Made by a program: the position numbers and the translations under genes
In this document: positions 1-64,000 of the stretch, in pieces
Position numbering within the stretch: the stretch's first letter is position 1
Layout of the letters: every line of letters starts with the position of its first letter
The notes under the pieces: generated by a model
What the model was told of the DNA's origin: nothing
The model's input: the letters and a program-made list of their open reading frames with translations, nothing else
Databases searched by the model: none
DNA from: an uncultured delta proteobacterium
GTDB taxonomy: Bacteria > Desulfobacterota > Binatia > HRBIN30
Assembly: GCA_963729835.1 (NCBI GenBank)
Contig: CAVSQF010000023.1
Coordinates: forward strand, 155,739-219,738
Direction: 5' to 3'
Length of the DNA stretch: 64,000 nt

Positions 1-344
1 GCGATGTCGAGGCGGGCAGGCGCGAGGCGATTGCGTCTGGGTTTCGCGCCGCCTACGGCTACAATAGGGAATCCTGCGGCGCGTGCGCGACGGGATTCCT
101 CCGCCGGGTCGGAGTGCGCCATTTCAAACTCGTGGGCCGGGCCCGGCCCATCTCCGAGAAGATCGGATTCGTTCGGTTCCTCCGTGTCGTCCTGGACGCC
201 GAGTGGCCCGTGGAGGTGCGGCCCGGGTGCCCCGCGCAAGGAGATCATGGGGCTCCGCAGCCAGCACTGCCAGCGGGCGTGCGCCCCCGGGGATTGCTCC
301 TATCCGCCGCTGACGCGCCCCACCGCCGCGGTGAGGAGCCGCCC

Positions 345-1793
345 GTGAGCCAAGCCGCGCCGGCCGGCGGACGACTCGACCGCGTCCTCTACATCTCCGA
401 TCCGTCGGACCTCCAGCACTATCACACGGCGGCGTGGGACCGGATCTACTTCGGCAACGAGTGCTGCCACTGGCTGATGCCCGATGCTTCCGCCGTGGCG
501 GACGTCCGCCGATTCTGCGTGTGCGAGCGGGTTCCGTTCTCGCTGGTGACGCCGCCGCTTCCGCCGGCCGGGCTGCGGCGTATGGAGCCGCTGCTGGACG
601 GCTTGCCCCCCGACACCGAGGTCGTCGTGAACGACTGGGGGCTGATTCCGGCAGTCCGGGAGCGCGGGCTGAACCCTGTTGCCGGCCGGCTGCTGGTCAA
701 GGTACGCCGCGATCCGCGAATGGGTTCCGGCGAGCCCGTTGACGTGGAGCTCCAATCGTTTTTACGGCAGTCGAACCTCCGCCAGCCCGCCTTTCAGCGT
801 TTCCTCTTCACCGAGGGCATCGCGCGTGTCGAGTTGGACAACCTTCCGCAGGGGTGGGATCTCGACCTGCCCCCCGGACTCCACACCTCACTATACCACC
901 CCTACGTGATCGCTTCGGTGACTCGGAGGTGCAGCCTGCTGTATGGGGTGCCGTTAGATGCGGAGGGACGCTGTCGCGAGGGTTGCGTTGGGCAGGAGAT
1001 CCAGGCCAGTGTCCCGGTGAACAGCACGATGCGAAGCGGGCTGCGGGTGCAGGGTGCATTACTGTTCTTCGAAAACTCTGTCATCCCCGCGACTGACCCG
1101 GGGTGGAGGACGGATCGTCTGGTCTGGATGCCGCGGCCGCCAGCGATCTTCCGTCCGGGGTCGGCGATCCCCGAGTGGAACTCGGTGTACCGGTCTCTGG
1201 GTAACGACGTGGAATGGGGTGTCCAGCCGGCCAACCGGCGCCTCCTGGAACTCGTGGAAGCGCACCGCACCGGGCCGGCGCCCCGGACCCTGGACCTCGG
1301 ATGTGGCAACGGCCGGCACGTCGAGGCTCTCGCCGAGGCGGGGCACGAGGTCGTGGGCCTCGATGTCTCGCCGTCCGCGCTGCAACTCGCCCGCCAGCGC
1401 TGCCCCGGTGCGCGGCTCGTGCTGGCGAGCGCGCTCGATCTTCCGTTCGACGACGCGAGTTTCGACATGGTTCTCGACTACGGCTGCTTCCACGCTGTCG
1501 CTCCCCGGCGTCAGCCAATCTACTCCCGCCAGGTTGCTCACGTGCTTCGCTACGGTGGCATCTTGGCCCTGTTTGCTCGACAGCGCGGCGAGGATGTGCC
1601 CGAGGACCAGCCGATCTGCCTCGCTGCGGGGCTGCTTCCCGAATGGGGCTTTACCCTTGCGCAGTTGGATTCGCTCCTCGGGCCGGGCCTGGCGCGCCTG
1701 GCCGCGTTCGCCTACCAGGGTCGTGGGGATGAGAGGTTCTGGTACGTCGTCTTCCGGCGGACAAGTCTGACGGCACGGTCAACGCCGGCCTGA
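345..1793 (+). CDS. Two-domain protein: Cys-rich N-terminal domain (possibly U32-peptidase-like) fused to a C-terminal class I SAM-dependent methyltransferase
   Basis: In-frame part of ORF 114..1793. GTG at 345 is preceded by GAGGAG (333-338). The C-terminal LDLGCGNGRHVEALAEAGHEVVGLDVS ... LDLPFDDASFDMVLDYGCFH matches Rossmann methyltransferase motifs. The N-terminal half (RIYFGNECCHWLMP, EVVVNDWGLIP, TRRCSLLYG, GRCREGC) only loosely recalls the U32 family. Confidence 0.6.
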   Translation: MSQAAPAGGRLDRVLYISDPSDLQHYHTAAWDRIYFGNECCHWLMPDASAVADVRRFCVCERVPFSLVTPPLPPAGLRRMEPLLDGLPPDTEVVVNDWGLIPAVRERGLNPVAGRLLVKVRRDPRMGSGEPVDVELQSFLRQSNLRQPAFQRFLFTEGIARVELDNLPQGWDLDLPPGLHTSLYHPYVIASVTRRCSLLYGVPLDAEGRCREGCVGQEIQASVPVNSTMRSGLRVQGALLFFENSVIPATDPGWRTDRLVWMPRPPAIFRPGSAIPEWNSVYRSLGNDVEWGVQPANRRLLELVEAHRTGPAPRTLDLGCGNGRHVEALAEAGHEVVGLDVSPSALQLARQRCPGARLVLASALDLPFDDASFDMVLDYGCFHAVAPRRQPIYSRQVAHVLRYGGILALFARQRGEDVPEDQPICLAAGLLPEWGFTLAQLDSLLGPGLARLAAFAYQGRGDERFWYVVFRRTSLTARSTPA

Positions 1794-2050
1794 CAGGCGG
1801 TGCCGTCTCCGTCCGCGCGCTGGCCATCGACCCAACCACCCCGAACACGTTCCACGCCGGAACGAACGCCCGCGCGATCGCTAGGGCGCGCTCAACTTCG
1901 CGAAGGCAAGCCGGCCGTCAATGGCCGGCGGGTCGCCGTGGATCGCTCCGCGGTCAGGGTCCTTGAAATCCGACCCGGTTTGACTGTCTGGACAAAGCGC
2001 CATATCTTTACTCCCGGTGCGCTTCACTTGGGATACCGCGAAAGACGGCG

Positions 2051-2308
2051 ATGAACCTGAGAAAACACGGCGTTGCCCTGGCGGATGCGGTGCAGATCTT
2101 CGATGGGTTCACGATCACGGTTGAGGACAGGCGGGAGATGTACGCAGAGCAACGATTCATCAGCATGGGCCCATGCGGCGACGCGGTGCTGGTCGTTGCC
2201 CACCTCATCGGTGACAAGGGCGACACCATTCGTCTGATTTCAGCACGGAAGGCAGAAAGATATGAAGCACGGTACTACTGGCAAGCGTTCACGAAACACT
2301 GTGGCTAG
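2051..2308 (+). CDS. brnT: BrnT-family (DUF497) type II toxin
   Basis: NLRKHGVALADAVQIF ... EDRREMYAEQRFISMG ... LVVAHLIGDKGDTIRLISARKAE is the BrnT pattern. Similarity seems to continue upstream of the ATG (PRKTA), but I found no canonical start codon there, so the N-terminus may be eroded. Confidence 0.75.
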   Translation: MNLRKHGVALADAVQIFDGFTITVEDRREMYAEQRFISMGPCGDAVLVVAHLIGDKGDTIRLISARKAERYEARYYWQAFTKHCG

Positions 2309-2600
2309 CCAAATAGACATTCCGCCGCTGACGCGCGCACAGCTCGAACGCATGCGCCCGCTGCCAGAGGTTCACCCGAAGGCGGGCCAGAAGCTGCGGG
2401 CGCCGAGCACGGGGAAGACAAAGATCACGATCCGCTTGGACAACGCCGTGCTCGACTACTTCCGCGCATTGGTCGACGCGGCCGGCGGCGGAAACTACCA
2501 GACGCTAATCAACGACGCCCTGGTCGACCACATCCGCCAGCGCTCCGTGCTGGATGCCGTCCGACAGGTCGTACGGGAAGAGTTACGCAAGTCCGCTTGA
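2262..2600 (+). CDS. brnA: BrnA-family antitoxin
   Basis: Overlaps the brnT 3' end. KTKITIRLDNAVLDYFRALVDAAGGGNYQTLINDALVDHI is the typical BrnA C-terminal RHH-like region. Confidence 0.8.
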   Translation: MKHGTTGKRSRNTVASQIDIPPLTRAQLERMRPLPEVHPKAGQKLRAPSTGKTKITIRLDNAVLDYFRALVDAAGGGNYQTLINDALVDHIRQRSVLDAVRQVVREELRKSA

Positions 2601-2664
2601 CGCGAACCCGCTCGACCTATGGCGGTGGCCCGGCGGCGGTCCGGGCCACAACGCCTCGACACGG

Positions 2665-3555
2665 CTACTTCGCCCGCGCCAGCTCGTCGTCGATGACGGC
2701 CTTGAAGTTGTCGTACGGCTGGGCGCCGCTGATCAGTCGCCCGTTGATGATGAAGGCGGGCGTGCCGTTCACGCCGACGCTTTGGCCTTCCTGCTGCTCC
2801 TGCTTGACCAGTTCCAGCGTCTTCTTGTTGTCCACGCAGTCGGTGAACTGGGCGGCGTCTACGCCGCTGTCCTTGAGCGCTTCGAGCGACTTGTCCTTCA
2901 GGTTTTGCGGCGTAATATCACGCTGGTTACTGAAATAGAAGTTGTACAGCGTCCAGAACGCCTCGGGCTTTTGCTGCTTGGCGCACTCGCTGGCCACGGC
3001 CGCGTCTTGTGCCCACGGGTGCATGGGCAGTGGGAAATTCTTGTACACGAACTTCACCTTGTCGCCATAGTCCTTGAGGACTTGGTTTTCCATCGTCTGA
3101 TAGCCGCGGGAGCAGAAGGGGCACTGGAAGTCGGAGTATTCGACGATGGTGACCTTGGCGTTGCCGGGACCTTTGCTGACTTGGCCAGCGAGATTGATCT
3201 TCTTCATGACGCTGGCAAAGGGATCGGCGGTCAAATCCTCCAGCTCGCCGAACACCGCGTAGCGACCGTCGTTGGAAACCACAAAGCCGACGTCACGTCC
3301 GCCGGCACTCAAAACGCCGCTCTTGGCACCCTGAATGGGTGAATCCTTCACGTCCTTCACTTCCAGTTTCGTCGCCGGAGGGATGTTGGCCTTCCGCCGA
3401 TAATAGTCAGTGAGGCTCTTGGTCAGCACCTCGCTCGAGGCCCCCGGTTTAGCGGCTTGCGGTGCCGGAGACTCCCCGGCGCGCTCGCATGCGGGGAGGC
3501 CGCCGAGGCACACCGTCAAAGCCACGATCGGTAAACCAACACGGATCATCCTCAT
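2665..3555 (-). CDS. DsbA-family thioredoxin-fold thiol:disulfide oxidoreductase, probable lipoprotein
   Basis: N-terminal signal with lipobox-like LTVCLGGLPAC. CxxC active site FQCPFCSRGY. DsbA-like tail GVNGTPAFIINGRLISGAQPY. Confidence 0.8.
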   Translation of the reverse strand: MRMIRVGLPIVALTVCLGGLPACERAGESPAPQAAKPGASSEVLTKSLTDYYRRKANIPPATKLEVKDVKDSPIQGAKSGVLSAGGRDVGFVVSNDGRYAVFGELEDLTADPFASVMKKINLAGQVSKGPGNAKVTIVEYSDFQCPFCSRGYQTMENQVLKDYGDKVKFVYKNFPLPMHPWAQDAAVASECAKQQKPEAFWTLYNFYFSNQRDITPQNLKDKSLEALKDSGVDAAQFTDCVDNKKTLELVKQEQQEGQSVGVNGTPAFIINGRLISGAQPYDNFKAVIDDELARAK

Positions 3556-3582
3556 GGCACTCCTCTCTTCTGCCGCAGGTTA

Positions 3583-5238
3583 CTACTTGCCGCAGGCGCC
3601 CGCAGGCACCGGCGCGGCGGCAGCCGCCGAGTCTGCAACGCTAGCCTGGGTCTTACACGCCTCCAAGTCGGCGTTGTCCTTGCAGTACTCCTTCTGCAGG
3701 GCACCCGTCTCGATGGCGTTGAACTGACGGCGGCCGTTGGCAATGAACGTCGGGCTGGAACCGATCCCCAGCGCTCGGGCCATCTCGAAATCCTGGGCCA
3801 GGAGTTTCTTGCCTTCGCCGTCGAAGCACTTCTGGATCGCCCCCTCGTCGAGGCCTGCCTCCTGCGCGCACGGTTTCCATTCCGGGTCCCGCGGGTTCTT
3901 ACTTCGGCACGCAAGGTACTTCATGAATTGGTGGTCGGCCTTGTAATGGTCGCGGGCGCAGATCTCGCGCACGTCCTCATCCACTTCTGCCGGGCCGTGC
4001 ATCGACTGCAGGGTGGAGTCGCTGCCGCTCCCGATGAAGTGGACTTCGAGGGTGATCTCTTTCCCGAAGTGCTGAACGACGTCGTTGGCGGCGATCATCG
4101 CTTTCGCCCCGTATGGGCACTGCGACATCACGAACAGTTCCAGCGTCTTCGGGCGCACAGGGCGGCACACCAGTGCCTGCTTGCACTGCTCGTCATCGCA
4201 GTCAACCTTGCCGTCCCCGTTGTCGTCGATTCCGTTGTCGCAGATCTCGGCCGTCGGGTCGAACTGGCCCCCGGTGCGCACTTCCAGCCACTCACCGATC
4301 GGATGCAGGAAGTTCTTCACTTCCGCGTAGCCGTCCTGGTCCTTCTCAACCCCCTTGTCGAGCAGCACGGTGGGGAGGTACTTGAAGTCGGGCTGCGCCT
4401 TGCGTAGCTCGGCGTAAAGCTTCTTGCCTTCGTCGCTCATGTAATCGACATGCTTGACCTTCAGACCACCGAGCACCGACTTGAGACGCGGCTCGAGCGC
4501 CTTGATGTCGCACTTGGCGCAACGCGCATCCGACAGGAAGATCGCGTTGACGACCGGCGGCTCCGGGATGTTCTTGCAGACCTGCGGCTTGCCACCTGCG
4601 AATGTGTCGCACGTCGCCCGCAGGAAATCGCGCGATTTCCTGCCCCCTTGGTACGGCTGACCGTTCAGAAATATCGTCGGTGAGCCGCTGGCGCCACGCT
4701 GCTTGGCTTCTGCGAACGAGGCCGCGAGCAACGTCTTGCCCTCATCGCTCTCGGCGCAGGCCGAAAGCTTTGCCTCGTCGACGCCGATCTCCTTCGCGCA
4801 GTCCTTCCAATTGCTGTCGACGGCGCGCGGATTCTTGTTCTGACAGGCGACGAAATCGAGAGTCTTGGCCGGTGAGAGCTTGTTCACGCACAGCTGGAGG
4901 ATGTCGCCCTTGACTTCAGCCGGTCCGTGCATCGACTGAAGATTCGATTTGTCGCCGTTCCCGATGTAGTGGATCGACACCTCCAACTTGTCGCCGAGCT
5001 GCTTCTTCACGGGCGCCACGGCGTTTTCGGCTTGGACGCCGTACGGGCACTGCGACATGACGAACATCTCGAGCTTCGCAGCGCCGGCCTTCGCTTTGCC
5101 GGCATTCTTGGCCTTCGCGGTGTCCTTGGCGTGCCCGGCTGCCGCGGTTGCAACCACGACTCCGATCACAACGGCGACCGCCGCCGGCAGCAGACTCAAT
5201 CTGCATCCCCTGAGAAAACCATTCTTTCGCATCATCAT
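3583..5238 (-). CDS. Secreted or membrane-anchored protein with two tandem GILT/DsbA-like thiol-reductase-like domains joined by a Cys/Asp-rich linker
   Basis: Start moved to the MMM run at 5238 (AAGGA upstream). One TM/signal segment. Two copies of FVMSQCPYG...IHYIG(N/S)G...LQSMHGPAEV...C...LAC(Q/R)(N/S)KNPR...SSPT(I/F). Linker CDNGIDDNGDGKVDCDDEQC. Confidence 0.65.
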   Translation of the reverse strand: MMMRKNGFLRGCRLSLLPAAVAVVIGVVVATAAAGHAKDTAKAKNAGKAKAGAAKLEMFVMSQCPYGVQAENAVAPVKKQLGDKLEVSIHYIGNGDKSNLQSMHGPAEVKGDILQLCVNKLSPAKTLDFVACQNKNPRAVDSNWKDCAKEIGVDEAKLSACAESDEGKTLLAASFAEAKQRGASGSPTIFLNGQPYQGGRKSRDFLRATCDTFAGGKPQVCKNIPEPPVVNAIFLSDARCAKCDIKALEPRLKSVLGGLKVKHVDYMSDEGKKLYAELRKAQPDFKYLPTVLLDKGVEKDQDGYAEVKNFLHPIGEWLEVRTGGQFDPTAEICDNGIDDNGDGKVDCDDEQCKQALVCRPVRPKTLELFVMSQCPYGAKAMIAANDVVQHFGKEITLEVHFIGSGSDSTLQSMHGPAEVDEDVREICARDHYKADHQFMKYLACRSKNPRDPEWKPCAQEAGLDEGAIQKCFDGEGKKLLAQDFEMARALGIGSSPTFIANGRRQFNAIETGALQKEYCKDNADLEACKTQASVADSAAAAAPVPAGACGK

Positions 5239-5409
5239 GATCCTTGATCCTTTTTTGGGAATGCGCAGGTTGTTAGCACGCTGCCGTGTGCGACTCAACT
5301 CGTCCGTGCCCGTTGCGAATTCCTGCGAACGTTACGCCGCCCCCTACTTGATGCCGCCGGAACGAAGGAATACCTTGATGGGTAAGCTCACAATTAGGAG
5401 GTGTTACGT

Positions 5410-6108
5410 ATGGAAAACCCAGCCCAGGGGCGCGGCCCCGAGGGTCATGGACCCCAGGGTCACGGAGCTGAGAGGCAGTGGCCACTGCCTCGTTTGAACG
5501 AACCGGCGCCGGATTTTCAGGCGACGTCGACGCAAGGCCCGATCAAGCTCTCCGATTACAGAGGGAAGTGGGTGGTGCTCTTCTCCCATCCCGCCGATTT
5601 CACGCCGGTGTGTACCACCGAGCTGACGGAGTTTGCGCGGCGCCAGGAGGAATTCAAAAAGCACAATGTCCAGCTGATCGGTCTCAGCGTGGATAGTGTG
5701 TATTCCCACATCGCGTGGATCCGCAACATGGAGCAGCACTTCGGGGTCAAGATCGGCTACCCGCTGATCGCGGATCTCAACACGAAGGTGGCGGAACTGT
5801 ACGGCATGATCCACCCCGGCGCCAGCACGACGGCAACGGTACGCTGCGTGTTCATCATCGACGATGAAGGCACCTTGCGTGCCATGATTTATTATCCGCT
5901 GACGAACGGACGCAGCGTCGACGAAATCCTGCGCATCGTGCAGGGGCTGCAGCTCAATAAGACCAAGGGCGTGGCGACGCCCGAAGGGTGGCGTCCGGGT
6001 CAAAAAGTCATCGTGCCGCCGCCGGTCACCGCAGCCGGGGCAGAAGAACGCGCGCACGACAAGAACCTGGAAGTGACGGACTGGTACTTCGTAAAAAAAG
6101 TGGCCTGA
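5410..6108 (+). CDS. 1-Cys peroxiredoxin (Prx6-type)
   Basis: APDFQATSTQGPIKLSDYRGKWVVLFSHPADFTPVCTTEL and GRSVDEILRIVQGLQ. ATG 5410 lies 8 nt after AGGAGG (5396-5401). The true start could be further downstream. Confidence 0.9.
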   Translation: MENPAQGRGPEGHGPQGHGAERQWPLPRLNEPAPDFQATSTQGPIKLSDYRGKWVVLFSHPADFTPVCTTELTEFARRQEEFKKHNVQLIGLSVDSVYSHIAWIRNMEQHFGVKIGYPLIADLNTKVAELYGMIHPGASTTATVRCVFIIDDEGTLRAMIYYPLTNGRSVDEILRIVQGLQLNKTKGVATPEGWRPGQKVIVPPPVTAAGAEERAHDKNLEVTDWYFVKKVA

Positions 6109-6219
6109 GAGCTGCGCCCCGCGTCTGTGCGGCGGGCCCGCTCCCGTTGGTCGCTGCGAATGTCTGCGGGAAACTGTCCGTCATGCACCAGGCGCCCGAT
6201 TCGATGAGCAGACTCTGAG
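6109..6219 (+). repeat. Copy A of an approximately 110-nt intergenic element that starts directly after a stop codon
   Basis: About 80 percent identical by hand alignment to 23551-23660, in the same orientation. The shared core is GCGGCGGG(C/T)CCGCTCCCGTTGGTCGCTGC. Confidence 0.7.
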
Positions 6220-6302
6220 GCTTGATTTGCGCTGCGTGATGCGTGAGAAGAGAAACCCTGGTTGCCAGGTGCACGCATCACGCAGCACGTTTCAACTCCT
6301 CA

Positions 6303-8885
6303 ATGTACCGCCGCGCCCCGTTCATCTGGACTGCGAAACAAGAGATCGATGCGGGCGGTTTGTGGCGGGTATTCCTCGGCGGACCGCAACGGCGCAAGGA
6401 CGGGACGAACCGGTGGTTCCTCTTCCGCCGCCTGTTCGATCTCCCCGGCGCGGCAGATGACGCGCGCCTGACCATCACCGTCGACGGACGGTATCTGCTG
6501 TTCATCAACGGGGCGTACCTCGGACGCGGACCCGCGCGCTGCGATCCGCTCTACCAGCGGACGGACACGTACGAGATCGCGGCACATCTGCGGCCTGGCG
6601 TGAACGTGATCGCCGTACTCGTGCACGTCTACGGCGTCGACACCGCGTGGTACCAAACGGTGAAAGGCCAGTGGCAGCCCGTCTTCGGCGACGGCGGGCT
6701 CCACTGTGATGCGTCGATTCGCTGCGGTGACGTGACGATCGATCTGCTGTCGGACGAGCATTGGCGATGTATGGAGTGCAGCGCGTGGCGTACCGACACG
6801 CCGCGTGTGAACTGGGGCCTGGGCTTCATCGAAGTGCACGATGCCCGCAACATGCCGACCGATTGGACCGCGCCGGAGTTCGATGATTCCGGATGGGAGC
6901 GCGTTCAGGTGCTGTCCGCGGGGGGCGGTCCTCCGGACGCACCGTTCGGAGGGATGAAGATCGAGCCGTTTCCAACTTTGCTCCCACGCTCGATTCCGTT
7001 TCTCCTCGAAGCACCGCTCGCACCCGAGCGTGTCGTGCGCTGGTACGGGGTCGTGCCGCAGCCCCAGCTTCCTGTCGACCAGCAGCTCTATGACGAAGCC
7101 CTCGTGCCGATCTCTTGGAACCAGGTAGATGACCCCGAGGCCTTGCTGGGTCCGAACGAGCATGCCACGACCGTCCGCGCGACTGTGGAGCGGGACGTCT
7201 CCGTGCTGCTCGACTTCGGCCGCATTCACTCCGGCTATCCGTTCATCGAGTTGGAGGCCATGGGTGGCGAAGTGATCGACGTTGCCGTTGCGGAAAGCAT
7301 CCCCGGGGAATGGGACGCCGCGCAACCGGAAATGCCGCGCCTCCACAGGGAACATGGGCATGGCGCGCACCTGTTCCGCTACATCGCACGCCCCGGCGTG
7401 CAGCGCTTCCAGCGCTTCGAGTGGACGGCGGTCCGTTACGCCCAGGTCACCGTTCGCAATGCACCGCGCGGGTTGCGCATCCGTCATGTCGGTTCCACAT
7501 TCACGCGCTACCCTGTGCAGGAGCGCGGTGCCTTCGAGTGCTCCGATCCATTGCTCAATCGGTTGTGGGACGTCGGCCGCTACACGTTGCAGCAGTGCAT
7601 GCATGACGGCTGGGAGGATTGCCCGGGCCGCGAGCAACGCCAATGGCTGGGTGACGCCACGGTCGAGTTTCTCGTCGGCCAAGCCGCGTTCGGCGCGAGT
7701 GTCAACGCGCTGAATCGCCAGTTCCTGCAGCACGCCGCCGAGAGCCAGCGGCCCGACGGGCTCACCCAGATGTTCGCCCCCGGTGATCACCGCACCAATG
7801 CCGTGCTGATCGCCGATTGGACACTGCAGTGGATTTTGAACGCCGACTTCCACCTGCTGTACACCGGCGACAGCGACACCATCGAAGCGATCTTGCCTGC
7901 AATCCAGCGTGCCCTCGCATGGTTCGAGCGCCAGCTCGGGCCCAATGATTTGGTTGCCGAGGTGCCGTACTGGCATTTCATGGACTGGGCCGCGTTGGGG
8001 CGACACGGTGAGGCCGCGCCGTTCAATGCGTTGTTGGCCGGCGCGCTCCAAGCAGCGGCGCGGCTGGCGCGTGCCGTCGACGCGCCGCGGGTTGCAACGC
8101 GCTACACACACCTCGCCGCGCGCATCGCCGCGGCGCTCAATCGCCGGCACTGGGATGCGTCGCGCGGCGTTTACGTCGACGTCATCGATCCCGCCTCGGG
8201 GACGCAGGAGCCGCGCGTTTCGCAGCATGCGAACGCCGGGTTGATTCTGTGGGACATCGCGCCGCGGGAACGTTGGGAGTCAATGGTCGCGTGGATCACC
8301 GATCCGGGCCGACTGAAGTTCACGGCGGCGCCGCCGATCGCGCCCACCGGTGAGCCGTTCGAGCCGGGGCGTGACGTCGTCCTGGCCAACACGTTCTTCA
8401 GCCATTTCGTGTACCGGGCGTTGTGTCGGGCCGGCCGCTTCGATCTCGCTCTGGCGCTCATGCGCGAGCGTTACGGCCGCATGCTGCAACGCGGGGCAAC
8501 GACGCTCTGGGAAAGCTTCGCGCCGACCGCCAGCTTGTGCCACGGTTTCTCCGCCACGCCGGTGTATCAGCTGTCGACCGAGGTGCTCGGGATTTATCCT
8601 CTGGCGCCCGGCTTCGCCCGCTTTCGCTGCGCGCCCCAGCCCGCAGATCTCACCTACGCGCGCGGCGTGTTTCCCACGGTCCGGGGAGACATCGGCGTTG
8701 CATGGGAGCGCACAGGTAGTGACATCGCACTGGAAGTGAGCGTTCCGGAAGGAGCGCAAGCCGAGTTGCGCTCCCCGGCCGGTTACCGCCTCCATCCCGG
8801 CGATACGTTGGCCGGTTCGGGAGTGCACCGCGTGAAAATGGAGGCGTGCGGCGAATCACCGCCATCGCGCGCGGGTGGCGGGTAA
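6303..8885 (+). CDS. Glycoside hydrolase family 78-like (alpha-L-rhamnosidase-type six-hairpin glycosidase)
   Basis: WEDCPGREQRQWLGDA motif, an (alpha/alpha)6-like central region and the length fit bacterial rhamnosidase-like enzymes. Start taken at ATG 6303. Confidence 0.7.
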   Translation: MYRRAPFIWTAKQEIDAGGLWRVFLGGPQRRKDGTNRWFLFRRLFDLPGAADDARLTITVDGRYLLFINGAYLGRGPARCDPLYQRTDTYEIAAHLRPGVNVIAVLVHVYGVDTAWYQTVKGQWQPVFGDGGLHCDASIRCGDVTIDLLSDEHWRCMECSAWRTDTPRVNWGLGFIEVHDARNMPTDWTAPEFDDSGWERVQVLSAGGGPPDAPFGGMKIEPFPTLLPRSIPFLLEAPLAPERVVRWYGVVPQPQLPVDQQLYDEALVPISWNQVDDPEALLGPNEHATTVRATVERDVSVLLDFGRIHSGYPFIELEAMGGEVIDVAVAESIPGEWDAAQPEMPRLHREHGHGAHLFRYIARPGVQRFQRFEWTAVRYAQVTVRNAPRGLRIRHVGSTFTRYPVQERGAFECSDPLLNRLWDVGRYTLQQCMHDGWEDCPGREQRQWLGDATVEFLVGQAAFGASVNALNRQFLQHAAESQRPDGLTQMFAPGDHRTNAVLIADWTLQWILNADFHLLYTGDSDTIEAILPAIQRALAWFERQLGPNDLVAEVPYWHFMDWAALGRHGEAAPFNALLAGALQAAARLARAVDAPRVATRYTHLAARIAAALNRRHWDASRGVYVDVIDPASGTQEPRVSQHANAGLILWDIAPRERWESMVAWITDPGRLKFTAAPPIAPTGEPFEPGRDVVLANTFFSHFVYRALCRAGRFDLALALMRERYGRMLQRGATTLWESFAPTASLCHGFSATPVYQLSTEVLGIYPLAPGFARFRCAPQPADLTYARGVFPTVRGDIGVAWERTGSDIALEVSVPEGAQAELRSPAGYRLHPGDTLAGSGVHRVKMEACGESPPSRAGGG

Positions 8886-8908
8886 AGGGCTTGTACCGGC
8901 AGTGCGCC

Positions 8909-9301
8909 TCAGCCGACGCCGAGCAGCGGCGCGAGCGGGGTGCGATCGAAGCAGACCTCGTTGCGCGCGATGCGACCGTCACGCACCGCGACCAGATCCA
9001 TCCCGTCGATGCCGACGGTGGTCTCGCCGCCCGGGTGCTGGAACGTCGCGTGCCACAGCACGGCGCAGCCGGCGCGGTCGTCGAAGAGATGTGCTTCACG
9101 CAGCGCCCAGTGCATCTTCCAGCCGGTGAAGAGCTTGCTCAGGTAGCGACGCATCGCGTCGGCACCGCGGACCGCGCCGCGCGTGTTCGGATCGCGGTAT
9201 TCGAGATCGGCGGTGTAGCAGCCGAGCACCTGTTCCACGTCCTGGGTGTTCCAGGCGGCGAGAAACCGTTCCGCCAGGGCCAGCATCGTGTCTCGATCCA
9301 T
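8909..9301 (-). CDS. SnoaL-like / NTF2-fold protein
   Basis: MDRDTMLALAERFLAAWNTQDVEQVLGCYTADLEYRD ... GMDLVAVRDGRIARNEVCFD. GGAGGG lies upstream of ATG 9301. Confidence 0.75.
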   Translation of the reverse strand: MDRDTMLALAERFLAAWNTQDVEQVLGCYTADLEYRDPNTRGAVRGADAMRRYLSKLFTGWKMHWALREAHLFDDRAGCAVLWHATFQHPGGETTVGIDGMDLVAVRDGRIARNEVCFDRTPLAPLLGVG

Positions 9302-9432
9302 TTTTCCCTCCTTCTCTTCAATTTCGACCGCATCACGAACCGGCGTCAACGCGGTATGGCTTGCTACCCTATGCCGGCGGGTATCGGCCCGCCCTCAGAA
9401 GTGGTCGCGGAGTCGGCGCGACGGCCGGCCGG

Positions 9433-9660
9433 TCATCGCCCGAGCTTCTGGTGCACGCGCGCCTTGACCAACCGCACGAAATGCTCAATCCGCTCGAATT
9501 CGTCGAGCTCTGCGCGTTCCTCCGCGCTCAGCGCCTGGTCGCAGTGCCTCGCGAGGAGCGTCTCGATGCGCGCTTGCATCGCCGCCGGTGGGTAGAAGGC
9601 AAGGAAGCGTTGCGCGATGGCGGGTGTGGCAAACACATCCAACAGCTCGTCGTACGCCAT
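9433..9660 (-). CDS. Small hypothetical protein, antitoxin-like helical protein
   Basis: 76 codons from MAYDELL. The C-terminal LSAEERAELDEFERIEHFVRLVKARV resembles small proteins often found next to TA toxins. Recognition is weak. Confidence 0.4.
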   Translation of the reverse strand: MAYDELLDVFATPAIAQRFLAFYPPAAMQARIETLLARHCDQALSAEERAELDEFERIEHFVRLVKARVHQKLGR

Positions 9661-9814
9661 CGCTTGATTTCTAGCACAGTCGAGTGCCGGCGACCAGAAG
9701 ATCGGCGCGCCGGACTGCTGGTGCACGGGCGAAGTGGGAGCGGCCGATCGAGCCTGCGAGCCGGCGGCGAACGTGCGCTTGCGTCGCTGTCGGCTCTTGC
9801 AGTACGCTGTATCT

Positions 9815-10060
9815 ATGACCGCACACGGGCGGCTGGACCGAATCACGGTTGACCCAAACGTCATGCAAGGGCAAGCGTGCCTTCGGGGCTTGCGCATTCC
9901 AGTTCGGCTGGTTCTCAAGCTCTTGGCTTGCGGCAAGACCCCCGAGCAGATCCTGGCGGACTATCCCGAACTCGAGCGCGAGGATATCAGCCAGTGTGTG
10001 GCGTACGCTGCGTGGCTGGCTTGCGAACACACCTTGCAGATCCACGCCGGCGGCACGTGA
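9815..10060 (+). CDS. DUF433 domain protein (antitoxin-like HTH); no partner gene follows
   Basis: RITVDPNVMQGQACLRGLRIPVRLVLKLLACGKTPEQILADYPELEREDISQCVAYAAW is the DUF433 pattern. Confidence 0.75.
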   Translation: MTAHGRLDRITVDPNVMQGQACLRGLRIPVRLVLKLLACGKTPEQILADYPELEREDISQCVAYAAWLACEHTLQIHAGGT

Positions 10061-10227
10061 AGCACGTTGCCGGGGGTCCGAGCGAACGGCCGGTTCTCCA
10101 TTCCCGATTCCGTGTGCCGCAGCACCGCCGCGCCGAGCGGGCGATCGGTCTGGAGGCCGATTTCTGCCGGTGCTCTCCCCAGCGCCGCCGCGCGGGGCTG
10201 GGGGGGACGACCCTTGAGCCGGGCCGG

Positions 10228-10269
10228 TGCGCCTCCGAGTGAAAGTCCTGCGCCTCCGAGTGAAAGTCC
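10228..10269 (+). repeat. Perfect tandem duplication of a 21-nt unit
   Basis: TGCGCCTCCGAGTGAAAGTCC occurs twice, head to tail. Confidence 0.9.
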
Positions 10270-10298
10270 GATGTCCAGACGCGATCGCGTTTCCGCAC

Positions 10299-10882
10299 TC
10301 ATGACTGGAGCTCTTTCAACGCGGACACGATCAGAGCCGTGCGTGCCCTCGATAACTCCTCGAAGGAATCAAAGCCGTAATCTGGAAGATGGGGAATCAG
10401 GTGTCGCTTGCGGAAGGCCGGATCTCGTGTGCGAATCCACTCATCGAATATGTCAGCTCTTCGGGATCGTCCTCATTGGGTACGGGTCGCTTCAGCAGGT
10501 CCAGGTAGAGTCGGGTCTTTCGCCAGCGATAGTAGAAGTAGCGGTAGGAACCCCCCAGACCGATGAAGAGCGACGAGATTCGTTGCTGGCCGTCCAAGAC
10601 GAGGGTGATGTCCCTCATGATTCCAGCCATGCTCGCGAGCGGGTTGTGCGGAGACTCACGATCGAAGTCTCGAATGAACTGGTAGACCGGCCACTCGTCC
10701 TTGTTCTTCTGCTCCAATCGCCAGTATAGGAAGGTGCCGATCGGGAAGTCGGCCATGATCGAGTCGAACAGACGCTCAATGCGGTCGGTGCCCCACACCA
10801 GCTCCCGCTGAATGGCCGGAAGGTAGATATCTCGGTTGACCTGCCGGATGATGTCGCTGACTCGAACTGGGATGTATTCCAT
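10299..10882 (-). pseudogene. DUF262 (GmrSD N-terminal, ParB-like) gene, truncated and frameshifted
   Basis: LPAIQRELVW and LDGQQRIS motifs are present, but the ORF stops after 161 aa (10397). A shifted frame continues as PAFRKRHLIPHLPDYGFDSFEELSRARTALIVSALKELQS to a stop at about 10299. Full-length relatives are much longer and carry a DUF1524/HNH-like half. Confidence 0.7.
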
Positions 10883-10897
10883 ACAGGGCCTTCTTGC

Positions 10898-11035
10898 CTA
10901 ACGCCCGGCCCAACCTACGGGCGCTCCGGCGGCCGCCAGGTTTAGGCCACTCTTATTCCCCTGTGACTCGCGAAACGCGCGCTTGTAGGCGGACCAGTCG
11001 AAATTCGGACATACCGTCTCCGGGGCAAATCTCCC
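10898..11035 (-). pseudogene. 3' portion of the IS-interrupted cyclase-homology-like ORF
   Basis: The frame ...GR FAPETVCPNFDWSAYKRAFRESQGNKSGLNLAAAGAPVGWAGR* continues in phase from 12499 once the IS and one target-duplication copy are removed. Confidence 0.7.
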
Positions 11036-12498
11036 GGTAATGTCGGGAGTGTGGTGGAAAAAGGGGAAAGGCGTCATCATCCGGCCAGTTTCTTAACCCA
11101 AGAACAACTCCCGCGTAGCAGCGGGGGTCAGAGGATGACGCCATGGTAACAGATAGCAGGAAGGACGGACGACGGGAAACGAAAGCGGAGAGGTACGGCC
11201 CAGAGAGCATTGAACTCGGGATCCGAGAACGCGTGCGTGACGTGATCGAACGAATTGTCGAAGAGGAGGTGGAAGCGGCTCTGGGAGCCCAGCCCTCGGA
11301 GCGAGTGGGCGCTGAGCGCCACGGCTACCGTCACGGGCACCGAGAACGGAGCCTGACCACGAGCGTGGGAGCGACGACCATTGCGATGCCCCGGGCGCGA
11401 TTGCAGGAGGCGGATGGGAGCAGTAGGGAGTGGCAGAGTCGCACGGTGCGGCGCTACGAGCGGCGTACCAAGCGAGTGGACGAGGCCATCCTCGGAGTCT
11501 ACCTGAGCGGGATAAACACGCGGCGGATCAAGGGCGCGCTGGCCCCGTTGCTGCGCGGCGGCCCACTGTCGAAGGACGCGGTATCACGCTTGGTGGGGCG
11601 GTTGGCCGCCGACTTCAAGACGTGGCGCGAACGGGACCTGGCCCAGGACGATATTCGCTATCTGTTCCTGGATGGCTGGTACCCGAAAGTGCGCCTCGGA
11701 AGACGGCGGGTGAGGGTGCCGGTGCTCGTGACGCTCGGTGTGCGGGGCAATGGGCAGCGGGTGCTGCTCGACATGCAGTTGGCGGGCGACGAGAGCTCGG
11801 CGGCCTGGAGCGGCGTCATGGAGGGTCTCGTGCGGCGCCACATCGGGACCCCGGCGCTGGCGGTGATCGACGGCAACCCGGGGTTGGTGACCGCCCTGCA
11901 CGAGCAATGGCCGGGGCTGCCGATCCAGCGCTGCACCGTGCACAAGTTGCGGAACCTCGAGGCCAAAGCCCCCGCGCATCTGCGCGAGGAACTTGCCGAG
12001 GACTACCGCCGGATGATCTACGGGAAGGACCGCGAAGCGATTGATACGGCACGCGCCGCGTTCCGCAAGAAGTGGCAGCGGTGTTGTCCCAACGTCGTGA
12101 CGAGCCTGGAGGAGGCCGGAGAGGACCTGTTCACCTTTACCGCCTTCCCCCCCTCCCAGTGGAAGGCGCTGCGCACCAGCAACGCGCTGGAGCGCATCAA
12201 CGGCGAGTTTCGTCGCCGCACGAAGACGCAGGCGAGCCTGCCCAGTCAGGACGCCGTGCTTTTGCTGCTCTTCGGTCTGCTGCACAGCGGGCGCATCACG
12301 CTGCGACGTCTGGACGGGTGGAAGGACATGCCTGCGGCGCCGGCGCGGGAAGTACCTAAACGGCACTCTCATCATACTACTAATACATACTCTTGTACAT
12401 CTACTGATAAGAAAGCTGCATAAGAGAGGAGCAGTGGTTCATTGTTTAGCCGCCGAATGAACGCTCGATCGTTTTTCCACCACTTGACCGACACCACC
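11036..12498 (+). mobile_element. IS256-family insertion sequence, 1463 bp, with an 8-bp target site duplication
   Basis: Terminal inverted repeats GGTAATGTCGGGAGTGTGGTGGAAAAA (11036-11062) and the reverse complement of 12472-12498, GGTGGTGTCGGTCAAGTGGTGGAAAAA, match at 21 of 27 positions. The direct repeat AATCTCCC lies at 11028-11035 and 12499-12506. A single transposase ORF is inside. Confidence 0.9.
11143..12423 (+). CDS. IS256-family (Mutator-type) transposase
   Basis: DEAILGVYLSGINTRRIKGAL, IRYLFLDGWY, VLVTLGVRGNGQR, AVIDGNPGL, QRCTVHKLRNL and FPPSQWKALRTSNALERINGEFRRRTK are hallmark IS256 transposase blocks. Confidence 0.92.
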   Translation: MVTDSRKDGRRETKAERYGPESIELGIRERVRDVIERIVEEEVEAALGAQPSERVGAERHGYRHGHRERSLTTSVGATTIAMPRARLQEADGSSREWQSRTVRRYERRTKRVDEAILGVYLSGINTRRIKGALAPLLRGGPLSKDAVSRLVGRLAADFKTWRERDLAQDDIRYLFLDGWYPKVRLGRRRVRVPVLVTLGVRGNGQRVLLDMQLAGDESSAAWSGVMEGLVRRHIGTPALAVIDGNPGLVTALHEQWPGLPIQRCTVHKLRNLEAKAPAHLREELAEDYRRMIYGKDREAIDTARAAFRKKWQRCCPNVVTSLEEAGEDLFTFTAFPPSQWKALRTSNALERINGEFRRRTKTQASLPSQDAVLLLLFGLLHSGRITLRRLDGWKDMPAAPAREVPKRHSHHTTNTYSCTSTDKKAA

Positions 12499-13196
12499 AA
12501 TCTCCCTACCTCCAATCCCTGCAGCAACTGGGGGTAGCGCTGACGAAGGAGCTCCCATGTTGATAGGTACTTCATCCTGATAGCCGGCTCGGGGTGCCGC
12601 ATCTGCTCGTAAACGTCATAAAGGTACTGAAGGTCCCACAGGAGATCGGTGAATTCCTCCTCCAGTGGCGGCGCGGGAAGCATGCCGCCAGTGAGCCGCT
12701 GCAACCGCTCCAACGGTTGGTTGAGGTAGACAAAACTGACACCGCTGTCGTAGGGCGTCGTTGGAAAAATCTTATTGTACCCGTTGCAGATATCATCCAT
12801 AAAGAGGCCGACGGCCTGGATAGCTCTTTCGCGGCGATAGGCGTCAACCAGTGCCCTTCCGTAGAAGGACTCTACGTGTGCCCTCCGGCGATGCGCGAAC
12901 GGCCCGTACGTCAGAAATGCCCTGAAGTAAATGTTGCTGCCCACCAGCCGATACTGCAAGTCCTGAGCGAACTCGCAGGAGTACATCACGAGGTAGCTAT
13001 GGTCCTCCGGCGAGCGCGGGTCTGCTTTGTTGTAGACCACGATGGTGTCAGAGAATACCAGAGTGGTGAAGGCCTCGTGCTGGTGGACGTTGAGTGTATC
13101 GATCACATCGTAGAGACGCTCGATCTTCAAGGGATGGTTCTCGACTAGGTCGGAGAAGCCGAGGATGTCGATATAGAGCAGAAATCGGTCACTCAA
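12499..13196 (-). pseudogene. 5' portion (233 codons) of an ORF with class III nucleotidyl-cyclase-like motifs, interrupted by the IS256 element
   Basis: TTG 13196 lies 5 nt after AGGGAGA. Motifs appear in cyclase order: LLYIDILGFSDLV, LVFSDTIVVY, FRAFLTYGPF, FYGRALVDAYRRE. The track ORF 12372..13346 is a chimera whose last 42 codons are IS-encoded. Confidence 0.6.
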
Positions 13197-13377
13197 TGTC
13201 GTCTCCCTGAGCGTCCGCTTGTCTAGCCCACATGAATTCGCCGGTCTCCGTAACACAGCCGACGTTGCATGCGCCGCTATGTAACACGGGCGGGGCTTAC
13301 GTCCCCAGCGGCTGGCGCGCGCGAAACCGATCGGCCCATCGTCCACGCCGCAGCAGACCGAAGACGCGCGGATGATG

Positions 13378-13785
13378 TCAGACGGTCCAGTCGGCCGTCG
13401 TCAGCCCCTCCACCGAACCGAAGTCGCTATCACGGGTCACCAGGGTGGCGCCGAGGACCGTAGCCGTGGCAGCAATCCAGAGATCGTTTTCATCCAACGC
13501 GAGGCCTTGCTGCTCGCGAGAGCGTTTGATCTTCGCGTAGGCGTCTCCGGCGGACTCGGGTATGGACTCGCAGGCAATGCTGGCGAAGAGCGGCACGGTC
13601 TGCTTCGTCAGACTCTCGCGCCGACGGCCTTGTGGCAGACGGGCGAGCCCGTAGACGATTTCGCCCGGAACGATTGGGCAGATCACCAGCTTGTCACTGG
13701 CAGTGAGCGCGGCAAGCCGCTGTTCAACCCGCGGGTGCTTGCGCATGAGGTCGGAGAATGCGGTTGAATCGAGGAGGAAGATCAT
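13378..13785 (-). CDS. vapC: VapC-family PIN-domain toxin
   Basis: MIFLLDSTAF ... PGEIVYG ... ENDLWIAATATVLGATLVTRDSDF carries the PIN acidic residues. It overlaps the upstream antitoxin by 4 nt. Confidence 0.85.
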   Translation of the reverse strand: MIFLLDSTAFSDLMRKHPRVEQRLAALTASDKLVICPIVPGEIVYGLARLPQGRRRESLTKQTVPLFASIACESIPESAGDAYAKIKRSREQQGLALDENDLWIAATATVLGATLVTRDSDFGSVEGLTTADWTV

Positions 13786-14060
13786 TTCCCCGTTCCACGC
13801 AGGTCAGTATCGAACAACCCGTGGGAGCCTGTCGGCAGTTTGCCTCCCTCGATCATGCGCTCCAATTCGTCGACGTCGCCCGCTTTGAGAGCCGGCAGGG
13901 CACGCATCGCCTGCAGGACCGCCAATGGCGATCCCACGGCCGCTTCCTGCACCGGTCGAATGGTCACCTCGACTGCACCGCGAATCCCAGACAACGGCTC
14001 ATCGAGCTCGATGTGGCTCGGATCATTCAGTTTTCCGCGAACGACGACGGCTGGTTCCAT
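13782..14060 (-). CDS. VapB-like antitoxin partner of the adjacent PIN toxin
   Basis: A 92-aa ORF that overlaps the vapC start. Assignment rests on position and size rather than on a recognised fold. Confidence 0.6.
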   Translation of the reverse strand: MEPAVVVRGKLNDPSHIELDEPLSGIRGAVEVTIRPVQEAAVGSPLAVLQAMRALPALKAGDVDELERMIEGGKLPTGSHGLFDTDLRGTGK

Positions 14061-14131
14061 GGCACACCTCCGCGCTCCTGATGACCTGCCTGATCATACC
14101 TGCCCGCCCTCCCATTTTCGAGCGCGACGAT

Positions 14132-14197
14132 CGTCACGCACCGCGACCAGACCAATCCCGGCGATGCCGGCGGTGGTCTCGCCGCCCGGGCGCTGGA
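14132..14197 (-). pseudogene. Fragment homologous to the 3' third of the SnoaL-like gene
   Basis: 61 of 66 nt are identical to 8977-9042, in the same orientation. It translates as QRPGGETTAGIAGIGLVAVRDDR versus QHPGGETTVGIDGMDLVAVRDGR. Confidence 0.8.
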
Positions 14198-14300
14198 GGC
14201 CGGGCACTTTATCTTCCTGAGAAGGGGGTCTAAAGTAAAAAGGCGGCGTGATTTCGAGGAACGAGATCGTGTCCGGCCCCCACCTAGCGAGGTGAAAACC

Positions 14301-15629
14301 ATGGCGAAAGATACGTTGACCATCATCGATAACCGGAGCGGAAAATCGTATGAGGTCCCGATCGAGAGCGGCGCCATCCGCACGGCGGATCTGCGTCAGA
14401 TCAAGGCGTCGGACTCGGATTCCGGCCTCGTCGGCTACGACCCGGCGCTGACCAACACGGCCACATGCAAGAGCCGGATCACGTACATTGACGGTGCCAA
14501 GGGCATCCTGGAGTACCGCGGATATCCGATCGAGGAACTCGCCGAGAAGAGCAATTACCTGGAGACCGCCTACCTGATCGTGAAAGGTGAGCTGCCGGAC
14601 CAGAAGCATTTCGCAATGTGGAAACACAACGTCACGATGCACTCGATGGTTCACGAGAACATCAAGAAGTTCATGGATGGGTTCCGGTACGATGCCCACC
14701 CGATGGGCATACTCGTGAGTACCGTCGGCGCGCTGTCGACCTTTTATCCCGACGCCAAGAACGTCAACGACCTGGAGTCCCGCCGTCTGCAGACGCGGCG
14801 GCTCATCGGCAAACTCCCCACGCTCACGGCATTCGCCTACCGCCGTACCCTCGGGCTTCCCTACGTCTATCCGGACAACGATCTCAGCTACGCGGGGAAT
14901 TTCCTGTCGATGCTGTTCAGAATGACCGAGATCAAGTACCAGCCGAACCACGTGCTCGAGCGGGCCCTTGATGTGTTGTTCATTCTGCAGGCGGATCACG
15001 AACAGAACTGTTCGACCAACGCGCTACGCTCGGTTGCCAGCTCGCAGGTCGACCCGTACTCAGCGGTGGCCGCCGCGATCGCGGCGCTGTACGGCCCGTT
15101 GCACGGGGGCGCCAACGAAGCCGTCATTCGCATGCTGATGGAGATCGGCTCGCCCAGCAAGGTGCCCGAAGCCATCAAGAAGTTCAAAGCCGGCGAAGGG
15201 CGCTTGATGGGCTTCGGACATCGCGTGTACAAGAACTACGACCCGCGCGCGCGCCTTGCGAAGCAGCTCGCCTATGAGGTCTTTGAAGTGACGCGCCGCA
15301 ACCCGCTGCTCGATATCGCCGTGGAGCTCGAACGCATCGCGCTGGAGGATGAGTACTTCGTGTCCCGCAAGCTCTACCCGAACGTCGATTTCTACACCGG
15401 CATCATCTACCAGGCGATGGGCTTCCCGGTGACCATGTTCCCGGCGCTCTTTGCCATCCCGCGCACCTCGGGCTGGATGGCGCAGTGGGCGGAGTTGGTG
15501 CGCGATGCGGAACAGAAGATCAGCCGGCCGCGTCAGCTCTACGTCGGGGAACGCTCACGCCGCTTTCTGCCGATTGCCCAACGTCCGGAGCCGACGATGC
15601 GCGAGGATGCGGTGAGCGCCAAGATCTGA
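14301..15629 (+). CDS. gltA: Citrate synthase
   Basis: GFGHRVYKNYDPRA, LFILQADHEQNCST and the length fit. ATG 14301 lies 5 nt after GAGGTGA. Confidence 0.93.
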   Translation: MAKDTLTIIDNRSGKSYEVPIESGAIRTADLRQIKASDSDSGLVGYDPALTNTATCKSRITYIDGAKGILEYRGYPIEELAEKSNYLETAYLIVKGELPDQKHFAMWKHNVTMHSMVHENIKKFMDGFRYDAHPMGILVSTVGALSTFYPDAKNVNDLESRRLQTRRLIGKLPTLTAFAYRRTLGLPYVYPDNDLSYAGNFLSMLFRMTEIKYQPNHVLERALDVLFILQADHEQNCSTNALRSVASSQVDPYSAVAAAIAALYGPLHGGANEAVIRMLMEIGSPSKVPEAIKKFKAGEGRLMGFGHRVYKNYDPRARLAKQLAYEVFEVTRRNPLLDIAVELERIALEDEYFVSRKLYPNVDFYTGIIYQAMGFPVTMFPALFAIPRTSGWMAQWAELVRDAEQKISRPRQLYVGERSRRFLPIAQRPEPTMREDAVSAKI

Positions 15630-15705
15630 TTGTCGATTTTTTGACTTGTCATTTTTGATTGCCCCTCCCCGTTCCCCAAATCAAGAATTGCAAATCGAAA
15701 TGTGA

Positions 15706-16386
15706 CTAGAGGACCAGCAGCGGGAAGTAGCGGAGGCTTTCCAGGACGACGTCCGCTTCGCTGAAATCCTGATCGGCGGTCCACCGATTCGGCACCGCGA
15801 CGCAAGCCATGCCGGCGCGTGTGGCCGCGCGCACGCCCGCTTCGGAGTCTTCGATCGCCAGGCAGGTGGCGGGCGCAGCACCGAGACGCACGGCGGTCGC
15901 GAGGTATACGTCGGGCGCCGGCTTGCTGTGGCGCACCTGGGGATCTTCTCCCGAAACTCTCACCGCAAACATTTCACCGAGTGTCAGCGCTGCAAGGAGC
16001 GCGTCGATGATCGCCGGCGTCGACGATGACGCGATGGCGAGCCGTATCCCTGCGCCGGGCAACCGTCGCGCCAGGTCAACCGCCTCATCGATCGCCGGGA
16101 CTCCGGCGTCGATCTCCTGCAAGCGCGCCCGCGTGTGGGCCGCCAGCAGCTCCGTCACCGGCGTCTGCAACGCGTAGCGCTGCCGCCAGTCAGTCCAGGT
16201 CGCCAGCTCGCCGAGGCCGATGTAGCGGCGGTACTCGGCTTCGCCGATCGTCTTCCCAAAGCGTGCCAGCACCCGGTTCGCCGCGCGGAAGTGCAGTGGT
16301 TCGGAGTCGACCAGCACGCCGTCGAGATCGAAAACGACGGCGGTGATGTCGTGCACGCGGGGCACCGGCCGGATCTTCTTGCGCAT
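15706..16386 (-). CDS. HAD-superfamily hydrolase (subfamily IA, beta-phosphoglucomutase-like)
   Basis: AVVFDLDGVLVDSEPLH (DxDG motif I), IASSS (motif II), CLAIEDSEAGVRAA (motif III/IV). Confidence 0.8.
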   Translation of the reverse strand: MRKKIRPVPRVHDITAVVFDLDGVLVDSEPLHFRAANRVLARFGKTIGEAEYRRYIGLGELATWTDWRQRYALQTPVTELLAAHTRARLQEIDAGVPAIDEAVDLARRLPGAGIRLAIASSSTPAIIDALLAALTLGEMFAVRVSGEDPQVRHSKPAPDVYLATAVRLGAAPATCLAIEDSEAGVRAATRAGMACVAVPNRWTADQDFSEADVVLESLRYFPLLVL

Positions 16387-16507
16387 GGCGTGCGTGCCGG
16401 CCTGCGTTCCAGCGTCTATGCGGCTGGATGGCATCGTGCTTCCAGTCATCGCGCCCTCAACTCACTGGCATTGCGGCGAGTCCGCTCCCGTCAAGTCGCT
16501 GCCACGC

Positions 16508-18487
16508 CTACGGTGCGACGGCACTTGGTGCCGCGATCTCGGCTTGCTCCAGCTGCCCGTACAACGAGTCGATCTCCTGGCGCAGGCGCGCGTACTGGCT
16601 GAAAAGATCGTGTGGGTTGGCGTGCAGTTGGCGAAAGTCGGGGCGGTTGATCAGCTCCGTCAAGTTGCTCAGCGCCGCTTCTTTGTCGGCGATCGCCGCC
16701 TCGATCGCGGCGATCCGTTGCGCCCGCTGGCCGGCCTGACGCTGGCGCTGCCGTTCGGCGTCACGTTGGCGGCGCAGCGCCGCCGCAGTCTGCTCCGCGG
16801 TGAGCACGCGTACGGGGGGTTTCTGCAAGACGGGTTCGCGCGGGCTCGTCGTGGCCGCCGGTTGCACCGCCGCTTCCGTCCGCTTGCGCAGGTAGTCCTC
16901 GTAATTCCCCAGGTAACGCACGGCGGTGCCGGCGCCCACTTCGATGATCTCTTCCGGGAGGCGGTCCAGGATGTAGCGATCGTGGGCCACGAGGATGAGG
17001 GTGCCCTGAAAGCCGAGCAACGCATCGAGCAGCACTTCCTTCGCGTGGATGTCGAGATGATTCGTCGGCTCGTCGAGCAACAGGCAGTTAGCAGGGTGCA
17101 GGAGCAGCTTGGCGAGTGCCAGCCGGTTGCGCTCGCCGCCGCTGAGCACGCTGATGCGTTTGTCCACCGCCTCGCCGGAGAACAGGAAGGCGCCGAGGAG
17201 GTGCCGCACTTGCGGCACGAGGTCGAACGGCGCGGCACGCGTGATCTCGTCGAGCACCGTGCGCGTCGGGTCGAGCACCTGCGTCTGATCCTGCGCGAAG
17301 TAACCCAGAGTGACGTTGTGCCCGACGGTGCGTTCGCCACTGCTGAGCGGCTCGACGCCCGCCAACAGCTTCACCAATGTGGATTTGCCGGCGCCGTTTG
17401 GGCCGACGAGGGCGACTTTGCGGCCGCGCTCGATGGTGAGGTCGAGGTCGCGGTAGACCGCCAGATCACCGTACCACTTACTCGCGCCGCGCAGCTGCAG
17501 GACCGCGCGCCCACTGCGTGGCGGTTGGGGGAAGCGGAAGTGCACCGCCCGATAGCCTTCGGGAGGCTTGAGGCGCTCGATCTTGTCGAGCTGCTTGATG
17601 CGGCTTTGCACGAGGGCGGCCTTCGAGGCCTGATACCGAAACCGGCTGATGAAGCCCTGCAAGCGCTCGATCTCTTCTTGCTGCAGCCGGTACGCCTCGG
17701 TCTGGCGCTGCAGGCGCTCCTCACGCTCGACCAGGTAGCGGCTGTAGTTCGTCTGAAAGTCGGTGATAGTGCCGTGTGTCAATTCACTGATTTGGTGCAC
17801 GACGACGTCAAGGAAGTAGCGATCGTGAGCGACCACAATCACGCTGTGAGGATACGCGGAAAGAAACTCTTCCAGCCAGGTGCGCGCCTCGATGTCAAGG
17901 TGGTTGGTCGGCTCATCGAGCAGCAGCAGGTGTGGCCGCCGGAGGAGGAGGCGGGCCAAGGCCAAGCGCATCTGCCACCCACCGGAGAACTCGCTGCAGT
18001 CGCGATGCAGGTCGGTGCTGCGGAAGCCCAGCCCAGCGAGCACTTGTTCTGCCTGCGACTCGATGTCGTAACTGCCGCGCGCGTCCCACTCGCTGCGCAG
18101 CTGCGTGTATTGCGCCATGAGCGCGTCGTGCCGTGGATCGTCGAAGGGGACGTCGGCCAACTCGTGCTCGACACGCCGGCACTCCGCCTCCACTGCCCGG
18201 ATTTCCGCGAACGCTTCGAGGGCATGCTCGATGACCGTGCGCCCGCTGAGGCCGAACACTTCCTGTGGCAGGTAACCGACCGTGCAATCCCTCGGAACGA
18301 CGATGCTGCCGTCGTCCGGCTCGCCCTCACTGGCGATCAGGCGCAGCAGGGTTGATTTGCCGGATCCGTTTGCGCCGACGAGGCCGACACGGGCGCCGTC
18401 CGGCACAAACCAGTTCACGCCATCAAGCACGGTCTGGCCCCCGTAGCGCTTGCGCAGGTTGGTGATAGTGAGCACAACCTGGCACAT
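16508..18487 (-). CDS. ABC-F family ATPase (two ABC domains plus a C-terminal coiled coil, Uup-like)
   Basis: Two Walker A motifs (GANGSGKST, GPNGAGKST) and two signatures (LSGGWQMRLALA, LSGGERNRLALA). No TM domain. Confidence 0.9.
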   Translation of the reverse strand: MCQVVLTITNLRKRYGGQTVLDGVNWFVPDGARVGLVGANGSGKSTLLRLIASEGEPDDGSIVVPRDCTVGYLPQEVFGLSGRTVIEHALEAFAEIRAVEAECRRVEHELADVPFDDPRHDALMAQYTQLRSEWDARGSYDIESQAEQVLAGLGFRSTDLHRDCSEFSGGWQMRLALARLLLRRPHLLLLDEPTNHLDIEARTWLEEFLSAYPHSVIVVAHDRYFLDVVVHQISELTHGTITDFQTNYSRYLVEREERLQRQTEAYRLQQEEIERLQGFISRFRYQASKAALVQSRIKQLDKIERLKPPEGYRAVHFRFPQPPRSGRAVLQLRGASKWYGDLAVYRDLDLTIERGRKVALVGPNGAGKSTLVKLLAGVEPLSSGERTVGHNVTLGYFAQDQTQVLDPTRTVLDEITRAAPFDLVPQVRHLLGAFLFSGEAVDKRISVLSGGERNRLALAKLLLHPANCLLLDEPTNHLDIHAKEVLLDALLGFQGTLILVAHDRYILDRLPEEIIEVGAGTAVRYLGNYEDYLRKRTEAAVQPAATTSPREPVLQKPPVRVLTAEQTAAALRRQRDAERQRQRQAGQRAQRIAAIEAAIADKEAALSNLTELINRPDFRQLHANPHDLFSQYARLRQEIDSLYGQLEQAEIAAPSAVAP

Positions 18488-18813
18488 GTAGCCACGTGCC
18501 CCAACTGCTGCAAGCATCCGACACGGGCTGTCTTCTTTTCCGTATGCCTAACGAAAGCAGGCCGCGTACTTCGACACCAATGCGTTGCGTATGTGTTACA
18601 CGCACCTTCTGGCCGGGCCTCTCCACGATTGCCTTTCCGCCGCGCCCGCGCTAACAGGCTGTTGAAAGAGGCGGAGAGCACCCTTCGAGAGCCTCAGGGT
18701 GAGCGGAAAACTTCAATAGATTCAGGGAGAGGATCCGCTCATGCTGAGGCTCTCGAAGCATGGGGCGGGGTCTTTCAACGGGCTGCTAAGCGCGACGGCA
18801 AGGAGACGACAAC

Positions 18814-20070
18814 ATGATCGAGTGGGGTGAGCAACACCTGATGATCCAAGACATGGTCCGCAAGTTCGTTGTGGCCGAGATTGTTCCCAATCTCGAGCAG
18901 CTCGAGCATGGCGACCTGCCGCCGTACGGCGTGATGCGCAAGTTGGTCGACACCTTCGGCCTCGCCGAGGCCGCACGCATGCGGTACGACGTGGAGAAGA
19001 CGCAAGCGCTCGCCGCGGAAGCGGCACAAGCCAGGGGGGGAACGCTTCCACCAAAGAAGGAACGCGGCGCGGATCCGAATGCCGCCGATCTGGTCGCCAT
19101 GCAACTCGTTCCGATCATCGAGCTCTCCAAGTACTGCCCCGGTTTGGTCACGGCCATGGGGGTGAGCATGGGCCTCACGGCCGGCGCCATCATGGGGAAG
19201 GGCACGTGGGCCCAGAAGGATCGCTGGGCGCTGCCGCTGCTGACGTTGGAGAAGATCGGCGCGTGGGCGATCACCGAAGCCGGCGCCGGCTCCGACGCCT
19301 TCGGCGCCATGAAGGCCACCGCGCGCCGCGACGGCGACGACTACCTCTTAAATGGGTCGAAGACCTTCATCACCAACGGGCCGTACGCCGACACTATCGT
19401 CTTCATCTGCAAACTCGATCGTGGCGAGACCGACCCGCGCGACCGCCAGGTGGTGAGCTTCATCCTCGACAAAGGGATGGAAGGCCTCACGCAGTCGAAG
19501 CCGCTGCGCAAGATGGGCCTGCATTCGTCGCCCACCGGTGAGCTGTTCCTCGACAACGTGCGCGCCGGACGCGAGCGGCTGATCGGGGAAACCGAACACG
19601 CCGCGGGCGGACGCGAAGGCGCCAAGATGACCTTCGGAGCGGAGCGGGCCGGCGTGGTCGCGATGGCCTACGGCATCGTCGAGCGCTGCGTCGAGCTGTG
19701 CACCGAGTATGCGCGCACGCGGGTGCAGTTCGGCAAACCGATCGGCGAGTTCCAGCTCATCCAACTGAAGCTGGCCAAGATGCAGGTGGCGCGGATCAAC
19801 CTGCGGAATATGCTCTTTCGTCAGATCGAATTGGTTGGACAAGGCAAACACCCTTCCTTCGCCGAAGCCTCGGCGAGCAAGCTCTACGCCGCGCAAGCCA
19901 CGATGGAAGTGTGCCTCGAAGCCGTACAGCTGTTCGGCGGTAACGGCTACATGGCCGAGTACCAGGTCGAGCAACTCTGCCGCGACGCCAAAGCCATGCA
20001 GATCTACGGCGGCACGGATGAGATCCAAACGTCGCAGATCGCGCGCAGCATGCTGGCCGGCGAAGCGTAG
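18814..20070 (+). CDS. Acyl-CoA dehydrogenase
   Basis: WAITEAGAGSDAF, NGSKTFITNG, QLFGGNGYMAEYQVEQLCRDAK, IYGGTDEIQ. AAGGAG lies upstream. Confidence 0.9.
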   Translation: MIEWGEQHLMIQDMVRKFVVAEIVPNLEQLEHGDLPPYGVMRKLVDTFGLAEAARMRYDVEKTQALAAEAAQARGGTLPPKKERGADPNAADLVAMQLVPIIELSKYCPGLVTAMGVSMGLTAGAIMGKGTWAQKDRWALPLLTLEKIGAWAITEAGAGSDAFGAMKATARRDGDDYLLNGSKTFITNGPYADTIVFICKLDRGETDPRDRQVVSFILDKGMEGLTQSKPLRKMGLHSSPTGELFLDNVRAGRERLIGETEHAAGGREGAKMTFGAERAGVVAMAYGIVERCVELCTEYARTRVQFGKPIGEFQLIQLKLAKMQVARINLRNMLFRQIELVGQGKHPSFAEASASKLYAAQATMEVCLEAVQLFGGNGYMAEYQVEQLCRDAKAMQIYGGTDEIQTSQIARSMLAGEA

Positions 20071-20422
20071 CCGTCGCCCTTCTCGCACGCTAGCGGCAAT
20101 GCGTGTGAGATAAGGATTCCCGCCCTCGGGTACGGTCCATACGCCATTGCCCTTGATGATGCTGTAATGCTCCATCTCCAGCACGGTGGGCCCGGTCGGA
20201 CCAGACGGCGCCGAACAGCTCGGGAAGGGCACTGGCAAATCGTTCAGACGGCCGCTTCGCAAGCATCCGGCGCGCAGCGCTCGACGGGCAACTTGCCTTA
20301 CATGATCTATAGAAACTAATGGTGATTACGGACCCCGAGGCTGACGGCGATCTCGAGCACGGCAATCGCTCACTCAAGCATAAGGGAACGGGGGCACGTA
20401 GCCGCTGGAAACGCGGAAGTGG

Positions 20423-20462
20423 GGCGTGATCCGTTTGCCGATGCAGGGTTGCGGATCACGCC
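20423..20462 (-). terminator. Hairpin immediately downstream of the MaoC-like gene (possible intrinsic terminator without a U-tract)
   Basis: An 11-bp perfect stem (20423-20433 with 20452-20462) and an 18-nt loop, 8 nt after the stop at 20470. No T-run follows. Confidence 0.3.
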
Positions 20463-20469
20463 GCACGCA

Positions 20470-21315
20470 TCACGCCTTGTACGTCGCCTTCGCCTGCGAC
20501 AGCACCACGTTGCCTTTCTGCGTTTCGGCTTGCACGATGACTTCGCCGGGCTTGGTGCGCCACATCTTGGTGATGATCGTATCGCCGGCATAGACCTGAT
20601 CCGCGAAGCGCGCCTCCAAGGACCCGAACCGTGCCGGGTCGCCACCGCACAAGGCTTGCAGGATGGCGCGACCGACGAAACCGTAGGTGCACAGCCCGTG
20701 GATGAACGGCTTCTCGAACCCGGCCATCTTCGCGAAGTCGGGATCGATGTGCAGCGGATTGCGGTCGCCGGAGAGGCGATAGATCGCCGCCTGCTCGGGG
20801 CGCGTGACGTCTTGCACGACGTGATCGGGCGCGCGGTCCGGCGGCTGGTTCAGCCCCACCGTCGACGGCCCGCGGTCGCCGCCGAAGCCACCCGCGCCGC
20901 GGACGAACAGCGTGGCTTTGGTCGTCGCCAGCGGTCCCTTGTCGTCCTCGATGATGCCTTCGGCGCCGAGCACCGCCGCCTTGCCTTTGTCCCACACTTC
21001 GACGATGCGCCCGATGACGCGGGCATTGGCTTCTGATGGAAGCTCCCGATGCAGCGTAATCGACTGCTCGCCGTGCAGCAGCATCGCCAGGTTGATCTCG
21101 ACGTTGTTGATCAATCCGGTCATCGAGAACATCCCGGGGATGACAGCATACGTCGGCAGCACCTTCGGTCCCCTACCTTCGTAGACGTACTCCAGCTCGG
21201 TCTCGGGCTTGGCGCCCACGCCCAATGCATACAGCATGATGTCCTTCGCGTCCCAGGAGACTGAAACGGGGTCGAAGGTCATGCCTACCAGATCCTTCGA
21301 AATTGGTTTGGCCAT
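20470..21315 (-). CDS. MaoC-like (R)-specific enoyl-CoA hydratase, double hot-dog
   Basis: Resembles the hydratase-2 domain of MFE-2: YALGVGA, LHGEQSITLHRELP, IYRLSGDRNPLHIDPDFA, FEKPFIHGLCTYG. Start at ATG 21315. Confidence 0.8.
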   Translation of the reverse strand: MAKPISKDLVGMTFDPVSVSWDAKDIMLYALGVGAKPETELEYVYEGRGPKVLPTYAVIPGMFSMTGLINNVEINLAMLLHGEQSITLHRELPSEANARVIGRIVEVWDKGKAAVLGAEGIIEDDKGPLATTKATLFVRGAGGFGGDRGPSTVGLNQPPDRAPDHVVQDVTRPEQAAIYRLSGDRNPLHIDPDFAKMAGFEKPFIHGLCTYGFVGRAILQALCGGDPARFGSLEARFADQVYAGDTIITKMWRTKPGEVIVQAETQKGNVVLSQAKATYKA

Positions 21316-21346
21316 GGTCACCTTCTCGACAAAGTCCACGCTAGAG

Positions 21347-21673
21347 TCAAGCACCCCCACCTTTGAGCAGGAGGAGCAGCATGGTAGTGGGCGTCTTTGC
21401 CTGGACGCTGTGCTGCAGCTGCGCCGGCATGTGCACCCAGGTGCCCGGCCCCGCCTCGACCGAATCGCCACCGAGTGTCAGGCGCGCGTTGCCGCGCACG
21501 ATTTGCAGAACCGCCGGCATCGAGGCGGTGTGCTCCGAGAGCTCCTGACCGGCAGCGAAGGCGAAGAGGACGACTTTCACCCGCTCGTCGTTGTAGAGCG
21601 TGCGGCTCAGAATGCCGTCGGCTGGGATATCCTGCGCTGCGAGATCAGGGACCAGCGTGTAGGTGCGCTCCAT
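21347..21673 (-). CDS. Cupin-domain protein
   Basis: VVLFAFAAGQELSEHTASMPAVLQIVRGNARLTLGG...AGPGTWVHMPAQLQHSV is a cupin beta-barrel pattern. It lies 31 nt upstream of the MaoC-like gene. Confidence 0.7.
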   Translation of the reverse strand: MERTYTLVPDLAAQDIPADGILSRTLYNDERVKVVLFAFAAGQELSEHTASMPAVLQIVRGNARLTLGGDSVEAGPGTWVHMPAQLQHSVQAKTPTTMLLLLLKGGGA

Positions 21674-22126
21674 GCTCTGTACCTCCTGGACCTGCAGCGA
21701 CACATCATAGCACACCGCCGCCCAGGGTTGGGCGGCATCCGGACGCCGCCCGGCAAGGCGAAAAGGGTCGCGCCTTGCCGGGCGGGTGTTGGGGGGGCCC
21801 GGAGCTCAATATCAGCGGTCGGGTTTCTTGTGCGGCCGTGGCGTACCTTTCGGCCGCCGGATCACCGCTTGCGAATCAGAAGCGCCACTGCTGGGGCGGC
21901 GCAAGGCCACGACCATGTTCCACCGTTTGTCCGCCTTCGACCACTTCCCCATCGCAATCAGTTGCATCCTCCACCTCACAACCAATGACCGAGGGAAGCG
22001 AAGGCAACAGACATGCCAACCCCGGCCACAGCGGGTGGCGCCCTTGCGGGCGATTCGCCGCACAATTCCGTGCGCTGCCGGCGGAGATTTGTGCACGCTC
22101 CCGTGCGCCGCGCCGCGTGTGCCGCC

Positions 22127-22870
22127 TCACTTCGCCGGGGCGCGTGGTGACCACATCTTGCGGCGCGTCGTCGTCTCCCCAGGGTTGCGTCCGAAGGCGG
22201 GCCGAGGCGGCCGCTCCGCCGCGGCGGGGGTTTTGTCGGGATACGGGCAGAGGTCGGCGATCACGCACGCGGGGCAAGTCGGCTTGCGCGCCATGCAGAT
22301 GCGGCGGCCGTGAAACTGCAGCAGATGGCAGAAGTGCGTCCACTCCTTGCGCGGCACGACGCTGGCGAGGTCGTTCTCGATCTTGTCCGGATCGGTTTGG
22401 GTGGTCAACCAGAGCCGTTGCGACAAACGCATCACGTGCGTGTCCACGCCGATCGCCGGTTGTCCGAAAGCGTTGCCGAGCACGATGTTCGCGGTCTTGC
22501 GGCCCACACCGGGCAGCGACGTCAGCTCTTCGAGCGTCTTCGGCACCTGACCACCAAAGCGCTCGATCAGCTGCTGGCAGCAGCGCTGGATGGCTTTGGT
22601 CTTGTTCCGAAAGAAGCCCGTCGGCCGGATATCTGCTTCCAGCTCGGCGGCGGGAACGCGCACATACTCGCGCGGCGTCGGATACTTCTTGAACAGAAAC
22701 GAGCCGGTGATGTGGTTCACCTTCTCATCCGTACACTGTGCCGCCAGGATCAACGCGATGAGCAGCTCGAACGGCGAGGAGAAGTTGAGGGCGAGCCGCG
22801 CATCGGGATGCGCCTTTTTCAGGCGAGCAATGATCTGTGTGACGCGTTGGCTGACGGCAACTGGCTGCAT
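22127..22870 (-). CDS. nth: Endonuclease III
   Basis: HhH-GPD LPGVGRKTANIVL, catalytic region GVDTHV, and the 4Fe-4S loop CMARKPTCPACVIADLCPY. About 40 aa of basic C-terminal extension. Confidence 0.92.
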   Translation of the reverse strand: MQPVAVSQRVTQIIARLKKAHPDARLALNFSSPFELLIALILAAQCTDEKVNHITGSFLFKKYPTPREYVRVPAAELEADIRPTGFFRNKTKAIQRCCQQLIERFGGQVPKTLEELTSLPGVGRKTANIVLGNAFGQPAIGVDTHVMRLSQRLWLTTQTDPDKIENDLASVVPRKEWTHFCHLLQFHGRRICMARKPTCPACVIADLCPYPDKTPAAAERPPRPAFGRNPGETTTRRKMWSPRAPAK

Positions 22871-23151
22871 AGCGATATCGAGAAGCGACGCGTGATGTAC
22901 GATTGGGCGCCGGATGTTCCGTTTCTCAACGCCTCACGGATCATTCATCACCCGTGGAAAACTGTACTAAAGGACGCCTCGGCAAGCAACGCGCCGGATC
23001 TCGCCATCCCCGCCGCGCTTGACAGGGGCGCCGGAGCCAGTAGGATCGGCACCATGACTGCCTACCCGGTCGTTTACGGTCTCCGTTCTAACCGACCGGC
23101 AAACTCTAACATGGCCTGAGAGAATAGCTGGCCGCCATATAGCCGTAAAAG

Positions 23152-23550
23152 ATGATCACACGAACACGATTTGTCGGCCTTCTTGCGGTGCTCGGCATGC
23201 TCGCCATCGTGGTGATGGCATTGCACCACCCGCGGGCGGAGGAGGTAGAGGAAAGCGAGCCACCCGCCGTCAGCGAGTCCGATGTGCAGCTATACATCAA
23301 GGTCTACAGCGCGATGCAGGAAGACCATGATCTGACGATCGACAACGCCATCAAACCGTATCAGATCTCGCTCGACGATTTTCGGCAGATCGAGCGCCGC
23401 ATCCAGAACCAGGCGCGGCTGGTCGATCGCGTCCGGCAGGCGTTATTGGAGCACGCGAAGACCCATTCGGTGTTCGCGCAGGCAGTTGGGACTCCGAGTC
23501 CGACGCCCACACCGCCGGAGCAGGGAACACGTGGGACGAAGAAAAAGTGA
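23152..23550 (+). CDS. Hypothetical protein with an N-terminal TM anchor
   Basis: ITRTRFVGLLAVLGMLAIVVMAL followed by a charged helical region. No family recognised. Confidence 0.5.
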   Translation: MITRTRFVGLLAVLGMLAIVVMALHHPRAEEVEESEPPAVSESDVQLYIKVYSAMQEDHDLTIDNAIKPYQISLDDFRQIERRIQNQARLVDRVRQALLEHAKTHSVFAQAVGTPSPTPTPPEQGTRGTKKK

Positions 23551-23660
23551 GGGCTGCGCCCGGCGTACGTGCGGCGGGTCCGCTCCCGTTGGTCGCTGCA
23601 AACGTCTACGGGGGGCTGCCCATCACGTACCCGGCGCCCGATTTGATCACAAGCTCTGAG
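23551..23660 (+). repeat. Copy B of the approximately 110-nt intergenic element
   Basis: See 6109-6219. It also begins at the first base after a TGA stop. Confidence 0.7.
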
Positions 23661-23689
23661 ATGTGCTCCGTATTGCTCTTTGCGCCCGC

Positions 23690-23905
23690 ATGTTCGTCGA
23701 TGTGACCTGCAAGAAGTGCGGCGGCCGGCAACGGGTTGATATCGGCGCGCCGGGTGCGGGGCAGTCCGTCGAAGATTTCTTGCGGTTGCTCATGGATCGG
23801 CTCGCGCACCAGCCGAGCTTCGAATGCTTCGGCGGCCATCTCGAATTGGCGCCGCCGTTGCCGCGCTTCTGGGATGTCCACTGGGACACGTTGAGCCAGT
23901 GCTGA
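23690..23905 (+). CDS. Small hypothetical protein
   Basis: MFVDVTCKKCGGRQRVDIG... No family recognised. The start is uncertain (GTG 23663 or ATG 23690). Confidence 0.35.
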   Translation: MFVDVTCKKCGGRQRVDIGAPGAGQSVEDFLRLLMDRLAHQPSFECFGGHLELAPPLPRFWDVHWDTLSQC

Positions 23906-24004
23906 GCGAACGTGTGGTTGCCGAATGTGCTCGCCGGTGCCGGATCATCGTCGGCGTACGTCCTTGGACTTCCCGACGCGTCCCACGACCGTGAACAGCT
24001 CGCT

Positions 24005-24454
24005 TTACCGAGCCGGTTTCGCCGGCGGCGCAGCGAGAGCCGTGCCGGTTTGCGAGCCGATCCAGACCGCGCCGTCCTCGTAGTGCTCCTTCTTCCAGAT
24101 CGGCACGCTCTCCTTCAGACGATCGATGGCGAACCGGCAGGCGGCGAACGCGGCGCCCCGGTGCACGGCGGACACAGCGATAACCACGCTCGCCTCACCG
24201 GTCGGGACCACCCCGACGCGATGCACGATGGCGATGCGCGCGATCGGCCAGCGCTGCCGCGTCGTCTCGCCGATCTTGCGCATCTGCGCCAGCGCCATCT
24301 CCGGATAGGCTTCGTACTCCAGTTGTGTGACTCGCCGCCCCCCGTTGTGATCGCGCGTCGTGCCGATGAAGGTCACGGTCGCGCCGGTCGCGGCGTCGGC
24401 CACCGCCGCCGTGACGGCCGTCACGTCAATCGGCTGCGTGACGATGTCGTACAT
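24005..24454 (-). CDS. moaE: Molybdopterin synthase catalytic subunit
   Basis: GATVTFIGTTRDHNGGRRV, LEYEAYPEMA, IAIVHRVG, VPIWKKE. Confidence 0.9.
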   Translation of the reverse strand: MYDIVTQPIDVTAVTAAVADAATGATVTFIGTTRDHNGGRRVTQLEYEAYPEMALAQMRKIGETTRQRWPIARIAIVHRVGVVPTGEASVVIAVSAVHRGAAFAACRFAIDRLKESVPIWKKEHYEDGAVWIGSQTGTALAAPPAKPAR

Positions 24455-24710
24455 GACTGCCTCCGCTCACCGGCGGGATCAACGCGACTTCATCGTTGTG
24501 CGCCAGCCGATGATCGCGGTCGGCGTACTCCCGGTTGACGGCAAACGCGATCGCCGGACCGAGCGTGACCAGCTGTGGATACGCCGCACACAGCGCGTTC
24601 CACAAATCGCTCACGGTGGCGCGCTCCGGCAGCGTCCATTCCGCCTCGCTGCAGCGGAGACGTTCGCGCAAAGAGGCGAAGAAGCGCAGCTGCACGATCA
24701 CCGGCGTCAC
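24426..24710 (-). CDS. moaD: Molybdopterin synthase sulfur-carrier subunit with a 10-aa extension after the GG motif
   Basis: FFASLRE ... DEVALIPPVSGG followed by SHVRHRHAAD before the stop. Overlaps the moaE start. Confidence 0.8.
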   Translation of the reverse strand: MTPVIVQLRFFASLRERLRCSEAEWTLPERATVSDLWNALCAAYPQLVTLGPAIAFAVNREYADRDHRLAHNDEVALIPPVSGGSHVRHRHAAD

Positions 24711-25204
24711 CCGCGCACCAGGGCGGCGACGTGCCCGAGCTCCGGCAAGATCAATTTCGTCATGGCCAACTCCACGGCCGCGGTGGAACCCGGCAGCGAA
24801 AACACCACGTGGTTGCGCACGACGCCGGCGGTGGCGCGGCTCAGCATGGCGGCGGAGCCGATCTGCTGGTAGCTGAGCATGCGGAACAGCTCGCCGAACC
24901 CGGTCATCTCCTTGTCGAGCAGCCGGCTGACCGCTTCGAAGGTGGTATCGCGGTGCGCCAGGCCCGTTCCGCCGTTGATGATGATGACCTCGGCGGCTTC
25001 GGGCACCGAGCGCAGCGCGGCGGCAATCAGCCCCGGGTCATCCTTGAGAAGCTGATAGTGCTCGACCGAATGACCATGGGTGCCCAGCAATTCTTGGATG
25101 CGGCGGCCGCTGCTGTCGTTCTCCGCGGTCCGTGTATCACTCACGGTGATAACCGCGCAGCGCACGCGACGCCCGTGGTGCTGCTGGTGTGGGTGCTGGC
25201 TCAT
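24707..25204 (-). CDS. moaB: Molybdenum cofactor biosynthesis protein B (MoaB/MogA fold)
   Basis: AVITVSDTR, IINGGTGLAHRDTT, FSLPGSTAAV. Start at ATG 25204. Confidence 0.85.
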   Translation of the reverse strand: MSQHPHQQHHGRRVRCAVITVSDTRTAENDSSGRRIQELLGTHGHSVEHYQLLKDDPGLIAAALRSVPEAAEVIIINGGTGLAHRDTTFEAVSRLLDKEMTGFGELFRMLSYQQIGSAAMLSRATAGVVRNHVVFSLPGSTAAVELAMTKLILPELGHVAALVRG

Positions 25205-25309
25205 GCACGTACACCATAACTCCGTCCTCGCCGTCGCGCAAAACCGACCTATCAGGCTTGCATTCCCGCTCGTGACGCGCCAAGTTTCAGCTCGGCGCTG
25301 TGGGGTTAA

Positions 25310-25438
25310 CGAGTTCTGTACGACGCCCAGGACGAAATCGAGCGGAAGAAGGGATCGCTGATCAGCGACGTCGAAGCCAAGTTGCAGCAGCGGGTCACGG
25401 CCGAGGAGCTGTTCGCGATCCGGTGGGAGGTACGATGA
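25310..25438 (+). pseudogene. Orphan 42-codon 3' remnant resembling the C-terminal tail of large restriction/defence-type helicases
   Basis: RVLYDAQDEIERKKGSLISDVEAKLQQRVTAEELFAIRWEVR* begins right after an in-frame TAA. Its TGA overlaps the ATG of the next gene (ATGA). Family recognition is from memory only. Confidence 0.35.
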
Positions 25439-26316
25439 AGCGATCGGTGGCAAAGAGCGAGAGCCGTAACGCGTATGGCGGATTGCTTGCCGGAGTCGTC
25501 GATCTGCTAGAGAAGGCGCGGCGAGCGGCAGCTCGCTCGGTCAACGCAGTCATGACGGCGACGTACTGGGAGATCGGACGGCGCATCGTGGAGTTCGAGC
25601 AGCGCGGGGCACGGCGCGCTGAGTACGGCGAACGGGTCCTCGAGCAGCTGTCGGCTGATCTGGGTCAACGCTTCGGGCGCGGGTTCTCCCGCCAGAATCT
25701 TCAGTACATGCGCGTTTTCTACCTCACACACGTGGACACACCAATTCGCCAGACAATGTCTGGCGAATCGGGCCTCGGCGCAGCGGCGGCGAAAGGCGCG
25801 GCATCTGGTGGAGTGGAACGGCGAAAATGCCAGACTGCGTCTGGCAAGTTAACCGAGCAGAAATCCGCGACGGTGTCGCGTAAATTGGATTTCTCCGACC
25901 TGAGCGAGGCCCTTCCGCTACCCTGGTCACACTATGTCCGACTCCTCTCGGTAGAACGGCGACTACGCGTCGGCAATGAGTGGTACCGCATCGATCTGCT
26001 CTTCTTCCACCGCCGGCTGCGCTGCCTGATCGTCATCGATCTCAAGGTCGGGAAGTTCACGCATGCTGATGCGGGGCAGATGAATCTGTACCTCAACTAC
26101 GCCCGCGAGCACTGGACGCACGCTGGTGAGAACCCACCGGTCGGCTTGATCCTGTGCGCGGAGAAGGATAGCGCCGTGGCGCACTATGCGCTCGGCAACC
26201 TGCGCAATACGGTGCTGGCGCGCGAGTACCGATTGGCGCTGCCCGACGAGCAGCGGTTGGTGGACGAGTTGGAAAGAACACGACGGACGTTGGAGGCGCG
26301 CTCACGTCACGAGTAG
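25435..26316 (+). CDS. DUF1016 / YhcG-family PDDEXK nuclease-like protein, apparently with an internal deletion
   Basis: N-terminal YWEIGRRIVEFEQ and LPWSHYVRLL, and C-terminal YRIDLLFFHRRLRCLIVIDLKVGKFTHADAGQMNLYLNY, are present. The roughly 100 aa normally between them seem to be missing. Confidence 0.7.
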   Translation: MKRSVAKSESRNAYGGLLAGVVDLLEKARRAAARSVNAVMTATYWEIGRRIVEFEQRGARRAEYGERVLEQLSADLGQRFGRGFSRQNLQYMRVFYLTHVDTPIRQTMSGESGLGAAAAKGAASGGVERRKCQTASGKLTEQKSATVSRKLDFSDLSEALPLPWSHYVRLLSVERRLRVGNEWYRIDLLFFHRRLRCLIVIDLKVGKFTHADAGQMNLYLNYAREHWTHAGENPPVGLILCAEKDSAVAHYALGNLRNTVLAREYRLALPDEQRLVDELERTRRTLEARSRHE

Positions 26317-26400
26317 TGAAGGCGCAAACATGCGCTCGCATACTGCCGTGAATACGGGGTGTGTAGGCGTCGCATGTGGCTCGTGGGTGACGCAGTGAGT

Positions 26401-26556
26401 CTAATCGGCGTCGTGCGCAGGCCGCCGTTTGCCAACGCGGCGAACGCTTGTGCCACCTCGAAGGGACTGACTTCGGCCGCACCCAGCACGACCGACGGAT
26501 ACGGCGGCAGCGGCGAGGTGATTTCCAAGCGCCGCGCCGCGTCGATGATCGGCGGC
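26401..26556 (-). pseudogene. Fragment of a PBP1A transpeptidase domain (partial duplicate of 28066-28221)
   Basis: About 89 percent nt identity by hand alignment. Translates as PPIIDAARRLEITSPLPPYPSVVLGAAEVSPFEVAQAFAALANGGLRTTPI versus the intact PPVIDMARRLGITTPLPPYPSVVLGAAEVTPFEVAQAFAALANGGLRTTPI. Confidence 0.88.
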
Positions 26557-26644
26557 TGTCGAAAGCTATCCGCCGTCAACTTCGTCGTGGCCCCCGCGAC
26601 GTTCAACTGGTACTGGCTGGTCTTTGCGCGACGAGCTTTGAGAA

Positions 26645-27028
26645 TCACCACCGCGTGAGCTGGGGCAGCCGATCGAAGTGATCATCCCGCGCGTAGAGTA
26701 CGACATTGTGCTGGAGGACAAGCGCGGCGATCCACATGTCGTTGGTGGGAATGGGTGTCCCCTGCGAGCGGAGCTGGCGATAGACCGCAGCGTAGTGATG
26801 CGTAGTCTGTTCGTCGGCCAGCAAGACTTCCACCCCGTCCTTCGCCAGGAATCGCCGCAAGACCCGTTCGTTCTCCGCCCCACGCTTGCCCACCGAAAAA
26901 CCGGCGCGCAGTTCCCCAACGACTACGAACGGCACATATATCCGCTCCGCGTGCTCCAACCGTTCCGCAACTCCTTCGACATCTCGGCAGAAATCGGTGT
27001 AGCGGTTGGTATCGAGGGCAAGCCTCAT
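26645..27028 (-). CDS. vapC: VapC-family PIN-domain toxin
   Basis: MRLALDTNRY ... VVVGELRAG ... TNDMWIAALVLQHNVVLYARDDHF. ATGA overlap with the antitoxin. Confidence 0.85.
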   Translation of the reverse strand: MRLALDTNRYTDFCRDVEGVAERLEHAERIYVPFVVVGELRAGFSVGKRGAENERVLRRFLAKDGVEVLLADEQTTHHYAAVYRQLRSQGTPIPTNDMWIAALVLQHNVVLYARDDHFDRLPQLTRW

Positions 27029-27267
27029 TTCCAAAGGGCCTCGTCGATGCGATGCTGGTCCGCGATCGCCGCCTCGAACTCCGCATCTTCCACCCAACTG
27101 CCGGCAAGATCACGCAGTTGGCGGTAACGCGGCAGTTCGTCGCCGAGCCCAACCCCGTGCCGCAGGGCCTCAATGGCCGCCTCGTTGAGGGTCTTTCCGT
27201 CCTCCCGCGCCCGGCGCCGCAGCGCGCGGTCGACCGCCAGGGGGATGCCGCGAATCGTATATTGCAT
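27025..27267 (-). CDS. RHH-type antitoxin (FitA/VapB-like)
   Basis: MQYTIRGIPLAVDRALRRRAREDGKTLNEAAIEALR is a ribbon-helix-helix N-terminus. Coupled to the downstream PIN gene. Confidence 0.7.
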   Translation of the reverse strand: MQYTIRGIPLAVDRALRRRAREDGKTLNEAAIEALRHGVGLGDELPRYRQLRDLAGSWVEDAEFEAAIADQHRIDEALWK

Positions 27268-27464
27268 GCAGAGCATGTAGACCATGCCTGCAACAAGTTC
27301 AAGCATTCTGCCGGAAAACTACGGCAACGTTGTTCCGAAGATGAGAGAGGTCGTACCTGCCGACTGGGCTCGAAGCCACAGTTGACCGCGCCGAAATACT
27401 GGTCCGCGGCCGCGGTGTCCTCGCTACCTATCCACCGGAAAGCTTTGGTGTTCGACGCAACTGA

Positions 27465-29879
27465 TCACCGACCCGCGATCCCCATCTTCTCGAGTATGCC
27501 GTGCATGAGGCCGCTGGCGTGGTCGACGGCGGTGCGCCCGGCGCTCGACAAGCTTTCTAACGGCGAGACGGCATGCAGCGGGCAGGGAGCGGTCGGTTGG
27601 GTGCCCTCGTAGAACGCTTCCTCGATAACATCGGGACAGGCAGGCGTCGCCAGTTGCCCGGACAGTCGGTCGATGCGTTCGACGACAATGCCAGGCGGCG
27701 GCGCGAACTGCGCTGCCGGAAGGCCGGCGGTGGCCTGCTTCATGAACTCGGTCCAAATCGGCAACGCGGCCTCGGCGCCCGCGAGGTTGAGCGAACGCCG
27801 CTGATCAAACCCCACCCACACGACCGCCAGCAAATCCGGCGTGAAGCCCACGAACCAGGCGTCGCCGTAGTCATTGGTCGTCCCGGTCTTGCCCGCCGCG
27901 GCGCGTGTGAAGCCGCGCGTACGGGCCGATCGCGCCGTACCCCGGTCGAGCACGCCCTCCATCAAATGCGTGACCAGGTACGCGGTGTCCGCTGGCACGA
28001 CCTGCTCGACCTGCACCGGATTGCGTTCGATGGAGTGCGCCGCGCGGTCGTAGACCTTTTTGATGCCAATCGGCGTCGTGCGCAGGCCGCCGTTTGCCAA
28101 AGCGGCAAACGCTTGCGCCACCTCGAACGGGGTGACTTCGGCGGCGCCCAGCACAACCGATGGGTACGGTGGCAGCGGCGTGGTGATCCCCAAGCGCCGC
28201 GCCATGTCGATGACCGGCGGCAGCCCCACGTCGCGCGCCAGCCGCGCCGTCGCCGCGTTCAGCGAAAACTCCAATGCCTCGCGGACGGTGACCATCCCCA
28301 GGTAGCGCTGCTTGTAGTTGGCCGGACTCCAAACCTGATTGTCAAAGGCCCATTCAAAGGGCTCGTCCTCGATCCGAGTGGTGGGTAAGATCGGCTCCGC
28401 ACTGTGGCGTGTCTGCTCGAACGCTGCCAGGTAGGTGAACGGCTTGAACACCGAGCCGGGCTGCCGCAGGGCTTGCGTGCAGCGGTTGAACTGCGTGACA
28501 CGGTAATCCCGTCCGCCCACCATCGCTTTGATGGCGCCGGTCTGCGGCTGAATGGCCATGAAGCAGCCTTCCAGCTGATCGGCGGGCTTCTCGGCGCGCA
28601 ACCGCGGATACCGCCGCTCGAGATCCGCCAAGCCGATTTGCAGCGACTGCTGGGCGAGGTGCTGCATATGCATGTCGAGCGCGGTATAGATGTGCAGGCC
28701 CTCGGTCGTAAGCACGTCGGCCGGATAGTTCTGCGACAACTCTTGGCGGACGAAGTCGACGAAGTACGGGGCGTCCTTGGTCTCATCCACCACTGAAGCC
28801 AGGTGGAGGGGCTCGTGTACGGCTGCGGCGAACTGCTCGGCGCTGATGTCCCCTTGCTTCAACATCAGCGTGAGGGCGTAGTTGCGGCGGCGCAGGGCAC
28901 GCGCGGGACCACGAAAGGGGGAGTACCGGTTCGGCGCTTTGATCAAGCTGGCGAGCATCGCCACCTCGGCCACCGAGAGGTCTTGCGGCTCCTTCCCGAA
29001 ATAAAACCGCGCGGCTTCCCACACGCCGTAGATACCTTGCGCGCCTTTCTGGCCGAGATAAATCTCATTGACGTAGTTCTCCAGGATCTCCTGCTTTGAG
29101 AAGCGCCGCTCGACCACCAACGCCATCAGCGCTTCCGTCAGCTTGCGCTGCATGCTGCGCTCCTCCGTCAGGAAGAAATTCTTCATCAGCTGCTGCGTCA
29201 GCGTACTGCCACCCTGGACGATGCGGCGCGTCCGCAGGTCGATCCACAACGCCCGTAGGATGCCCGTGATGTCGACGCCGTGGTGTTCGTAGAAATGTTG
29301 GTCCTCCACATCGATGACGGCACGTAAGAGCAGCGGTGAAACCTCGTCCAACTTCACGAGATGGCGCTCCTCCCACACCCCGCTGTACAGGCCGCTGATC
29401 AGCTCCGGCTCCAACTCGAGTGCGTAGATCTCCTTGCCCGCGTCCAAGTCCTGGATGCTTGTGACGACGGTTCCCGCCAGCGACAGCCGCAGGTGGCGCC
29501 CCGCGCCATCCAAGCTTGCGTAGGGAAGATTATGCAGCAACAGATCGAGCTGGCCCCGGTTGTCAGCATTGTACTCGCCCTTAGGCAACAGTTGCTCGTG
29601 GGCCGCCTGGTATCCGAGGTCGTGCAAGCGCTCGAAGAAGCCGATCGCTTTGAGGTCGACGCCGGGATAGACCAAGGTGGTGTCCGAGTAGATCGTCGAC
29701 GGGAATTTCCAGCGATGCGAACGAAACTTCTCGGTGACCGTCGCATCCCAGTGCTGCACCGCACGCCAGAGAATAAACCCGCCGCCGGCGGCAATGCCGA
29801 GGGCGGCCAGGAGCAAGCCCAATATGACGCGGCGGAGCATCGCGGTGAAGCGTCGGGTCGCTGGTTTTCGCGTCTGCAA
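27465..29879 (-). CDS. mrcA: Bifunctional penicillin-binding protein 1A (glycosyltransferase 51 plus transpeptidase)
   Basis: EDQHFYEHHGVD, GGSTLTQQL, RKLTEA; transpeptidase SVFKPF (SxxK), SLN, KTGTT. Confidence 0.95.
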   Translation of the reverse strand: MQTRKPATRRFTAMLRRVILGLLLAALGIAAGGGFILWRAVQHWDATVTEKFRSHRWKFPSTIYSDTTLVYPGVDLKAIGFFERLHDLGYQAAHEQLLPKGEYNADNRGQLDLLLHNLPYASLDGAGRHLRLSLAGTVVTSIQDLDAGKEIYALELEPELISGLYSGVWEERHLVKLDEVSPLLLRAVIDVEDQHFYEHHGVDITGILRALWIDLRTRRIVQGGSTLTQQLMKNFFLTEERSMQRKLTEALMALVVERRFSKQEILENYVNEIYLGQKGAQGIYGVWEAARFYFGKEPQDLSVAEVAMLASLIKAPNRYSPFRGPARALRRRNYALTLMLKQGDISAEQFAAAVHEPLHLASVVDETKDAPYFVDFVRQELSQNYPADVLTTEGLHIYTALDMHMQHLAQQSLQIGLADLERRYPRLRAEKPADQLEGCFMAIQPQTGAIKAMVGGRDYRVTQFNRCTQALRQPGSVFKPFTYLAAFEQTRHSAEPILPTTRIEDEPFEWAFDNQVWSPANYKQRYLGMVTVREALEFSLNAATARLARDVGLPPVIDMARRLGITTPLPPYPSVVLGAAEVTPFEVAQAFAALANGGLRTTPIGIKKVYDRAAHSIERNPVQVEQVVPADTAYLVTHLMEGVLDRGTARSARTRGFTRAAAGKTGTTNDYGDAWFVGFTPDLLAVVWVGFDQRRSLNLAGAEAALPIWTEFMKQATAGLPAAQFAPPPGIVVERIDRLSGQLATPACPDVIEEAFYEGTQPTAPCPLHAVSPLESLSSAGRTAVDHASGLMHGILEKMGIAGR

Positions 29880-29938
29880 TAGGGCAGGCCAGGGAGCGAT
29901 GGCCCCCCTGGCCCGCGTGTCGGTTGTGGCGGCCGAGG

Positions 29939-31447
29939 TTACTCGGGACGCTTGAGTGCGAGGAAGATCGTGTTGTCACCGCGTCGGACGAGAAACAACA
30001 CGCTCTTGCCCTTGCTGGCCTTCAAGGCCTTGCGATAGCTCGGAAGGTCTTTCACCGGCTCCCGATTGACTTCCAGGATCACATCGCCGCGGCGCAACCC
30101 CGCGTCCTCGGCGCTGCTGCCGGATTCCACCGCGGAGACCACCACGCCTTTGATGTCACCGCTGATGCCCAGGTTCTCGGCGATCTCGGGGGTCAGCGGC
30201 TGCACGGTGAGGCCGAAGCCCTCCTCTTTGCCGGCGGCGGCCACCTCGCCCTCTTCCTTCAATTCGCCGATCTTCACGCTCAGCGTTTGCGTCTCCTTAT
30301 CGCGAATCAACTTCAGCTTGACGGTTTTGCCGATGGGCGTGCGCGCCACCAGCATCGGCAGCTCGGTGGAATCCTTCACCGTGTGGCCGTCGAACTCCAC
30401 GATCACGTCGCCGACCTTGACGCCCGCTTCCGCGGCTGGGCCGTCTTTCATCACATCCGCAACCAGCGCACCCTTGGCTTCCTTCAAGCCGAGGGATTCG
30501 GCGATATCCAGCGTCACCTTCTGGATCAGCACACCGAGCCAGCCGCGCGTGACCTTGCCCTTTTCTTCCAGCTCCGGAAGCAGGTCTTTGGCGACATTGA
30601 TGGGGATGGCAAACCCGATGCCGATGTTGCCACCCGAGCGACTGAAGATGGCGGTGTTGATGCCAACGACCTCAGCCCTCAAGTTGATCAATGGGCCGCC
30701 GGAGTTGCCGGGGTTGATGGCCGCGTCTGTCTGAATGAAGTTGTCGTAGCTGCCTTGCCCGATGAAACGGGCCTTGGCGCTGACGATGCCGGCCGTCACC
30801 GTGTGATCGAGGCCGAAGGGGTTACCGATGGCCATCACCCACTCGCCGACCCGGAGATCGTCGGAGTTCCCCAACGTGATGACGCTGAGGTCCGACGCAC
30901 CATCAATCTTGATCACGGCGATATCCGTTTTCGGGTCACGGCCGATCACCTTGGCTTTGTACTCCTTTTCGTTGGCGAGCTTCACCTGGATTTCATCGGC
31001 GTTTTCGACCACATGATTGTTTGTCAGGATGAGGCCGTCTTTGTTGATGATGAACCCGGAGCCGAGGCTGCGTTGTTTGAAGGGCCGGCGCGGCAGGGGG
31101 CCGAAGAAGCGTTCGAACGGCTCCCAGAACTCATGCGGATCCCCTTGCCCAAACGGGCCGGACCCGCCGCCCATACCCGGCGATTCGCCCTGCGAGGTGG
31201 TCGACACGTTCACCACCGCCGGGCTGAGCTTGTCTGCCAAGGTCGCGAAGTCCGGCAACCCAATGACCGGCGCTGCCGCCTGCGTGGCGGGTGTCGGGGT
31301 CGGCTTTTCTTCCGCCGGCTGCTCCCCCCAGAAGCTGATGGCGTGGGCGCGGTGTCCGAGATTGCAACCGAGGACCGTGATGACCCCGGCGAGAAACCCC
31401 GCGGCGATTCGTACTACACCGCGGCGGGCGCGCAGTGGCGCACTCAT
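29939..31447 (-). CDS. htrA: Periplasmic serine endoprotease, DegP/HtrA family with two PDZ domains
   Basis: LTNNHVV (His), TDIAVIKI (Asp), GNSGGPLIN (Ser), two PDZ-like regions, N-terminal signal. Confidence 0.95.
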   Translation of the reverse strand: MSAPLRARRGVVRIAAGFLAGVITVLGCNLGHRAHAISFWGEQPAEEKPTPTPATQAAAPVIGLPDFATLADKLSPAVVNVSTTSQGESPGMGGGSGPFGQGDPHEFWEPFERFFGPLPRRPFKQRSLGSGFIINKDGLILTNNHVVENADEIQVKLANEKEYKAKVIGRDPKTDIAVIKIDGASDLSVITLGNSDDLRVGEWVMAIGNPFGLDHTVTAGIVSAKARFIGQGSYDNFIQTDAAINPGNSGGPLINLRAEVVGINTAIFSRSGGNIGIGFAIPINVAKDLLPELEEKGKVTRGWLGVLIQKVTLDIAESLGLKEAKGALVADVMKDGPAAEAGVKVGDVIVEFDGHTVKDSTELPMLVARTPIGKTVKLKLIRDKETQTLSVKIGELKEEGEVAAAGKEEGFGLTVQPLTPEIAENLGISGDIKGVVVSAVESGSSAEDAGLRRGDVILEVNREPVKDLPSYRKALKASKGKSVLFLVRRGDNTIFLALKRPE

Positions 31448-31504
31448 AGTGTCTCCTCCTTGATTTTGATAGCGGCCAAAGACGGGAACCTTGTGCGAGA
31501 ACGG

Positions 31505-32053
31505 TCAGGCAGGATTGCGGGCACGCTCGACATACTTCAGGCGCAGGTCATAGAGGAGGTTTCCGAGCAGAGCGGCCTCTGACTTGTCCAGGTTTCCCTT
31601 CGTTTTGTCTTTCAGAATACCCAAAATATCGATGACTTGCTGCGCCGCACCAAGGTCGACCACAACCCGGTTGTCGATGGGGTTGGGAATCTCTCCCAGG
31701 TGTGCGAGCGCCTGGGTGCCGAGGCTGATCACGAAGGTCGAGAAGTTGATTTCGAGGGGCGGGATCTCCTGGCGCTGGCGCGCGGTGCTGGCCGCCGTTG
31801 TCCTGCCGCGGGCTTCCCCCAGTGGGGGTTCCCCCGGTGGGGGTTCCCGCGGTGGGGGTTCGCCCGGTCCGGCTTGACCGGTTTCAGTTTGACCGCCGGC
31901 AGTCTGTGGGCTCGCGGCGGTGGCGTGTGCGCCTGGTTGCTCACCTTCTGGCTGCGCTTCCGGCTCCGCCGTTCGCACCTCGCCGGTCGCGGAAAACCGC
32001 CGCCGGTCATCCACCTTGAAGCTCCGCTTCCCTTCGCTGTCTTCGCTGTTCAT
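31505..32053 (-). CDS. DUF1844 domain protein
   Basis: INFSTFVISLGTQALAHLGEIPNP ... AAQQVIDILGILKDKTKGNL. A Pro/Glu-rich middle region is encoded by about three 15-nt tandem units near 31818-31866. Confidence 0.7.
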   Translation of the reverse strand: MNSEDSEGKRSFKVDDRRRFSATGEVRTAEPEAQPEGEQPGAHATAASPQTAGGQTETGQAGPGEPPPREPPPGEPPLGEARGRTTAASTARQRQEIPPLEINFSTFVISLGTQALAHLGEIPNPIDNRVVVDLGAAQQVIDILGILKDKTKGNLDKSEAALLGNLLYDLRLKYVERARNPA

Positions 32054-32111
32054 CTCACTATACGCAAAAGCTTGCGCCTGGGCCGGCTTGGGTTGACGGT
32101 GGCATGCACAT

Positions 32112-32960
32112 TCATACCTGCATGGAGCGCAGCCGGCGAATGCGTTCGTCGAGCGGCGGGTGCGTGCTGAACAGATTTGCCAGCGAGCGTCCGCTGAGCG
32201 GATTGACGATGAACAGGTGCGCGGTCTGCGGACTGGCATTCAGGGGGACGCGCTGTGCGGCGTACTCGAGCTTCTCGAGCGCGCGTGCCAACGGCTCACC
32301 GTTGTGCAGCAACTGTGCGCCGCTGGCATCGGCCTGATACTCACGCGACCGGGAGATGGCCATTTGGATGAGCATGGCGGCCAGCGGCGCCACGATCGAC
32401 ATCACCAGCAGGCCGATGATCCCGCCGCCCTCGTCGCGTTCATCACGGGAGACACCGCCGAAGATGGCGGCCCAACGCACCATGTTCGCCAACATCATGA
32501 TCACCCCCGCCAGCGTCGCGGCGATCGAGCTGATCAGGATGTCACGGTTCCGTACGTGGCTGATTTCGTGCGCCAACACCCCCTCGAGCTCATCCCACGA
32601 CATCAGCCGCAGGATGCCTTCGGTGACGGCGACGGCGGCGTGCTCCGGGCTGCGGCCGGTCGCGAAGGCGTTCGCTGCGTCGGTAGGGATGATGTACAGC
32701 TTCGGCATCGGCATGCCGGCGCGAGCCGTGAGATTGTGCACCACGCGGTACAGGTCCGGCGCTTCGTTCATGCCGACGGGACGCGCACCGTACATGGCCA
32801 AAACGATCTTGTCGGAAAACCAATAGCTGGTGACGTTCATGATCGCGGCAAACACGAAGGCGATCACCAGACCTTGCGAGCCGCCCAGGAACTCTCCGAA
32901 CCAGAGGATGATGCCGGTCAGAAGTCCCAAGAGGAGGGTAGTTTTCAACGTGTTCGACAT
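32112..32960 (-). CDS. htpX: Zinc metalloprotease HtpX
   Basis: [10 protein letters not shown] (HExxH), four TM segments, EYQADASGA. Confidence 0.95.
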
Positions 32961-33111
32961 CTTGCGAACCTCCTGCGCCTTGGACGTGGCCTTCCCCTAT
33001 TTTATTTGAATTCGGATTCCCACGTGTCGCGGAGTCGAGTTCGTAAGAAAAGGTAGTATGCACCCACCGCGGTGTCAAGCAAGCGGCAGGCCTAGCGCCG
33101 CTTGCGAGCGG

Positions 33112-34452
33112 TCAGCCGGCCTTGCGTACCCGCGTGAGGCGCGGCGTGGCCGCCGCCGCGATCACCCGCGTGATCTGAGCGCCCAAACCCTGCAAACGGG
33201 TCTCCGCGTGGGCGTGTCCACGTTCGACCTGATAGATATTGTCAATCGTCGTCTCGCCATCGGCAACCAGCCCTGCAAGCACAAACGCCATCCCGGCGCG
33301 TAGGTCCGGGGCCACGACCGCGCCACCGTGCAAGCGCTCGACGCCGTCAACTTGGGCGAAGTTGGCCGTCTGCTTGCGAATCTGGGCGCCCAGGGAGTTC
33401 AGGCCGTCCACGTGCGTAAAACGGTCCTGGAACACGTTCTCGCGAAAGTAGCTCACGCCGTTCGCCACCGTAGCCAGTGTCATGATGGCGGGCAGAAAAT
33501 CCGTCGAAAACCCCGGATAGGGCCACGTGAGGACGTTGATCGGTCGCAACCGTTCCGGTCCGCGCACGCGCACGATGCGGCCGTCCGAGGTAATTTCCAC
33601 GCCCATCTGCTCCAACTTGGCGACCAGCAGCCGCATGTGCTCGACCTCGGCGCCGACAAACATGACGTCGCCTTTCGTAATCGCCGCCGCCATCATGAAC
33701 GCGCTGGCATCGAGCCGGTCAGGCATGACCGAATGCTCGACAGGTTTCAGTTCACGCACCCCTTCGACAACGATCGTCCTGGTTCCGACGCCGCTCAGTC
33801 GGGCGCCCATCTTCGTGAGGAACGCCGCGAAATCGACGATCTCGGGCTCGGAGGCGGCGTTTTCGATGATCGTCGTCCCGGACGCCATGCACGCGGCCAT
33901 CATCAGATTCTCGGTGCTGGTCTGGCTGGGCATGTCGAGATACACGAGATTGCCGTGCAGCTCATCGGCAGTGATCATCAGCTGATCGTGATCCCCTTCG
34001 ACCTGCGCACCCAACCGTTTCAGGCCGTTGTGGTGAAAGTCGAGCCGGCGCACCCCCAGTGAGCAGCCACCGATGCCGCGGAAATCGACCTTCCCGAGCC
34101 GATGGAGCACCGGCGACAAGAACAAGATCGAGGCGCGCGATTGGCGCGTGAGGCCACTGTCCAGAACGTGCCGTGCGACCGAAGACGAATCGATCACCAA
34201 CACGCCCTCGTCCTCATAGTGGGTCACTGTGGCGCCGACCGATTGCGCCAGCGCCATCGAGATGCGCACGTCGTTGAGCGGTGGGACATTGCGGAGCACG
34301 GTGCGGCCGCGTTTCGGCAGGAGCGCCCCGGCGATCATCGGCAGGACGGCGTTCTTTGCCCCCTGAACGAAGAGCGTGCCCTCGAGACGAGTGCCGCCGT
34401 GGATGACATACTTAGGGTTTGTGCTAGGCAACTTTACCGCCGATGCAATCAT
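33112..34452 (-). CDS. murA: UDP-N-acetylglucosamine 1-carboxyvinyltransferase
   Basis: GAKNAVLPMIAGALL, GGCSLGVRRLDFH (active-site Cys loop), LRAGMAFVLAGL. AAGGAGGGGG lies upstream. Confidence 0.95.
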   Translation of the reverse strand: MIASAVKLPSTNPKYVIHGGTRLEGTLFVQGAKNAVLPMIAGALLPKRGRTVLRNVPPLNDVRISMALAQSVGATVTHYEDEGVLVIDSSSVARHVLDSGLTRQSRASILFLSPVLHRLGKVDFRGIGGCSLGVRRLDFHHNGLKRLGAQVEGDHDQLMITADELHGNLVYLDMPSQTSTENLMMAACMASGTTIIENAASEPEIVDFAAFLTKMGARLSGVGTRTIVVEGVRELKPVEHSVMPDRLDASAFMMAAAITKGDVMFVGAEVEHMRLLVAKLEQMGVEITSDGRIVRVRGPERLRPINVLTWPYPGFSTDFLPAIMTLATVANGVSYFRENVFQDRFTHVDGLNSLGAQIRKQTANFAQVDGVERLHGGAVVAPDLRAGMAFVLAGLVADGETTIDNIYQVERGHAHAETRLQGLGAQITRVIAAAATPRLTRVRKAG

Positions 34453-34967
34453 CGTTCCCCCTCCTTCACTCCGCTTCCGACCCGGCCCATGCGTCCTGGT
34501 ACCCGCAGCTCAACGTTACGCACAGTACCGCTCTCCCTCTTGTGGGAACAGGGTGCTCTCCACACCCCGACCGTATGATGTTCCCAACGGGATTGTGAGT
34601 CAAGATGCGGCTGCGATGATTTCTCTTGACATTCGGTTCGGGAGCGGCGCATCGCGGTCGCGGGACGGCACCGGCGGACACAACACCCCTCACTGCTGGA
34701 GACAGCAGCGGGAAATGATCACAACTTCTGTGGAGCTAGGGAATATGCGGTCGCCTGGACCGCGGAGCGCTCTAGGCTAGCGCGCGTTTCGGCTTGGTAA
34801 TCACCACCACCTCCTGCCCATTCACCCGCAACGTACGGCGGTCGGCTGGCGTTTGACGCCCGCCTTGTTTGCGCGCGCGCGCTTCGCGCCACCTGCGCAG
34901 TTCCTTCTCCAGATTGACGGTCTTGAGCATTATGACCTCCTTGACAACCCACAGCAGTCGGATTTGC

Positions 34968-36719
34968 TCAGGTTCCGACGAACGCTTCCATCGATTTGGC
35001 ACGACTCGGGTGCCGCAGCTTGCGCAACGCCTTGGCTTCAATCTGCCGAATGCGCTCGCGGGTGACCGCGAAGCGCTGCCCAACTTCTTCTAGAGTATAA
35101 TCGGACTTCTCACCAATGCCAAACCGCATGCGCAGAATCTGCTCCTCGCGCGGCGTCAACGTGGCCAGCACCTTCCGTGTCTGCTCCTCCAGGCTGGTGT
35201 AGACGGCCGCATCAGCGGGCGACACGGTCTGTCGGTCTTCGACGAAATCGCCAAGCGAGCTTTCCTCTTCGTCGCCGATCGGGGTTTCCAAGGAGACCGG
35301 TTCCTTGACGATCCGGAGCACCTTGCGCACCTTGTCGAGCGGCATTTCCATCTTGGCGGCGATCTCTTCCGGCGCCGGTTCGCGCCCCAGTTGCTGCACG
35401 AGATAGCGCGAGGAGCGCACGACCTTGTTGATGGTCTCGATCATGTGCACCGGGATGCGAATGGTGCGCGCTTGATCCGCGATGGCCCGGCTCACCGATT
35501 GGCGAATCCACCAGGTGGCGTACGTGGAAAATTTGTAGCCCCGCTGGTACTCGAATTTCTCTACGGCACGCATCAGGCCAATGTTGCCTTCCTGAACGAG
35601 ATCAAGGAATCCGAGGCCGCGGTTGGTGTAGCGCTTCGCGATGCTCACCACCAGACGCAGATTGGCCTCGATCAGCTTCTTCTTCCCGTCCTGGGCTTTC
35701 TGCTCCCCTGCGCGGATAAGATGCAAGGCACGAGCCAACGCGTCGTAGCTCATGCCCACCTCACGCTCCACCTCGACCACGCGTTTCCGCGATGCACGAA
35801 TTTCGTCGACGAGTTGCCGAGCGTCCTCAATCGGGAGGCGCAACCGGCGGCTGGCGCCGCTGGCCGCACGGGAATCATCGGAACGCAACTTCCCGCCGAT
35901 CTTGAGAATCTCATTGGCGGACAGTGCGGCGCGGCGCTCACAGCGAACGATGAACGCCTGCTGCTGTTCGACGAAACGGGCGGCCTTCTTGAGTTTCTCA
36001 ACAATGATACCGATGTGGCGCCGGCCGATTTCGAGTTCCTCGAGCGCTTTGGTCAACCGTCGACACAGTTGCGCCAACCGCCGCTCCGTTTGCGCAGCGA
36101 CCCGCGGGTGCTGGCGGCGTTGGCGGATCACCTCTTGGGCCTCACGGTGGTCTTCCACCAGGCGGCGGAACCGCTCCAACTGCTTCAGGATTGCGCCCTC
36201 CGGCTCCTTCTCGATGGGCTCACCCGTTTCCGTGTCCTCTTCTTCGGCCTCCTCATCCAGCAGCTCGCGTTCGGAGATCTCGCCCGTCCGGATTCTGTCG
36301 GTCAGTTCCAGCAAGTAGGTGATCGTGAAGGGCAGCGCCAACACCTCGTGGCGGACATCCCGCTCCCCGGCTTCGATTTGTTTGGCAATCTCGACCTCTT
36401 GCTCGCGCGTCAGGAGGGAGACGGCCCCCATCTCCTGGAGGTACATGCGGACCGGGTCGGAGGTGTCCTCCCCAAAGTTCTTGTCCTCCCGCTCCTCCTC
36501 CACCCATTCTTCTTTGTCATCGTCCTTCGAAAGCGTGGGCTCAGTGATTGCGTCAACCGATTCAACGTCGATCTCGCCGAGCATCGAGATCGCACCCTCG
36601 ATCTCATCGGCAGGTGCAGCGTCATGCGGCAACGCGTCAGCGATATCTTCGAAATGAGCGACTTCCGGTGCCGGTGGCGTTAGCGGCTTTTTTGCTCTCG
36701 GCTGGCGTTTTCTCTCCAT
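34968..36719 (-). CDS. rpoD: Primary RNA polymerase sigma factor (sigma-70)
   Basis: [70 protein letters not shown]. Confidence 0.96.
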
Positions 36720-37033
36720 GTCTCGCTCTCTCGCGCGACTGTCGACATCTCACCGAAGCGGCTCGTCGAGCCGCTCGGCGTCGAAGGCTCCCCGAAGCTT
36801 TGCACTTCCGAGGCCACATACGGCTGTGCCCGCTTATTGTCGATTATGCTCACACGAGCTCTCTGGGGGTTGGCGTTGCGTACCCAGAAGCGCCGTCTCT
36901 AGAAGGGTAACTTGCGTCAAACAAAGTCAGCTTCGGCGCTATTTAGAGAGGTTCAAACATCGAGTCAAGGCCTCGTGCGATGAAAACGCCCGATTCACGA
37001 CAATCCTCACTCCGCAATCGCAAACAGGCCAGC

Positions 37034-39517
37034 TCAATGAGGCGTCTCGGGTCCCGGCGGAGCCGTGGCTGGCGCGGCCGCAGCCGCGGCAGGTGGTGAC
37101 GGCGGTCCGAAGTTCCGCAAGCCTTCGGCCAATCGCCGCAGGCTCTGCGCCGCCAGGTAGTGAATCGTGCCGGCCTCGCTGACACTGCCGGCACAATGAC
37201 CGGTCAGCACTTCCAACCCCTCGTCCACCGTCCGAATCGGGTACAGATGGAACTGCCCCTCCCGGATCGCCTGGGCCAGCTCCGCGCGCAGGACAAGATT
37301 GTCAATATTCTGCATGGGCAGCATCACGCCCTGACGGCCAGTCAACCCGACTGCCTGGCATGTCGCAAAGAACCCCTCGACCTTCTCGTTGATCCCTCCG
37401 ATCGGTTGGATCTGCCCCCACTGATTGACGCTGCCGGTCACCGCGATGTCTTGCCGCAACGGTAGCCCACTCAAGCTCGAAATCAACGCGAAGAGTTCGG
37501 TCGAAGAGGCGCTGTCGCCGTCGATGCCGGAATAAGACTGCTCGAAGCAGATACTGGCCGACAAACTCAGGGGGAAATCCTGCGCATACGTGTGCCGGAG
37601 GTAACCCGAGATGATCAACACGCCCTTATCGTGAGTGCGCCCGCTGAGCTGCACCTCGCGTTCGACATTGATGATTCCTTGATTGCCCATGGCCACCGCT
37701 GCCGTGACGCGCGACGGACGACCGAACTGGTAGCCACCAAGGTTCAAGACCGCCAGCCCGTTCACTTGGCCGACCCTGCTGCCGTCCACATCGACCAGCA
37801 AGACCCCGTCGTGGATCAATTCCCGGATCTTTTCCTCCACCCGATTGAGTCGGAACATGCGTTGATCGAGTGCCTGCTGCACGTGGATCGCATCGACCTG
37901 CTCGTGACCGGCTTTGCGGCACCAGAAGGTTGCCTCACGCAGCACATCGGCGATCTCGTCCCACTGGCTTGGGAGTTTGCGGCGGTCGTCCAAGAGCCGG
38001 GCGCCGAATTCGAGTATCCGCGCAACGGCGGCAGCCGTAAACGGAGGCAGCCCTTCGCTGTGAACCATGCGCGCCACCTGAGCGATGAAGTTGGCGCGTG
38101 CCTGCTCCGCGTCGACTTCGAAACCGAACTCCGCCCGAATTTTGAAAATCTTCTGGAATTCCTCATCGTAGAAGTAGAGCAGCTGGAATAGCTCCGGGGG
38201 ACCCGTCAACACGACGCGCGTGGCGATGCGGATGGGTTCGGGCTTGAGCGCACTGGTGGCGAACAAGGCAAAGGGATCGTAGGCCTCGATCTCCAACTCG
38301 CCGCTTTTCAGGTAGCGCTTCAACGCGCGCCACACCATCGGCTCCGAGAGCGTGTCGAGGGCGTTGATGATGACGCACCCGCCGTGCCCACGCAGGAGCG
38401 AACCCGCTTTGACGCGGGTGAAGTTGGTCACCAACTTGCCCGAGGGGTCGACCATGCGTTCGACGGCGCCGAAGAGGTTCTTGTACGTGGGGGAACTCTC
38501 GGTAATGATCGGCGCCCCCGCCGTCGCGCTGTTGTCCACCAGCACGTTCACCTCGTAATCGACCAGTCCCGTCTCCGGTACCGCGCCAGCGAACATCCCA
38601 GGAAATGGGAAGGGCGGGGCGGGCGCTTGCGGTTCTTGAAATGCGTCGAGGTTGTCGAGCATGTGCTCGCGCACCTCGGTGAGATATTGCTGGACCTCCG
38701 GCGCGGCGTACCGTTGCGTGATCTCCTCGATCAGCGGCGTGATGACGTCGGCAGCCACCCGTCGTTCGACGGCCTTCACCTCCCGCCCGAGCCGCCGCGC
38801 CAAAGCCTGTTGCCGGCGCAGCATGGTTTTGACCTCGCGCGACAACTCCCGTTCGCGCTGCCGCAGCTCGTTCTGCTCTGCCTCGCCCAGCGCTTCGAGC
38901 TCGCTCGGCTCCATCGGCCGGCCGTCCTTCAGCGGGATGAACAGGATGCCGCCTTGGGGATGCGATTGCAGCGCAAACCCTTTTTCGGCGGCGTGCTGCT
39001 GCAAGCCTTTGGCGATCTCCTCGCCCTCATGACCGTACCGCTCCGCCAGCTGCTCTTTCTCCTCTTCGAACGTCTCCTTGCGAAAGGTCTCGGGCAGGAG
39101 CTGCTTCAAATCGTCGACCAGCTCTTGCAGGTCGCGGCGGAGCTGTTTGCCTTGACCGGCCGGCAGATAGAAGGCGCGTGGCCGATCGCGGTTCTGGAAA
39201 TTCTGCACGAGCACGCGGTCGCCGGGCTGGGGGAACTTACGGGTCAACTCGCTGAGCAGGCCCGCCAAGGTTTGCTCGCGCTCCGTGCCGGCCAACCCGC
39301 TCACATAGATGTTGTAGCCCGCATGCGTGACCCCCAACCCCAACTCGAGGGCCGCTAGCGCCCGCTCTTGGCCGACCCAATCCGGCGTCGCCGTGATCTC
39401 AGCCGTAGTGGCAAAGCCGAGGCTGGCCACGTTGACCGAGAAGGTTGCCTCCGCAGCCGTCAGTTCACGCGGCGGGCTCGCCGCCTTAATTTCCACGGGT
39501 TCCTGACCAGCAGGCAT
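37034..39517 (-). CDS. Lon-like S16 protease with a degenerate P-loop and a long coiled-coil insertion (LonC-like)
   Basis: The Walker A position reads SGLAGTER (no Lys-Ser/Thr). Protease domain has GDSASSTELFALISSL (Ser) and GGINEKVEGFF (Lys). Charged helical insert is EEEKEQLAERYG...RQRERELSREVK. Confidence 0.8.
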   Translation of the reverse strand: MPAGQEPVEIKAASPPRELTAAEATFSVNVASLGFATTAEITATPDWVGQERALAALELGLGVTHAGYNIYVSGLAGTEREQTLAGLLSELTRKFPQPGDRVLVQNFQNRDRPRAFYLPAGQGKQLRRDLQELVDDLKQLLPETFRKETFEEEKEQLAERYGHEGEEIAKGLQQHAAEKGFALQSHPQGGILFIPLKDGRPMEPSELEALGEAEQNELRQRERELSREVKTMLRRQQALARRLGREVKAVERRVAADVITPLIEEITQRYAAPEVQQYLTEVREHMLDNLDAFQEPQAPAPPFPFPGMFAGAVPETGLVDYEVNVLVDNSATAGAPIITESSPTYKNLFGAVERMVDPSGKLVTNFTRVKAGSLLRGHGGCVIINALDTLSEPMVWRALKRYLKSGELEIEAYDPFALFATSALKPEPIRIATRVVLTGPPELFQLLYFYDEEFQKIFKIRAEFGFEVDAEQARANFIAQVARMVHSEGLPPFTAAAVARILEFGARLLDDRRKLPSQWDEIADVLREATFWCRKAGHEQVDAIHVQQALDQRMFRLNRVEEKIRELIHDGVLLVDVDGSRVGQVNGLAVLNLGGYQFGRPSRVTAAVAMGNQGIINVEREVQLSGRTHDKGVLIISGYLRHTYAQDFPLSLSASICFEQSYSGIDGDSASSTELFALISSLSGLPLRQDIAVTGSVNQWGQIQPIGGINEKVEGFFATCQAVGLTGRQGVMLPMQNIDNLVLRAELAQAIREGQFHLYPIRTVDEGLEVLTGHCAGSVSEAGTIHYLAAQSLRRLAEGLRNFGPPSPPAAAAAAPATAPPGPETPH

Positions 39518-39888
39518 TATGACCGCCGCCGAATATGAAGGTTGAGAGTGGAGTCCTCGATCCGGGCTTCAATGTTGTCGGGATCGGCGTCGGCTGGCAG
39601 GGTGAGCGTCCGCTCGAACGTGATGGCGTGCTGTGTCCGTGTCCAGCCCGTCTTGCCCGCGCGCGCTTTCTGCTGGTGCCGTGCGCCCGTGATGGTCAGC
39701 TGCCGGCCGTGCACTTGCACCGTCAAGTCACTCGCGAGCATCCCCGGTACGGGCAGTCGGATGATCCATCCATCATCCACCTCTTGCATCTCCGCGGGCA
39801 CGATCTCGCGACCAGGCCCGCGCCAGGGGCGATGCACGAGCTCATCGAACAGACGGTCGATCTCATCGAGCACTGAGGGCAGTGGCAT
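39517..39888 (-). CDS. Hsp20 / alpha-crystallin small heat-shock protein
   Basis: DDGWIIRLPVPGMLASDLTVQVHGRQLTITGAR ... FERTLTLPADADPDNIEARIEDSTLNLHI. Its TAA shares one base with the ATG of the Lon-like gene. Confidence 0.85.
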   Translation of the reverse strand: MPLPSVLDEIDRLFDELVHRPWRGPGREIVPAEMQEVDDGWIIRLPVPGMLASDLTVQVHGRQLTITGARHQQKARAGKTGWTRTQHAITFERTLTLPADADPDNIEARIEDSTLNLHIRRRS

Positions 39889-40070
39889 CGCGACGTCACG
39901 GTTACCACCGCGCACGCCGCACCGCAATGAGGTGGCACTATCTGTGGGTTGCCGCTCACGAATTAGTGCCGGCGCGGCCACGGCCGAGAAAATTGATGCC
40001 GCCCGTATTTACTCACGGGATATGTACTGCTAGCTGCCTCTTGCAAGGATAGAGTGTAGGGACACAGGGC

Positions 40071-40667
40071 ATGGGTGTAGTGGACGACCCAAATACATCG
40101 CCGCAACGACTGCGCCTCCTGCAACGGTTGCGTGCCGCCATTGGCCAGCCTTTGGCTCCGGCCACGGCGATTGCTGACAGCTTCATCCTGACGCGCTTGG
40201 CGGACGCTGTGCAGTGGGCGCGCAAGTACTCGTTCTTCCCGTATCCGTTCGTGACTGCGTGCTGCGGCATGGAGTACATGTCGGTGGCCGGTCCACGCTT
40301 CGATATCGACCGGTTCGGCGCGGCCTTTCCCCGCTTCACGCCACGACAGTCCGATTTGCTGATGGTCGTCGGGACGATCACGCATCGGCAGGCGCCGGTG
40401 TTGCGCCGCGTATGGGAGCAGATGGCCGAGCCGAAATGGGTCATGTCATTCGGCGCCTGTACCTCCTCCGGCGGGCCGTACAACAACTACGCGGTGGTTC
40501 AGGGAATCGATACGATCATCCCTGTGCATATCTATATCCCGGGGTGCCCGCCCCGCCCGGAGGCGGTGCTCGATGGCTTGATCAAACTGCAGCAACGCGT
40601 CCAAGAGGAGCGCGGTGGGCAGCCGTTGCGTGAGATCCACGGCAGCGGGCGCGTGATTCAGGAATAG
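40071..40667 (+). CDS. nuoB: NADH-quinone oxidoreductase subunit B-like
   Basis: ACCGMEYM, RFTPRQSDLLMVVGT, FGACTSSGGPY, IYIPGCPPRPEA (the four N2-cluster cysteines). Confidence 0.88.
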   Translation: MGVVDDPNTSPQRLRLLQRLRAAIGQPLAPATAIADSFILTRLADAVQWARKYSFFPYPFVTACCGMEYMSVAGPRFDIDRFGAAFPRFTPRQSDLLMVVGTITHRQAPVLRRVWEQMAEPKWVMSFGACTSSGGPYNNYAVVQGIDTIIPVHIYIPGCPPRPEAVLDGLIKLQQRVQEERGGQPLREIHGSGRVIQE

Positions 40668-40670
40668 CGG

Positions 40671-42290
40671 ATGCCGACGATTACGATTGACGGGCGCTCC
40701 ATCGAGGCCCCTGCCGGCGCCATGCTGCTGCCGGTCGCCCTCGAAAATGGCATCCACATTCCCCACTACTGCTGGCACCCGAAGCTGTCCATCGACGGCA
40801 GCTGCCGCATGTGCCAAGTCGAGGTGGAAGGCAGCCCGAAGCTGGTGATCGCCTGCAACATGCCGATCCGCGATGGGATGGTAGTGCGCACGGACACCCC
40901 GGTTGTGCAGAACGCCCGCCGCGGTGTGATGGAGCTGTTGCTCGTCAATCATCCACTCGATTGCCCCATCTGCGACAAGGCCGGCGAGTGTCTTTTGCAG
41001 GACTATTCATTCAACTTCGGCAGCCGCCAGGCGCGCACCCAAGAACCGCGGCGCAAGCTGCAGAAACGCAAGGACATTGGGCCGCGCATGATCCTGGATC
41101 AGGAGCGCTGCATCCTCTGCCGGCGCTGCGTCCGCTTCTGCCGCGAGATCACCGGGACGCACGAGCTCGGCGTGTTCAATATGGGCGACCGCTCCGTGCT
41201 CGACGTCATGGAGGGCGCGCCGCTCGCCAACGACTACTCGATCTGCACGGCGGACACCTGCCCGGTTGGGGCGCTGGAGAGCAAGGACTTCCATCACAAG
41301 TTGCGGGTGTGGTTCCTGAAGAAAACGGAGAGTGTTTGCCCGAGCTGTGCCAACGGCTGCAACATCACGGTGAACCACTACCGCAACCGGATCTGGCGCC
41401 TGATGCCGCGGCGCAATGACGCGGTGAACGAATGCTGGATGTGCGACCACGGCCGCCTCAATTACCAGGATGTGAACAGCCCGGAGCGATTGCGCACACC
41501 GCTGCTGCGGGCGAACGGGCACCTGGCAGCGTGCGGGTGGGACGAGGCCATCAGCGCCGGCGCCGCGCAACTGCGACGCATTGCGCGCGCGTCCGGCGGA
41601 GGCAGCATCGCGGCCGTGGCCTCGCCGCATCTCACCAACGAGGAGAGCTTCCGGTTCGCGCAACTCCTGCGGGCACTGGAGGTGACTAACGTCGATGTCG
41701 CCGTGCGTCTCGGCGCACACGATAGCTTGCTGATCAAATCAGAAAAGGCCGCCAACGCGCGTGGGGCACGTGACATGGGCCTGTGCCCAGGAGCGCATGG
41801 GGTTGGACTCCCGGCGCTGCTCGAGTCCGCGGCGCAGGGGCAGATCCGCGCCCTCTACGTCTGTGGCCCCGATCTCTGGGAAACGGCAGACCGCCAACTG
41901 CTGGAGAAGGCGCTCAGCCATCTCGAGTGTTTGATTGTGCAGGACCTTTTTCGCTCGCCGCTTGCCGAGCGCGCGCACCTGGTGCTGCCGGCGCTGACGT
42001 TCGCGGAGAAAGCGGGCACGTTCACGAATTTCGCCGGGCGCGTGCAGCAGGTACGGTGTGCCATTCAACCGCTCGACGACCAGCCCAGCGATGGCGAGAT
42101 CTTCAGCCGGCTGCTCGGCCAGTTGGTCGAGGGCCGCTGGACCTTCAACCCGCAGGCGGTGTTCGCCGAGATCGCGCAGGCAGTGCCGCAATACGCGGGC
42201 TTGACCTACGAGAAGGTCGGGCTGCTCGGTTGGGCGCTGCCCGCCGGTGACACGCCGCCGCGCGCCGGCGCTGGGGAGGCCGGGGCCTGA
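40671..42290 (+). CDS. nuoG: NADH dehydrogenase subunit G-like (short form, 539 aa)
   Basis: An N-terminal 2Fe-2S domain (CWHPKLSIDGSCRMCQVEV...ACN), HPLDCPICDKAGEC, CILCRRCVRFC, and a truncated molybdopterin-like domain. Confidence 0.85.
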   Translation: MPTITIDGRSIEAPAGAMLLPVALENGIHIPHYCWHPKLSIDGSCRMCQVEVEGSPKLVIACNMPIRDGMVVRTDTPVVQNARRGVMELLLVNHPLDCPICDKAGECLLQDYSFNFGSRQARTQEPRRKLQKRKDIGPRMILDQERCILCRRCVRFCREITGTHELGVFNMGDRSVLDVMEGAPLANDYSICTADTCPVGALESKDFHHKLRVWFLKKTESVCPSCANGCNITVNHYRNRIWRLMPRRNDAVNECWMCDHGRLNYQDVNSPERLRTPLLRANGHLAACGWDEAISAGAAQLRRIARASGGGSIAAVASPHLTNEESFRFAQLLRALEVTNVDVAVRLGAHDSLLIKSEKAANARGARDMGLCPGAHGVGLPALLESAAQGQIRALYVCGPDLWETADRQLLEKALSHLECLIVQDLFRSPLAERAHLVLPALTFAEKAGTFTNFAGRVQQVRCAIQPLDDQPSDGEIFSRLLGQLVEGRWTFNPQAVFAEIAQAVPQYAGLTYEKVGLLGWALPAGDTPPRAGAGEAGA

Positions 42291-42832
42291 TGGCCACGCG
42301 CGTCGTCACCGTCGTTCGCCCCCAACCGATGAGTGAAAGCTGGGCGCGCACCGCTTTCGCCCTCGTGGTGGGACTGTGGGTGACGAACAGCCACTTTCTG
42401 CGCAATCTGTGGGGCTTCCTCCGGCGCAAGCCCACCGTCTTCACCGTGCAATATCCGGAGCAGCGCGTGGCGCTCCCCAATGCCTTCCGCGGCATGCCGG
42501 TGCTGGTGCAGATGGATAACGGGAAGGAACGTTGCGTAGCGTGCGGGCTCTGTGAATGGGCCTGCCCGACCGATTGCATCACCATCTTCCCGGCGGAGAC
42601 AGAGGACGAGATCGAGCGCTACCCGCAGGTGTTCGACATCGAGATGTCGCGCTGCATGTTCTGCGGTCTGTGCGAGGAGGCCTGTCCGGAAGAGGCGATC
42701 GTCATGAGCCAGCAGATGGAGATCACCGCCTACACGCGCGCCGGCACCGTCTGGCACAAACAGGACCTGCTCGTCCCAGTGTCGAAGCTTGCGCCGCGCC
42801 TGCAGCATGTGCGCGGCGGCTACGAACGGTGA
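42290..42832 (+). CDS. nuoI: NADH-quinone oxidoreductase subunit I (two 4Fe-4S)
   Basis: CVACGLCEWACPTDCI and CMFCGLCEEACPEEAI. TGATG overlap with nuoG. Confidence 0.9.
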   Translation: MATRVVTVVRPQPMSESWARTAFALVVGLWVTNSHFLRNLWGFLRRKPTVFTVQYPEQRVALPNAFRGMPVLVQMDNGKERCVACGLCEWACPTDCITIFPAETEDEIERYPQVFDIEMSRCMFCGLCEEACPEEAIVMSQQMEITAYTRAGTVWHKQDLLVPVSKLAPRLQHVRGGYER

Positions 42833-42849
42833 AAGGTTGATGCGAGGGC

Positions 42850-44622
42850 ATGGCTGAAGGGGTAGAATCACAATCTGTGATGCCGTCGGGTGAGGCCCAG
42901 GTGCCGGCGCATCCCGTTCTGGATCGCTTGCGCGAGCGCTTCCCGTCCGCCGGGCTCGCCGGCGGCGTGTACCGCGGCGACGCCAGCCTCAGCGTACCGG
43001 CCGACCGCCTGCTCGAGGTCGCGCGCTTCGTGAAAGAGGATCCGCACCTGCGCTTCGACATGCCGATCGACGTGACGGCGGTCGACTACCTCGGCCAGCG
43101 GCCGCGCTTCGAGGTCGTCTACCATCTACTCTCGACCGTGCATCATCATCGGCTGCGGCTGAAGGCCCGCGTGCCCGAAGAGAACCCGACCATTCCCAGC
43201 GTGACGCCGATCTGGGTGGGCGCGAACTGGTTGGAGCGGGAAACCTACGATATGTACGGCATCCAGTTCAGCGGCCACCCGGACCTGCGCCGCATCTACT
43301 TGTACGATGAGTTCCAGGGATATCCGCTGCGCAAGGACTATCCCAAGGAGAAGCGCCAACCGCTCATCGGGCCCGGGGCGGCGCACACGCAACTGGCGGA
43401 CACCCATCCGTACTCCACCGACTTGCTACAGCCCGTGGGCGGCAGGGGCATGCTCGATACCGAGTTGCTGCGCGTGCAGATCGGCCCGTCGCATCCGGCG
43501 ACGCACGGCACCGTGCGCATCGTGATGGATCTCGATGGCGAGACCATCGTCAACGCCGACGTCCAGGTCGGCTTCCTCCATCGCGGCTTCGAGAAGGAAT
43601 GCGAGAGCGGTTATTACTACCAGGCCATTCCCTACACCGACCGGCTCAATTACTGTTCCTCGATCCTCTGCAACATCGGTTACTGCCTCGCCGTGGAGAA
43701 ACTCCTCGATGTCCAGACGCCACCGCGCTGTCAGTTCCTGCGTGTCATCAGCGGTGAGCTCGCACGGATGTGCGATCATTTCATCTGCCTCGGTGCGACG
43801 GCACTCGAGCTGAGCGCGTTTTCGGCCTTTCTCTACGCCCTCGAAGCCCGCGAGCTGATCTGGGACCTGGTGGATGCCATCTGCGGCGCCCGGGTCACCA
43901 GCAACTACGTGCGTATCGGCGGCGTGAGCGCTGATTTGCCGGACGGGTTTGTGGAGCTGGCACCGCAGAAGATCAAAGCGGCGCTCAAGTTGCTGGTCGA
44001 CATGGAGCGGCTGCTGATCGAGAATCCGATCTTCCGCGGACGCATGGAAGGCACCGGGCGGCTGCCCGTCGAGGAGCTGATTGCCTACGGCGTGTGCGGG
44101 CCGGTGCTGCGTGCAGCCGGGGTCGACCTCGACCTCCGACGCACACAGCCGTACTTGGTGTACGATCAGCTCGACTTCGATGTCCCCCTCGGTACGGCCG
44201 GCGATAACATGGATCGATTCCTCGTGCGTATCGAGGAGATCCGCCAAAGCGCACGCATCATCGACCAATGCTTGCGCCTGCTGCCTGATGGTCCGGTCAA
44301 CATCGACGATCCTGCGATCCGCTGGCCCGGCAAAGGCCGCGTGTACACGCGCATGGAGGAGCTCATCGATCAGTTCAAACTGGTCACCGAGGGTGTGAAA
44401 CCCCCGCCCGGTGAGGCGTACGTCGGCACCGAGTCCGCCAATGGCGAGATTGGATTCTTCTTGGTCAGCGACGGCTCCGGCAAGCCGTACAAGTGCCGTT
44501 GCCGTTCGCCCAGCTTCTCCAACGTGCAGCCGCTGAGTCGTATGATCCAAGGCCGGCTGCTTGCGGACTTCGTTCCGACATTCGACATGATCAACCTAAT
44601 CGGAGGGGAATGTGACCGTTGA
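42850..44622 (+). CDS. nuoCD: Fused NuoC-NuoD subunit
   Basis: The NuoC part has WLERETYDMYGIQFSGHPDLRRI. The NuoD part has IGPSHPATHGTVRIV, FLHRGFEK and a C-terminal RSPSFSNVQ...GECDR. No hydrogenase CxxC motifs. Confidence 0.9.
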   Translation: MAEGVESQSVMPSGEAQVPAHPVLDRLRERFPSAGLAGGVYRGDASLSVPADRLLEVARFVKEDPHLRFDMPIDVTAVDYLGQRPRFEVVYHLLSTVHHHRLRLKARVPEENPTIPSVTPIWVGANWLERETYDMYGIQFSGHPDLRRIYLYDEFQGYPLRKDYPKEKRQPLIGPGAAHTQLADTHPYSTDLLQPVGGRGMLDTELLRVQIGPSHPATHGTVRIVMDLDGETIVNADVQVGFLHRGFEKECESGYYYQAIPYTDRLNYCSSILCNIGYCLAVEKLLDVQTPPRCQFLRVISGELARMCDHFICLGATALELSAFSAFLYALEARELIWDLVDAICGARVTSNYVRIGGVSADLPDGFVELAPQKIKAALKLLVDMERLLIENPIFRGRMEGTGRLPVEELIAYGVCGPVLRAAGVDLDLRRTQPYLVYDQLDFDVPLGTAGDNMDRFLVRIEEIRQSARIIDQCLRLLPDGPVNIDDPAIRWPGKGRVYTRMEELIDQFKLVTEGVKPPPGEAYVGTESANGEIGFFLVSDGSGKPYKCRCRSPSFSNVQPLSRMIQGRLLADFVPTFDMINLIGGECDR

Positions 44623-46474
44623 GCAACCCAGCGGCGCCGTGACCACCACCGGGGGTGGCACTGCGTCGGGGGCGACGCCAGCCTACAAACTCTCGGCCGA
44701 ATGCCGGGCGCGGATCGTCGCCGAGCGAAAGAACTTTCCCCAGGCGCGCGCGGCCCTGATGGCGGCCCTGCATCTGGCGCAAGCCGAGTACGGCTACTTG
44801 CCGCGCGCCATTGTCGACGAGGTCGCGGAGTTGCTCGAACTGCTGCCCATTCAAGTGCAGGAAGTGGTCTCGTTCTACCCGATGTTTCACGCCGAGCCGG
44901 TCGGCAAGTGCCACATCCAAGTCTGTACGAACATCGCCTGCGCCCTGGGCGGCGCGCGCAAGCTGGTCCGCCAGATCGAGTCGACCCTGGGTATTCGTGC
45001 CGGCGAGGTCACGGCGGACGGTAAGTTCTCGCTGGCGGAGGTGGAGTGCCTAGGCTCCTGTGGCACGGCTCCGGTCGTGCAGGTGAATGATCGGCCGTAT
45101 ATCGAGTGCGCCACTGCGAGTGATATCGAGCAGCTCCTCGGCGGTGCCGATCCGGCGACGTTGGAACGGGCGCCGGGGCTGTCGATGATTCCCGAAGGCA
45201 TCGAGGGGTATCTCCTGCCGCCCAATGGACAGTCGCGGTGTGCGATCGACGAGTACCTGGCGGCCGGCGGGTACCAGACCGCGCAGCGGGCGTGGCGCGA
45301 GATGCAGCCGGAGGCGATCACCGAGATCGTCAAGGACTCCGGGTTGCGCGGGCGCGGTGGTGCCGGTTTCGTCGCTGGGCTGAAGTGGACCTTCATGCCG
45401 AAGCAGTCGACGAAACCGTGTTACCTGGCGGTGAACGGGGACGAGAGTGAACCGGCAACGTTCAAGGACCGCCAGATCATCGAGCGCAACCCGCATCAGT
45501 TCATCGAAGGCGCGCTGATCGCCGGGCGCGCGATCCGCGCCGTGGCGGCATACGTCTACCTGCGCGGCGAATACGTCACCCCGTACCGGATCCTCATGGA
45601 GGCGATTTCAGAGGCGTATGGGCGCGGGTTCCTTGGCGACAATGTGATGGGGACCGGGCAGCGCTTCGACATGTACGTGACACGGGGCGCCGGAGCGTAC
45701 ATCTGTGGCGAAGAAACCGGCATGATCGAGTCGGCGGAAGGCAAGAAGGGACAACCGCGTAAACGACCGCCCTTTCCCGCCGGCTGGGGGCTGTGGGGGT
45801 GCCCAACCACGGTCAACAACATCGAAACGATTTCCCACGTCCCCTTCATCCTGCAGCGTGGGGCAGACTGGTTCAAGAAAATCGGTACCGAGAAGAGCAC
45901 CGGCAACACCCTCTTCGGCATCAGCGGCCACGTACGCCGTCCCGGCGTGTACGAAGCGCCGCTCGGCACGCCATTGCAGGAGATCATCGAGCGTTACGCC
46001 GGCGGCATGGCGAACGGCCGGCCGCTCAAAGCCATCATTCCCGGCGGGGTGTCGATGCCCGTGCTCACGGCCGACAAACTCGGCGTCCGCATGGATCACG
46101 ATTCGCTGCAGAAGGCGGGCACGCTCCTGGGCACCGCCGGCATCGTGGTGCTGGACGACTCCGCGTGCATGGTGCGCGCGGCGCTGGTGATCGCGCGCTT
46201 TTTCCGGCACGAGAGCTGCGGACAGTGCACGCAATGCCGCGAAGGCACGGCGTTCCTCTACAAGCTTTTGAAGCGCATCGAGAGCGGCGGTGGCCGTCTC
46301 GAGGACCTCGACACGATCAATAGTGTCTGTGGCTTCATGGAGGGGCAGACGATCTGTGCCCTGTCCGATGCGGCGGCCTGGGGCGTGGGAAACTTCGCGC
46401 GGCGGTTTCGCGCCGACTTCGAGCGGCACATCACCGAGCAACGCTGTCCGTTCCCCGACAGCTTCGAGGCGTGA
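44612..46474 (+). CDS. nuoEF: Fused NuoE-NuoF subunit
   Basis: NuoE 2Fe-2S (VCTNIACALGG...CLGSCGTAP), then NuoF GLRGRGGAGF, GEETGMIES, ESCGQCTQCREG. GTG start overlaps the nuoCD end. Confidence 0.9.
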   Translation: MTVEQPSGAVTTTGGGTASGATPAYKLSAECRARIVAERKNFPQARAALMAALHLAQAEYGYLPRAIVDEVAELLELLPIQVQEVVSFYPMFHAEPVGKCHIQVCTNIACALGGARKLVRQIESTLGIRAGEVTADGKFSLAEVECLGSCGTAPVVQVNDRPYIECATASDIEQLLGGADPATLERAPGLSMIPEGIEGYLLPPNGQSRCAIDEYLAAGGYQTAQRAWREMQPEAITEIVKDSGLRGRGGAGFVAGLKWTFMPKQSTKPCYLAVNGDESEPATFKDRQIIERNPHQFIEGALIAGRAIRAVAAYVYLRGEYVTPYRILMEAISEAYGRGFLGDNVMGTGQRFDMYVTRGAGAYICGEETGMIESAEGKKGQPRKRPPFPAGWGLWGCPTTVNNIETISHVPFILQRGADWFKKIGTEKSTGNTLFGISGHVRRPGVYEAPLGTPLQEIIERYAGGMANGRPLKAIIPGGVSMPVLTADKLGVRMDHDSLQKAGTLLGTAGIVVLDDSACMVRAALVIARFFRHESCGQCTQCREGTAFLYKLLKRIESGGGRLEDLDTINSVCGFMEGQTICALSDAAAWGVGNFARRFRADFERHITEQRCPFPDSFEA

Positions 46475-46477
46475 AGA

Positions 46478-46608
46478 CAGCCGTCAGCAGTCAGTGGTCA
46501 GCAGTCAGCTGAGAACACTCATGTACCGAACAGCCGTCAGCAATCAGCAGTCAGCCGTCAGCAGTAAAGAAGGAGCTGATCGCTGAGAGCTGAAGGCTGA
46601 CAGCTGAT
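46478..46608 (+). repeat. Intergenic array of GTCAGC-type short repeats that can fold into a long imperfect hairpin
   Basis: ACAGCCGTCAGCAGTCAGTGGTCAGCAGTCAGCTGAG and ACAGCCGTCAGCAATCAGCAGTCAGCCGTCAGCAG. 46545-46562 pairs at 16 of 18 positions with 46589-46606. Confidence 0.75.
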
Positions 46609-46623
46609 AGCGAGGGATCCTCT

Positions 46624-46926
46624 ATGCCCGGTCCGATACTTCGAAACGTCGTAGTACGATATTTCGGCACGCCGGATGTCGCCGAAGGCAGCGTCAACGA
46701 GCCGCGCGAGCACGACGAGCACGGGATGCGTTTCAACGAGAAGTGGGTCTATCGGCATCCGCTACGCGATCCCGCCGGCGCCGCCGAGCGCATCATCTAC
46801 TGGCACCGCTACGATTACGTCGGCTCGGTCATTCGCACCAGCAAAGATGGCGAGTGGCGGAAGGACGACCGGCTCCCTGCGCTGCTGATGAACGCACCCG
46901 GCCGGCAGGCGTCAGCGCACACATAA
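46624..46926 (+). CDS. Hypothetical 100-aa protein; its 3' end is the repeated junction sequence of island 3
   Basis: GAGGGA lies 6 nt upstream of the ATG. No family recognised. Confidence 0.5.
   Translation: MPGPILRNVVVRYFGTPDVAEGSVNEPREHDEHGMRFNEKWVYRHPLRDPAGAAERIIYWHRYDYVGSVIRTSKDGEWRKDDRLPALLMNAPGRQASAHT
46840..46886 (+). repeat. Direct repeat copy A (inside the 3' end of ORF 46624..46926)
   Basis: AGCAAAGATGGCGAGTGGCGGAAGGACGACCGGCTCCCTG is identical over 40 nt to 53631-53670 (46 of 47 nt when extended). Confidence 0.9.
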
Positions 46927-46986
46927 TTCGCCTCCCATGAGTGAGAACCTGGGTTCTCACGAAGCTTCTCGAGGGCGTTGGCGCGA

Positions 46987-47244
46987 TCAGTCGGGTTGAG
47001 GGCGTCCTTCAGCAAGAGTTCGGTGCCGACGATCACCGCGAGCTTCCGCACGGTCGCTCGCGGCGGTAATGCTCTGGACCTTGATGCGGTGGGCGGTCTT
47101 CTCGGCTTGGGCGAGGTCGTACTGCATCTGCAGACCGAGCCAGACCTCCGGACGGCTGCCGAAGGCCTTGGCCAGCCGTATGGACATCTCGGGGGAAATG
47201 CCCGCCCTGCCATTGACGAGGTTGTTGAGGGTCTGGCGCTTCAC
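46987..47244 (-). CDS. higA: HigA-family XRE-HTH antitoxin, probably 5'-truncated; no toxin gene is adjacent
   Basis: KRQTLNNLVNGRAGISPEMSIRLAKAFGSRPEVWLGLQMQYDL. Homology continues upstream (AAARLGV) but is cut by an in-frame TAA at 47263-47265. Only a GTG start is available. Confidence 0.55.
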   Translation of the reverse strand: MKRQTLNNLVNGRAGISPEMSIRLAKAFGSRPEVWLGLQMQYDLAQAEKTAHRIKVQSITAASDRAEARGDRRHRTLAEGRPQPD

Positions 47245-47415
47245 ACCAAGGCGGGCGGCCGCTTACGGCGACGGCGGGCCGGCCCCATTCACTCTCGTGA
47301 GTTTGCTGGGGCTTGACAAGGACAACCATCAAGTGGTTTATGCCGCATCGAGGACTTGCGCGCGCGGAGCGGTCACAGACAAAGCACCCTGAACCAGAGG
47401 CAGGGAGGTTCGGCT

Positions 47416-50400
47416 ATGGAAAAACATCCGATCCGTCGTGGAATTGTTCGGCTCTTGTTGCTGCCTCTGTTTGCCGCCGCACCAGTGTGTGTTGTACCAC
47501 GGCAAGCTGCAGCGCAAGCACTCGATGTTGATGGGAACGGTAAAGTCGATGTGGCGACGGACATCGTCTACATCGCCCGTCGGTTGCTGGGCCTCGCGCC
47601 CGTGCCCGCCAGCTTCCGAGCTGCTGACCCGACCATTCCATCGGACACGACAGTAGGCTCGAACGTCGACGCACTCGGCACCGCACTCGATGTGGACGGG
47701 AACGGCACCGTCGATGTCGCGACGGACATCGTGTACATCGCGCGGGCCCTGCTCGGCCTACCACCAGTGCCCGGTAGTTTTCGGCAGCTGGACCCGACAA
47801 TTCCCGACGACGCGACGATTGCTGCACACATCCCCGTGCTAGCTGGGCTGCTATCGTTCGGGAATCAGGTTGTTGGAACAACAAGTCCCCCGCAAAGCGT
47901 CGCGTTTACGAATTCTACCGGCACCCCGGTCGTTGTGAGCAACGTCTCTACCAGCGGCGACTTTCTTCAAGCTGGTGCGTGCCTGGGAACACTTGCACCG
48001 AGCCAGACGTGCAGCATTTCGGTCGCGTTCAGTCCAAAGTCGATCGGCCCACAGAGAGGCAGCCTAACGATCGCCGAGAACGTGACGGGTAAGTCCTATA
48101 CCGTGACGCTACTCGCCACGGGCGTGACCCCGGCGTCAGTCGACGTTTCGTTTGCTCCCCTGCCTGGTTCGAACGCCGAAAACCTCGTAGCAGTGAGTTC
48201 TCTCGGCGAGAGCCCGATCGGCGTGGGTGCGTCCACGGCAACTTTCCCTACGGCGCCGAACCTAGTGCAGATCGTCGCGCTGATGGATAACTCCCGGGGA
48301 TTCGGCTGGACCGCTGTCTCACCCGCATGGTTCCAAGATCAATCAAGCCAGCCGATTGGCCCCTTATCTACGGCAGTACAAATGGTGTTTTCACTTCCTT
48401 TTGTGTTCAGCACGAGTCCCATAAACGCCGCTCGGACAGTAAACATTCTCACTGGTTTACCTGAGGTTCAGGCATTAGCCACCGCATTACAAGGCGCAGC
48501 GGGAGGTTCTAACCCCTTAACAGACCCCTCGGTCGTTTCTGCATACTCGGCGGCGGTAGCAGCTTCGCTGGCAGCACTAAACGCGGCCCCAAGTGCTGCC
48601 GCACGACGCTCACATAGTCAGCCCAGTAGCGTCCGTGTGTCGATTACCGAGGGGCAGCGGCGCACCGCCGTGGAGCGGCCACTTCTGGAAACTGCATCCT
48701 ATCTGGTTTCAGAGCAAACTTTGCCGCAACAGCCGCAGGATCTACAGGCCACTCGCATCAATATCGATCCGTCCATTCCCTCGATACAGCCAGCCTGGAG
48801 TTCAAATGTTGACATAACCGATCAAGGCCTATTCTGGATCGGGTTCGTATTCCCGGCTAAATTGGCGTTTCCGTCTGAAGCGACGTTTACGCAAGCCTTG
48901 CTGACTGACTGGCAGAGCAACCAATCGAGAAACTGGGCTTCCTACGTGCCGGCAATTTCGTCTCCTTATGTGCCGCTGCGCAGCCAGTCGGGTAACCTCG
49001 TAACATATCTGCAGCCGAGCACTTGGGCGAACGGCATGTACGTTAGCGACGCGGAGGAACTTCTAGGAAACTTGATCGCACGGCACGTCGGCGCGCCGGA
49101 CACCGGTACCGCTCAGCCTTCGTTTGACCTACCGACGCACTCCAACGCGTACATTGTACACCTCTATGGCTGTTCGTATGATGTTCGGGATAGATTGATC
49201 CTAAACAATCAGAATGCCCCAAATGATTTTGCTCTCCTAGCGAACTGGGACCCGCCAGTGGCACAGACGGGCTGGACTGCGTCTTGCGCCGCTACGCTGC
49301 TGACACTGTTCTACGATGACCTCAACGAACTACTTTCAATATTGCCGTTGCCTGCCGGGGAGTCCATTCTGTCTTGCGTGCTGACCAACGAAGCCCAAGA
49401 TCAAATCGTTTCCGACCTCGACCAAGACCTGACGAACGCCTTCCAAGGCGCCTACAGCGGCGTCGGCACAGCACAGGGTATCGAGGACGCCCTGGCTGTC
49501 GCAGGTCTCCGCTTCGCGAGCAACTTCACACAGAAGCTTGGGCCGTGCATAGCGCAAGAAGGCGTTTCCGACGTGTTGAAAGCGTTGGTGTCTCTGGTGT
49601 CGGCGGAGTTTGGGGCACTCTTGAACGCAGTCATCCTACCGACGAACGCTTGCGCGATGACCTCCGGTTACCCCACAGCGACAGCGTTCTGCGATCAGTT
49701 TTCGCGGTTTTTCATGTTCAGGCCTTGGGAAGGTACGGTTGTTCAGGTCGGCTCCGACCCATGGGCATGCGGCACCAATGAGTGCTCGCCGGAAGGAGCG
49801 ACTCAGTGCTTCGATGCGCACACCCAACAGACATGCATCGCGGACGGATCGGGTTGCCTGACGTGGGGGGCCGATTACCAGTGTGCGAACGGCTGCGTCG
49901 GTGCGGCCTGTGCGACCTGCGTAAACGAGTGCTCGGCCGGTCAGACACAGTGTCTGAACTCGACGACACAGCAGACGTGCGGCGACTACGGTTCCGGGTG
50001 CCTGACGTGGGGGTCGGACTTCCAGTGCGCCGACGGGTGTGTTGGTAGTGCATGTGCCGCCTCGCCCGCCGGCGGCTCGATTCTCATTTTCCCCAATATT
50101 GTGGCCGGAACAACGCAGGGTGATACGAGCCTACAAATCACCAACGTATCGCAGATGCCAGTGTTTCTCACTTGCACTTACTTCAACCGTTCGGCAACAG
50201 CCCCACTGCCAGGTTGCACCGATTTGTCTTTTACGCTTTTCTTAACCGGCTCAGGTGACCCGGCATACTCCTCAACATCATGGCTCCTGAGTACTGGTGA
50301 GCGGATGGGTGCCGGCTTTATACCTCCTACCGCGGATTTCAGTGGCGACTTGGTATGCGTAGCATGCACAGCACCCCCTTTCGTTCAGCCGCTCATGCAG

Positions 50401-53046
50401 AATGTCCTGATGGGCTCTGCGGCGTACGTTGGCCCCGGTGACGGTTTCAGCGGGAACGCCATTCAGATACAGGCACTTAGGACCAGCCGGGATTGCGTCC
50501 TCCGGCTCAATGGCGCCGAGTATGGTACGTGCCCATCGAGCATCTCCGACGCACAGCTGGCGTGCTGGAATCAGGACGCCAGCTGTCAGGGACCGTTCTT
50601 TTTTGCAGCAAGGTGCAACAATAATGGGACGATTGATCCGGGTGAAGAGTGCGACGGTGCCGATCTCGGCGGCGCAACCTGCCAATCGCACGGGTTCATG
50701 AATGGTGGAACTCTGACGTGCAACGGCGATTGCACAGTGAACACTATTGGCTGTTGCAATGAGTGTGCGCCGGTCAACATGACACAATGTCTTGACGAGA
50801 GCACAGAGCAGACTTGTTCGGATAACGGCTCTGGCTGCCTGACATGGGGTGAAAACCAGACGTGTCCAAGTGGTTGCTATGTGGGTTTCGTCAATGGCTG
50901 TTGCAATGTTGGCGGATGCGCCGAATCCGCATCTGCGTGTGGCCTTGCGGAATACGCGGTCCCCACGGCCTACAGCGGCCCCGTTGATATCACCACTGGT
51001 CTGGATGGCAACCTGTGGTTCACGGAGCAGAGCGGTAACAAGATTGGTAAGATCACTACCTACGGCGACTTTACGGAATACGCGGTCCCCACGGCCTACA
51101 GCGGCCTCGGCGAGATCACCACTGGTCCGGATGGCAACCTGTGGTTCACGGAGGAGACCGGCAACAAGATTGGAAAAATGGGCATCTCCATTTCCGAGTA
51201 CCCGATCCCGACGGCCAATGGTCAGCCCGGTGACATCACCACTGGTCTGGATGGCAACCTGTGGTTCACGGAGCACATCGGGAACAACATTGGTAAGATC
51301 ACTACCGACGGCGACTTTACAGAATACGCGATCCCTACGGCCAACAGCGGCCCCCGTGCCATCACCTCCGGTCCCGATGGCAACCTGTGGTTCACCGAGG
51401 ACAACGGCAACAAGATCGGCACGGTGACCACCTCCGGCAGCTTCACCGAGTACCCCATCCCCACTGCTGACAGTGGGCCTTCCGACATCACCACTGGTCC
51501 GGATGGCAACCTGTGGTTCACGGAGAGGAGCAACAGTAAGATAGGCCGCATAACGACGGGTGGAACAATCACAGAATTTTCGCTTGCTGCAGGTGCAGGC
51601 CCATCCAACATCACCACCGGTCCGGATGGCAACCTGTGGTTCACGGAGATTATTGCCAACCGCATCGGACGGATAACGCCAGGAAGTCCGAACAGCGTTA
51701 CTGAATTCGGGCTTCTGGCCGCCAACAGCCCATTCGGTGTCCCCGCTGCGCTTGGTGCCATCACCAGTGGTCCCGACGGCAATCTGTGGTTCACCGAATT
51801 AGACGGCAACAACATCGGCCGCATCACAGTTTGCCCACAAGCGTGTGGAAATTCGATTCGTGAAGGCTCGGAGCAGTGCGACGGGAGCGATGATGCCGCG
51901 TGTCCGGGAGCGTGTCAGGCGGATTGCACGTGCGGAGCGTCCCCGACTCCAACAGTCCCGCCGACGGATACCGCGACCACTATACCGACAGCTACACCGA
52001 CGCCGACCGAGACACCGACGCCGTGCTTCACCGACAACGGCGACGGCACGATCACCGACAATACGACGGGCCTGATGTGGGAGAAGAACGACCAGTCCGG
52101 AGGCATCCACGACTACAGCAACACGTACACGTGGGGCATGACGGGCTCGCCGTACACGATGAATGGGACGATGGTGACGACGTTTCTGGCGACTCTGAAT
52201 GCGGGCGGTGGCTTCGCCGGCCACACGGACTGGCGGATTCCAAACATGAATGAGTTGCAGAGCCTCGTGAACTACCAGAACGTGTCGCCGGCCGTCGATA
52301 CGGCCTTCAATACGGGCTGCGGCGCGAGTTGCACGGTGCTCACGTGCAGCTGCACGCAGCCGGGCTACTACTGGTCGTCTACTACCTACCAGGGCCTTCC
52401 GACCGACGCGTGGTACGTGGACTTCTACGCCGGCGCCGGGCACGCCGGCTCTAAGAGCTACGGCAGCTATGTTCGCGCAGTCCGTGGTGGCTCGTCCCAA
52501 CTGCTGCGAACCGGGCAGACGAGCGACTATGGGGCGGGCAGCGACGGGAATTTGCAGGAAGGAGCGGCGCGGTCCTACACCGACAACGGCGACGGCACGA
52601 TCACCGACAATACGACGGGCCTGATGTGGGAGAAGAACGACCAGTCCGGAGGCATCCACGACTACAGCAACACGTACACGTGGGGCATGACGGGCTCGCC
52701 GTACACGATGAATGGGACGATGGTGACGACGTTTCTGGCGACTCTGAATGCGGGCGGTGGCTTCGCCGGCCACACGGACTGGCGGATTCCAAACATGAAC
52801 GAGTTGCAGAGCCTCGTGAACTACCAGAACGTGTCGCCGGCCGTCGATAGGGCCTTCAATACGGGCTGCGGCGCGAGTTGCACGGTGCTCACGTGCAGCT
52901 GCACCGTCTCCTACCTCTACTGGTCGTCTTCTACCGTCGCTGCCCACCCGAACCTCGCGTGGCTCGTGGACTTCAGCAATGGCTACGTGTACAACAGCTT
53001 CAAGTTCAGCCTCTACCACGTGCGTGCCGTGCGCGGTGGCTTGTGA
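47416..53046 (+). CDS. Giant (1876 aa) secreted mosaic protein: 2 dockerin-like EF-hand repeats, ASH/choice-of-anchor-D-like domain, about 540 aa with no recognisable domain, 3 Cys-rich modules, Myxococcus-type Cys repeats, 7-blade Vgb (streptogramin-lyase)-like propeller, PT linker, 2 DUF1566 domains
   Basis: AGGGAGG lies 7 nt before ATG 47416. Signal peptide is RLLLLPLFAAAPVCVVPRQAAAQA. Domain motifs: DVDGNG(K/T)VDVATDIVYIAR twice; LSFGNQVVGTTS...TCSISVAFSP; CSxGxTQCxxxxTQQTCxxxGSGCLTWG three times; ITTGPDGNLWFTE seven times; TGLMWEKNDQSG...WRIPNMNELQSL...VRAVRGG twice. Confidence 0.88.
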   Translation: MEKHPIRRGIVRLLLLPLFAAAPVCVVPRQAAAQALDVDGNGKVDVATDIVYIARRLLGLAPVPASFRAADPTIPSDTTVGSNVDALGTALDVDGNGTVDVATDIVYIARALLGLPPVPGSFRQLDPTIPDDATIAAHIPVLAGLLSFGNQVVGTTSPPQSVAFTNSTGTPVVVSNVSTSGDFLQAGACLGTLAPSQTCSISVAFSPKSIGPQRGSLTIAENVTGKSYTVTLLATGVTPASVDVSFAPLPGSNAENLVAVSSLGESPIGVGASTATFPTAPNLVQIVALMDNSRGFGWTAVSPAWFQDQSSQPIGPLSTAVQMVFSLPFVFSTSPINAARTVNILTGLPEVQALATALQGAAGGSNPLTDPSVVSAYSAAVAASLAALNAAPSAAARRSHSQPSSVRVSITEGQRRTAVERPLLETASYLVSEQTLPQQPQDLQATRINIDPSIPSIQPAWSSNVDITDQGLFWIGFVFPAKLAFPSEATFTQALLTDWQSNQSRNWASYVPAISSPYVPLRSQSGNLVTYLQPSTWANGMYVSDAEELLGNLIARHVGAPDTGTAQPSFDLPTHSNAYIVHLYGCSYDVRDRLILNNQNAPNDFALLANWDPPVAQTGWTASCAATLLTLFYDDLNELLSILPLPAGESILSCVLTNEAQDQIVSDLDQDLTNAFQGAYSGVGTAQGIEDALAVAGLRFASNFTQKLGPCIAQEGVSDVLKALVSLVSAEFGALLNAVILPTNACAMTSGYPTATAFCDQFSRFFMFRPWEGTVVQVGSDPWACGTNECSPEGATQCFDAHTQQTCIADGSGCLTWGADYQCANGCVGAACATCVNECSAGQTQCLNSTTQQTCGDYGSGCLTWGSDFQCADGCVGSACAASPAGGSILIFPNIVAGTTQGDTSLQITNVSQMPVFLTCTYFNRSATAPLPGCTDLSFTLFLTGSGDPAYSSTSWLLSTGERMGAGFIPPTADFSGDLVCVACTAPPFVQPLMQNVLMGSAAYVGPGDGFSGNAIQIQALRTSRDCVLRLNGAEYGTCPSSISDAQLACWNQDASCQGPFFFAARCNNNGTIDPGEECDGADLGGATCQSHGFMNGGTLTCNGDCTVNTIGCCNECAPVNMTQCLDESTEQTCSDNGSGCLTWGENQTCPSGCYVGFVNGCCNVGGCAESASACGLAEYAVPTAYSGPVDITTGLDGNLWFTEQSGNKIGKITTYGDFTEYAVPTAYSGLGEITTGPDGNLWFTEETGNKIGKMGISISEYPIPTANGQPGDITTGLDGNLWFTEHIGNNIGKITTDGDFTEYAIPTANSGPRAITSGPDGNLWFTEDNGNKIGTVTTSGSFTEYPIPTADSGPSDITTGPDGNLWFTERSNSKIGRITTGGTITEFSLAAGAGPSNITTGPDGNLWFTEIIANRIGRITPGSPNSVTEFGLLAANSPFGVPAALGAITSGPDGNLWFTELDGNNIGRITVCPQACGNSIREGSEQCDGSDDAACPGACQADCTCGASPTPTVPPTDTATTIPTATPTPTETPTPCFTDNGDGTITDNTTGLMWEKNDQSGGIHDYSNTYTWGMTGSPYTMNGTMVTTFLATLNAGGGFAGHTDWRIPNMNELQSLVNYQNVSPAVDTAFNTGCGASCTVLTCSCTQPGYYWSSTTYQGLPTDAWYVDFYAGAGHAGSKSYGSYVRAVRGGSSQLLRTGQTSDYGAGSDGNLQEGAARSYTDNGDGTITDNTTGLMWEKNDQSGGIHDYSNTYTWGMTGSPYTMNGTMVTTFLATLNAGGGFAGHTDWRIPNMNELQSLVNYQNVSPAVDRAFNTGCGASCTVLTCSCTVSYLYWSSSTVAAHPNLAWLVDFSNGYVYNSFKFSLYHVRAVRGGL
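52029..52355 (+). repeat. Internal duplication copy 1 (first DUF1566 domain)
   Basis: 325 of 327 nt are identical to 52578-52904 (offset 549 nt). Mismatches are at 52251 and 52301. Confidence 0.9.
52578..52904 (+). repeat. Internal duplication copy 2 (second DUF1566 domain)
   Basis: See 52029-52355. The antisense track ORFs 52052..52243 and 52601..52792 are identical proteins, which confirms the repeat. Confidence 0.9.
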
Positions 53047-53630
53047 TCGATCTGATCCATTGACCACCTGAGTCACGGAGAGCCGCTGGGTGCATGCCTG
53101 GCGGCTCTGGGGAGGCCCCTTAGGCTGGTTGGGTTGGTTGCAGTGGTGTTACAGGGGGAGCCGCTGGAGCCTTCTGGTAAGGCGGTCGGGCTATGGCAAG
53201 AAGCTCATCTGCAAACTTGCTGAGCTCTGTGTTCGTCGTTTTCAGGTCGTCAACGAGTGCCGCATAGCGTGGGTACTGCCGCTGTATTTCTTGAGGGGAC
53301 GTAGAGTTTGTGAAAAAATCGTCGGCCTGCGAATTTGGCCCATTGATTTCATTGAACTTTATCGTCACGAAATGTTCGATTTGGGGATTTTTTCACAAAG
53401 TCGTAGCGCGGAATTGGCGGAATTGTGCGTGTGCCCGGCGCTCTCGGAACGTAGTTTCATTTGTTCCGTTCACCGGCGCTAGTACTGATTGTAATATATA
53501 CGTATAGAGTGATACTTGACACTCATCCTCAATGCGCCATACTACGCAGCTCATGGGCGCGGACCGTGATTGGATGCCCCCGGGGTTCTGCATCACGTGA
53601 TGGCGCGGGGGATTGAGCGGTGGGAGATCA

Positions 53631-53677
53631 AGCAAAGATGGCGAGTGGCGGAAGGACGACCGGCTCCCTGAGCTGCT
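53631..53677 (+). repeat. Direct repeat copy B (orphan fragment of the 3' end of ORF 46624..46926)
   Basis: A 40-nt perfect match to 46840-46879. It translates as SKDGEWRKDDRLPELL, preceded by an in-frame stop, so it is non-functional. Confidence 0.9.
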
Positions 53678-53872
53678 CACGAAAATGGTTCCCGCTCAGG
53701 CAGAGCTAGCAGAAGCCTGAGCAAATAGGCTCAGCCGCCGCCGCCGGGACGTACCCGATTTCGCCCGGCAAGCTGGATGACGGCAGCGGGATTGGTATGG
53801 CCTCAGCGAGGCTCTCAACCACCCCGTGTTGGGGGGTCGCCTGAGCCTCGGGCGCGTGCTATCAGATGTGTC

Positions 53873-54121
53873 ATGGCACGGGTGAATTTGACACTGGATG
53901 AACACACGTATGCTCAGCTCGATCAGCACGCCAAGCGACTGGGTAAGCCCCGCGCGCGCGCCGTAAAAGACCTTCTGGTCGAGGGGCTGGCCCGCCACGC
54001 GACCCACGAGCGGCGCCAACGGCTGGCCCGCGACTACGCGGCGGGGCGTGCGGACGCGCGCGCGCTGTTGAACGACCTGGAGTCGGGTCAATTCGATCTG
54101 CTAGATGATGAACGCTCGTGA
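53873..54121 (+). CDS. RHH (CopG/MazE-like) antitoxin
   Basis: MARVNLTLDEHTYAQLDQHAKRLGKPRARAVKDLLVEGL is a ribbon-helix-helix. Overlaps the downstream toxin gene. Confidence 0.75.
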   Translation: MARVNLTLDEHTYAQLDQHAKRLGKPRARAVKDLLVEGLARHATHERRQRLARDYAAGRADARALLNDLESGQFDLLDDERS

Positions 54122-54479
54122 AGCGGTCGACTTCCGCCGCGGCGACATTCTCTGGATCCACTGTGAGCCCTCGGTAGGCGTGGAGCCACGCAAGCTTCGC
54201 ACCTGCGTGGTGGTGTCCAACGACATCGCCAACCGGTTCGGGCAAGCCGTTACGGTGGTGCCGACCCAGGCGTACACGGCCGAGCGAGCGGGGCGCGCCT
54301 ACATGGTCGACTTGCGCCGCCCACGCTCGAACCTCGACACGGGGCGTGTTGCCAACGCCTCTATGGTCATGACCTACGATAGGCGGCGCGTGGTCAAACG
54401 CGCCGGGCGAGTCAGCGCTCAGGCCCAACAGGCGTTGGACGAGGCGCTCAGCGTCCACCTCGGCTTATCGGCACTCTGA
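54105..54479 (+). CDS. mazF: MazF/PemK-family endoribonuclease toxin
   Basis: RRGDILWIHCEPSVGVEPRKLRTCVVVSNDIANRFGQAVTVVPTQ ... ASMVMTYDRRRV. Confidence 0.85.
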   Translation: MMNAREAVDFRRGDILWIHCEPSVGVEPRKLRTCVVVSNDIANRFGQAVTVVPTQAYTAERAGRAYMVDLRRPRSNLDTGRVANASMVMTYDRRRVVKRAGRVSAQAQQALDEALSVHLGLSAL

Positions 54480-54881
54480 GCCGAGTAGTGAGTGCTCCAC
54501 GTTCACCTCGCTACGTCTTGTCGCAATAATGTGCTGGCTGCTCGATCGCCTGCACGCGGAAGGTGCGACAGTCTGGCTGTCAGCATTACGGGACCTCGCT
54601 GACGAGCTGATCCCACGTCTCCGACGGCGTTTCTCGGCGTGAACGGATATAGTTCACACCATGAACGATTTGTTAGTACCTGACGCGGCTGCGCGGGCAT
54701 TGGAGCATTTCCTCGACAAGCACGAGCAGGCCCGCCGGTACCGACCTGTACCGCCTGTCGCCCCGCATCGTTGCCGCGCCACTGGCATCGCTGCTCGCCT
54801 GAGCGGGCCGCGCCCAGGTGTTGGGCTCAGGCGGCTCCCCATGATCGGCGAGAAGACGATGCAGGGTGCCGAATCGAAAAC

Positions 54882-54941
54882 TACGTCGGCTCAATGATCC
54901 GCACGAGCCAAGGCGGGGAGTGGCAGAAAGACGACCAGTGA
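54882..54941 (+). repeat. Direct repeat copy C (diverged)
   Basis: About 79 percent identical (45 of 57 nt by hand) to 46816-46873. It translates as YVGSMIRTSQGGEWQKDDQ* versus YVGSVIRTSKDGEWRKDDR. Confidence 0.6.
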
Positions 54942-55106
54942 TGGCTTGCGCGCCTGAGTCGTCTTTAGACGACTTCCCCATTTTCGTAGCCATCACGAGC
55001 CGAATCGCGCCCCACGCGTGCCATTTTTTCGCGCAATAATGAGCCGGGGGGTGTAGAATGCGCGGCGCACGCGTTGTCAAGTCAGATTGCCCGACGAGGT
55101 TGCCCT

Positions 55107-57395
55107 ATGGAGATTCGTAAAAAGGACGCGCTCGACTATCACCGGCAGGTTCCCAAGGGAAAGATCGAAGTGATGCCGACCAAGCCCTGCCGCACCCAGT
55201 GGGACTTGAGCCTGGCCTACACTCCTGGAGTTGCGGAGCCTTGCCGGGAGATCCAGCGCGACCCCGAATGCACGTTCGAGTACACGGCGCGAGGGAACCT
55301 GGTGGCGGTGGTCTCCAATGGGACGGCGGTTCTCGGCCTGGGAAACATCGGCGCGCATGCGGCCAAGCCCGTGATGGAAGGAAAGGCGGTCCTCTTCAAG
55401 CGCTTTGCGGACATCGATGTGTTTGATCTGGAGGTGAACTCGGAAAGCCCCGAGGACGTCATCAAGTTCTGCCAGCTCCTCGAGCCAACGTGCGGGGGCA
55501 TCAACCTGGAGGACATCAAGGCTCCCGAGTGTTTCTATGTTGAAGAGACGCTGCGCAAGACGATGTCCATTCCGGTCTTCCATGACGATCAGCACGGGAC
55601 GGCGATCATCAGCGGCGCCGCGCTGCTGAATGCGCTGGAGCTGGTGGGCAAGGAAATCGACAAGGTCCGAATCGTTTTCAGCGGGGCGGGAGCGGCAGGG
55701 CTGGCCACTGCCGAGCATTATCTGCGGCTGGGCGCGCGGCGCGAAAACATCATCATGTCCGATATCCACGGCGTGATTTATGAAGGCCGCGCGGAAGGGA
55801 TGAACCCGTACAACGCCCGCTTTGCTGTGAAGACCACGATGCGGACCCTGGCCGAGGCGATGCGCGACGCCGACGTGTTCGTCGGGCTCTCGGTGGGGAA
55901 CCTGGTGACGCCGGACATGGCGCGCTCCATGGCCGCCCGGCCGATCATCTTCGCCATGGCCAACCCCATTCCGGAGATCAGTTACGAAGACGCCAAAGCC
56001 GCCCGGCCGGATGCCATCGTGGCCACGGGCCGTTCGGATTATCCCAACCAGGCCAACAACGTGCTGGGCTTTCCCTTCATTTTCCGCGGGGCACTGGACG
56101 TGCGGGCGCGCGCCATCAACGAGGAGATGAAGATCGCCGCCACGCACGCGCTGGCGGCGCTCGCCAAGGAGGACGTGCCGGATGCCGTCCTGCGTGCCTA
56201 TGGAGTGGGCCGGCTGCAATTCGGGCCGGAGTACATCCTCTGCAAACTCTTCGACCCGCGCATCTTTATTTGGGTGTCCTCTGCCGTTGCGGATGCCGCC
56301 ATGCGAAGCGGTGTAGCGCAAATCCAAATCGATGTGCAGGAGTATCGCGAGCAACTCGCCCGCCGGATTGGGCGCACCTATCAAGTCATGCAGAACGTCC
56401 GCCAAAACGCCAGAGCCGCGCCGAAGCGCATTGTGTTTTCAGAGGGTGAGCACGAGAAGATCATCCGCGCCAGTTACCAGCTCGTGGACGAGGGGATCGC
56501 GTTCCCCATCCTGTTGGGGCGGCCGCCGGTCATCGCAGACAAGCTGCGCGACCTGGGTCTCGGAGAATTGCGCGCCGAGATCATCGAGCCGGGCCACTCC
56601 CCTCGCTTGGGAGCCTACGTGGAGGAGTTCTATCGGATCCGCCAGCGGCGGGGTGTGACGGAAAGCGAAGCGCGCGAGCAAATGCTCAACGCCAACTACT
56701 TTGGAGCCATGATGGTGCACATGGACGACGCCGACGGGTTCATCGCCGGAGTCAGCCAGCACTACCCCGACACTATCCGCCCGGCGCTGCACGTCATCCG
56801 GATGCGCGAGGGAGTGCATCGCGTCTCAGGTCTCTACGTCATTGCCACCCGGAAAGAGGTCTATTTCTTCGCGGATACCTCGGTGAATATCGACCCGTGC
56901 GCCGAGGAAGTGGCGGAGATCGCCCTGCTCGCCGCCGACGTGGCGCGGGAATTCAACGTCGAGCCGCGCGTGGCCATGCTGTCGTTCTCAAATTTCGGGA
57001 GCACCCAACATCCTCTTGCCGAGAAGATGCGCCGGGCCACGGAGCTGGTGAAACAAAAAGAGCCGAACTTGATGGTCGAAGGGGAAATGATGGCGGACAC
57101 GGCCCTGTCGCCGGAGTTGATGCAAGAATATCGGTTCTCAAAACTCCAGGGCGGCGCCAACGTCCTCATCTTCCCGGACCTTGAGGCCGCCAACATTGCC
57201 TACAAGCTTATGATCCGCCTAGGGGGCGCCGAAGCCCTGGGGCCTATCCTGATGGGCATGTCGAAACCCGTTCACGTCCTGCAACGAGGCGCGACCGTCG
57301 AAGATATCGTCAACATGGCGGCTATTGCCGTGGTCGACGCGCAAAAAGCCGGCGCGCAGTTGAAGGTCGTCTTGTCACAGCCGTCGGCAGCATAG
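55107..57395 (+). CDS. maeB: NADP-dependent malic enzyme with a C-terminal phosphotransacetylase-like domain
   Basis: [53 protein letters not shown], plus a PTA-like C-terminal half. Confidence 0.95.
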
Positions 57396-57696
57396 GCTCG
57401 ATTCGTGACCGAGCGACCGGCTCGCATGCTTGCCGGGCTTCCAAAGTGAGTTCGCGGTCCTGAGCCCGACCTAGACGGGCCTAGACGCCGGTACACGAGC
57501 CCGGTTGTCGTGCCGGCACGGGCCTGCTAAATAGAAACTTCTGGTTGTCTGCTGTGAGAACCTCCTTCCTCAAAGTGCTGCTGACCGGGAGTTCCCACTC
57601 ATTCACTCAGGCGGACTGCAGTGATGGCAATGGGTGTCTCTCACCGTCAGCTCCGCAGCGTGGCCGCGGGAGCGGTTTGACAAGGAGAGTCGCACA

Positions 57697-57996
57697 ATGG
57701 GGAAGAAGCTGTACGTCGGCAATTTAGGGTTCGACGTCACCAGTAAGGATCTTGAGGAGCTGTTTGCGCAAGCCGGCGTCTGCGAGTCGGCGGCGGTGAT
57801 CACCGACCGGGCCACCGGTCAGTCTCGCGGATTCGGATTCGTGGAGATGAGCTCGAATGCCGATGCGCAGAAGGCAATCCAGCAATTTGACGGCCAGGAA
57901 TTCAAAGGACGTGCGCTGAAAGTGAATGAGGCACGTGAGCGCGAGAGCCGCGGCGGCGGTGGCGGCGGTCGTGGCGGCGGTCGGAACCGCCGTTAA
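57697..57996 (+). CDS. RRM-type RNA-binding protein with a Gly/Arg tail
   Basis: RNP-2 KLYVGNL, RNP-1 RGFGFVEM, C-terminal RGGGGGGRGGGRNRR. AAGGAG lies upstream. Confidence 0.9.
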   Translation: MGKKLYVGNLGFDVTSKDLEELFAQAGVCESAAVITDRATGQSRGFGFVEMSSNADAQKAIQQFDGQEFKGRALKVNEARERESRGGGGGGRGGGRNRR

Positions 57997-58080
57997 GGAC
58001 TCGGAAGCCGTCATGAGGCCGGTGCGGCCTTCTGATGCGGGGCGTCCCGCCCGGTGGCGGTGTGCAGTGTGCAACGAGCG

Positions 58081-58530
58081 ATGACAGGCTCTCCAGCACG
58101 GGCGTATCTGCGGCGCCAGCTCGAAGCACATCTCGACCGACTGGGATACTCACAGGTCCGGAGCCCGCGCGCCGGCGTCCCGGTCGCCGAGATCGCCCGC
58201 GTCAGTCCGGTCCGCGGCCGTCTGGCGTACGGACAAACCGTGCTCCGCGCCGACCTGCAGCAGCCGCGGTGCCATGAGCGGCTCCTGTTTTTCTCGCAAC
58301 GCCGGACCCGTCACCGGAGCAGCATCCTGTTCTTTATCGGTGTGGCGGAGGAGGACCAACCGGAGCTCGAAGCGCTGCTCGAGCACCTCAGCATCCGGAA
58401 TGCGGTGCGTGGTGGCCACGTGCACGTCGTCGCGATACCGCTCCCGAGCACTCTCTCGCGGCCGGCCGCCGCGCCCGGCGCGCCGGTGCGCGCCCGGCGC
58501 GTGGCTGGCGGCATGCTCAAGAACGCATGA
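58081..58530 (+). CDS. Hypothetical protein
   Basis: An ORF with plausible composition but no recognised family. The start is uncertain (58054 or 58081). Confidence 0.4.
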   Translation: MTGSPARAYLRRQLEAHLDRLGYSQVRSPRAGVPVAEIARVSPVRGRLAYGQTVLRADLQQPRCHERLLFFSQRRTRHRSSILFFIGVAEEDQPELEALLEHLSIRNAVRGGHVHVVAIPLPSTLSRPAAAPGAPVRARRVAGGMLKNA

Positions 58531-58784
58531 CGACCTGAGCTCCCAACCCGAATTAAACTTCCAGCCAATAATCGATAGTCTACAGTCGAGAGTTGGCTTA
58601 CCGCAGCTCTGTGAGCGCGGCGATGGCAAGGCTCGCTACCGTGAACGTGGCAGGCTAATGCCCTGCGGTTCGGGTGCAACTCTCAACGAATCGACTGTCG
58701 ACTGAAGATTCCCGGATGGGGGCTAATTCCGAGAGTTTTCGCGTGCCGCGAAGATTTGCATTCCGAATGCCGGCGCCAGTCCGC

Positions 58785-59816
58785 TCAGCCGCGCAACAAA
58801 ACGTCGCAGAGCATGCGTGTGCGGCGCACGAGGCGGCCGAGGGCATTGCGGTGAACGTTGCGCCGCAGGATGAGCAGCAGCTTGCGTTCGAGGCGAAAGC
58901 GGTCCAGCAGCGGTGGCCGCGGCAGTTTGCCGCCGCCGCGGCGTGCCGCACGCTCGATCGGTTCGAAGAAGGCGGCGCGCGGGAACCCCCAGGTTGCCAG
59001 ATCGGCGTCGTCGATCGTAGCGATCATCTCGCGCATGATCTGCAGCTGCGGAGCATTTTGTGCCAACTCGGTTGCCCACTTCTCCACCGAGTCCGTGATC
59101 GGTCGGGTGTGCTTGTCGACCGTGGTCGGGTCACCGAGTCCCCGGGAGTCATGCTGGTGCCGTCCGTATTCAATCGTGCCGGGGTCGAACGCTAGTCCCA
59201 GGAAATCGAAGACGCGGCGCATCTCCGCTTCCGGGTGCTGCACCAACTGCTCATACCCGACCTGGATCAGCGGCACACGCTGCTCGCGGAGGAAACGTGC
59301 CATAGCCGGCACGTACCGATTGAGGATGGGATTGAACCGGCGCGCGGCGGCGTAATCGCCATCGAAAAACGAGTTGGCGTACGAGCTGAAAATCGCCGCC
59401 GGATGCCGGGTCAGCACGATGTAGCGAGCCTTGGGGTACAGCCTGGAGATGAACGGGAGCACCAGCGCGTTAGCGGGGGTCTTGTCGAGGAAGAACTGCT
59501 TGCCGTGGCCGCGCGTGGCGAGCATACGGCCGTACAGGATATCCATGTAGGCACGGCAGGCGTCGAGATAGTCTTCCTCACCGCGCTGCAGGTCGGCCAC
59601 GAACTCCCGCGCGGCTTGCGCCGCTTGCAGATGATCGAACGGCGCGGCATCGACGCTGTCGTAGTACCCGAGATGCGCCAACGGCGTCAGCAGGTGCGGC
59701 TCGGCGCGGCTGTAAATCGCGGCGTGCGAGCTGAGCATGCGCATCAGCAGCGTCGATCCCGACCGCGGCGGACCGATCACGAACAGCAGCTTCGACTCCA
59801 TGGATTCGATGATCAT
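58785..59816 (-). CDS. Sulfotransferase-family protein
   Basis: 5'-PSB loop LFVIGPPRSGSTLLMRML, 3'-PB-like YIVLTRHPAAIFSS. Confidence 0.75.
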   Translation of the reverse strand: MIIESMESKLLFVIGPPRSGSTLLMRMLSSHAAIYSRAEPHLLTPLAHLGYYDSVDAAPFDHLQAAQAAREFVADLQRGEEDYLDACRAYMDILYGRMLATRGHGKQFFLDKTPANALVLPFISRLYPKARYIVLTRHPAAIFSSYANSFFDGDYAAARRFNPILNRYVPAMARFLREQRVPLIQVGYEQLVQHPEAEMRRVFDFLGLAFDPGTIEYGRHQHDSRGLGDPTTVDKHTRPITDSVEKWATELAQNAPQLQIMREMIATIDDADLATWGFPRAAFFEPIERAARRGGGKLPRPPLLDRFRLERKLLLILRRNVHRNALGRLVRRTRMLCDVLLRG

Positions 59817-59874
59817 GCCGAGAACCGTTCACAGGCGAGGTCACCAGCAGTGGTGCACTCTCGACTATCAACCA

Positions 59875-60210
59875 TCAACTATCGATCTTCCCCGTCAGAT
59901 AATCGCCCAAGATGCCCCGGCTGTGCTCGTCCTCGTGACAGTAAACGCAGAGGTTTTCCCAATTGCTGCCATCCGGCGGGTTGTTGTCGTGATTCCCATC
60001 CTTGTGGTGCACCGTGAGCAGATGCAGATTCGCGGCATCGAACTCCCGCGCGCACTTGGCGCAAATCCAGCCGTGAAGCGCGAGCGAACGGGCGCGGTAA
60101 TCCTGTTGGCGCGTCAGAGCCGCGGTGCGGGCGGCACGCATCACGTCCTCGATGTTCGAACTCGGCGCTATCGGCCGCCGTCGTTTGCCCGGTCGGAAGC
60201 TGCGCGTCAT
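59875..60210 (-). CDS. yajD: YajD-family HNH nuclease
   Basis: CAKCAREFDAANLHLLTVHHKDGNHDNNPPDGSNWENLCVYCHEDEH. Confidence 0.85.
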   Translation of the reverse strand: MTRSFRPGKRRRPIAPSSNIEDVMRAARTAALTRQQDYRARSLALHGWICAKCAREFDAANLHLLTVHHKDGNHDNNPPDGSNWENLCVYCHEDEHSRGILGDYLTGKIDS

Positions 60211-60324
60211 CGCGGCGCATTATACCGTTCGCGTCATGCTCCGGCCAGGAGCAGTCAGGCGCACGTGCGGAGGGCCACACTTTTAGTTGCGTCCACGCGG
60301 CATCTTGCGTTATGAGAAGCGCCG

Positions 60325-63300
60325 ATGTCGCAGTCGCCACCGCCCGCGGTCGTGGCTACACGGCAGGGCCGCAAAGCGCAGTTGATGAACGGGGTCCGGC
60401 TGCTCCTGTTGGGGGCGGCTGTCGCCGCTGGTGCGCTCGCGTTCAGGGATCACGCCTCCGAGACGCTCCCCTGGTGGCGCTGGGTCGGTGAGCTGGCGAT
60501 CGGCTGGGTGCTGTTGGTGTTGGCCTTGGAAGACGGGCGGCCGGCGGCCGAATCCCGGCGGCGCCGGCAGTTGCGCCGTGCCGCGGGAGTGGTGGCCCTT
60601 ACCGCCGCTGCGGTAGCCGTGCGGTATGGACTGGAGTCGGGCCGTCAGATCGCAGCGATCGTCGCAACGCTGACCGCGCTTCTGGCACTCCTCGCCGCCC
60701 GCTGGATACCCTTTAGTTTGGAGGACGTCAGCGCGCTGAACGGGGTGGCCCCAGATGCGCCGGCGCATTCTGTGCGCCCGCGGCCCTGGCGCTTCGGGCT
60801 TGCGGCTCTCGCCGTTGTTGCCTGCGTCGCGGCCACGTTTTGGAATCGGTCCAATCACTTGGGAGCATTCCTGCTGTGGCTGGCCAGCTTGGCTTTGTTC
60901 GCCGTGGCTTGGTGGAAGACCGACGCGCCCGACACTTCCACCAGTGCGCAATGGCGTGTGACCAGCGGCCCCCAGCTTTCGCGCGGCGCCGAGGCAATGG
61001 CATTGCTGTTGATCCTAACCCTCGGAGCGGTATTGCGGCTTGCGCTGCTCGACAGCGTGCCCCACATCATCGAAATCGATGACGGCCTGATCGGGCGGCA
61101 CGCTGAAAGCATGTGGCGGAACGGTTTTCCTGACCCTTTCGGCTTTGGTTTTAATGCCTATGCCAACCTTTCGTTCATGGTCCAGTACGTCCCCATACAG
61201 CTGTTGGGCACCAGCGATGCCAACCTGCGCCTGGGCAGCGCAGCCCTCGGATGGCTCAGCCTGATCCCGACGTTTTTCTGGGTGCGGCGCTGGTGGGGGA
61301 GTATCATCGCGCTCTTGGCTGTCTTGATCCTTGCGATGAACGTTGAACACATTCAATACAGCCGTGTCGGGTACACTAATATCCAGATGGTGCCGGTTGC
61401 CGCGCTGATACTGGCGGCTTTTGCCCGCGTGCTCCACACCCGCCGGCTCGTGGACTGGGTCTGGCTCGGGTACGCGATGGGCCTCGGGTTTCACACGTAT
61501 CACCCCGCCAAGCAGTACCCTATGTGGCTTGCCGTCGCGGCACTGTTCTTTGCAATCGGCATCCGCGGTTTCCTCAAGCGCTATGTCGCTGGCGCGTTGG
61601 TCGGCGCGGTGGCGTATCTGCTGGTCGTGGCGCCGCTTCTCACCTCGATTTATGCGAATTGGGGGTTGTGGTACCTGAACAACGCAAACCGGCTCGACGT
61701 TCACAACCTCGTTGCGGCTTATCAGGCGAACGACAGCGTTGGCATGTGGCAATACCTGGGCAGCCATTTCGGCGATGAGCTGCGCCGTTTCATCAACGAG
61801 CCCCCCATTACCACGCTGCTGTCGCCGGCGATGAGCGTGCCGTTCTTACTCGGAGTGGGATGGATACTCTGGCGTTGGCGGGATCCCCGAAACCTTGTGG
61901 CACTCGCGTGGCTTGGCGGGATTCTTTTCGTAACCGGTTTCACGGGAGACCCGCGATTCCAGCGGATGCTGGGGTTTCTTCCCGTCGTGGCTCTGATTCC
62001 AGCGCTCGTTGCGGGTCACGTCCGTGGGGTATTGCACCGCTGCTGGCCGCGGCGCGCTGATATCATCGTGGTGCCGTTGTTGCTCGTGTGGCTCAGCGCT
62101 GACCTGTATCACAGTTGGTTTGCCGAGTTCGTGTATCGCGCCTCGACCCGGCACACCACGGCGGGCGTTTGCCGGGTCATGCAGCGGATTGCTTCGCCGG
62201 TGACGTATTACACCGCAGGCACCGCCGGCAGCGAAAATCCGCACGTTGCGGCGAGCATCTGTATGATCGCCGATGATCCCGAGCGCCGCGTGGTGAATCT
62301 GGCGGCCGACGCAACCATCGTGCCGATTCCGCCCACGAACCTCGGAACGGCCGTGCTGCTGGTCTTTCCGCCTCTGCAGGAGGTGGTGCAGCTCGTGCGA
62401 CACTACTACCCGGAAGTGGAGCCGGAGGTCTACAAGGTGGATGAATGGACGCCCACTTTGTACACTTTCGTTTTTGGGGTGGATCAGATCGAAGCGAGTC
62501 GCGGCCTCAAAGTTACCTTTCGAGCGCCGGACGGCTCCTGGGTGTCCCAGCCAAACGCGACGGTGATCGAAGCGCCCCCGGCGACATCGTTCCCTGTACA
62601 CGCAACTGGGCGCGGGCTGGTGTGGATCTCACCAACTGGGTCGTACGGCTTCCGCAGCCCGGGTGCGTCCGTGTATGTGGATGGGCGCGCCATGACGGCG
62701 AGTGATCTGGTCCTGCTGCCCACCGGCTGGCACGGCATTACGGTGGACGGCACGCTGCGCATGCCTTCCGACCGTCTGTTTGCAGAATGGTACCGGTCGG
62801 ACAAATCAGAATGGACGGCGATTCCCAGCGCTTTCCTGCACGCACATCCAGAGATGCACGGCCTGCTGGGCCGCTATTTTGGCCGCCAACTCCCGCCCGC
62901 TGGAGCAGCACCGATTGATATGCCGCCCGACTCAACCGAACTGAGCACCACGTTGAGCTTCGAATGGGCCTTGCCCGACGATGACCCTGCTCCACCACCG
63001 TTTGCCGCGCGGCCGTCGACGATGGAGTGGATCGGAACCGTCGATCTCCCGGAAGGCCGTGAGCAGAGTCTCCGGCTGTTCGCGACGACGCCAACGGAGG
63101 TATTCATTGACGGCACGCGCGTGCTGCACACCGAGGGTGGGGACTTCCGCACACCAGCTGCGGACGCGATCGTCACCGGGTTGTCTGGCAGGGTCCCCAT
63201 CCTCGTGCGTACCGTGCGGCCGGCCGACGATCCGCAAGCGCGATGGACCATGCGCCTCCTCTGGCGCGCGCCCGGCGGCGGCTGGAGTGCGTTTGTTCCC

Positions 63301-63330
63301 TATTCGCCTCCCGAGGGCGGAGTGCAGTGA
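60325..63330 (+). CDS. Polytopic GT-C-type (ArnT/PMT-like) glycosyltransferase fused to C-terminal PA14-like beta-domains
   Basis: More than 10 predicted TM segments. First-loop acidic motif HIIEIDDGLIGRHAE. The C-terminal GLLGRYFG...LSFEWALPDD...MEWIGTVDLPEG...LFATTPTEVFIDG matches PA14 logic. Confidence 0.7.
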   Translation: MSQSPPPAVVATRQGRKAQLMNGVRLLLLGAAVAAGALAFRDHASETLPWWRWVGELAIGWVLLVLALEDGRPAAESRRRRQLRRAAGVVALTAAAVAVRYGLESGRQIAAIVATLTALLALLAARWIPFSLEDVSALNGVAPDAPAHSVRPRPWRFGLAALAVVACVAATFWNRSNHLGAFLLWLASLALFAVAWWKTDAPDTSTSAQWRVTSGPQLSRGAEAMALLLILTLGAVLRLALLDSVPHIIEIDDGLIGRHAESMWRNGFPDPFGFGFNAYANLSFMVQYVPIQLLGTSDANLRLGSAALGWLSLIPTFFWVRRWWGSIIALLAVLILAMNVEHIQYSRVGYTNIQMVPVAALILAAFARVLHTRRLVDWVWLGYAMGLGFHTYHPAKQYPMWLAVAALFFAIGIRGFLKRYVAGALVGAVAYLLVVAPLLTSIYANWGLWYLNNANRLDVHNLVAAYQANDSVGMWQYLGSHFGDELRRFINEPPITTLLSPAMSVPFLLGVGWILWRWRDPRNLVALAWLGGILFVTGFTGDPRFQRMLGFLPVVALIPALVAGHVRGVLHRCWPRRADIIVVPLLLVWLSADLYHSWFAEFVYRASTRHTTAGVCRVMQRIASPVTYYTAGTAGSENPHVAASICMIADDPERRVVNLAADATIVPIPPTNLGTAVLLVFPPLQEVVQLVRHYYPEVEPEVYKVDEWTPTLYTFVFGVDQIEASRGLKVTFRAPDGSWVSQPNATVIEAPPATSFPVHATGRGLVWISPTGSYGFRSPGASVYVDGRAMTASDLVLLPTGWHGITVDGTLRMPSDRLFAEWYRSDKSEWTAIPSAFLHAHPEMHGLLGRYFGRQLPPAGAAPIDMPPDSTELSTTLSFEWALPDDDPAPPPFAARPSTMEWIGTVDLPEGREQSLRLFATTPTEVFIDGTRVLHTEGGDFRTPAADAIVTGLSGRVPILVRTVRPADDPQARWTMRLLWRAPGGGWSAFVPYSPPEGGVQ

Positions 63331-63509
63331 CGCCGCACGGCTTGCTCGCTGTCTCTTGATCATCACCGGGGCGCGCCGCGTCAATTTGTGGCCAGCGCTC
63401 GACTAATCAGCTAGGAAGCTGTCGCAATGTCCGGCCCGACAATCGCCGGGCGCACTGGTCGCCCTTCATGGACCTGGATTACGACCGGACAATAAATGGA
63501 GGAAGGTAG

Positions 63510-64000
63510 ATGTTCAACGGTCTCTTTCACATTCGCGAGCCGAAAAACGAGCCGGTATTCGGCTACGGGCCGGGAAGTGCGGAACGCGCGGCGCTGAAGG
63601 GGGAGCTGCACAGGATGTTGGCAAACCCGGTCGAGGTTCCCTGCATCATTGGCGGCCGGGAAATCACCACGGGCGATCTCGTCGAGCTGAAGCCGCCGCA
63701 TAATCACCGCCAGTCCCTCGGCCATTACCATCGCGCCGGCGCCAAGGAAGCCGAGATGGCCATTGCCGCCGCCAATCAGGCGAAGATCAGCTGGAGCGAA
63801 ATGGACTGGTCGTCCCGCGCCACCGTCCTGCTCAAGGCCGCGGAGTTGCTCGCCGGAAAGTATCGGCACACCCTCAATGCCGCCACGATGTTGAACATGA
63901 GCAAAACCTGTCATCAGGCGGAGATCGACTCGGGGTGCGAGCTGATCGATTTCTGGCGCTTCAATCCGTACTTCATGACGCAGGTCTACGACGACCAGCC
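63510..64000 (+). CDS. pruA: L-glutamate gamma-semialdehyde (1-pyrroline-5-carboxylate) dehydrogenase, 5' part; runs off the window
   Basis: My own translation, since there is no stop in the window: MFNGLFHIREPKNEPVFGYGPGSAERAALKGEL...IGGREITTGD...NMSKTCHQAEIDSGCELIDFWRFNPYF. GGAGGAAGG lies upstream. Confidence 0.85.
   Translation, partial: MFNGLFHIREPKNEPVFGYGPGSAERAALKGELHRMLANPVEVPCIIGGREITTGDLVELKPPHNHRQSLGHYHRAGAKEAEMAIAAANQAKISWSEMDWSSRATVLLKAAELLAGKYRHTLNAATMLNMSKTCHQAEIDSGCELIDFWRFNPYFMTQVYDDQ

Follow-up and report, generated by a model that had tools for sequence, protein, structure and literature searches.

Closest described systems

Class III adenylyl/guanylyl cyclases (PF00211; among them Rv1625c, CyaC and Cya2) have two metal-binding aspartates, the first in the strand-1 motif F-x-D-x-x-G-F-[ST] and the second at the strand 2-3 hairpin. 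Further class III features are the initial Arg of strand 4, a Gly before helix 4, base-specifying residues (Lys/Asp for ATP, Glu/Cys for GTP), and the transition-state Asn with its partner Arg in the motif G-x-x-V-N-x-A-x-R. GGDEF and Cas10/mCpol palm enzymes carry out nucleotidyl transfer without this Asn/Arg pair. In BrxU-type restriction enzymes, DUF262 is an NTP-binding and NTP-hydrolysing domain, and it is not known to sense a cyclic-nucleotide signal.

BrxU/HEC-05 is a type IV restriction enzyme that stands alone, active as one gene, and BrxU-type genes are reported to lie often beside further defence systems, with which they are co-oriented (bioRxiv 10.1101/2024.01.29.577857). Pycsar (PycC with PycTM or PycTIR) features a gene of the class III-type cyclase fold in defence islands, and its defining feature is a neighboring effector that contains a cyclic-nucleotide-binding domain (PMC11224242).

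Here we consider two neighboring genes on the minus strand of the window, that is, of the whole 64,000-nt stretch of DNA that was analyzed: a cyclase-like gene and, downstream of it, a gene with a DUF262 (GmrSD-type) domain. The first-pass annotation had described them as a decayed two-gene cassette with a Pycsar/CBASS-like logic. It is quite likely that they are instead two separate dead island genes brought side by side by coincidence, the upstream one representing a genuine, uncharacterized cyclase-fold family. The pairing had not been recognized as a described system, and literature searches agreed, as they yielded no description of the cyclase-like family or of a cyclase-DUF262 pairing.

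Insertion element and reconstruction of the cyclase-like gene

The cyclase-like gene is split by an IS256-family insertion sequence of 1,463 bp (11036-12498, plus strand), present in one copy in the window. The element encodes a 426-aa Mutator-type transposase (11143-12423, plus strand; Pfam Transposase_mut E 6.4e-73). Direct sequence checks showed that the two 8-bp direct repeats AATCTCCC flanking it (target-site duplication, left copy 11028-11035, right copy 12499-12506) are identical, and that 21 of the first 27 positions of the terminal inverted repeats match. With its DDE transposase of the Mutator type, length of ~1.46 kb, imperfect inverted repeats and 8-bp duplication (8-9 bp in the family), the element shows nothing unusual for IS256.

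Joining 13196->12499 to 11027->10898 on the minus strand, as had been proposed, gives 828 nt, or 275 codons plus TAG; the coordinates, the duplication and the join all stood up to checking. The 5' part (12499-13196, minus strand; codons 1-232 and 2 nt) begins with a TTG at 13196, preceded by a GGGAGA Shine-Dalgarno sequence 5 nt upstream, and two homologue alignments (A1 and A2) share with it the start MSDRF/MxxKYLLYIDILGF. The 3' part (10898-11027, minus strand; codons 233-275 and TAG) has been displaced by the insertion, and tblastn places residues 230-275 at 11038-10901. The 43 post-junction residues align with homologues, including an invariant F233 and a near-invariant W244, and therefore the rebuilt ORF is not a product of chance.

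Predicted fold

The AF2 model of the 275-aa protein (pLDDT 93.2, pTM 0.90), together with the Foldseek matches, reveals the beta-alpha-alpha-beta-beta-alpha-beta core of the cyclase homology domain. Every one of the 50 best PDB matches in Foldseek was a cyclase domain of class III (adenylyl/guanylyl; prob 1.0, E 2e-7 to 8e-6, ~180 aligned columns), with target-normalized TM of 0.53-0.69 for stand-alone cyclase-domain chains. A second, independent model, made for a long member of the family, again matched class III cyclases, including the Pycsar cytidylate cyclase EaPycC (8JSF), and the cyclase domain dominated its matches. Six matches in the BFVD viral library reached E<=0.001, and four of these were named cyclase-type proteins. 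Hence, the N-terminal ~155 residues are predicted to fold like the catalytic domain of class III nucleotidyl cyclases.

GGDEF, Cas10/mCpol and reverse-transcriptase palms were considered as the closest fold and rejected, as none of them occurred in the PDB top 50 and GGDEF appeared in BFVD only at E 0.2. The palm is of the class III cyclase type and not the Pol-beta CD-NTase fold of CBASS, and there was no PADLOC match.

Support from sequence profiles is weak on its own. The 275-aa protein had no match at E<=1 in Pfam, NCBIfam or PADLOC; the PADLOC library dates from 2023, and a newer description of the family may therefore be missed. PF00211 (Guanylate_cyc) or GGDEF was found in 0/104 family members even at E<=10, with scattered Pfam noise only, and a profile search of PDB sequences returned chance matches (methane monooxygenase gamma, E~0.4). 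When aligned by hhalign with the catalytic domain of Rv1625c, the family profile mapped D10 and D50 onto D256 and D300 (E 3.2e-4, prob 39%). Replacing the single Rv1625c sequence by a 28-sequence cyclase profile lowered the significance (E 0.036); the cyclases retrieved for this narrow profile shared 70-90% identity throughout, which accounts for the weaker score. Taken with the fifty Foldseek matches and the invariance of both metal-binding aspartates, the hhalign register upholds the earlier assignment of the upstream ORF as class III cyclase-like.

Cyclase-like family and its conserved residues

A word-indexed search produced 235 matches to the cyclase-like protein, and the family has 1,002, 301 and 148 representatives at E<=1e-3, 1e-10 and 1e-30, respectively. 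Its members are proteins of ~260 aa, forming ~1,000 clusters at 50% identity in many bacterial phyla. Variants of ~390 aa and ~430 aa carry C-terminal extensions with no Pfam match. The nearest relative of the window's gene is only 55% identical. P0001, a seemingly intact homologue with 90% identity, was rejected, being the window's own IS-truncated ORF.

Of the class III features, the family has both metal aspartates, D10 in the strand-1 motif (IDILGFS, 103/103 homologues) and D50 in the hairpin of strands 2-3 (FSDT, 104/104), as well as the strand-4 initial Arg (R92, 103/104) and the Gly before helix 4 (G113, 104/104). It differs from class III cyclases in three respects. First, its motif is G-x-A-L-[IV]-x-A-Y-x-x-E-K, lacking the canonical Asn and Arg: Ile or Val occupies the Asn position in 96/104 homologues (Asn in 1/104), and 22/104 have Arg at the Arg position, in a helix-4 register set from G113 by motif and predicted secondary structure, as the hhalign alignment stops short of this helix. 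Second, the position of the base-specifying Lys is hydrophobic (L46, aligned with K296 of Rv1625c; I/L in 99/104). Third, the family has no sensor or transmembrane domains and possesses a C-terminal helical domain of its own, with conserved R207 (99/104), K209 and F233 (both invariant), and W244 (102/104). Thus, of the motif correspondence drawn in the first-pass annotation, the quoted motifs and both aspartates were confirmed, while the match to G-x-x-V-N-x-A-x-R was not.

These substitutions allow for a domain that has kept the fold and lost the cyclase chemistry, a non-catalytic pseudo-enzyme serving as a nucleotide- or ligand-binding regulator or as a scaffold. The replacement of the transition-state Asn by Ile/Val, the unconserved partner Arg, Leu/Ile at the position that specifies adenine or guanine, and the absence of a Pfam cyclase signal from all 104 members are in line with this reading. 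Still, we consider it unlikely: both metal aspartates, the GFS loop and R92 hardly vary, if at all, across phyla at ~40% overall identity, a pattern typical of retained catalysis, and the GGDEF and Cas10/mCpol enzymes manage without the Asn/Arg pair.

Remnant of a GmrSD-type gene

Judged by its sequence, the downstream gene is a remnant of a BrxU/HEC-05-type GmrSD type IV restriction enzyme. Its DUF262 ORF (10397-10882, minus strand; 161 codons) contains the N-terminal 145 residues of such an enzyme followed by 16 out-of-frame codons. It matches Pfam GmrSD_N (E 3.3e-19), PADLOC HEC-05 (E 6.1e-49) and BrxU (PDB 7P9K, E 1.7e-22), and shares with the latter the motifs RLFDS (IERLFDS) and DGQQR (LDGQQR), so the DUF262 motifs reported for this gene were indeed found.

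The fragment is 85% identical to its closest full-length relative, L068 (566 codons). In a blastn comparison with L068, 10882->10449 corresponds to nt 1-434 (codons 1-145), and 10441->10315 to nt 1565-1691 (codons 522-564) in a different frame; between them, 1,130 nt have been deleted from the interior of the gene, with the junction at 10441-10449 (minus strand). The last ~50 codons persist as a 3' remnant (10299-10466, minus strand), in a frame different from that of the N-terminal fragment and ending with TGA; in tblastn, it is 66% identical to residues 514-566 of L068. The deletion has taken codons 146-521 with the linker and the C-terminal DUF1524 domain, including its HNH motif (DHIFP), which is present in the intact-length L068. 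Unlike BrxU/HEC-05, the window's gene cannot encode the nuclease domain and, since these codons are gone, it is a remnant and not a functional member. The claim that both genes are dead held for the cyclase-like ORF, split by the insertion; the lesion in the DUF262 gene is this deletion rather than merely a frameshift.

Layout of the locus

Between the TAG of the cyclase-like gene (10900-10898) and the start codon of the DUF262 gene (ATG, 10882) lies a 15-nt spacer (10883-10897, minus strand), in which GAAGG precedes the ATG by 6 nt; these details, noted earlier, are seen directly in the sequence. A scan of the region for sigma70-like promoters gave a sole match, upstream of vapB (14121-14093), and detected none between the cyclase-like and DUF262 genes. 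As the two genes have the same orientation, are 15 nt apart and have no detectable promoter between them, they were probably co-transcribed at this locus.

The VapBC pair placed directly upstream by the first-pass annotation is there (13378-14060, minus strand), formed by a VapC PIN toxin (13378-13785; PIN Pfam E 5.5e-18) and an overlapping 92-aa VapB-like ORF (13782-14060). VapBC and a DUF433 gene are the further contents of an accessory cluster of ~4.7 kb, which is flanked by housekeeping genes.

On the reading of two separate island genes, the 15-nt spacing would mean that defence genes acquired independently of each other became closely packed in this small cluster, with no functional pairing. 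The downstream gene would formerly have encoded a GmrSD enzyme acting alone against modified phage DNA. Inactivation would have come later, by the IS256-family insertion in one gene and the 1,130-nt deletion in the other.

Genomic neighborhoods

We surveyed about 75 loci with members of the cyclase-like family (65 from species-level genomes, seven viral and several from metagenomes). In none of them was a DUF262 gene adjacent, and neither phmmer nor tblastn, queried with full-length L068 or the DUF262 fragment of the window, found a match near family members. An HMM of BrxU-like N-termini also gave no match near them; this profile was too narrow, as it missed the positive control too. By a scan for the DGQQR motif, DUF262/GmrSD-type genes were found in the wider, non-adjacent neighborhood of two other members (L033, L083/L084). 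Conversely, the cyclase-like gene is absent from 10 loci of close DUF262 relatives, and the DUF262 fragment has relatives with 80-90% identity elsewhere, without a cyclase-like gene. Within three genes on either side, the 65 genome loci had no conserved neighbor of the cyclase-like gene, the largest shared cluster being transposases at 3 loci, and no conserved small ORF was found near it in the surveyed genome loci.

These counts bear on the possibility that the cyclase-like protein made a nucleotide signal sensed by the adjacent DUF262/GmrSD nuclease, and that the window holds a decayed example of a new two-gene system analogous to Pycsar or CBASS. Such a system is suggested by the co-orientation, the 15-nt spacing with its Shine-Dalgarno sequence, the cyclase-type fold, in which both metal aspartates are retained, and a conserved fusion of similar domains in the Bacillus cereus group. 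The neighborhood survey has largely refuted it, and we regard it as very improbable: the genes were adjacent at none of the family loci or the 10 DUF262 loci, and the two genes of the window differ in their evolutionary neighbors (DUF262 relatives at 80-90% identity versus 55% for the nearest cyclase-like one). Moreover, BrxU/HEC-05 works as a single gene. To our knowledge, DUF262 is a ParB-like NTPase domain and is not known as a cyclic-nucleotide sensor. Given the lack of adjacency, the notion of a functional cassette or operon is not supported.

The Pycsar/CBASS-like logic fares no better. Similar to PycC, the family combines the class III-type fold with a location in defence islands, and EaPycC is among its structural matches. 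By contrast with Pycsar, no adjacent cyclic-nucleotide-binding effector was found at the 65 genome loci and the family has no conserved neighbor at all; DUF262 is not a Pycsar-type effector, and the neighbor in the window is a GmrSD remnant.

The fusion mentioned above (WP_215559167.1 and relatives, on B. cereus-group plasmids) is a single polypeptide in which a DUF262-like domain is combined with a domain distantly related to the cyclase-like one, and was found in the B. cereus group only. Its C-terminal domain is homologous to the cyclase-like domain of the family (hhalign prob 97%, E 7.8e-11) and has the motifs LDILGF, SD, R-G-A and G-K-A-L-V-E-A-Y-K-K-E in common with it. However, the identity is ~25%, the family's C-terminal helical domain is missing, the order of the domains is opposite to that of the window's gene pair, and the DUF262 part, which scores under the Pfam threshold, differs from the BrxU type (DGFHR versus DGQQR). 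The fusion indicates that DUF262-like and cyclase-like domains can cooperate in at least one lineage. That the family is a new nucleotide-producing or NTP-consuming defence module with DUF262-type DNA sensors among its natural partners, the window's pair being a split and decayed version, seems to us highly unlikely.

The family behaves as a solo gene, often among defence genes. Immediate neighbors of its members include GajA/OLD (Gabija), AbiJ/Abi_C, HsdR, ResIII, Eco57I, methylases and integrases, and pAgo, TIR and HNH/GmrSD genes stand beside the three closest relatives of the window's cyclase-like gene. We infer both enzymatic activity and a defence role: the members may be divalent-metal-dependent enzymes using NTPs, either cyclases or related nucleotidyl transferases. 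They would function as a self-contained module whose most likely setting is conflict with phages or mobile elements, and the helical domain would be regulatory.

Alternatively, the family could be a phage or mobile-element gene serving the element itself, for example in anti-defence or in manipulation of host signaling. The N-domain matches phrog_23933, a phage family of unknown function, weakly but consistently; seven family loci are on viral or proviral contigs of IMG/VR, and integrases and transposases are frequent neighbors. On the other hand, these seven loci come from 2.9 million viral contigs, and most members reside in chromosomal islands rich in defence genes, which makes this alternative rather improbable.

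As the locus is dead and the two-gene system does not appear to be real, nothing follows from the window directly. What it has newly exposed is a family of the class III cyclase fold that is invisible to Pfam, NCBIfam and PADLOC 2023 profiles, and that Pycsar surveys, begun from recognizable cNMP cyclases, would have missed. Should its members be active enzymes with a part in phage defence, they would represent a catalytic domain of the signal type that operates with no effector gene dedicated to it. Cultured carriers of the family include several Pseudomonas species, Desulfofarcimen acetoxidans DSM 771, Pedobacter, and Arcicella rosea DSM 21163.

Insertion element and the interrupted gene

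The element at 11036–12498 belongs to the IS256 family, because it combines two identical 8-bp direct repeats (AATCTCCC; 11028–11035 and 12499–12506), imperfect terminal inverted repeats (21 of the first 27 positions agree), and an ORF for a Mutator-type transposase of 426 aa (Pfam Transposase_mut, E 6.4e-73). The window contains one copy. Scripted removal of the element and one repeat joins 13196→12499 to 11027→10898 on the minus strand, yielding 275 codons plus a TAG. Judging from the alignment, this is no chance ORF, as the 43 residues past the junction align with homologues, including the invariant F233 and near-invariant W244. The TAG is followed 15 nt later by the ATG (10882) of the DUF262 gene, with GAAGG inside the spacer; upstream of the rebuilt gene lie a PIN/VapC toxin gene and an overlapping VapB-like ORF. 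The first-pass annotation was correct on the insertion, the 8-bp duplication, the in-frame join, the spacing, GAAGG, and the VapBC pair.

The locus is part of a defence island that has decayed here. The accessory stretch extends from roughly 9.4 to 14.1 kb; a rhamnosidase and a SnoaL-like gene border it at one end, citrate synthase at the other. Its GC content falls to 0.57–0.60, compared with 0.64–0.70 in the flanks. The sole sigma70-like match in a promoter scan of the region is upstream of vapB. A DUF433 antitoxin-type ORF (9734–10060, plus strand, E 2.3e-23) is followed by no recognisable toxin partner and is overlapped by an antisense 167-aa ORF (9433–9936, minus strand) with no family match; this region may be a further decayed toxin-antitoxin module of the same island.

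An unannotated family with a cyclase fold

The lasting value of the locus is as a pointer to an unannotated cyclase-fold family. The 275-aa protein has no match in Pfam, NCBIfam, or PADLOC. A word-indexed search yielded 235 homologues, the majority of 250–290 aa, all unnamed or “hypothetical” and none with a Pfam domain; a Pfam scan of 104 family members returned nothing even at E≤10. When 1.84 billion representatives were searched exhaustively with a profile, the number of matching clusters was 1,002 at E≤1e-3, 301 at E≤1e-10, and 148 at E≤1e-30. No prior description of the family was found in a limited search of the searchable literature. One seeming 90% homologue, P0001, proved to be the truncated ORF of the window itself.

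The AlphaFold2 model, built from a 104-sequence alignment, has pLDDT 93.2 and pTM 0.90. The top 50 Foldseek matches in PDB are exclusively catalytic domains of class III adenylyl/guanylyl cyclases (probability 1.0, E 2e-7 to 8e-6, about 180 columns, identity 13–21%), with target-normalised TM of 0.53–0.69 for stand-alone cyclase-domain chains. In a viral structure library, named cyclase-type proteins account for four of the six matches at E≤0.001, and a GGDEF protein first appears at E 0.2. An independently made model of another family member (391 aa, pLDDT 87) again retrieved class III cyclases; the Pycsar cytidylate cyclase 8JSF ranked 32nd. The class III fold assignment is almost certainly right. 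At the sequence level the link is marginal: with hhalign, the family profile aligned to the catalytic domain of Rv1625c (sequence checked, identical to PDB 4P2X/7YZ9) at E 3.2e-4 and probability 39%.

The hhalign register pairs D10 with D256 of Rv1625c, D50 with D300, L46 with K296, R92 with the Arg of LRVGL, and G98 with the Gly of TGP. In the alignment, S49, D50, and G113 are invariant (104/104 each), as is D10 (103/103), and R92 is conserved in 103/104; the canonical Asn position is occupied by Ile or Val in 96/104, and the canonical Arg is present in 22/104. Therefore, the metal dyad and phosphate-binding elements are retained, whereas the Asn/Arg pair of the transition state and the Lys that specifies the base, two defining features of canonical class III cyclases, are not. 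The description “cyclase-like” fits the fold, but does not extend to membership in the canonical enzyme family, and we conclude that the product is a divergent cyclase-homology-domain protein. A helical domain specific to the family follows at residues 160–256; in it, K209 and F233 are invariant, and R207 (99/104) and W244 (102/104) are conserved.

The protein would bind a metal-NTP complex and catalyse nucleotidyl transfer, by cyclisation or another reaction, while the helical domain may regulate the activity or complete the active site. We lean slightly towards an active enzyme. The protein would act on its own as a conflict module, and a defence role is plausible, if somewhat doubtful.

Some members carry C-terminal extensions (P0058, P0067, and relatives, about 390 aa; P0278 and P0281, about 430 aa). 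In one type the extra module is ∼125 aa long, with a beta-alpha-beta-beta-alpha-beta order and a conserved PCGG...LDVD motif; in the other it is ∼170 aa long and unrelated. Pfam recognises neither. phrog_23933 (a PHROGs phage family of unknown function) matches the N-terminal domain in 5/5 members tested (E 6e-5 to 9e-11), so distant relatives exist in phage genomes.

Gene neighbourhoods

The first-pass annotation had proposed a two-gene system of the cyclase-like and DUF262 genes. With one genome scanned per species, 65 family loci were obtained, from Pseudomonas, Bacteroidota, Acidobacteriota, Planctomycetota, Nitrospira, Bacillota, Verrucomicrobiota, and others. Clustering of three genes on each side revealed no conserved neighbour, the largest shared cluster being transposases at three loci, and no conserved small ORF was found at these loci. 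The window DUF262 fragment and its closest full-length relative (from locus L068) had no match there in low-sensitivity searches (an HMM failed its control). Because of this insensitivity we added a DGQQR motif scan, which turned up a single genuine GmrSD-type gene (HEC-06 type) in Pseudomonas cerasi, located two genes downstream of the family member there. Seven viral or proviral family loci have no DUF262 neighbour. Conversely, the cyclase-like gene is absent from 10/10 loci of close DUF262 relatives (72–90% identical; the wider match list is lower). The DUF262 fragment has near-identical relatives elsewhere, while the cyclase-like gene has no relative closer than 55% identity; this unequal closeness points to separate acquisition.

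Defence genes are frequent among the immediate neighbours of family members, which include Gabija GajA/OLD, AbiJ/Abi_C, HsdR, ResIII, Eco57I-type enzymes, methylases, and integrases. The three closest relatives are annotated near a Piwi/pAgo gene, a TIR gene, and in an island with HNH and GmrSD genes, the latter 3.4 kb away on the opposite strand. Hence the family behaves as a gene that stands alone in defence islands and mobile regions, and the window's pair is best read as two independent genes tightly packed. The earlier interpretation was half right: the cyclase-type fold is supported, the two-gene system is not.

One of the two closest relatives is directly beside a Piwi-domain (prokaryotic Argonaute) gene and a 292-aa partner (L080:2814-5659); the other adjoins a CAP12-PCTIR TIR-domain gene 50 nt upstream (L082:553-1224). 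On Methylobacter plasmid NZ_CP091425.1, a gene annotated as the RNA-guided endonuclease IscB (L079:2076-3365) is followed 1.6 kb downstream by a solo distant relative of the cyclase-like domain (L079:4971-5771), which is flanked by IS3 and IS630 transposases.

A plasmid protein search matched a Bacillus wiedmannii gene annotated DUF262 (L078:5419-6735; plasmid p536, NZ_CP036072.1 158452-159768). The N-terminal domain of its 438-aa product is DUF262-like, scoring short of the Pfam threshold (GmrSD_N E 8.7e-7) and carrying DGFHR, not DGQQR; the C-terminal domain is distantly homologous to the cyclase-like domain (hhalign probability 97%, E 7.8e-11) and stands where GmrSD enzymes have the HNH nuclease. 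The fusion is conserved in several B. cereus-group strains, and no other of its kind turned up in the plasmid and phage collections. Proteins related to its N-terminal half are annotated HNH-endonuclease or DUF262, and those related to its C-terminal half are solo. This suggests that a cyclase-like domain may substitute for the nuclease as an output module. The fusion does not rescue the cassette reading of the window pair, although because of it functional coupling keeps a small probability; we consider such coupling very unlikely.

The GmrSD remnant

The downstream 161-aa ORF matches Pfam GmrSD_N (E 3.3e-19), PADLOC HEC-05 (E 6.1e-49), and the BrxU structure 7P9K (E 1.7e-22), and contains RLFDS and DGQQR. 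According to the study that defined HEC-05 (bioRxiv 10.1101/2024.01.29.577857), BrxU is GmrSD-like and unites DUF262 and DUF1524 domains in a single polypeptide; it was assayed as a candidate of one gene, targets modified DNA, and often adjoins other defence systems in the same orientation, and the tested HEC-05 representative, written “HEC-05 (BrxU)”, is 99.2% identical to it. Compared with the closest full-length relative (L068, 566 codons, 85% identity), the window gene keeps only nt 1–434 and 1565–1691. The frameshifted tail described earlier is real, but the damage was understated: a 1,130-nt internal deletion took out the linker together with the DHIFP HNH motif and shifted the frame.

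All retrieved close relatives (L068–L077) are also disrupted: by an in-frame TAG where QLWY has its Trp, in four JGI samples (L068–L071; L068:5164-6864), truncation beside IS3 fragments (L072), apparent frameshifts (L074, L075), or replacement past about residue 165 by a DUF2326/CTD10 gene (L076, L077). No full-length protein was among the 120 best matches. Some disruptions may be long-read assembly errors; otherwise the clade is recurrently inactivated. About 30 nt downstream of the remnant's stop (10301–10299) lies a perfect 21-bp tandem duplication (TGCGCCTCCGAGTGAAAGTCC x2, 10228–10269), which occurs nowhere else in the window, with 0 matches expected by chance.

Follow-up and report, generated by a model that had tools for sequence, protein, structure and literature searches.

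Genomic hotspots have been described that carry no mobile-element genes and in whose flanking core genes homologous recombination is elevated; the model proposed for them is a double crossover that replaces the content (Oliveira et al. 2017, PMC5635113). Tycheposons are documented to integrate serially, with partial copies of the target gene and degenerate elements (bioRxiv 10.1101/2020.12.28.424599). In the orphan 3'-end arrays of Rhs/CdiA (PMC3967940), a complete gene whose C-terminal end varies is followed by displaced 3' fragments, every one of which opens with a short conserved stretch able to recombine with the main gene.

The locus analysed here lies in a stretch of 64,000 nucleotides (the window) from an uncultured Binatia bacterium and is an ordinary, familiar kind of genome hotspot feature. 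As in the integrase-less hotspots (PMC5635113), a short interval between two genes that are neighbours and conserved in relatives has different content in each close relative and contains no integrase or transposase, and signs of recombination are found in its flanks. Unlike in that model, content appears to be added serially here, with partial copies of the left-flank gene as scars, which the model does not predict. The locus shares with islands and tycheposon-type elements targeted to tRNA/tmRNA or protein genes, tandem arrays included, an intact target, direct repeats of the 3' end at the borders, an order in which newer modules would push older ones outward, and degenerate content. However, it has no recombinase, excisionase, sharp core, attP-bearing element or recurrence in relatives, and the target is a lineage-specific small protein gene. 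The layout of Rhs/CdiA arrays is also recognizable, whereas the variable tail is about 5–25 disordered residues and not a toxin domain, and the next genes are a toxin–antitoxin pair, a surface protein gene and a metabolic enzyme gene, with no cognate immunity genes. One component resembles the minimal mobile units of type II toxin–antitoxin systems, since the RHH–MazF cassette (~665 bp) occurs at 85–95% identity in unrelated contexts; its HigBA counterpart is represented by a decayed HigA remnant. Toxin–antitoxin cassettes are cargo here and do not explain the gene-end repeats. The features are as follows, in window positions.

44612–46474, + strand: nuoEF fusion gene, conserved on the left of the small gene (Pfam 2Fe-2S_thioredx, Complex1_51K, SLBB, NADH_4Fe-4S); precedes the small ORF in most of 63 related loci
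46624–46926, + strand: intact small gene, 100 aa, left core gene of the hotspot; 127 homologues
46840–46879, + strand: copy A, 40-nt exact repeat within the intact gene, codons S73–L85; copy B homology spans 46838–46892
46880–46931, + strand: A-type gene tail and 5 further nt; the close relatives L019/L020 are collinear only as far as 46931
46932–47047, no strand: unique spacer with a 9-bp-arm palindrome (46941–46960); another metagenome (X6) has 46948–47046 as a stand-alone piece
47048–47262, − strand: 215 nt from the interior of a HigA-type HTH antitoxin gene, both ends cut (HTH_3 profile positions 16–53 only)
47356–53046, + strand: giant secreted/surface protein gene, 1896 aa, module 1 cargo (Pfam domains, GC3); probable start ATG 47416
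53047–53628, no strand: AT-rich non-coding patch, right end of module 1; GC 0.50–0.54, promoter-like site 53516–53543
53629–53720, + strand: copy B, displaced small-gene 3' end that begins near S73 and has a tail and stop of its own (SKDGEWRKDDRLPELLTKMVPAQAELAEA*); exact 40-mer at 53631–53670
53819–54484, + strand: RHH–MazF/PemK type II toxin–antitoxin cassette, a discrete unit (RHH 53873–54121, MazF 54105–54479; Pfam)
54485–54879, no strand: unassignable remnant sequence, unique; one insignificant Pfam match
54880–54941, + strand: copy C, small-gene fragment of about Y65–D83 closed by TGA (repeat comparison, degenerate pattern, family profile)
54938–55029, + strand: nested inverted repeat, then a terminator-like hairpin with a T-run; outer arms 54938–54946 and 54988–54996, inner hairpin 54956–54975
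55107–57395, + strand: maeB, NADP-malic enzyme with PTA domain, module 3 cargo (Pfam)
57482–57996, + strand: RRM-protein gene (57697–57996) with its upstream region, right core flank (Pfam RRM_1); L021 homology resumes at 57482

The intact small gene belongs to the source family of all three copies. This family (~92 aa, function not known) is restricted to Candidatus Binatia and conserved beside nuoEF; the homologues of the small protein are 58–88% identical, and those with names are members of Candidatus Binatia. The protein falls in no Pfam family, and its fold matches nothing in the PDB at E ≤ 0.001. The AF2 model is predicted with a pLDDT of 85.6, and the tail (residues 95–100) is predicted to be disordered, with a pLDDT below 50. 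The tails are 5–25 residues long and predicted to be disordered.

An earlier note on this DNA described a perfect 40-nt direct repeat with a third, diverged copy at about 79% identity. The 40-mer is indeed found at both sites, 6791 nt apart, giving two matches in the window versus none expected from 100 shuffles, and no additional copy with three or fewer mismatches is present in the window. A degenerate core pattern identifies three sites, copies A, B, and C, where 0.04 would be expected in the window. The homology between A and B exceeds the 40-mer and covers about 55 nt (46838–46892 and 53629–53683), the 40-mer being flanked on both sides by single differences (46839, C in A versus A in B; 46880, C versus A). 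Copy C is 80% identical to 46816–46870 over 54882–54936, and its own TGA stop lies at 54939–54941. A six-frame translation searched with the family profile gives exactly two extra fragments in the window, corresponding to copy B (53625–53687, profile positions 71–91) and copy C (54876–54938, positions 63–83). All three copies align in frame with the 3' part of the small gene family in the same orientation. The three copies are pieces of the 3' end of a single small gene, and the repeats are neither a chance product nor a dispersed element. No others occur in the window, and they sit on module borders.

The allelic origin of the copies should be noted. Copy B is identical to L020 at 49 of 49 positions (53629–53677), and its tail resembles the natural tail of L021 (84% over 53631–53699), while it is unlike the resident gene on both flanks of the 40-mer and in the tail. 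Copy C is nearer to the L028 (51/57) and L006 (50/57) alleles than to the resident gene (45/57 over 54880–54936). Judging from these alignments, the resident gene is not the source allele of either B or C, and copy C is an older or foreign small-gene fragment. L021 matches the intact gene only to 46879 and then follows the copy B tail, indicating a gene of the copy B type with no module 1 behind it. The L021 lineage is related to the window strain but distinct from it. The earlier note had held that relatives without the giant gene yet with both repeats would contradict insertion. What L021 has is a single copy-B-tailed gene without the giant gene, and insertion is favoured.

Comparison with the 63 related loci defines the variable interval. 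In L029 and L045, nuoEF, the small ORF, and the RRM gene are adjacent (RRM amino acid identities of 94% and 78%, respectively), so the whole 46.9–57.5 kb stretch is variable and comprises three modules: the A-type tail with the HigA remnant and the giant surface protein gene, copy B with RHH–MazF, and copy C with maeB. The two cargo modules over 46816–54941 proposed earlier thus become three in a variable segment of 46932–57481. The small ORF and the RRM gene are 10.5 kb apart in the window, and L021 has one HEAT-repeat gene between the small ORF and the RRM upstream region. An ancestral contiguity of nuoEF, the small ORF, and maeB, also proposed, is not supported, since RRM and not maeB directly follows the small ORF in L029/L045. 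No maeB lies downstream of the small gene in any of the 63 loci, and the best homologues of maeB (82% identical) are found in a different conserved context.

The window, L020 (with a PemK fragment), and L021 are 90–94% identical at the nucleotide level in the flanks, with different content straight after the small gene. The blastn match with L020 covers 37987–46931, and that with L019 likewise runs to 46931; the match with the X3 contig stops at 46931 and is followed by L020's sequence. The A-type tail in L020 is followed by unrelated DNA, which indicates that tail and cargo are not one element. Class-wide, 67 Pfam families occur downstream of the small gene, nearly all of them once. In the flanking genes, the window is L021-type at most informative sites in 46678–46758 and L019/L020-type at all 23 informative sites in 46764–46910, with earlier switches inside nuoEF. 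These switches, seen in four sequences only, are suggestive of homologous recombination within these core genes.

The contents that the earlier note assigned between A and B (a truncated HigA, the giant gene, and an AT-rich patch, with a palindrome after copy A) and between B and C (an RHH–MazF pair and unassignable remnants) agree with the Pfam and GC data. The giant protein contains Dockerin_1, ASH/DUF1573 Ig-like, Vgb_lyase, and two Lcl_C domains (Pfam), and its gene has a GC3 of 0.68 versus ~0.8 in neighbouring genes. The GC content is 0.50–0.54 at 53000–53600 versus ~0.62–0.67 nearby, and the patch at 53047–53628 has no Pfam match in any frame. The remnant at 54485–54879 has none at E ≤ 1 except the insignificant one. 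The RHH_1/RHH_5 gene precedes the PemK_toxin gene (E = 3e-18) with a 17-nt overlap, the layout of a type II toxin–antitoxin pair, in which a small RHH gene overlaps and lies ahead of a PemK-fold toxin gene. L068–L073 carry the same pair at 85–87% nucleotide identity over exactly 53819–54484 in unrelated context, and X3/X4 contigs match at 95% over 53815–54546 with unlike flanks. The HigA fragment is matched at 97% over 47048–47262 by relatives' contigs that continue on both sides. The RHH–MazF cassette, the HigA fragment, and maeB are thus discrete units present elsewhere in other contexts. Beyond copy C, the nested inverted repeat has a fold z of −3.85, none of 200 shuffles being equally stable, and a terminator-like site lies at 55006–55020.

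How the repeats came to lie on module borders can be explained in several ways. Site-specific integration by a tyrosine or serine recombinase, since lost or acting in trans, would use the small-gene 3' end as attB, each element bringing along a substitute gene end, in the manner of tRNA/tmRNA genes. This is a serious but doubtful alternative. It would account for an intact gene followed by direct 3'-end repeats with the newest module nearest the gene, for the 31 nt that B and C have in common with starts not more than 25 nt apart, and for the resemblance of L021 to an empty site for module 1; the cut HigA and other decayed cargo suit old degenerate elements, and tycheposons provide a precedent for serial integration (bioRxiv 10.1101/2020.12.28.424599). 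However, a Pfam search of the island ORFs, the unassigned stretches, and the other window ORFs tested detects no tyrosine/serine recombinase or recognizable remnant, in line with the earlier note, and no integrase or transposase within the small gene–RRM interval; an IS256/Mutator transposase at 11143–12423 is the only mobility gene among the window ORFs tested. The fragments also start at different gene positions (B at ~46838, C at ~46814), the A/B homology dies away gradually into the tails without a sharp common core, and no dyad symmetry expected of a core site is visible by eye in the 40-mer. With the allele differences from the resident gene as well, the repeats do not behave like a defined att core; a resemblance to attL/attR-type scars had been suggested earlier. 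Nor does a recurrent integration hotspot with scars find support: displaced fragments occur in 0 of the 63 loci (close relatives are single-copy), the 88 ORFs that lie right behind the small gene in ~45 relatives include no recurring recombinase family, and no viral contig carries an attP-like core copy or the small gene, or borders it. The A-type tail adjoining unrelated DNA in L020 likewise disagrees with tail and cargo arriving as one element.

Two further origins appear very improbable. The window lies on a contig assembled from a metagenome, sediment metagenomes contain related strains of both tail types side by side, and the copy B junction is crossed by no independent contig, so that an A-type strain with the island and a B-type strain with RHH–MazF might have been fused through the 40-mer by assembly. 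The read data for the organism are Logan contigs at 2–4x, none of which spans the junctions. However, the left flank of copy B (the island up to ~53628) is not common to the gene; copy B can be reached from the island only by real junction reads, and the 40-nt word therefore cannot create the left junction. The same argument applies to copy C, and island pieces and flanks occur at equal low depth and 100% identity in runs X1 and X2. An in-situ origin, by tandem duplication of the small gene, loss of 5' parts, and insertion of cargo between the copies, is hardly more credible than such an artefact. The copies are direct, in one orientation, and in gene order, as duplication would leave them, but copy B has the L021-type tail and differs from the resident gene beside the 40-mer, copy C is nearer to distant alleles, and close relatives have a single copy, with no full-length tandem copies among the 63 loci.

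Serial addition at one site, as the earlier note supposed, remains the best reading, and we give roughly even credence to an integrase-less hotspot between two core genes in which serial homology-driven additions displaced older gene ends. Ordinary homologous recombination, not a dedicated integrase, is the most likely mechanism. Incoming DNA from a related strain, carrying the small gene's 3' portion along with the donor's downstream content, would recombine inside the small-gene 3' end and be joined additively. It would enter through a Campbell-type single crossover of a circle or through an illegitimate join anchored by homology. The end of the gene already in place would be displaced downstream and not replaced, and the small gene would stay intact after each addition because the newcomer brings a new tail. 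Module 1 would then be the newest. If the 40-nt repeats recombined with each other, module 1 would be lost and an intact gene with the copy B tail restored, and the L021 arrangement is the product expected of such a deletion. Several observations count against this reading. RecA-type recombination is inefficient on 40–55 nt of homology. No donor with small ORF–maeB or small ORF–RHH–MazF adjacency was found, and with no second displaced-fragment example in the 63 loci, the process is not demonstrably recurrent. Two independent additive joins within ~25 nt are also more than a non-specific mechanism predicts, favouring some site preference.

It is conceivable, though unlikely, that the small-gene 3' end is a reusable, recombinase-free landing pad to which any DNA carrying the gene's last 50–170 nt can be added. 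If so, host recombination would add the DNA, every addition would supply a new harmless tail, and the short direct repeats would let modules be lost again. This would amount to Rhs/CdiA-like displacement on a non-toxin, housekeeping-linked gene, through which arbitrary cargo, such as toxin–antitoxin pairs, a surface protein, and a metabolic enzyme, may be captured.

The variable segment of the window extends from 46932 to ~57481, with maeB included, and consists of three modules, each with a piece of the small gene (46624-46926, 100 aa) at its head, as follows.

Module 1, between the small gene and copy B: A-type tail, HigA remnant, giant gene, AT-rich patch
Module 2: copy B, RHH-MazF, remnants
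Module 3: copy C, strongly structured inverted repeat, terminator-like site, maeB

The earlier note described two cargo modules partitioned by serial insertion at one site; serial addition holds, though the modules number three. The 40-mer AGCAAAGATGGCGAGTGGCGGAAGGACGACCGGCTCCCTG occurs exactly twice in the window, at 46840-46879 (copy A, inside the intact small gene) and 53631-53670 (copy B), with a spacing of 6791 nt, and no further copy with up to three mismatches is found there (chance expectation, none). Copy C (~54880-54941) is 80% identical at 54882-54936 to 46816-46870 and closes with TGA at 54939-54941. The direct repeat with a diverged third copy is thereby confirmed. A degenerate core pattern scanned over the 64 kb hits three sites only, namely A, B, and C, against 0-0.04 expected, ruling out chance or a dispersed repeat. 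Sequences adjoining the junctions are unique. The homology is too long (40-55 nt) for a transposon target duplication, and the sole transposase is 35 kb off, so this origin is also ruled out.

Copies B and C translate in frame to SKDGEWRKDDRLPELLTKMVPAQAELAEA-stop and NYVGSMIRTSQGGEWQKDDQ-stop, respectively, and both align with the C-terminal portion of the small-gene family. They are also the only extra fragments in the window detected with the family profile in six-frame translations. These observations indicate that the repeats all derive from 3' ends of a single gene family. The A/B homology is ~55 nt in full and fades into the tails without a sharp core, and no dyad symmetry of an XerCD/dif-like or integron attC-like site is seen by eye in the 40-mer. 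The bases flanking the 40-mer should be noted. Copy B mismatches the resident gene at both of them (46839 and 46880) and differs in its tail, while it is identical at 49/49 positions (53629-53677) to L020, a related metagenome contig. Copy C starts ~25 nt upstream of the copy B start in gene coordinates and is nearer to alleles of more distant lineages (51/57 for L028 and 50/57 for L006) than to the resident gene (45/57), 57 nt being a small sample. Judged from these comparisons, copies A, B, and C are different alleles. This difference argues against an in-situ duplication. Neither the B nor the C tail matches a protein ending among 120 family proteins; the B-type tail is present at the DNA level in L021, another related contig.

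A nested inverted repeat (54938-55029; 9-bp outer arms, inner 8-bp hairpin, fold z = -3.85) directly follows copy C, and the copy C end contains AAAGACGAC, which matches GTCGTCTTT 23 nt downstream perfectly in inverted orientation. This repeat, unique within the window and all fetched loci, is followed by a terminator-like hairpin and T-run. The palindrome with 9-bp arms reported at 46941-46960 is also present.

The cargo is a patchwork of pieces with separate matches elsewhere, and its contents were listed correctly before (truncated HigA-like ORF, giant gene, patch of GC 0.50-0.54, and RHH-PemK/MazF pair). The HigA remnant, a truncated HTH_3 ORF, is an internal 215-nt piece (47048-47262) that is 97% matched in contigs of relatives, where intact gene sequence continues on both sides; 46948-47046 is found as a separate piece in another metagenome. 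The giant gene (47356-53046) encodes 1896 aa with dockerin, Ig-like, Vgb_lyase, and two Lcl_C domains. The two Lcl_C domains correspond to a 300-nt internal duplication (52016-52315 and 52565-52864, 98% identity), and seven 126-nt Vgb-lyase-type repeats lie at 50945-51830. GC3 of the gene is 0.68, lower than that of its neighbors (~0.8). The AT-rich patch contains a promoter-like site (53516-53543; TTGACA, 16 nt, CATACT) directed at copy B and RHH-MazF. RHH-MazF is a discrete cassette (53819-54484), 85-87% identical in six homologue loci (L068-L073), where it adjoins an AAA_14/DUF4143 gene and a VapBC pair, and 95% identical in contigs of the public metagenome runs X3 and X4, with flanks unlike those of the window. 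Exact protein sequences of the window small ORF and MazF are not on record.

Homologues of maeB reach 82% identity at most. The best ones occupy a different conserved neighborhood (maeB, small gene, radical-SAM/SPASM, and Peptidase_S58), and their homology does not extend beyond the coding region. Neither a small ORF-maeB donor adjacency nor a C-like fragment is found in the four maeB contexts (L064-L067). Because the named matches (76-80% identity) are Terriglobia/Acidobacteriota, the window maeB may have a source outside the lineage. The closest homologues, at 3305-8292 of L065/L066, form a tandem pair of maeB paralogues with 75% and 81% identity to the window gene, in the conserved neighborhood with the radical-SAM/SPASM gene and Peptidase_S58.

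The small gene represents a conserved family (~92 aa; 127 homologues at 58-88% identity) whose named members are Candidatus Binatia. The small protein has no Pfam family. Its predicted structure, confident (pLDDT 85.6) up to the last residues, shows no significant fold match to solved structures (PDB). Of 63 related loci that we gathered from collections of genomes and metagenomes, most keep the order nuoCD-nuoEF-small ORF upstream, and the small protein may serve the NADH dehydrogenase module as a lineage-specific partner. The nuo order in the window (40671-46474; NuoG-like gene, nuoI, fused nuoCD, fused nuoEF) is unusual and kept across related loci; nuoEF is Pfam-confirmed, and the other nuo names are read from translations. 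The spacer that separates nuoEF from the small gene (46477-46576) contains short tandem-like repeats (CAGCAGTCAGC-type units, family D8) and varies among relatives, with an unrelated 33 nt instead of 86 nt in the X3/X4 contigs and a 33-nt back-step in others.

Downstream of the small gene, no conservation is found across the class: 88 ORFs from ~45 relatives give 67 Pfam families, nearly all single. The 25 families listed there include none of recombinase type, and no such family recurs. The small downstream ORFs in L046, L014, L007, and L039 have no family. The earlier note took nuoEF-small ORF-maeB as the empty site, an order found in 0/63 loci. In L029, an RRM-protein gene (94% identity to window 57697-57996) directly follows the small gene, and a homologue of the window ORF 58054-58530 comes next; L045 likewise has small ORF-RRM. 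These orders indicate that the empty arrangement is nuoEF-small ORF-RRM. The true core neighbors are the nuo-tied, Binatia-specific small gene and the RRM-protein gene; maeB and the giant surface protein were inserted at this site as accessory genes. Toxin-antitoxin modules occur at the small-gene boundary in the window, L020, and L001 only, and are ruled out as a general feature of the site. The L001 module (10371-11137), a nucleotidyltransferase-HEPN pair directly after the small gene, is a further accessory module at the same boundary.

Three metagenome contigs (L019, L020, and L021) share 90-94% nuoEF identity with the window. L019 and L020 are collinear with the window through 46931, 5 nt beyond the small-gene stop codon, after which L020 continues into unrelated DNA with a PemK-like fragment. 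In L021, the match to the intact small gene stops at 46879, the final base of the 40-mer, and the next match is to the copy B tail (53631-53699, 84%; LPELLAKTVPA-stop against LPELLTKMVPAQ...). This switch identifies a copy-B-type gene end without module 1; a single HEAT-repeat gene follows, and window homology resumes at 57482. The L021 arrangement matches the expected product of recombination between the two 40-mers. The earlier note named relatives that lack the giant gene yet carry both repeat copies as grounds for refuting its reading; L021 is not such a relative, having the B-type end without module 1.

We aligned the window with these three contigs, taking as informative the positions that set L021 apart from the other two. 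The affinity of the window switches several times along the alignment; within the small gene, 46678-46758 is mostly L021-like and 46764-46910 is L019/L020-like at 23/23 informative sites. These switches suggest that the flanking core genes are mosaic, in a comparison of four sequences that is short of a formal test. Mosaic flanking core genes have been reported for hotspots without mobile-element genes (PMC5635113). In keeping with the earlier note, no tyrosine or serine recombinase is found in the island, nor in stop-to-stop segments of unassigned DNA or the other window ORFs tested. The sole mobility gene found in the window is an IS256/Mutator-family transposase (11143-12423), and neither the core sequence (attP) nor the small gene is found in viral contigs. 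Toxin-antitoxin and defense remnants abound in the window; small accessory clusters at 2262-2600 and 9734-13785 contain a BrnA antitoxin, a DUF433 protein, and a GmrSD N-terminal fragment, and the latter cluster also contains the transposase and a PIN-domain toxin (13378-13785).

The layout requires additive events in which the old gene end is retained. The explanation we prefer, at roughly even probability, is additive host homologous recombination in the 3' end of the small gene with DNA from related strains. Incoming DNA would recombine there by the host machinery, and the additive join could arise from a circularized fragment via single crossover or from a homology-anchored illegitimate join. 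We infer both the sequence of events and the form in which the DNA arrived. The main rival is serial integration like that at tRNA genes (bioRxiv 10.1101/2020.12.28.424599), by a site-specific recombinase that works in trans or has since disappeared. Two independent joins ≤25 nt apart are its best argument, but the A/B homology without a sharp core and the lack of a recombinase among the window DNA tested give no evidence for the att-type scars proposed before, and we regard it as somewhat unlikely. An assembly chimera through the shared 40-mer is unlikely, because that 40-mer is unable to create the left junction of copy B; no independent contig across the junction was found in the public runs X1 and X2, which hold the organism at 2-4x depth as contigs only, the other runs containing relatives. 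Contigs of all these runs show no informative joint for excision, circles, or an empty site. Overall, the earlier interpretation is partly supported.

The locus resembles the orphan 3'-end arrays of Rhs/CdiA (PMC3967940) in architecture, whereas the small-gene tail is a short disordered peptide and the Rhs/CdiA tail is a toxin domain. It adds one more example to a known class of features and reveals no new kind of system. The local map is corrected, with maeB and the giant surface protein as accessory and the small gene and RRM-protein gene as core. The locus provides a clear example, dated in order, of a hotspot growing by addition, not replacement; successive events in this uncultured phylum-level lineage (Binatia) can be read from the displaced gene ends. 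If the additions are recombinase-free, the locus would offer a natural setting in which to study additive homology-driven gene capture.

Follow-up and report, generated by a model that had tools for sequence, protein, structure and literature searches.

Several described systems resemble parts of the protein analyzed here. Virginiamycin B lyase (Vgb; S. aureus 2Z2N/2Z2P, S. cohnii 2QC5; Pfam PF24684) is a single-domain enzyme of about 300 aa, built from seven blades with the motif ITxGPDGxLWFTE..NxIGRIT; Mg2+ and substrate bind to its blades 6 and 7 through conserved polar side chains (PMC8916777). Lcl of Legionella pneumophila is a glycosaminoglycan-binding adhesin that carries a C-terminal DUF1566 domain (PF07603) with a C-type-lectin-like fold; it is a trimer with a collagen-like stalk, and its head, which is cationic and contains no disulfides, binds sulphated glycosaminoglycans (PMC11162425). 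Clostridial type I dockerins (PF00404) have two D-x-D-G-N-G Ca2+ loops with a helix after each. DUF4215 or "Myxococcus cysteine-rich repeat" proteins, which are 300-700 aa long, contain GEECD-type Cys modules, and two of them, P0265 and P0273, continue from a Cys-rich module through a linker into DUF1566. Finally, four metagenomic proteins (P0024, P0120, P0143, and P0126) share the order signal peptide, choice-of-anchor D Ig domain (in some), a conserved domain that we call domain X, linker, and a propeller that is either Vgb-like or NHL. Some of these four, P0120 among them, have been named "virginiamycin B lyase" automatically.

The window, that is, the whole 64,000-nucleotide stretch of DNA that we analyzed, contains a gene in which modules of these kinds are combined. 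Its propeller, which has the blade motif of Vgb, forms part of an 1,876-aa secreted protein rather than standing alone as an enzyme. The DUF4215 proteins, P0265 and P0273 included, have no domain X, propeller, or dockerin-like repeats, and the four metagenomic relatives have no dockerin-like pair, Cys-rich modules, aa 884-1066 region, or DUF1566 pair. The domain combination had been described as unrecognized, and for the full architecture this stands, with no match in about 5.8 billion sequence clusters and a best query coverage of 34%; the core order of Ig domain, domain X, and propeller, however, recurs in P0024, P0120, P0143, and P0126, as does the combination of a Cys-rich module with DUF1566 in P0265 and P0273. 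The protein is a fresh variant among the large mosaic secreted proteins that are common in Binatia and Myxococcota.

Gene and protein architecture

Features of the gene and its surroundings are collected in Table 1. The frame runs without interruption from 47356 to 53046, and we regard the open reading frame as intact and as encoding a real secreted protein of a Binatia bacterium. All of the modules named in the original prediction are present: a clear signal peptide, two dockerin-type Ca-binding repeats, an ASH/choice-of-anchor-D-like Ig-type domain, three Cys-rich modules of about 48 aa, Cys-rich modules of the GEECD and SEQCD types, a seven-bladed Vgb-like propeller, a Pro/Thr linker, and two DUF1566 domains.

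Table 1. Features of the mosaic gene and flanking DNA (positions in the window)
Feature	Residues	Position	Strand	Basis or remark
Conserved 100-aa core gene, downstream of nuoEF		46624..46926	+	tblastn
Repeat copy A, 3' end of the small 100-aa gene		46840-46892
HigA-like HTH_3 gene fragment, N-terminally truncated, inside islet 1		46987..47244	-	Pfam HTH_3
Shine-Dalgarno site GGGAGG		47403..47408	+	7 nt before ATG at 47416; read from sequence
Complete ORF, 1,876 aa plus stop	1-1876	47416..53046	+	read from sequence
Sec-type signal peptide, AQA cleavage motif	1-34	47416..47517	+	read from sequence
Two 55-aa dockerin-like/EF-hand-type Ca2+-loop repeats	35-144	47518..47847	+	DNA repeat D7, Dockerin_1
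Choice-of-anchor D/ASH-type Ig domain	~144-236	47845..48123	+	NCBIfam NF012200
Domain X, unannotated conserved domain	~239-785	48130..49770	+	homology to P0024, P0070, P0120
Cys-rich 48-aa modules 1 and 2, GSGCLTWG type	787-883	49774..50064	+
Middle region, 8 Cys, nearly orphan	884-1066	50065..50613	+
GEECD Cys-rich module, DUF4215/"cysteine-rich repeat" type	1067-1113	50614..50754	+
Cys-rich 48-aa module 3	1114-1163	50755..50904	+
Seven-bladed Vgb-family beta-propeller without Vgb metal site	~1179-1472	50950..51831	+	DNA repeats D1, D2
Short Cys-rich module (SEQCD), CGNSIREGSEQCDG...CTC	1473-1507	51832..51936	+
Pro/Thr linker	1508-1536	51937..52023	+	read from sequence
DUF1566/Lcl_C domain 1	1537-1693	52024..52494	+	PF07603 match at residues 1544-1690
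DUF1566/Lcl_C domain 2	1720-1876	52573..53043	+	PF07603, repeat D3
Repeat copy B, right end of islet 1		53631..53683	+	repeat D10
RHH antitoxin and MazF/PemK toxin pair, islet 2		53777..54479	+
Degraded repeat copy C, encodes ...YVGSMIRTSQGGEWQKDDQ, right end of islet 2		54862..54938, approximate	+

The predicted signal peptide, as read from the sequence, consists of MEKHPIRRGIVR, then LLLLPLFAAAPVCVV, then PRQAAAQA, with predicted cleavage before L35. We rejected a lipoprotein reading of Cys25, since it is preceded by A-P-V, which is unlike the usual lipobox. The protein is strongly acidic (pI about 4.2), and its mature chain contains 65 Cys; we infer export past the inner membrane and disulfide bonding. 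A promoter and terminator scan found nothing above background near the gene.

Domain X

Residues 239 to 785 had been set aside as a long region with no recognizable domain. It is true that no database model covers them, with no match in Pfam, NCBIfam, PHROGs, or PDB sequences, where a profile search returned only chance antibody VH matches at E values of at least 0.04, but the region is a conserved domain. An exhaustive search of 1.84 billion proteins recovered 126, 45, and 27 representatives at E values below 1e-3, 1e-10, and 1e-30, respectively. The region matches a profile built from P0024, P0070, P0118, P0119, and P0120 over the full length, including the motifs FGW, STAV, Y..HLY.C, and PWEG..V.VG.PW, and identity with P0024, P0120, P0143, and P0126 is 26-31% over about 550 aa. 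These results indicate that domain X is a genuine, rare, and previously undescribed family of roughly 550 residues. It is the only new part of the protein. A further scan of contigs from genomes with domain X patterns yielded 44 pattern matches, none of which was confirmed.

Across the family, domain X lies near the N terminus, behind a signal peptide that may be followed by dockerin-like and Ig/TIG modules. Repeatedly, it has Ig domains in front of it and a beta-propeller (Vgb-like, NHL, or RCC1) or Ig-type repeats behind it; the modules swapped in behind it include PKD/TIG/fn3 repeats, beta-helices, and beta-propellers that belong to several unrelated families.

An AF2 model from six domain X sequences reached a pLDDT of only 41, and we used a model from 27 sequences instead, which is of moderate confidence (pLDDT 71.6, pTM 0.60). 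In the predicted layout, an N-terminal beta-sandwich with helices is followed by a variable linker and a middle beta region, and long helices form a bundle at the C terminus. No His, Asp, Glu, Ser, or Lys is invariant among the 27 diverse sequences; the Cys pair C586 and C624 is conserved, with each member present in 19 of the 27, and a closer subfamily conserves the motif Y-x-x-HLY-x-C. In that subfamily, the survey may leave room for an enzyme or toxin function.

It is possible that domain X is the effector of a secreted antagonistic toxin, for example a membrane-active helical bundle, with the propeller, DUF1566, and Ig domains binding receptors on competitors or prey as in bacteriocins and polymorphic toxins. 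We consider this unlikely. In its favor, domain X stays constant throughout the family while the C-terminal modules are swapped, and its C-terminal half is modeled as five to six long helices, one of them conserved and moderately hydrophobic. The hydrophobicity of that helix is borderline, however (Kyte-Doolittle about 1.5-1.9), and a conserved Asp lies within it. Similarly, the weak top Foldseek matches of the model are all membrane helical bundles, but none is significant in PDB or BFVD (best E 0.17, TM 0.14). The propeller has its closest relatives within RHS/YD-repeat proteins (P0005 and P0019; 46-49% identity), and members of the domain X family occur in mobile or variable regions adjoining toxin-antitoxin, integrase, and IS genes. 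Against this, no candidate immunity gene adjoins the gene, no neighbor is conserved across six loci of family members, and domain X lies toward the N terminus, in contrast with the usual C-terminal placement of polymorphic toxin domains. A broader proposal is also doubtful, namely that domain X would be a new fold and the functional head, such as a membrane-active toxin or a new enzyme, of a hitherto unrecognized class of modular secreted effectors that Binatia would share with other uncultured bacteria of soil and sediment, with interchangeable propeller, Ig, and lectin modules targeting it and small integrative islets spreading it.

Dockerin-like repeats and Ig domain

The two Ca-loop repeats share the consensus LDVDGNGxVDVATDIVYIARxLLGL... 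and are identical at 38 of 55 residues. Their Dockerin_1 score is borderline, at 27.2 bits for the isolated N terminus and 21.5 bits in the full protein against a cutoff of 22.9; EF-hand matches on the isolated N terminus were weaker. Like the clostridial modules, each loop is followed by a helix, and this helix (IVYIARRLLGL) presumably resembles the clostridial LTLLKRYLLG. Unlike in those modules, a conserved tail, PVPASFRxxDPTIPxD, comes after each loop, and the module lies at the N terminus; it has no known cohesin, and the organism is not cellulolytic.

We find it rather improbable that the protein belongs to a cohesin-dockerin (cellulosome-like) assembly, in which its N terminus would plug into a cell-surface scaffoldin. 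Such a role would fit the above-cutoff match of the N terminus scanned alone, the presence of the same module on other secreted proteins, at 60-70% identity on the subtilase P0064 and on P0025, and the Dockerin_1 matches with which three other domain X proteins (P0128, P0178, and P0180) begin. But the score is borderline, and the loops are 55 aa apart, while those of canonical dockerins are spaced much closer. The search for a cohesin partner suggested by the original prediction, which was made within the window, found none among the 20 ORFs scanned with Pfam, and no carbohydrate-active enzyme module is present in the protein. Dockerin-like modules are reportedly widespread even where cohesin partners are lacking. 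The Ig domain that follows matches NF012200 at 52.5 bits (cutoff 45; E 5.9e-14), and Pfam matches to ASH, DUF1573, and HYDIN Ig all fall below their cutoffs.

A Vgb-family propeller without the Vgb metal site

Family membership of the propeller is clear from its E values of 4.9e-106 to Pfam Vgb_lyase and 7.6e-72 to PDB 2z2n. The lyase function implied by the name is another matter. We take the Vgb metal ligands to be H228, E268, and H270 in S. aureus numbering; PDB entry 2z2p carries H270A. Relative to the I(T/C) motif of each blade, blades 6 and 7 of Vgb carry His at position -2, and blade 7 also carries Glu at position -4. In the present propeller, the residues at -2 are V, G, G, R, S, S, and G, and those at -4 are G, G, Q, G, G, G, and A. 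Its sole His (H1287, in FTEHIGN) occupies an unrelated blade position. A check of whether the catalytic residues are kept thus has a negative answer, and because the His/Glu/His Mg2+ site is absent from every blade, it is very unlikely that the propeller acts as a streptogramin lyase. In addition, mean blade identity is 59%, compared with 42% in Vgb, and blades this much more alike are typical of repetitive binding scaffolds.

A wider enzymatic role, with the propeller as a lyase or lactonase for a cyclic depsipeptide or a polymer and the remaining modules serving to target it, strikes us as highly improbable. It has in its favor the strong family-level similarity to Vgb and the precedent of related propellers, such as CylK, that perform different chemistry at different sites (PMC8916777). 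It is opposed by the missing metal site and single His, by scores of 247 and 242 bits with the NCBIfam Vgb(A) and Vgb(B) equivalog models, far under the cutoff of 600, and by near-identical blades among which no active-site blades are differentiated.

Cys-rich and DUF1566 modules

Three modules of 48-50 aa (aa 787-835, 836-883, and 1114-1163) are 50-65% identical to each other and all contain GSGCLTWG, a module shared with only about seven other proteins. Between them, aa 884-1066 has no match in Pfam, NCBIfam, or PDB and only one to three partial homologues (e.g., P0263). The whole of aa 781-1178, in fact, has no Pfam or NCBIfam match even at E values up to 10, and none in PDB. The assignment of Myxococcus-type repeats to this region is supported by homology, in that aa 1051-1125 has homologues in dozens of proteins carrying PF13948/DUF4215, but not by any direct match to the models PF13948 or TIGR02232; about 120 BLASTP HSPs from 66 proteins fall on the GEECD module, at 50-66% identity. 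Further along, aa 1477-1693 aligns to P0265 and P0273 with the same order of modules, at 38-55% identity.

The DUF1566 pair scores 193 bits against a PF07603 threshold of 34.9 (combined E 1.8e-57), with one copy covering profile positions 1-117 of 117. The second copy matches the first at 107 of its first 110 aa but at only 21 of the last 47, and the underlying DNA repeat (D3) is 300 nt long with 98% identity. Weak NCBIfam matches to Lsa25 and FimD point likewise to adhesins. In contrast with the Lcl head, the two copies here are in tandem, acidic (pI 4.6 and 5.3), contain four to five Cys each, and come without collagen repeats. Owing to this acidity and Cys content, the glycosaminoglycan-binding mechanism of Lcl is not simply transferable.

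Genomic locus

The small 100-aa gene upstream of the mosaic gene directly follows nuoEF in more than 45 related loci identified by tblastn, with 74% identity in L004, and NuoCD, on which the assignment of the host is based, is 76-79% identical to Binatia MAGs. The mosaic gene was expected to sit in an island bounded by perfect repeats. There is an inserted low-GC segment, but the repeats are not perfect: copies A and B agree at 50 of their 53 nt. They are duplicated 3' ends of the neighboring core gene and not termini of an element themselves. An insertion is indicated by the low GC content (55-60%, versus 62-67% in the flanks), the three copies of the small gene's 3' end, the status of that gene as core in more than 45 relatives, and the absence of any homologue of the mosaic gene from 80 related loci. 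From this arrangement, islet 1 is evidently a low-GC insertion that is followed by a second one with the RHH/MazF pair. The HTH_3 fragment within islet 1 matches profile positions 21-53 of 55 only, starting at ORF residue 1. A tRNA-targeted island was considered and rejected, as there is no tRNA in the window and it was the 3' end of a protein-coding gene that was duplicated; Rfam gave no match within the window.

That the gene is an assembly artifact or decaying pseudogene, a chimeric ORF from misjoined repeats, is barely credible: the seven blade repeats of about 126 nt, the 98%-identical 300-nt repeat, the singleton status of the identical protein P0001 (one 288,844-bp contig in the protein collection), and two metagenome contig scans that found no close relative would allow it, but the 5.6-kb frame is open at about 60% GC, with a proper signal peptide and Shine-Dalgarno site, homologues of every module exist independently, all repeats are in frame, and the junctions of domain X with a Vgb-like propeller and of the Cys module with DUF1566 recur in unrelated assemblies (P0120, P0143, P0265, and P0273).

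Proposed function

Of the earlier suggestion of a surface-displayed or secreted binder or enzyme, the part that survives is a secreted or surface mosaic with binding-type modules, namely, the Ig domain, the symmetric propeller, the C-type-lectin-like DUF1566 domains, and Cys-rich spacers; the enzymatic part does not, given the lack of the Vgb metal site. With moderate confidence, we propose that the protein is an acidic, disulfide-rich, multivalent, and noncatalytic extracellular binding protein of the adhesin or lectin type, and an islet-borne member of the domain X family. Our inference is that it most likely works by binding to surfaces and not as an antibiotic lyase. A small low-GC insertion, located where a conserved gene beside the nuo operon has its 3' end, would have brought the gene in as its only cargo. 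Once the protein is exported, the propeller and DUF1566 domains could recognize a ligand on another surface, such as that of another cell, a polymer, or a glycan. Tethering or oligomerization of the protein might fall to the Ca2+-binding dockerin-like pair, and the Cys-knot-like spacer modules, together with the Pro/Thr linker, keep the propeller and DUF1566 modules apart. Surface display and release may both be possible, as no LPXTG, PEP-CTERM, T9SS C-terminal domain, or lipobox signal for anchoring is visible in the protein.

Implications

Under automatic annotation, the protein and its relatives would be labeled "virginiamycin B lyase," which is the name of a resistance gene, as has already happened to P0120. 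With the catalytic site absent, this is a clear case of overannotation at the family level, and it inflates resistome counts for soil metagenomes. At the locus itself, insertion without an integrase has occurred repeatedly where a small conserved gene by the nuo operon has its 3' end, a site that may serve as a marker for variable islets in Binatia genomes. Looking beyond this locus, domain X, with its roughly 550 aa, about 126 representatives, no Pfam or NCBIfam model, and no structural neighbor in PDB, merits the definition of a family and a solved structure.

Likely function

From sequence, the product of the big gene at 47416-53046 is best read as a self-contained binding protein that is exported and stabilised by disulfides. 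As for a non-catalytic multivalent adhesin or lectin-like protein specifically, we are about evenly divided between belief and doubt. All modules of the original prediction were found in the 1876-aa protein by Pfam, NCBIfam, PDB and repeat comparison. Apart from spacers and a PT linker, they are of binding types only (Ig, symmetric propeller and a pair of DUF1566 domains, which are C-type-lectin-like), and no recognisable catalytic domain was found in the protein. By eye, aa 1-34 form a putative signal peptide, in which a basic n-region precedes a hydrophobic core of 15 residues and the cleavage motif A-Q-A. With a pI of 4.17, the mature chain is acidic; it holds 65 Cys.

At the C-terminus, a Pro/Thr linker leads into two DUF1566/Lcl_C domains (Pfam, 1.8e-57). 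In Legionella Lcl, DUF1566 forms the C-type-lectin-like head of a glycosaminoglycan-binding adhesin (PMC11162425). Unlike Lcl, the copies described here are acidic and contain Cys, so their ligand probably differs. The copies match at 107 of their first 110 residues and at only 21 of the last 47, which points to recent partial duplication or gene conversion; at the DNA level they are 98% identical over 300 nt.

Novelty of the architecture and domain X

Such mosaic proteins are common in Binatia and Myxococcota. The predicted novelty of the domain combination held for the whole chain, which is unique in the searched collections (best coverage 34%), forms a singleton cluster and has no close relatives in two metagenome scans. 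It did not hold for the pieces, which recur as Ig followed by X and propeller, and as Cys module followed by DUF1566.

Domain X alone is new; it is rare, unannotated and without a detectable structural neighbour. The region once thought to lack any recognisable domain (aa ~239-785) is conserved, aligning with P0024 (31% identity, the alignment also taking in the preceding Ig domain), P0120 (29%) and P0070 (26%). An exhaustive search of 1.84 billion representatives with a six-sequence profile returned 126 proteins at E<1e-3, 45 at <1e-10 and 27 at <1e-30. Within this family, X is joined to Vgb-like propellers (P0143; P0120, after a PT linker), NHL propellers (P0126; P0024, where an NHL/Vgb-like propeller lies further downstream), RCC1 propellers (P0125, P0134, P0147), seven TIG domains (P0070), PKD, TIG and fn3/ChiA_N repeats in other members, and beta-helix together with PD40 in members 2000-2800 aa long.

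In a reading that we consider unlikely, X would be the toxic or effector head and these partners exchangeable modules that target it. X has no model in Pfam, NCBIfam or PHROGs and no relative among PDB sequences, even with a 27-sequence profile. An AF2 model from those 27 sequences (pLDDT 71.6, pTM 0.60) has an N-terminal beta-sandwich with helices (pLDDT >90), then a variable linker that is disordered, beta structure in the middle and a bundle of long helices at the C-terminus; Foldseek returned no significant match from PDB (best E 0.17, TM 0.14) or BFVD. T319, P328 and G779 are invariant, G297, A320, Y579, P770 and P782 nearly so, and C586 and C624 each occur in 19 of 27 sequences. Since the alignment contains no invariant His, Asp, Glu, Ser or Lys, nothing in it points to a catalytic centre.

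N-terminal and Cys-rich modules

The two predicted dockerin repeats stood as calcium loops, spaced 55 aa apart; their identity as Dockerin_1 is borderline (21.5 bits in the full protein, under the cutoff, and 27.2 against 22.9 in the isolated N-terminus). Several other X proteins have a Dockerin_1 match at the N-terminus (P0128, P0178, P0180). The unit is a conserved mobile module that shares 60-70% identity with copies at the C-terminal end of the subtilase P0064 and within P0025. Membership of a cohesin-dockerin assembly, which overlaps with the adhesin or lectin-like reading, strikes us as quite improbable. As part of an adhesin or lectin-like protein, the Ca2+-binding pair could tether or oligomerise it.

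The choice-of-anchor D Ig domain scored 52.5 bits (NCBIfam cutoff 45). Three Cys modules of 48-50 aa share 50-65% identity and GSGCLTWG; this module, found in ~7 other proteins, is much rarer than the DUF4215-type Cys module, and aa 900-1050 are almost orphan in the homologue search. GEECD and SEQCD Cys modules are both present. The expected Myxococcus cysteine-rich repeat had no HMM match in Pfam or NCBIfam, although aa 1051-1125 are 50-66% identical to dozens of PF13948/DUF4215 proteins, which JGI names 'cysteine-rich repeat protein'.

The propeller

Seven Vgb-type blades were confirmed (Pfam, 4.9e-106; PDB 2z2n, 7.6e-72). In aligned Vgb, the blade 'I(T/C)' motif is preceded at -2 by His228 in blade 6 and His270 in blade 7, and at -4 by Glu268 in blade 7. 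The exact ligand assignment to these three residues is reportedly that of Korczynska et al. 2007. PDB 2z2p carries H270A relative to 2z2n. In Vgb, Mg2+ and substrate are bound by polar side chains conserved in blades 6 and 7 (PMC8916777). In the seven blades of our protein, position -2 is V, G, G, R, S, S, G and position -4 is G, G, Q, G, G, G, A. Its sole propeller His, H1287, sits at another blade position, so absence of the metal site is independent of blade register. The propeller was of the Vgb family, yet no blade has the metal-site residues that the lyase-like character once proposed would need (NCBIfam Vgb(A)/Vgb(B) models, 242-247 bits against 600), and Vgb activity is very unlikely; that the propeller is an enzyme at all seems hardly probable. 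Mean pairwise blade identity is 59%, versus 42% in Vgb, and blade DNA cores are 73-93% identical; such uniformity suits a scaffold of repeated binding units more than an active site, which would be asymmetric. That the gene, an open frame read directly from the window, is an assembly artefact is the most improbable reading.

Genomic setting

Features of the window and of the 1876-aa protein
Feature	Position	Strand	Remark
571-aa protein	3583-5298	-	two GILT/DsbA-like thioredoxin-fold halves
Repeats D9 / D11	3957-4147 / 4887-5077		internal duplication of 571-aa protein, 930-nt spacing
D6, 100-nt direct repeat	6106-6205, 23548-23647		83% identity, 17.4 kb apart; copy 1 begins at stop of ORF 5401-6108, copy 2 upstream of ORF 23912-24538
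Mutator-family (IS256-like) transposase gene	11143-12423	+	intact; Pfam 6.4e-73
D4, 161-nt direct repeat	26396-26556, 28061-28221		87% identity; one copy within PBP1A gene (27465-29879, -)
nuoG-nuoI-nuoCD(fused)-nuoEF(fused)	40671-46474		compact; conserved in Binatia and related MAGs
D5, degenerate short repeats CAGC(A/C)GTCAG	46475-46588		between nuoEF and small gene
100-aa small core gene	46624-46926		directly 3' of nuoEF in >45 related loci
Truncated HigA-like HTH_3 antitoxin gene	46987-47244	-	N-terminus missing; just upstream of big gene
Big-gene open frame	47356-53046	+	
Shine-Dalgarno GGGAGG	47403-47408	+	precedes ATG at 47416, which gives 1876 aa
Two 55-aa Ca-loop repeats	aa 35-144		identical at 38/55 residues; DNA repeat D7
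Lowest-GC stretch of the region (52%)	53100-53560		just 3' of big gene
82-aa ORF	53120-53368	-	inside 52%-GC stretch
Best sigma-70-like candidate promoter, TTGACA-16-CATACT	53516-53543		directed at RHH/MazF pair
Second copy of small-gene 3' end	53631-53683		3' of big gene
Third copy of small-gene 3' end	~54862-54938		more degraded; after RHH/MazF pair

NuoCD is 76-79% identical to that of Candidatus Binatia MAGs, and the remaining window is ordinary chromosome (nuoG, nuoI, nuoCD, nuoEF, rpoD, aroA, PBP1A, Lon-like protease, ABC-F, malic enzyme). GC is 55-60% within the big gene versus 62-67% outside, and none of 80 related loci has a homologue of it. The bounding repeats, first described as perfect, match at 50 of 53 positions, the last ~53 nt of the small gene recurring beyond the big gene. 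Three copies of this 3' end in increasing decay suggest a recurrent integrase-less insertion hotspot, and we infer that two insertions followed one another at this end of the small gene. The RHH/MazF pair would have arrived first and the big gene second, each insertion supplying a replacement 3' end and displacing the older copy downstream. No integrase is left at the insertion, and the window contains no tRNA. The HigA-like gene has no visible HigB partner and is probably a remnant within the islet. Elsewhere in the window, the D6 repeat, which has no Rfam match, could be a conserved regulatory or mobile element, and D4 may be a partial gene duplication.

Across six domain-X loci, no conserved functional neighbour was found. 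Mobile-element genes surround other family members as well: P0143 lies next to a phage integrase and IS21, and P0120 next to a resolvase, IS110, two toxin-antitoxin pairs (PIN/PhdYeFM, Xre/RES) and an Mrr nuclease, which belong to the island at its locus, L001; an avidin-family gene (PF01382; L001 5713-6129) lies directly upstream of P0120.

The 571-aa protein is a putative periplasmic thiol-disulfide oxidoreductase, which would bear on the folding of Cys-rich exports like the 1876-aa protein.
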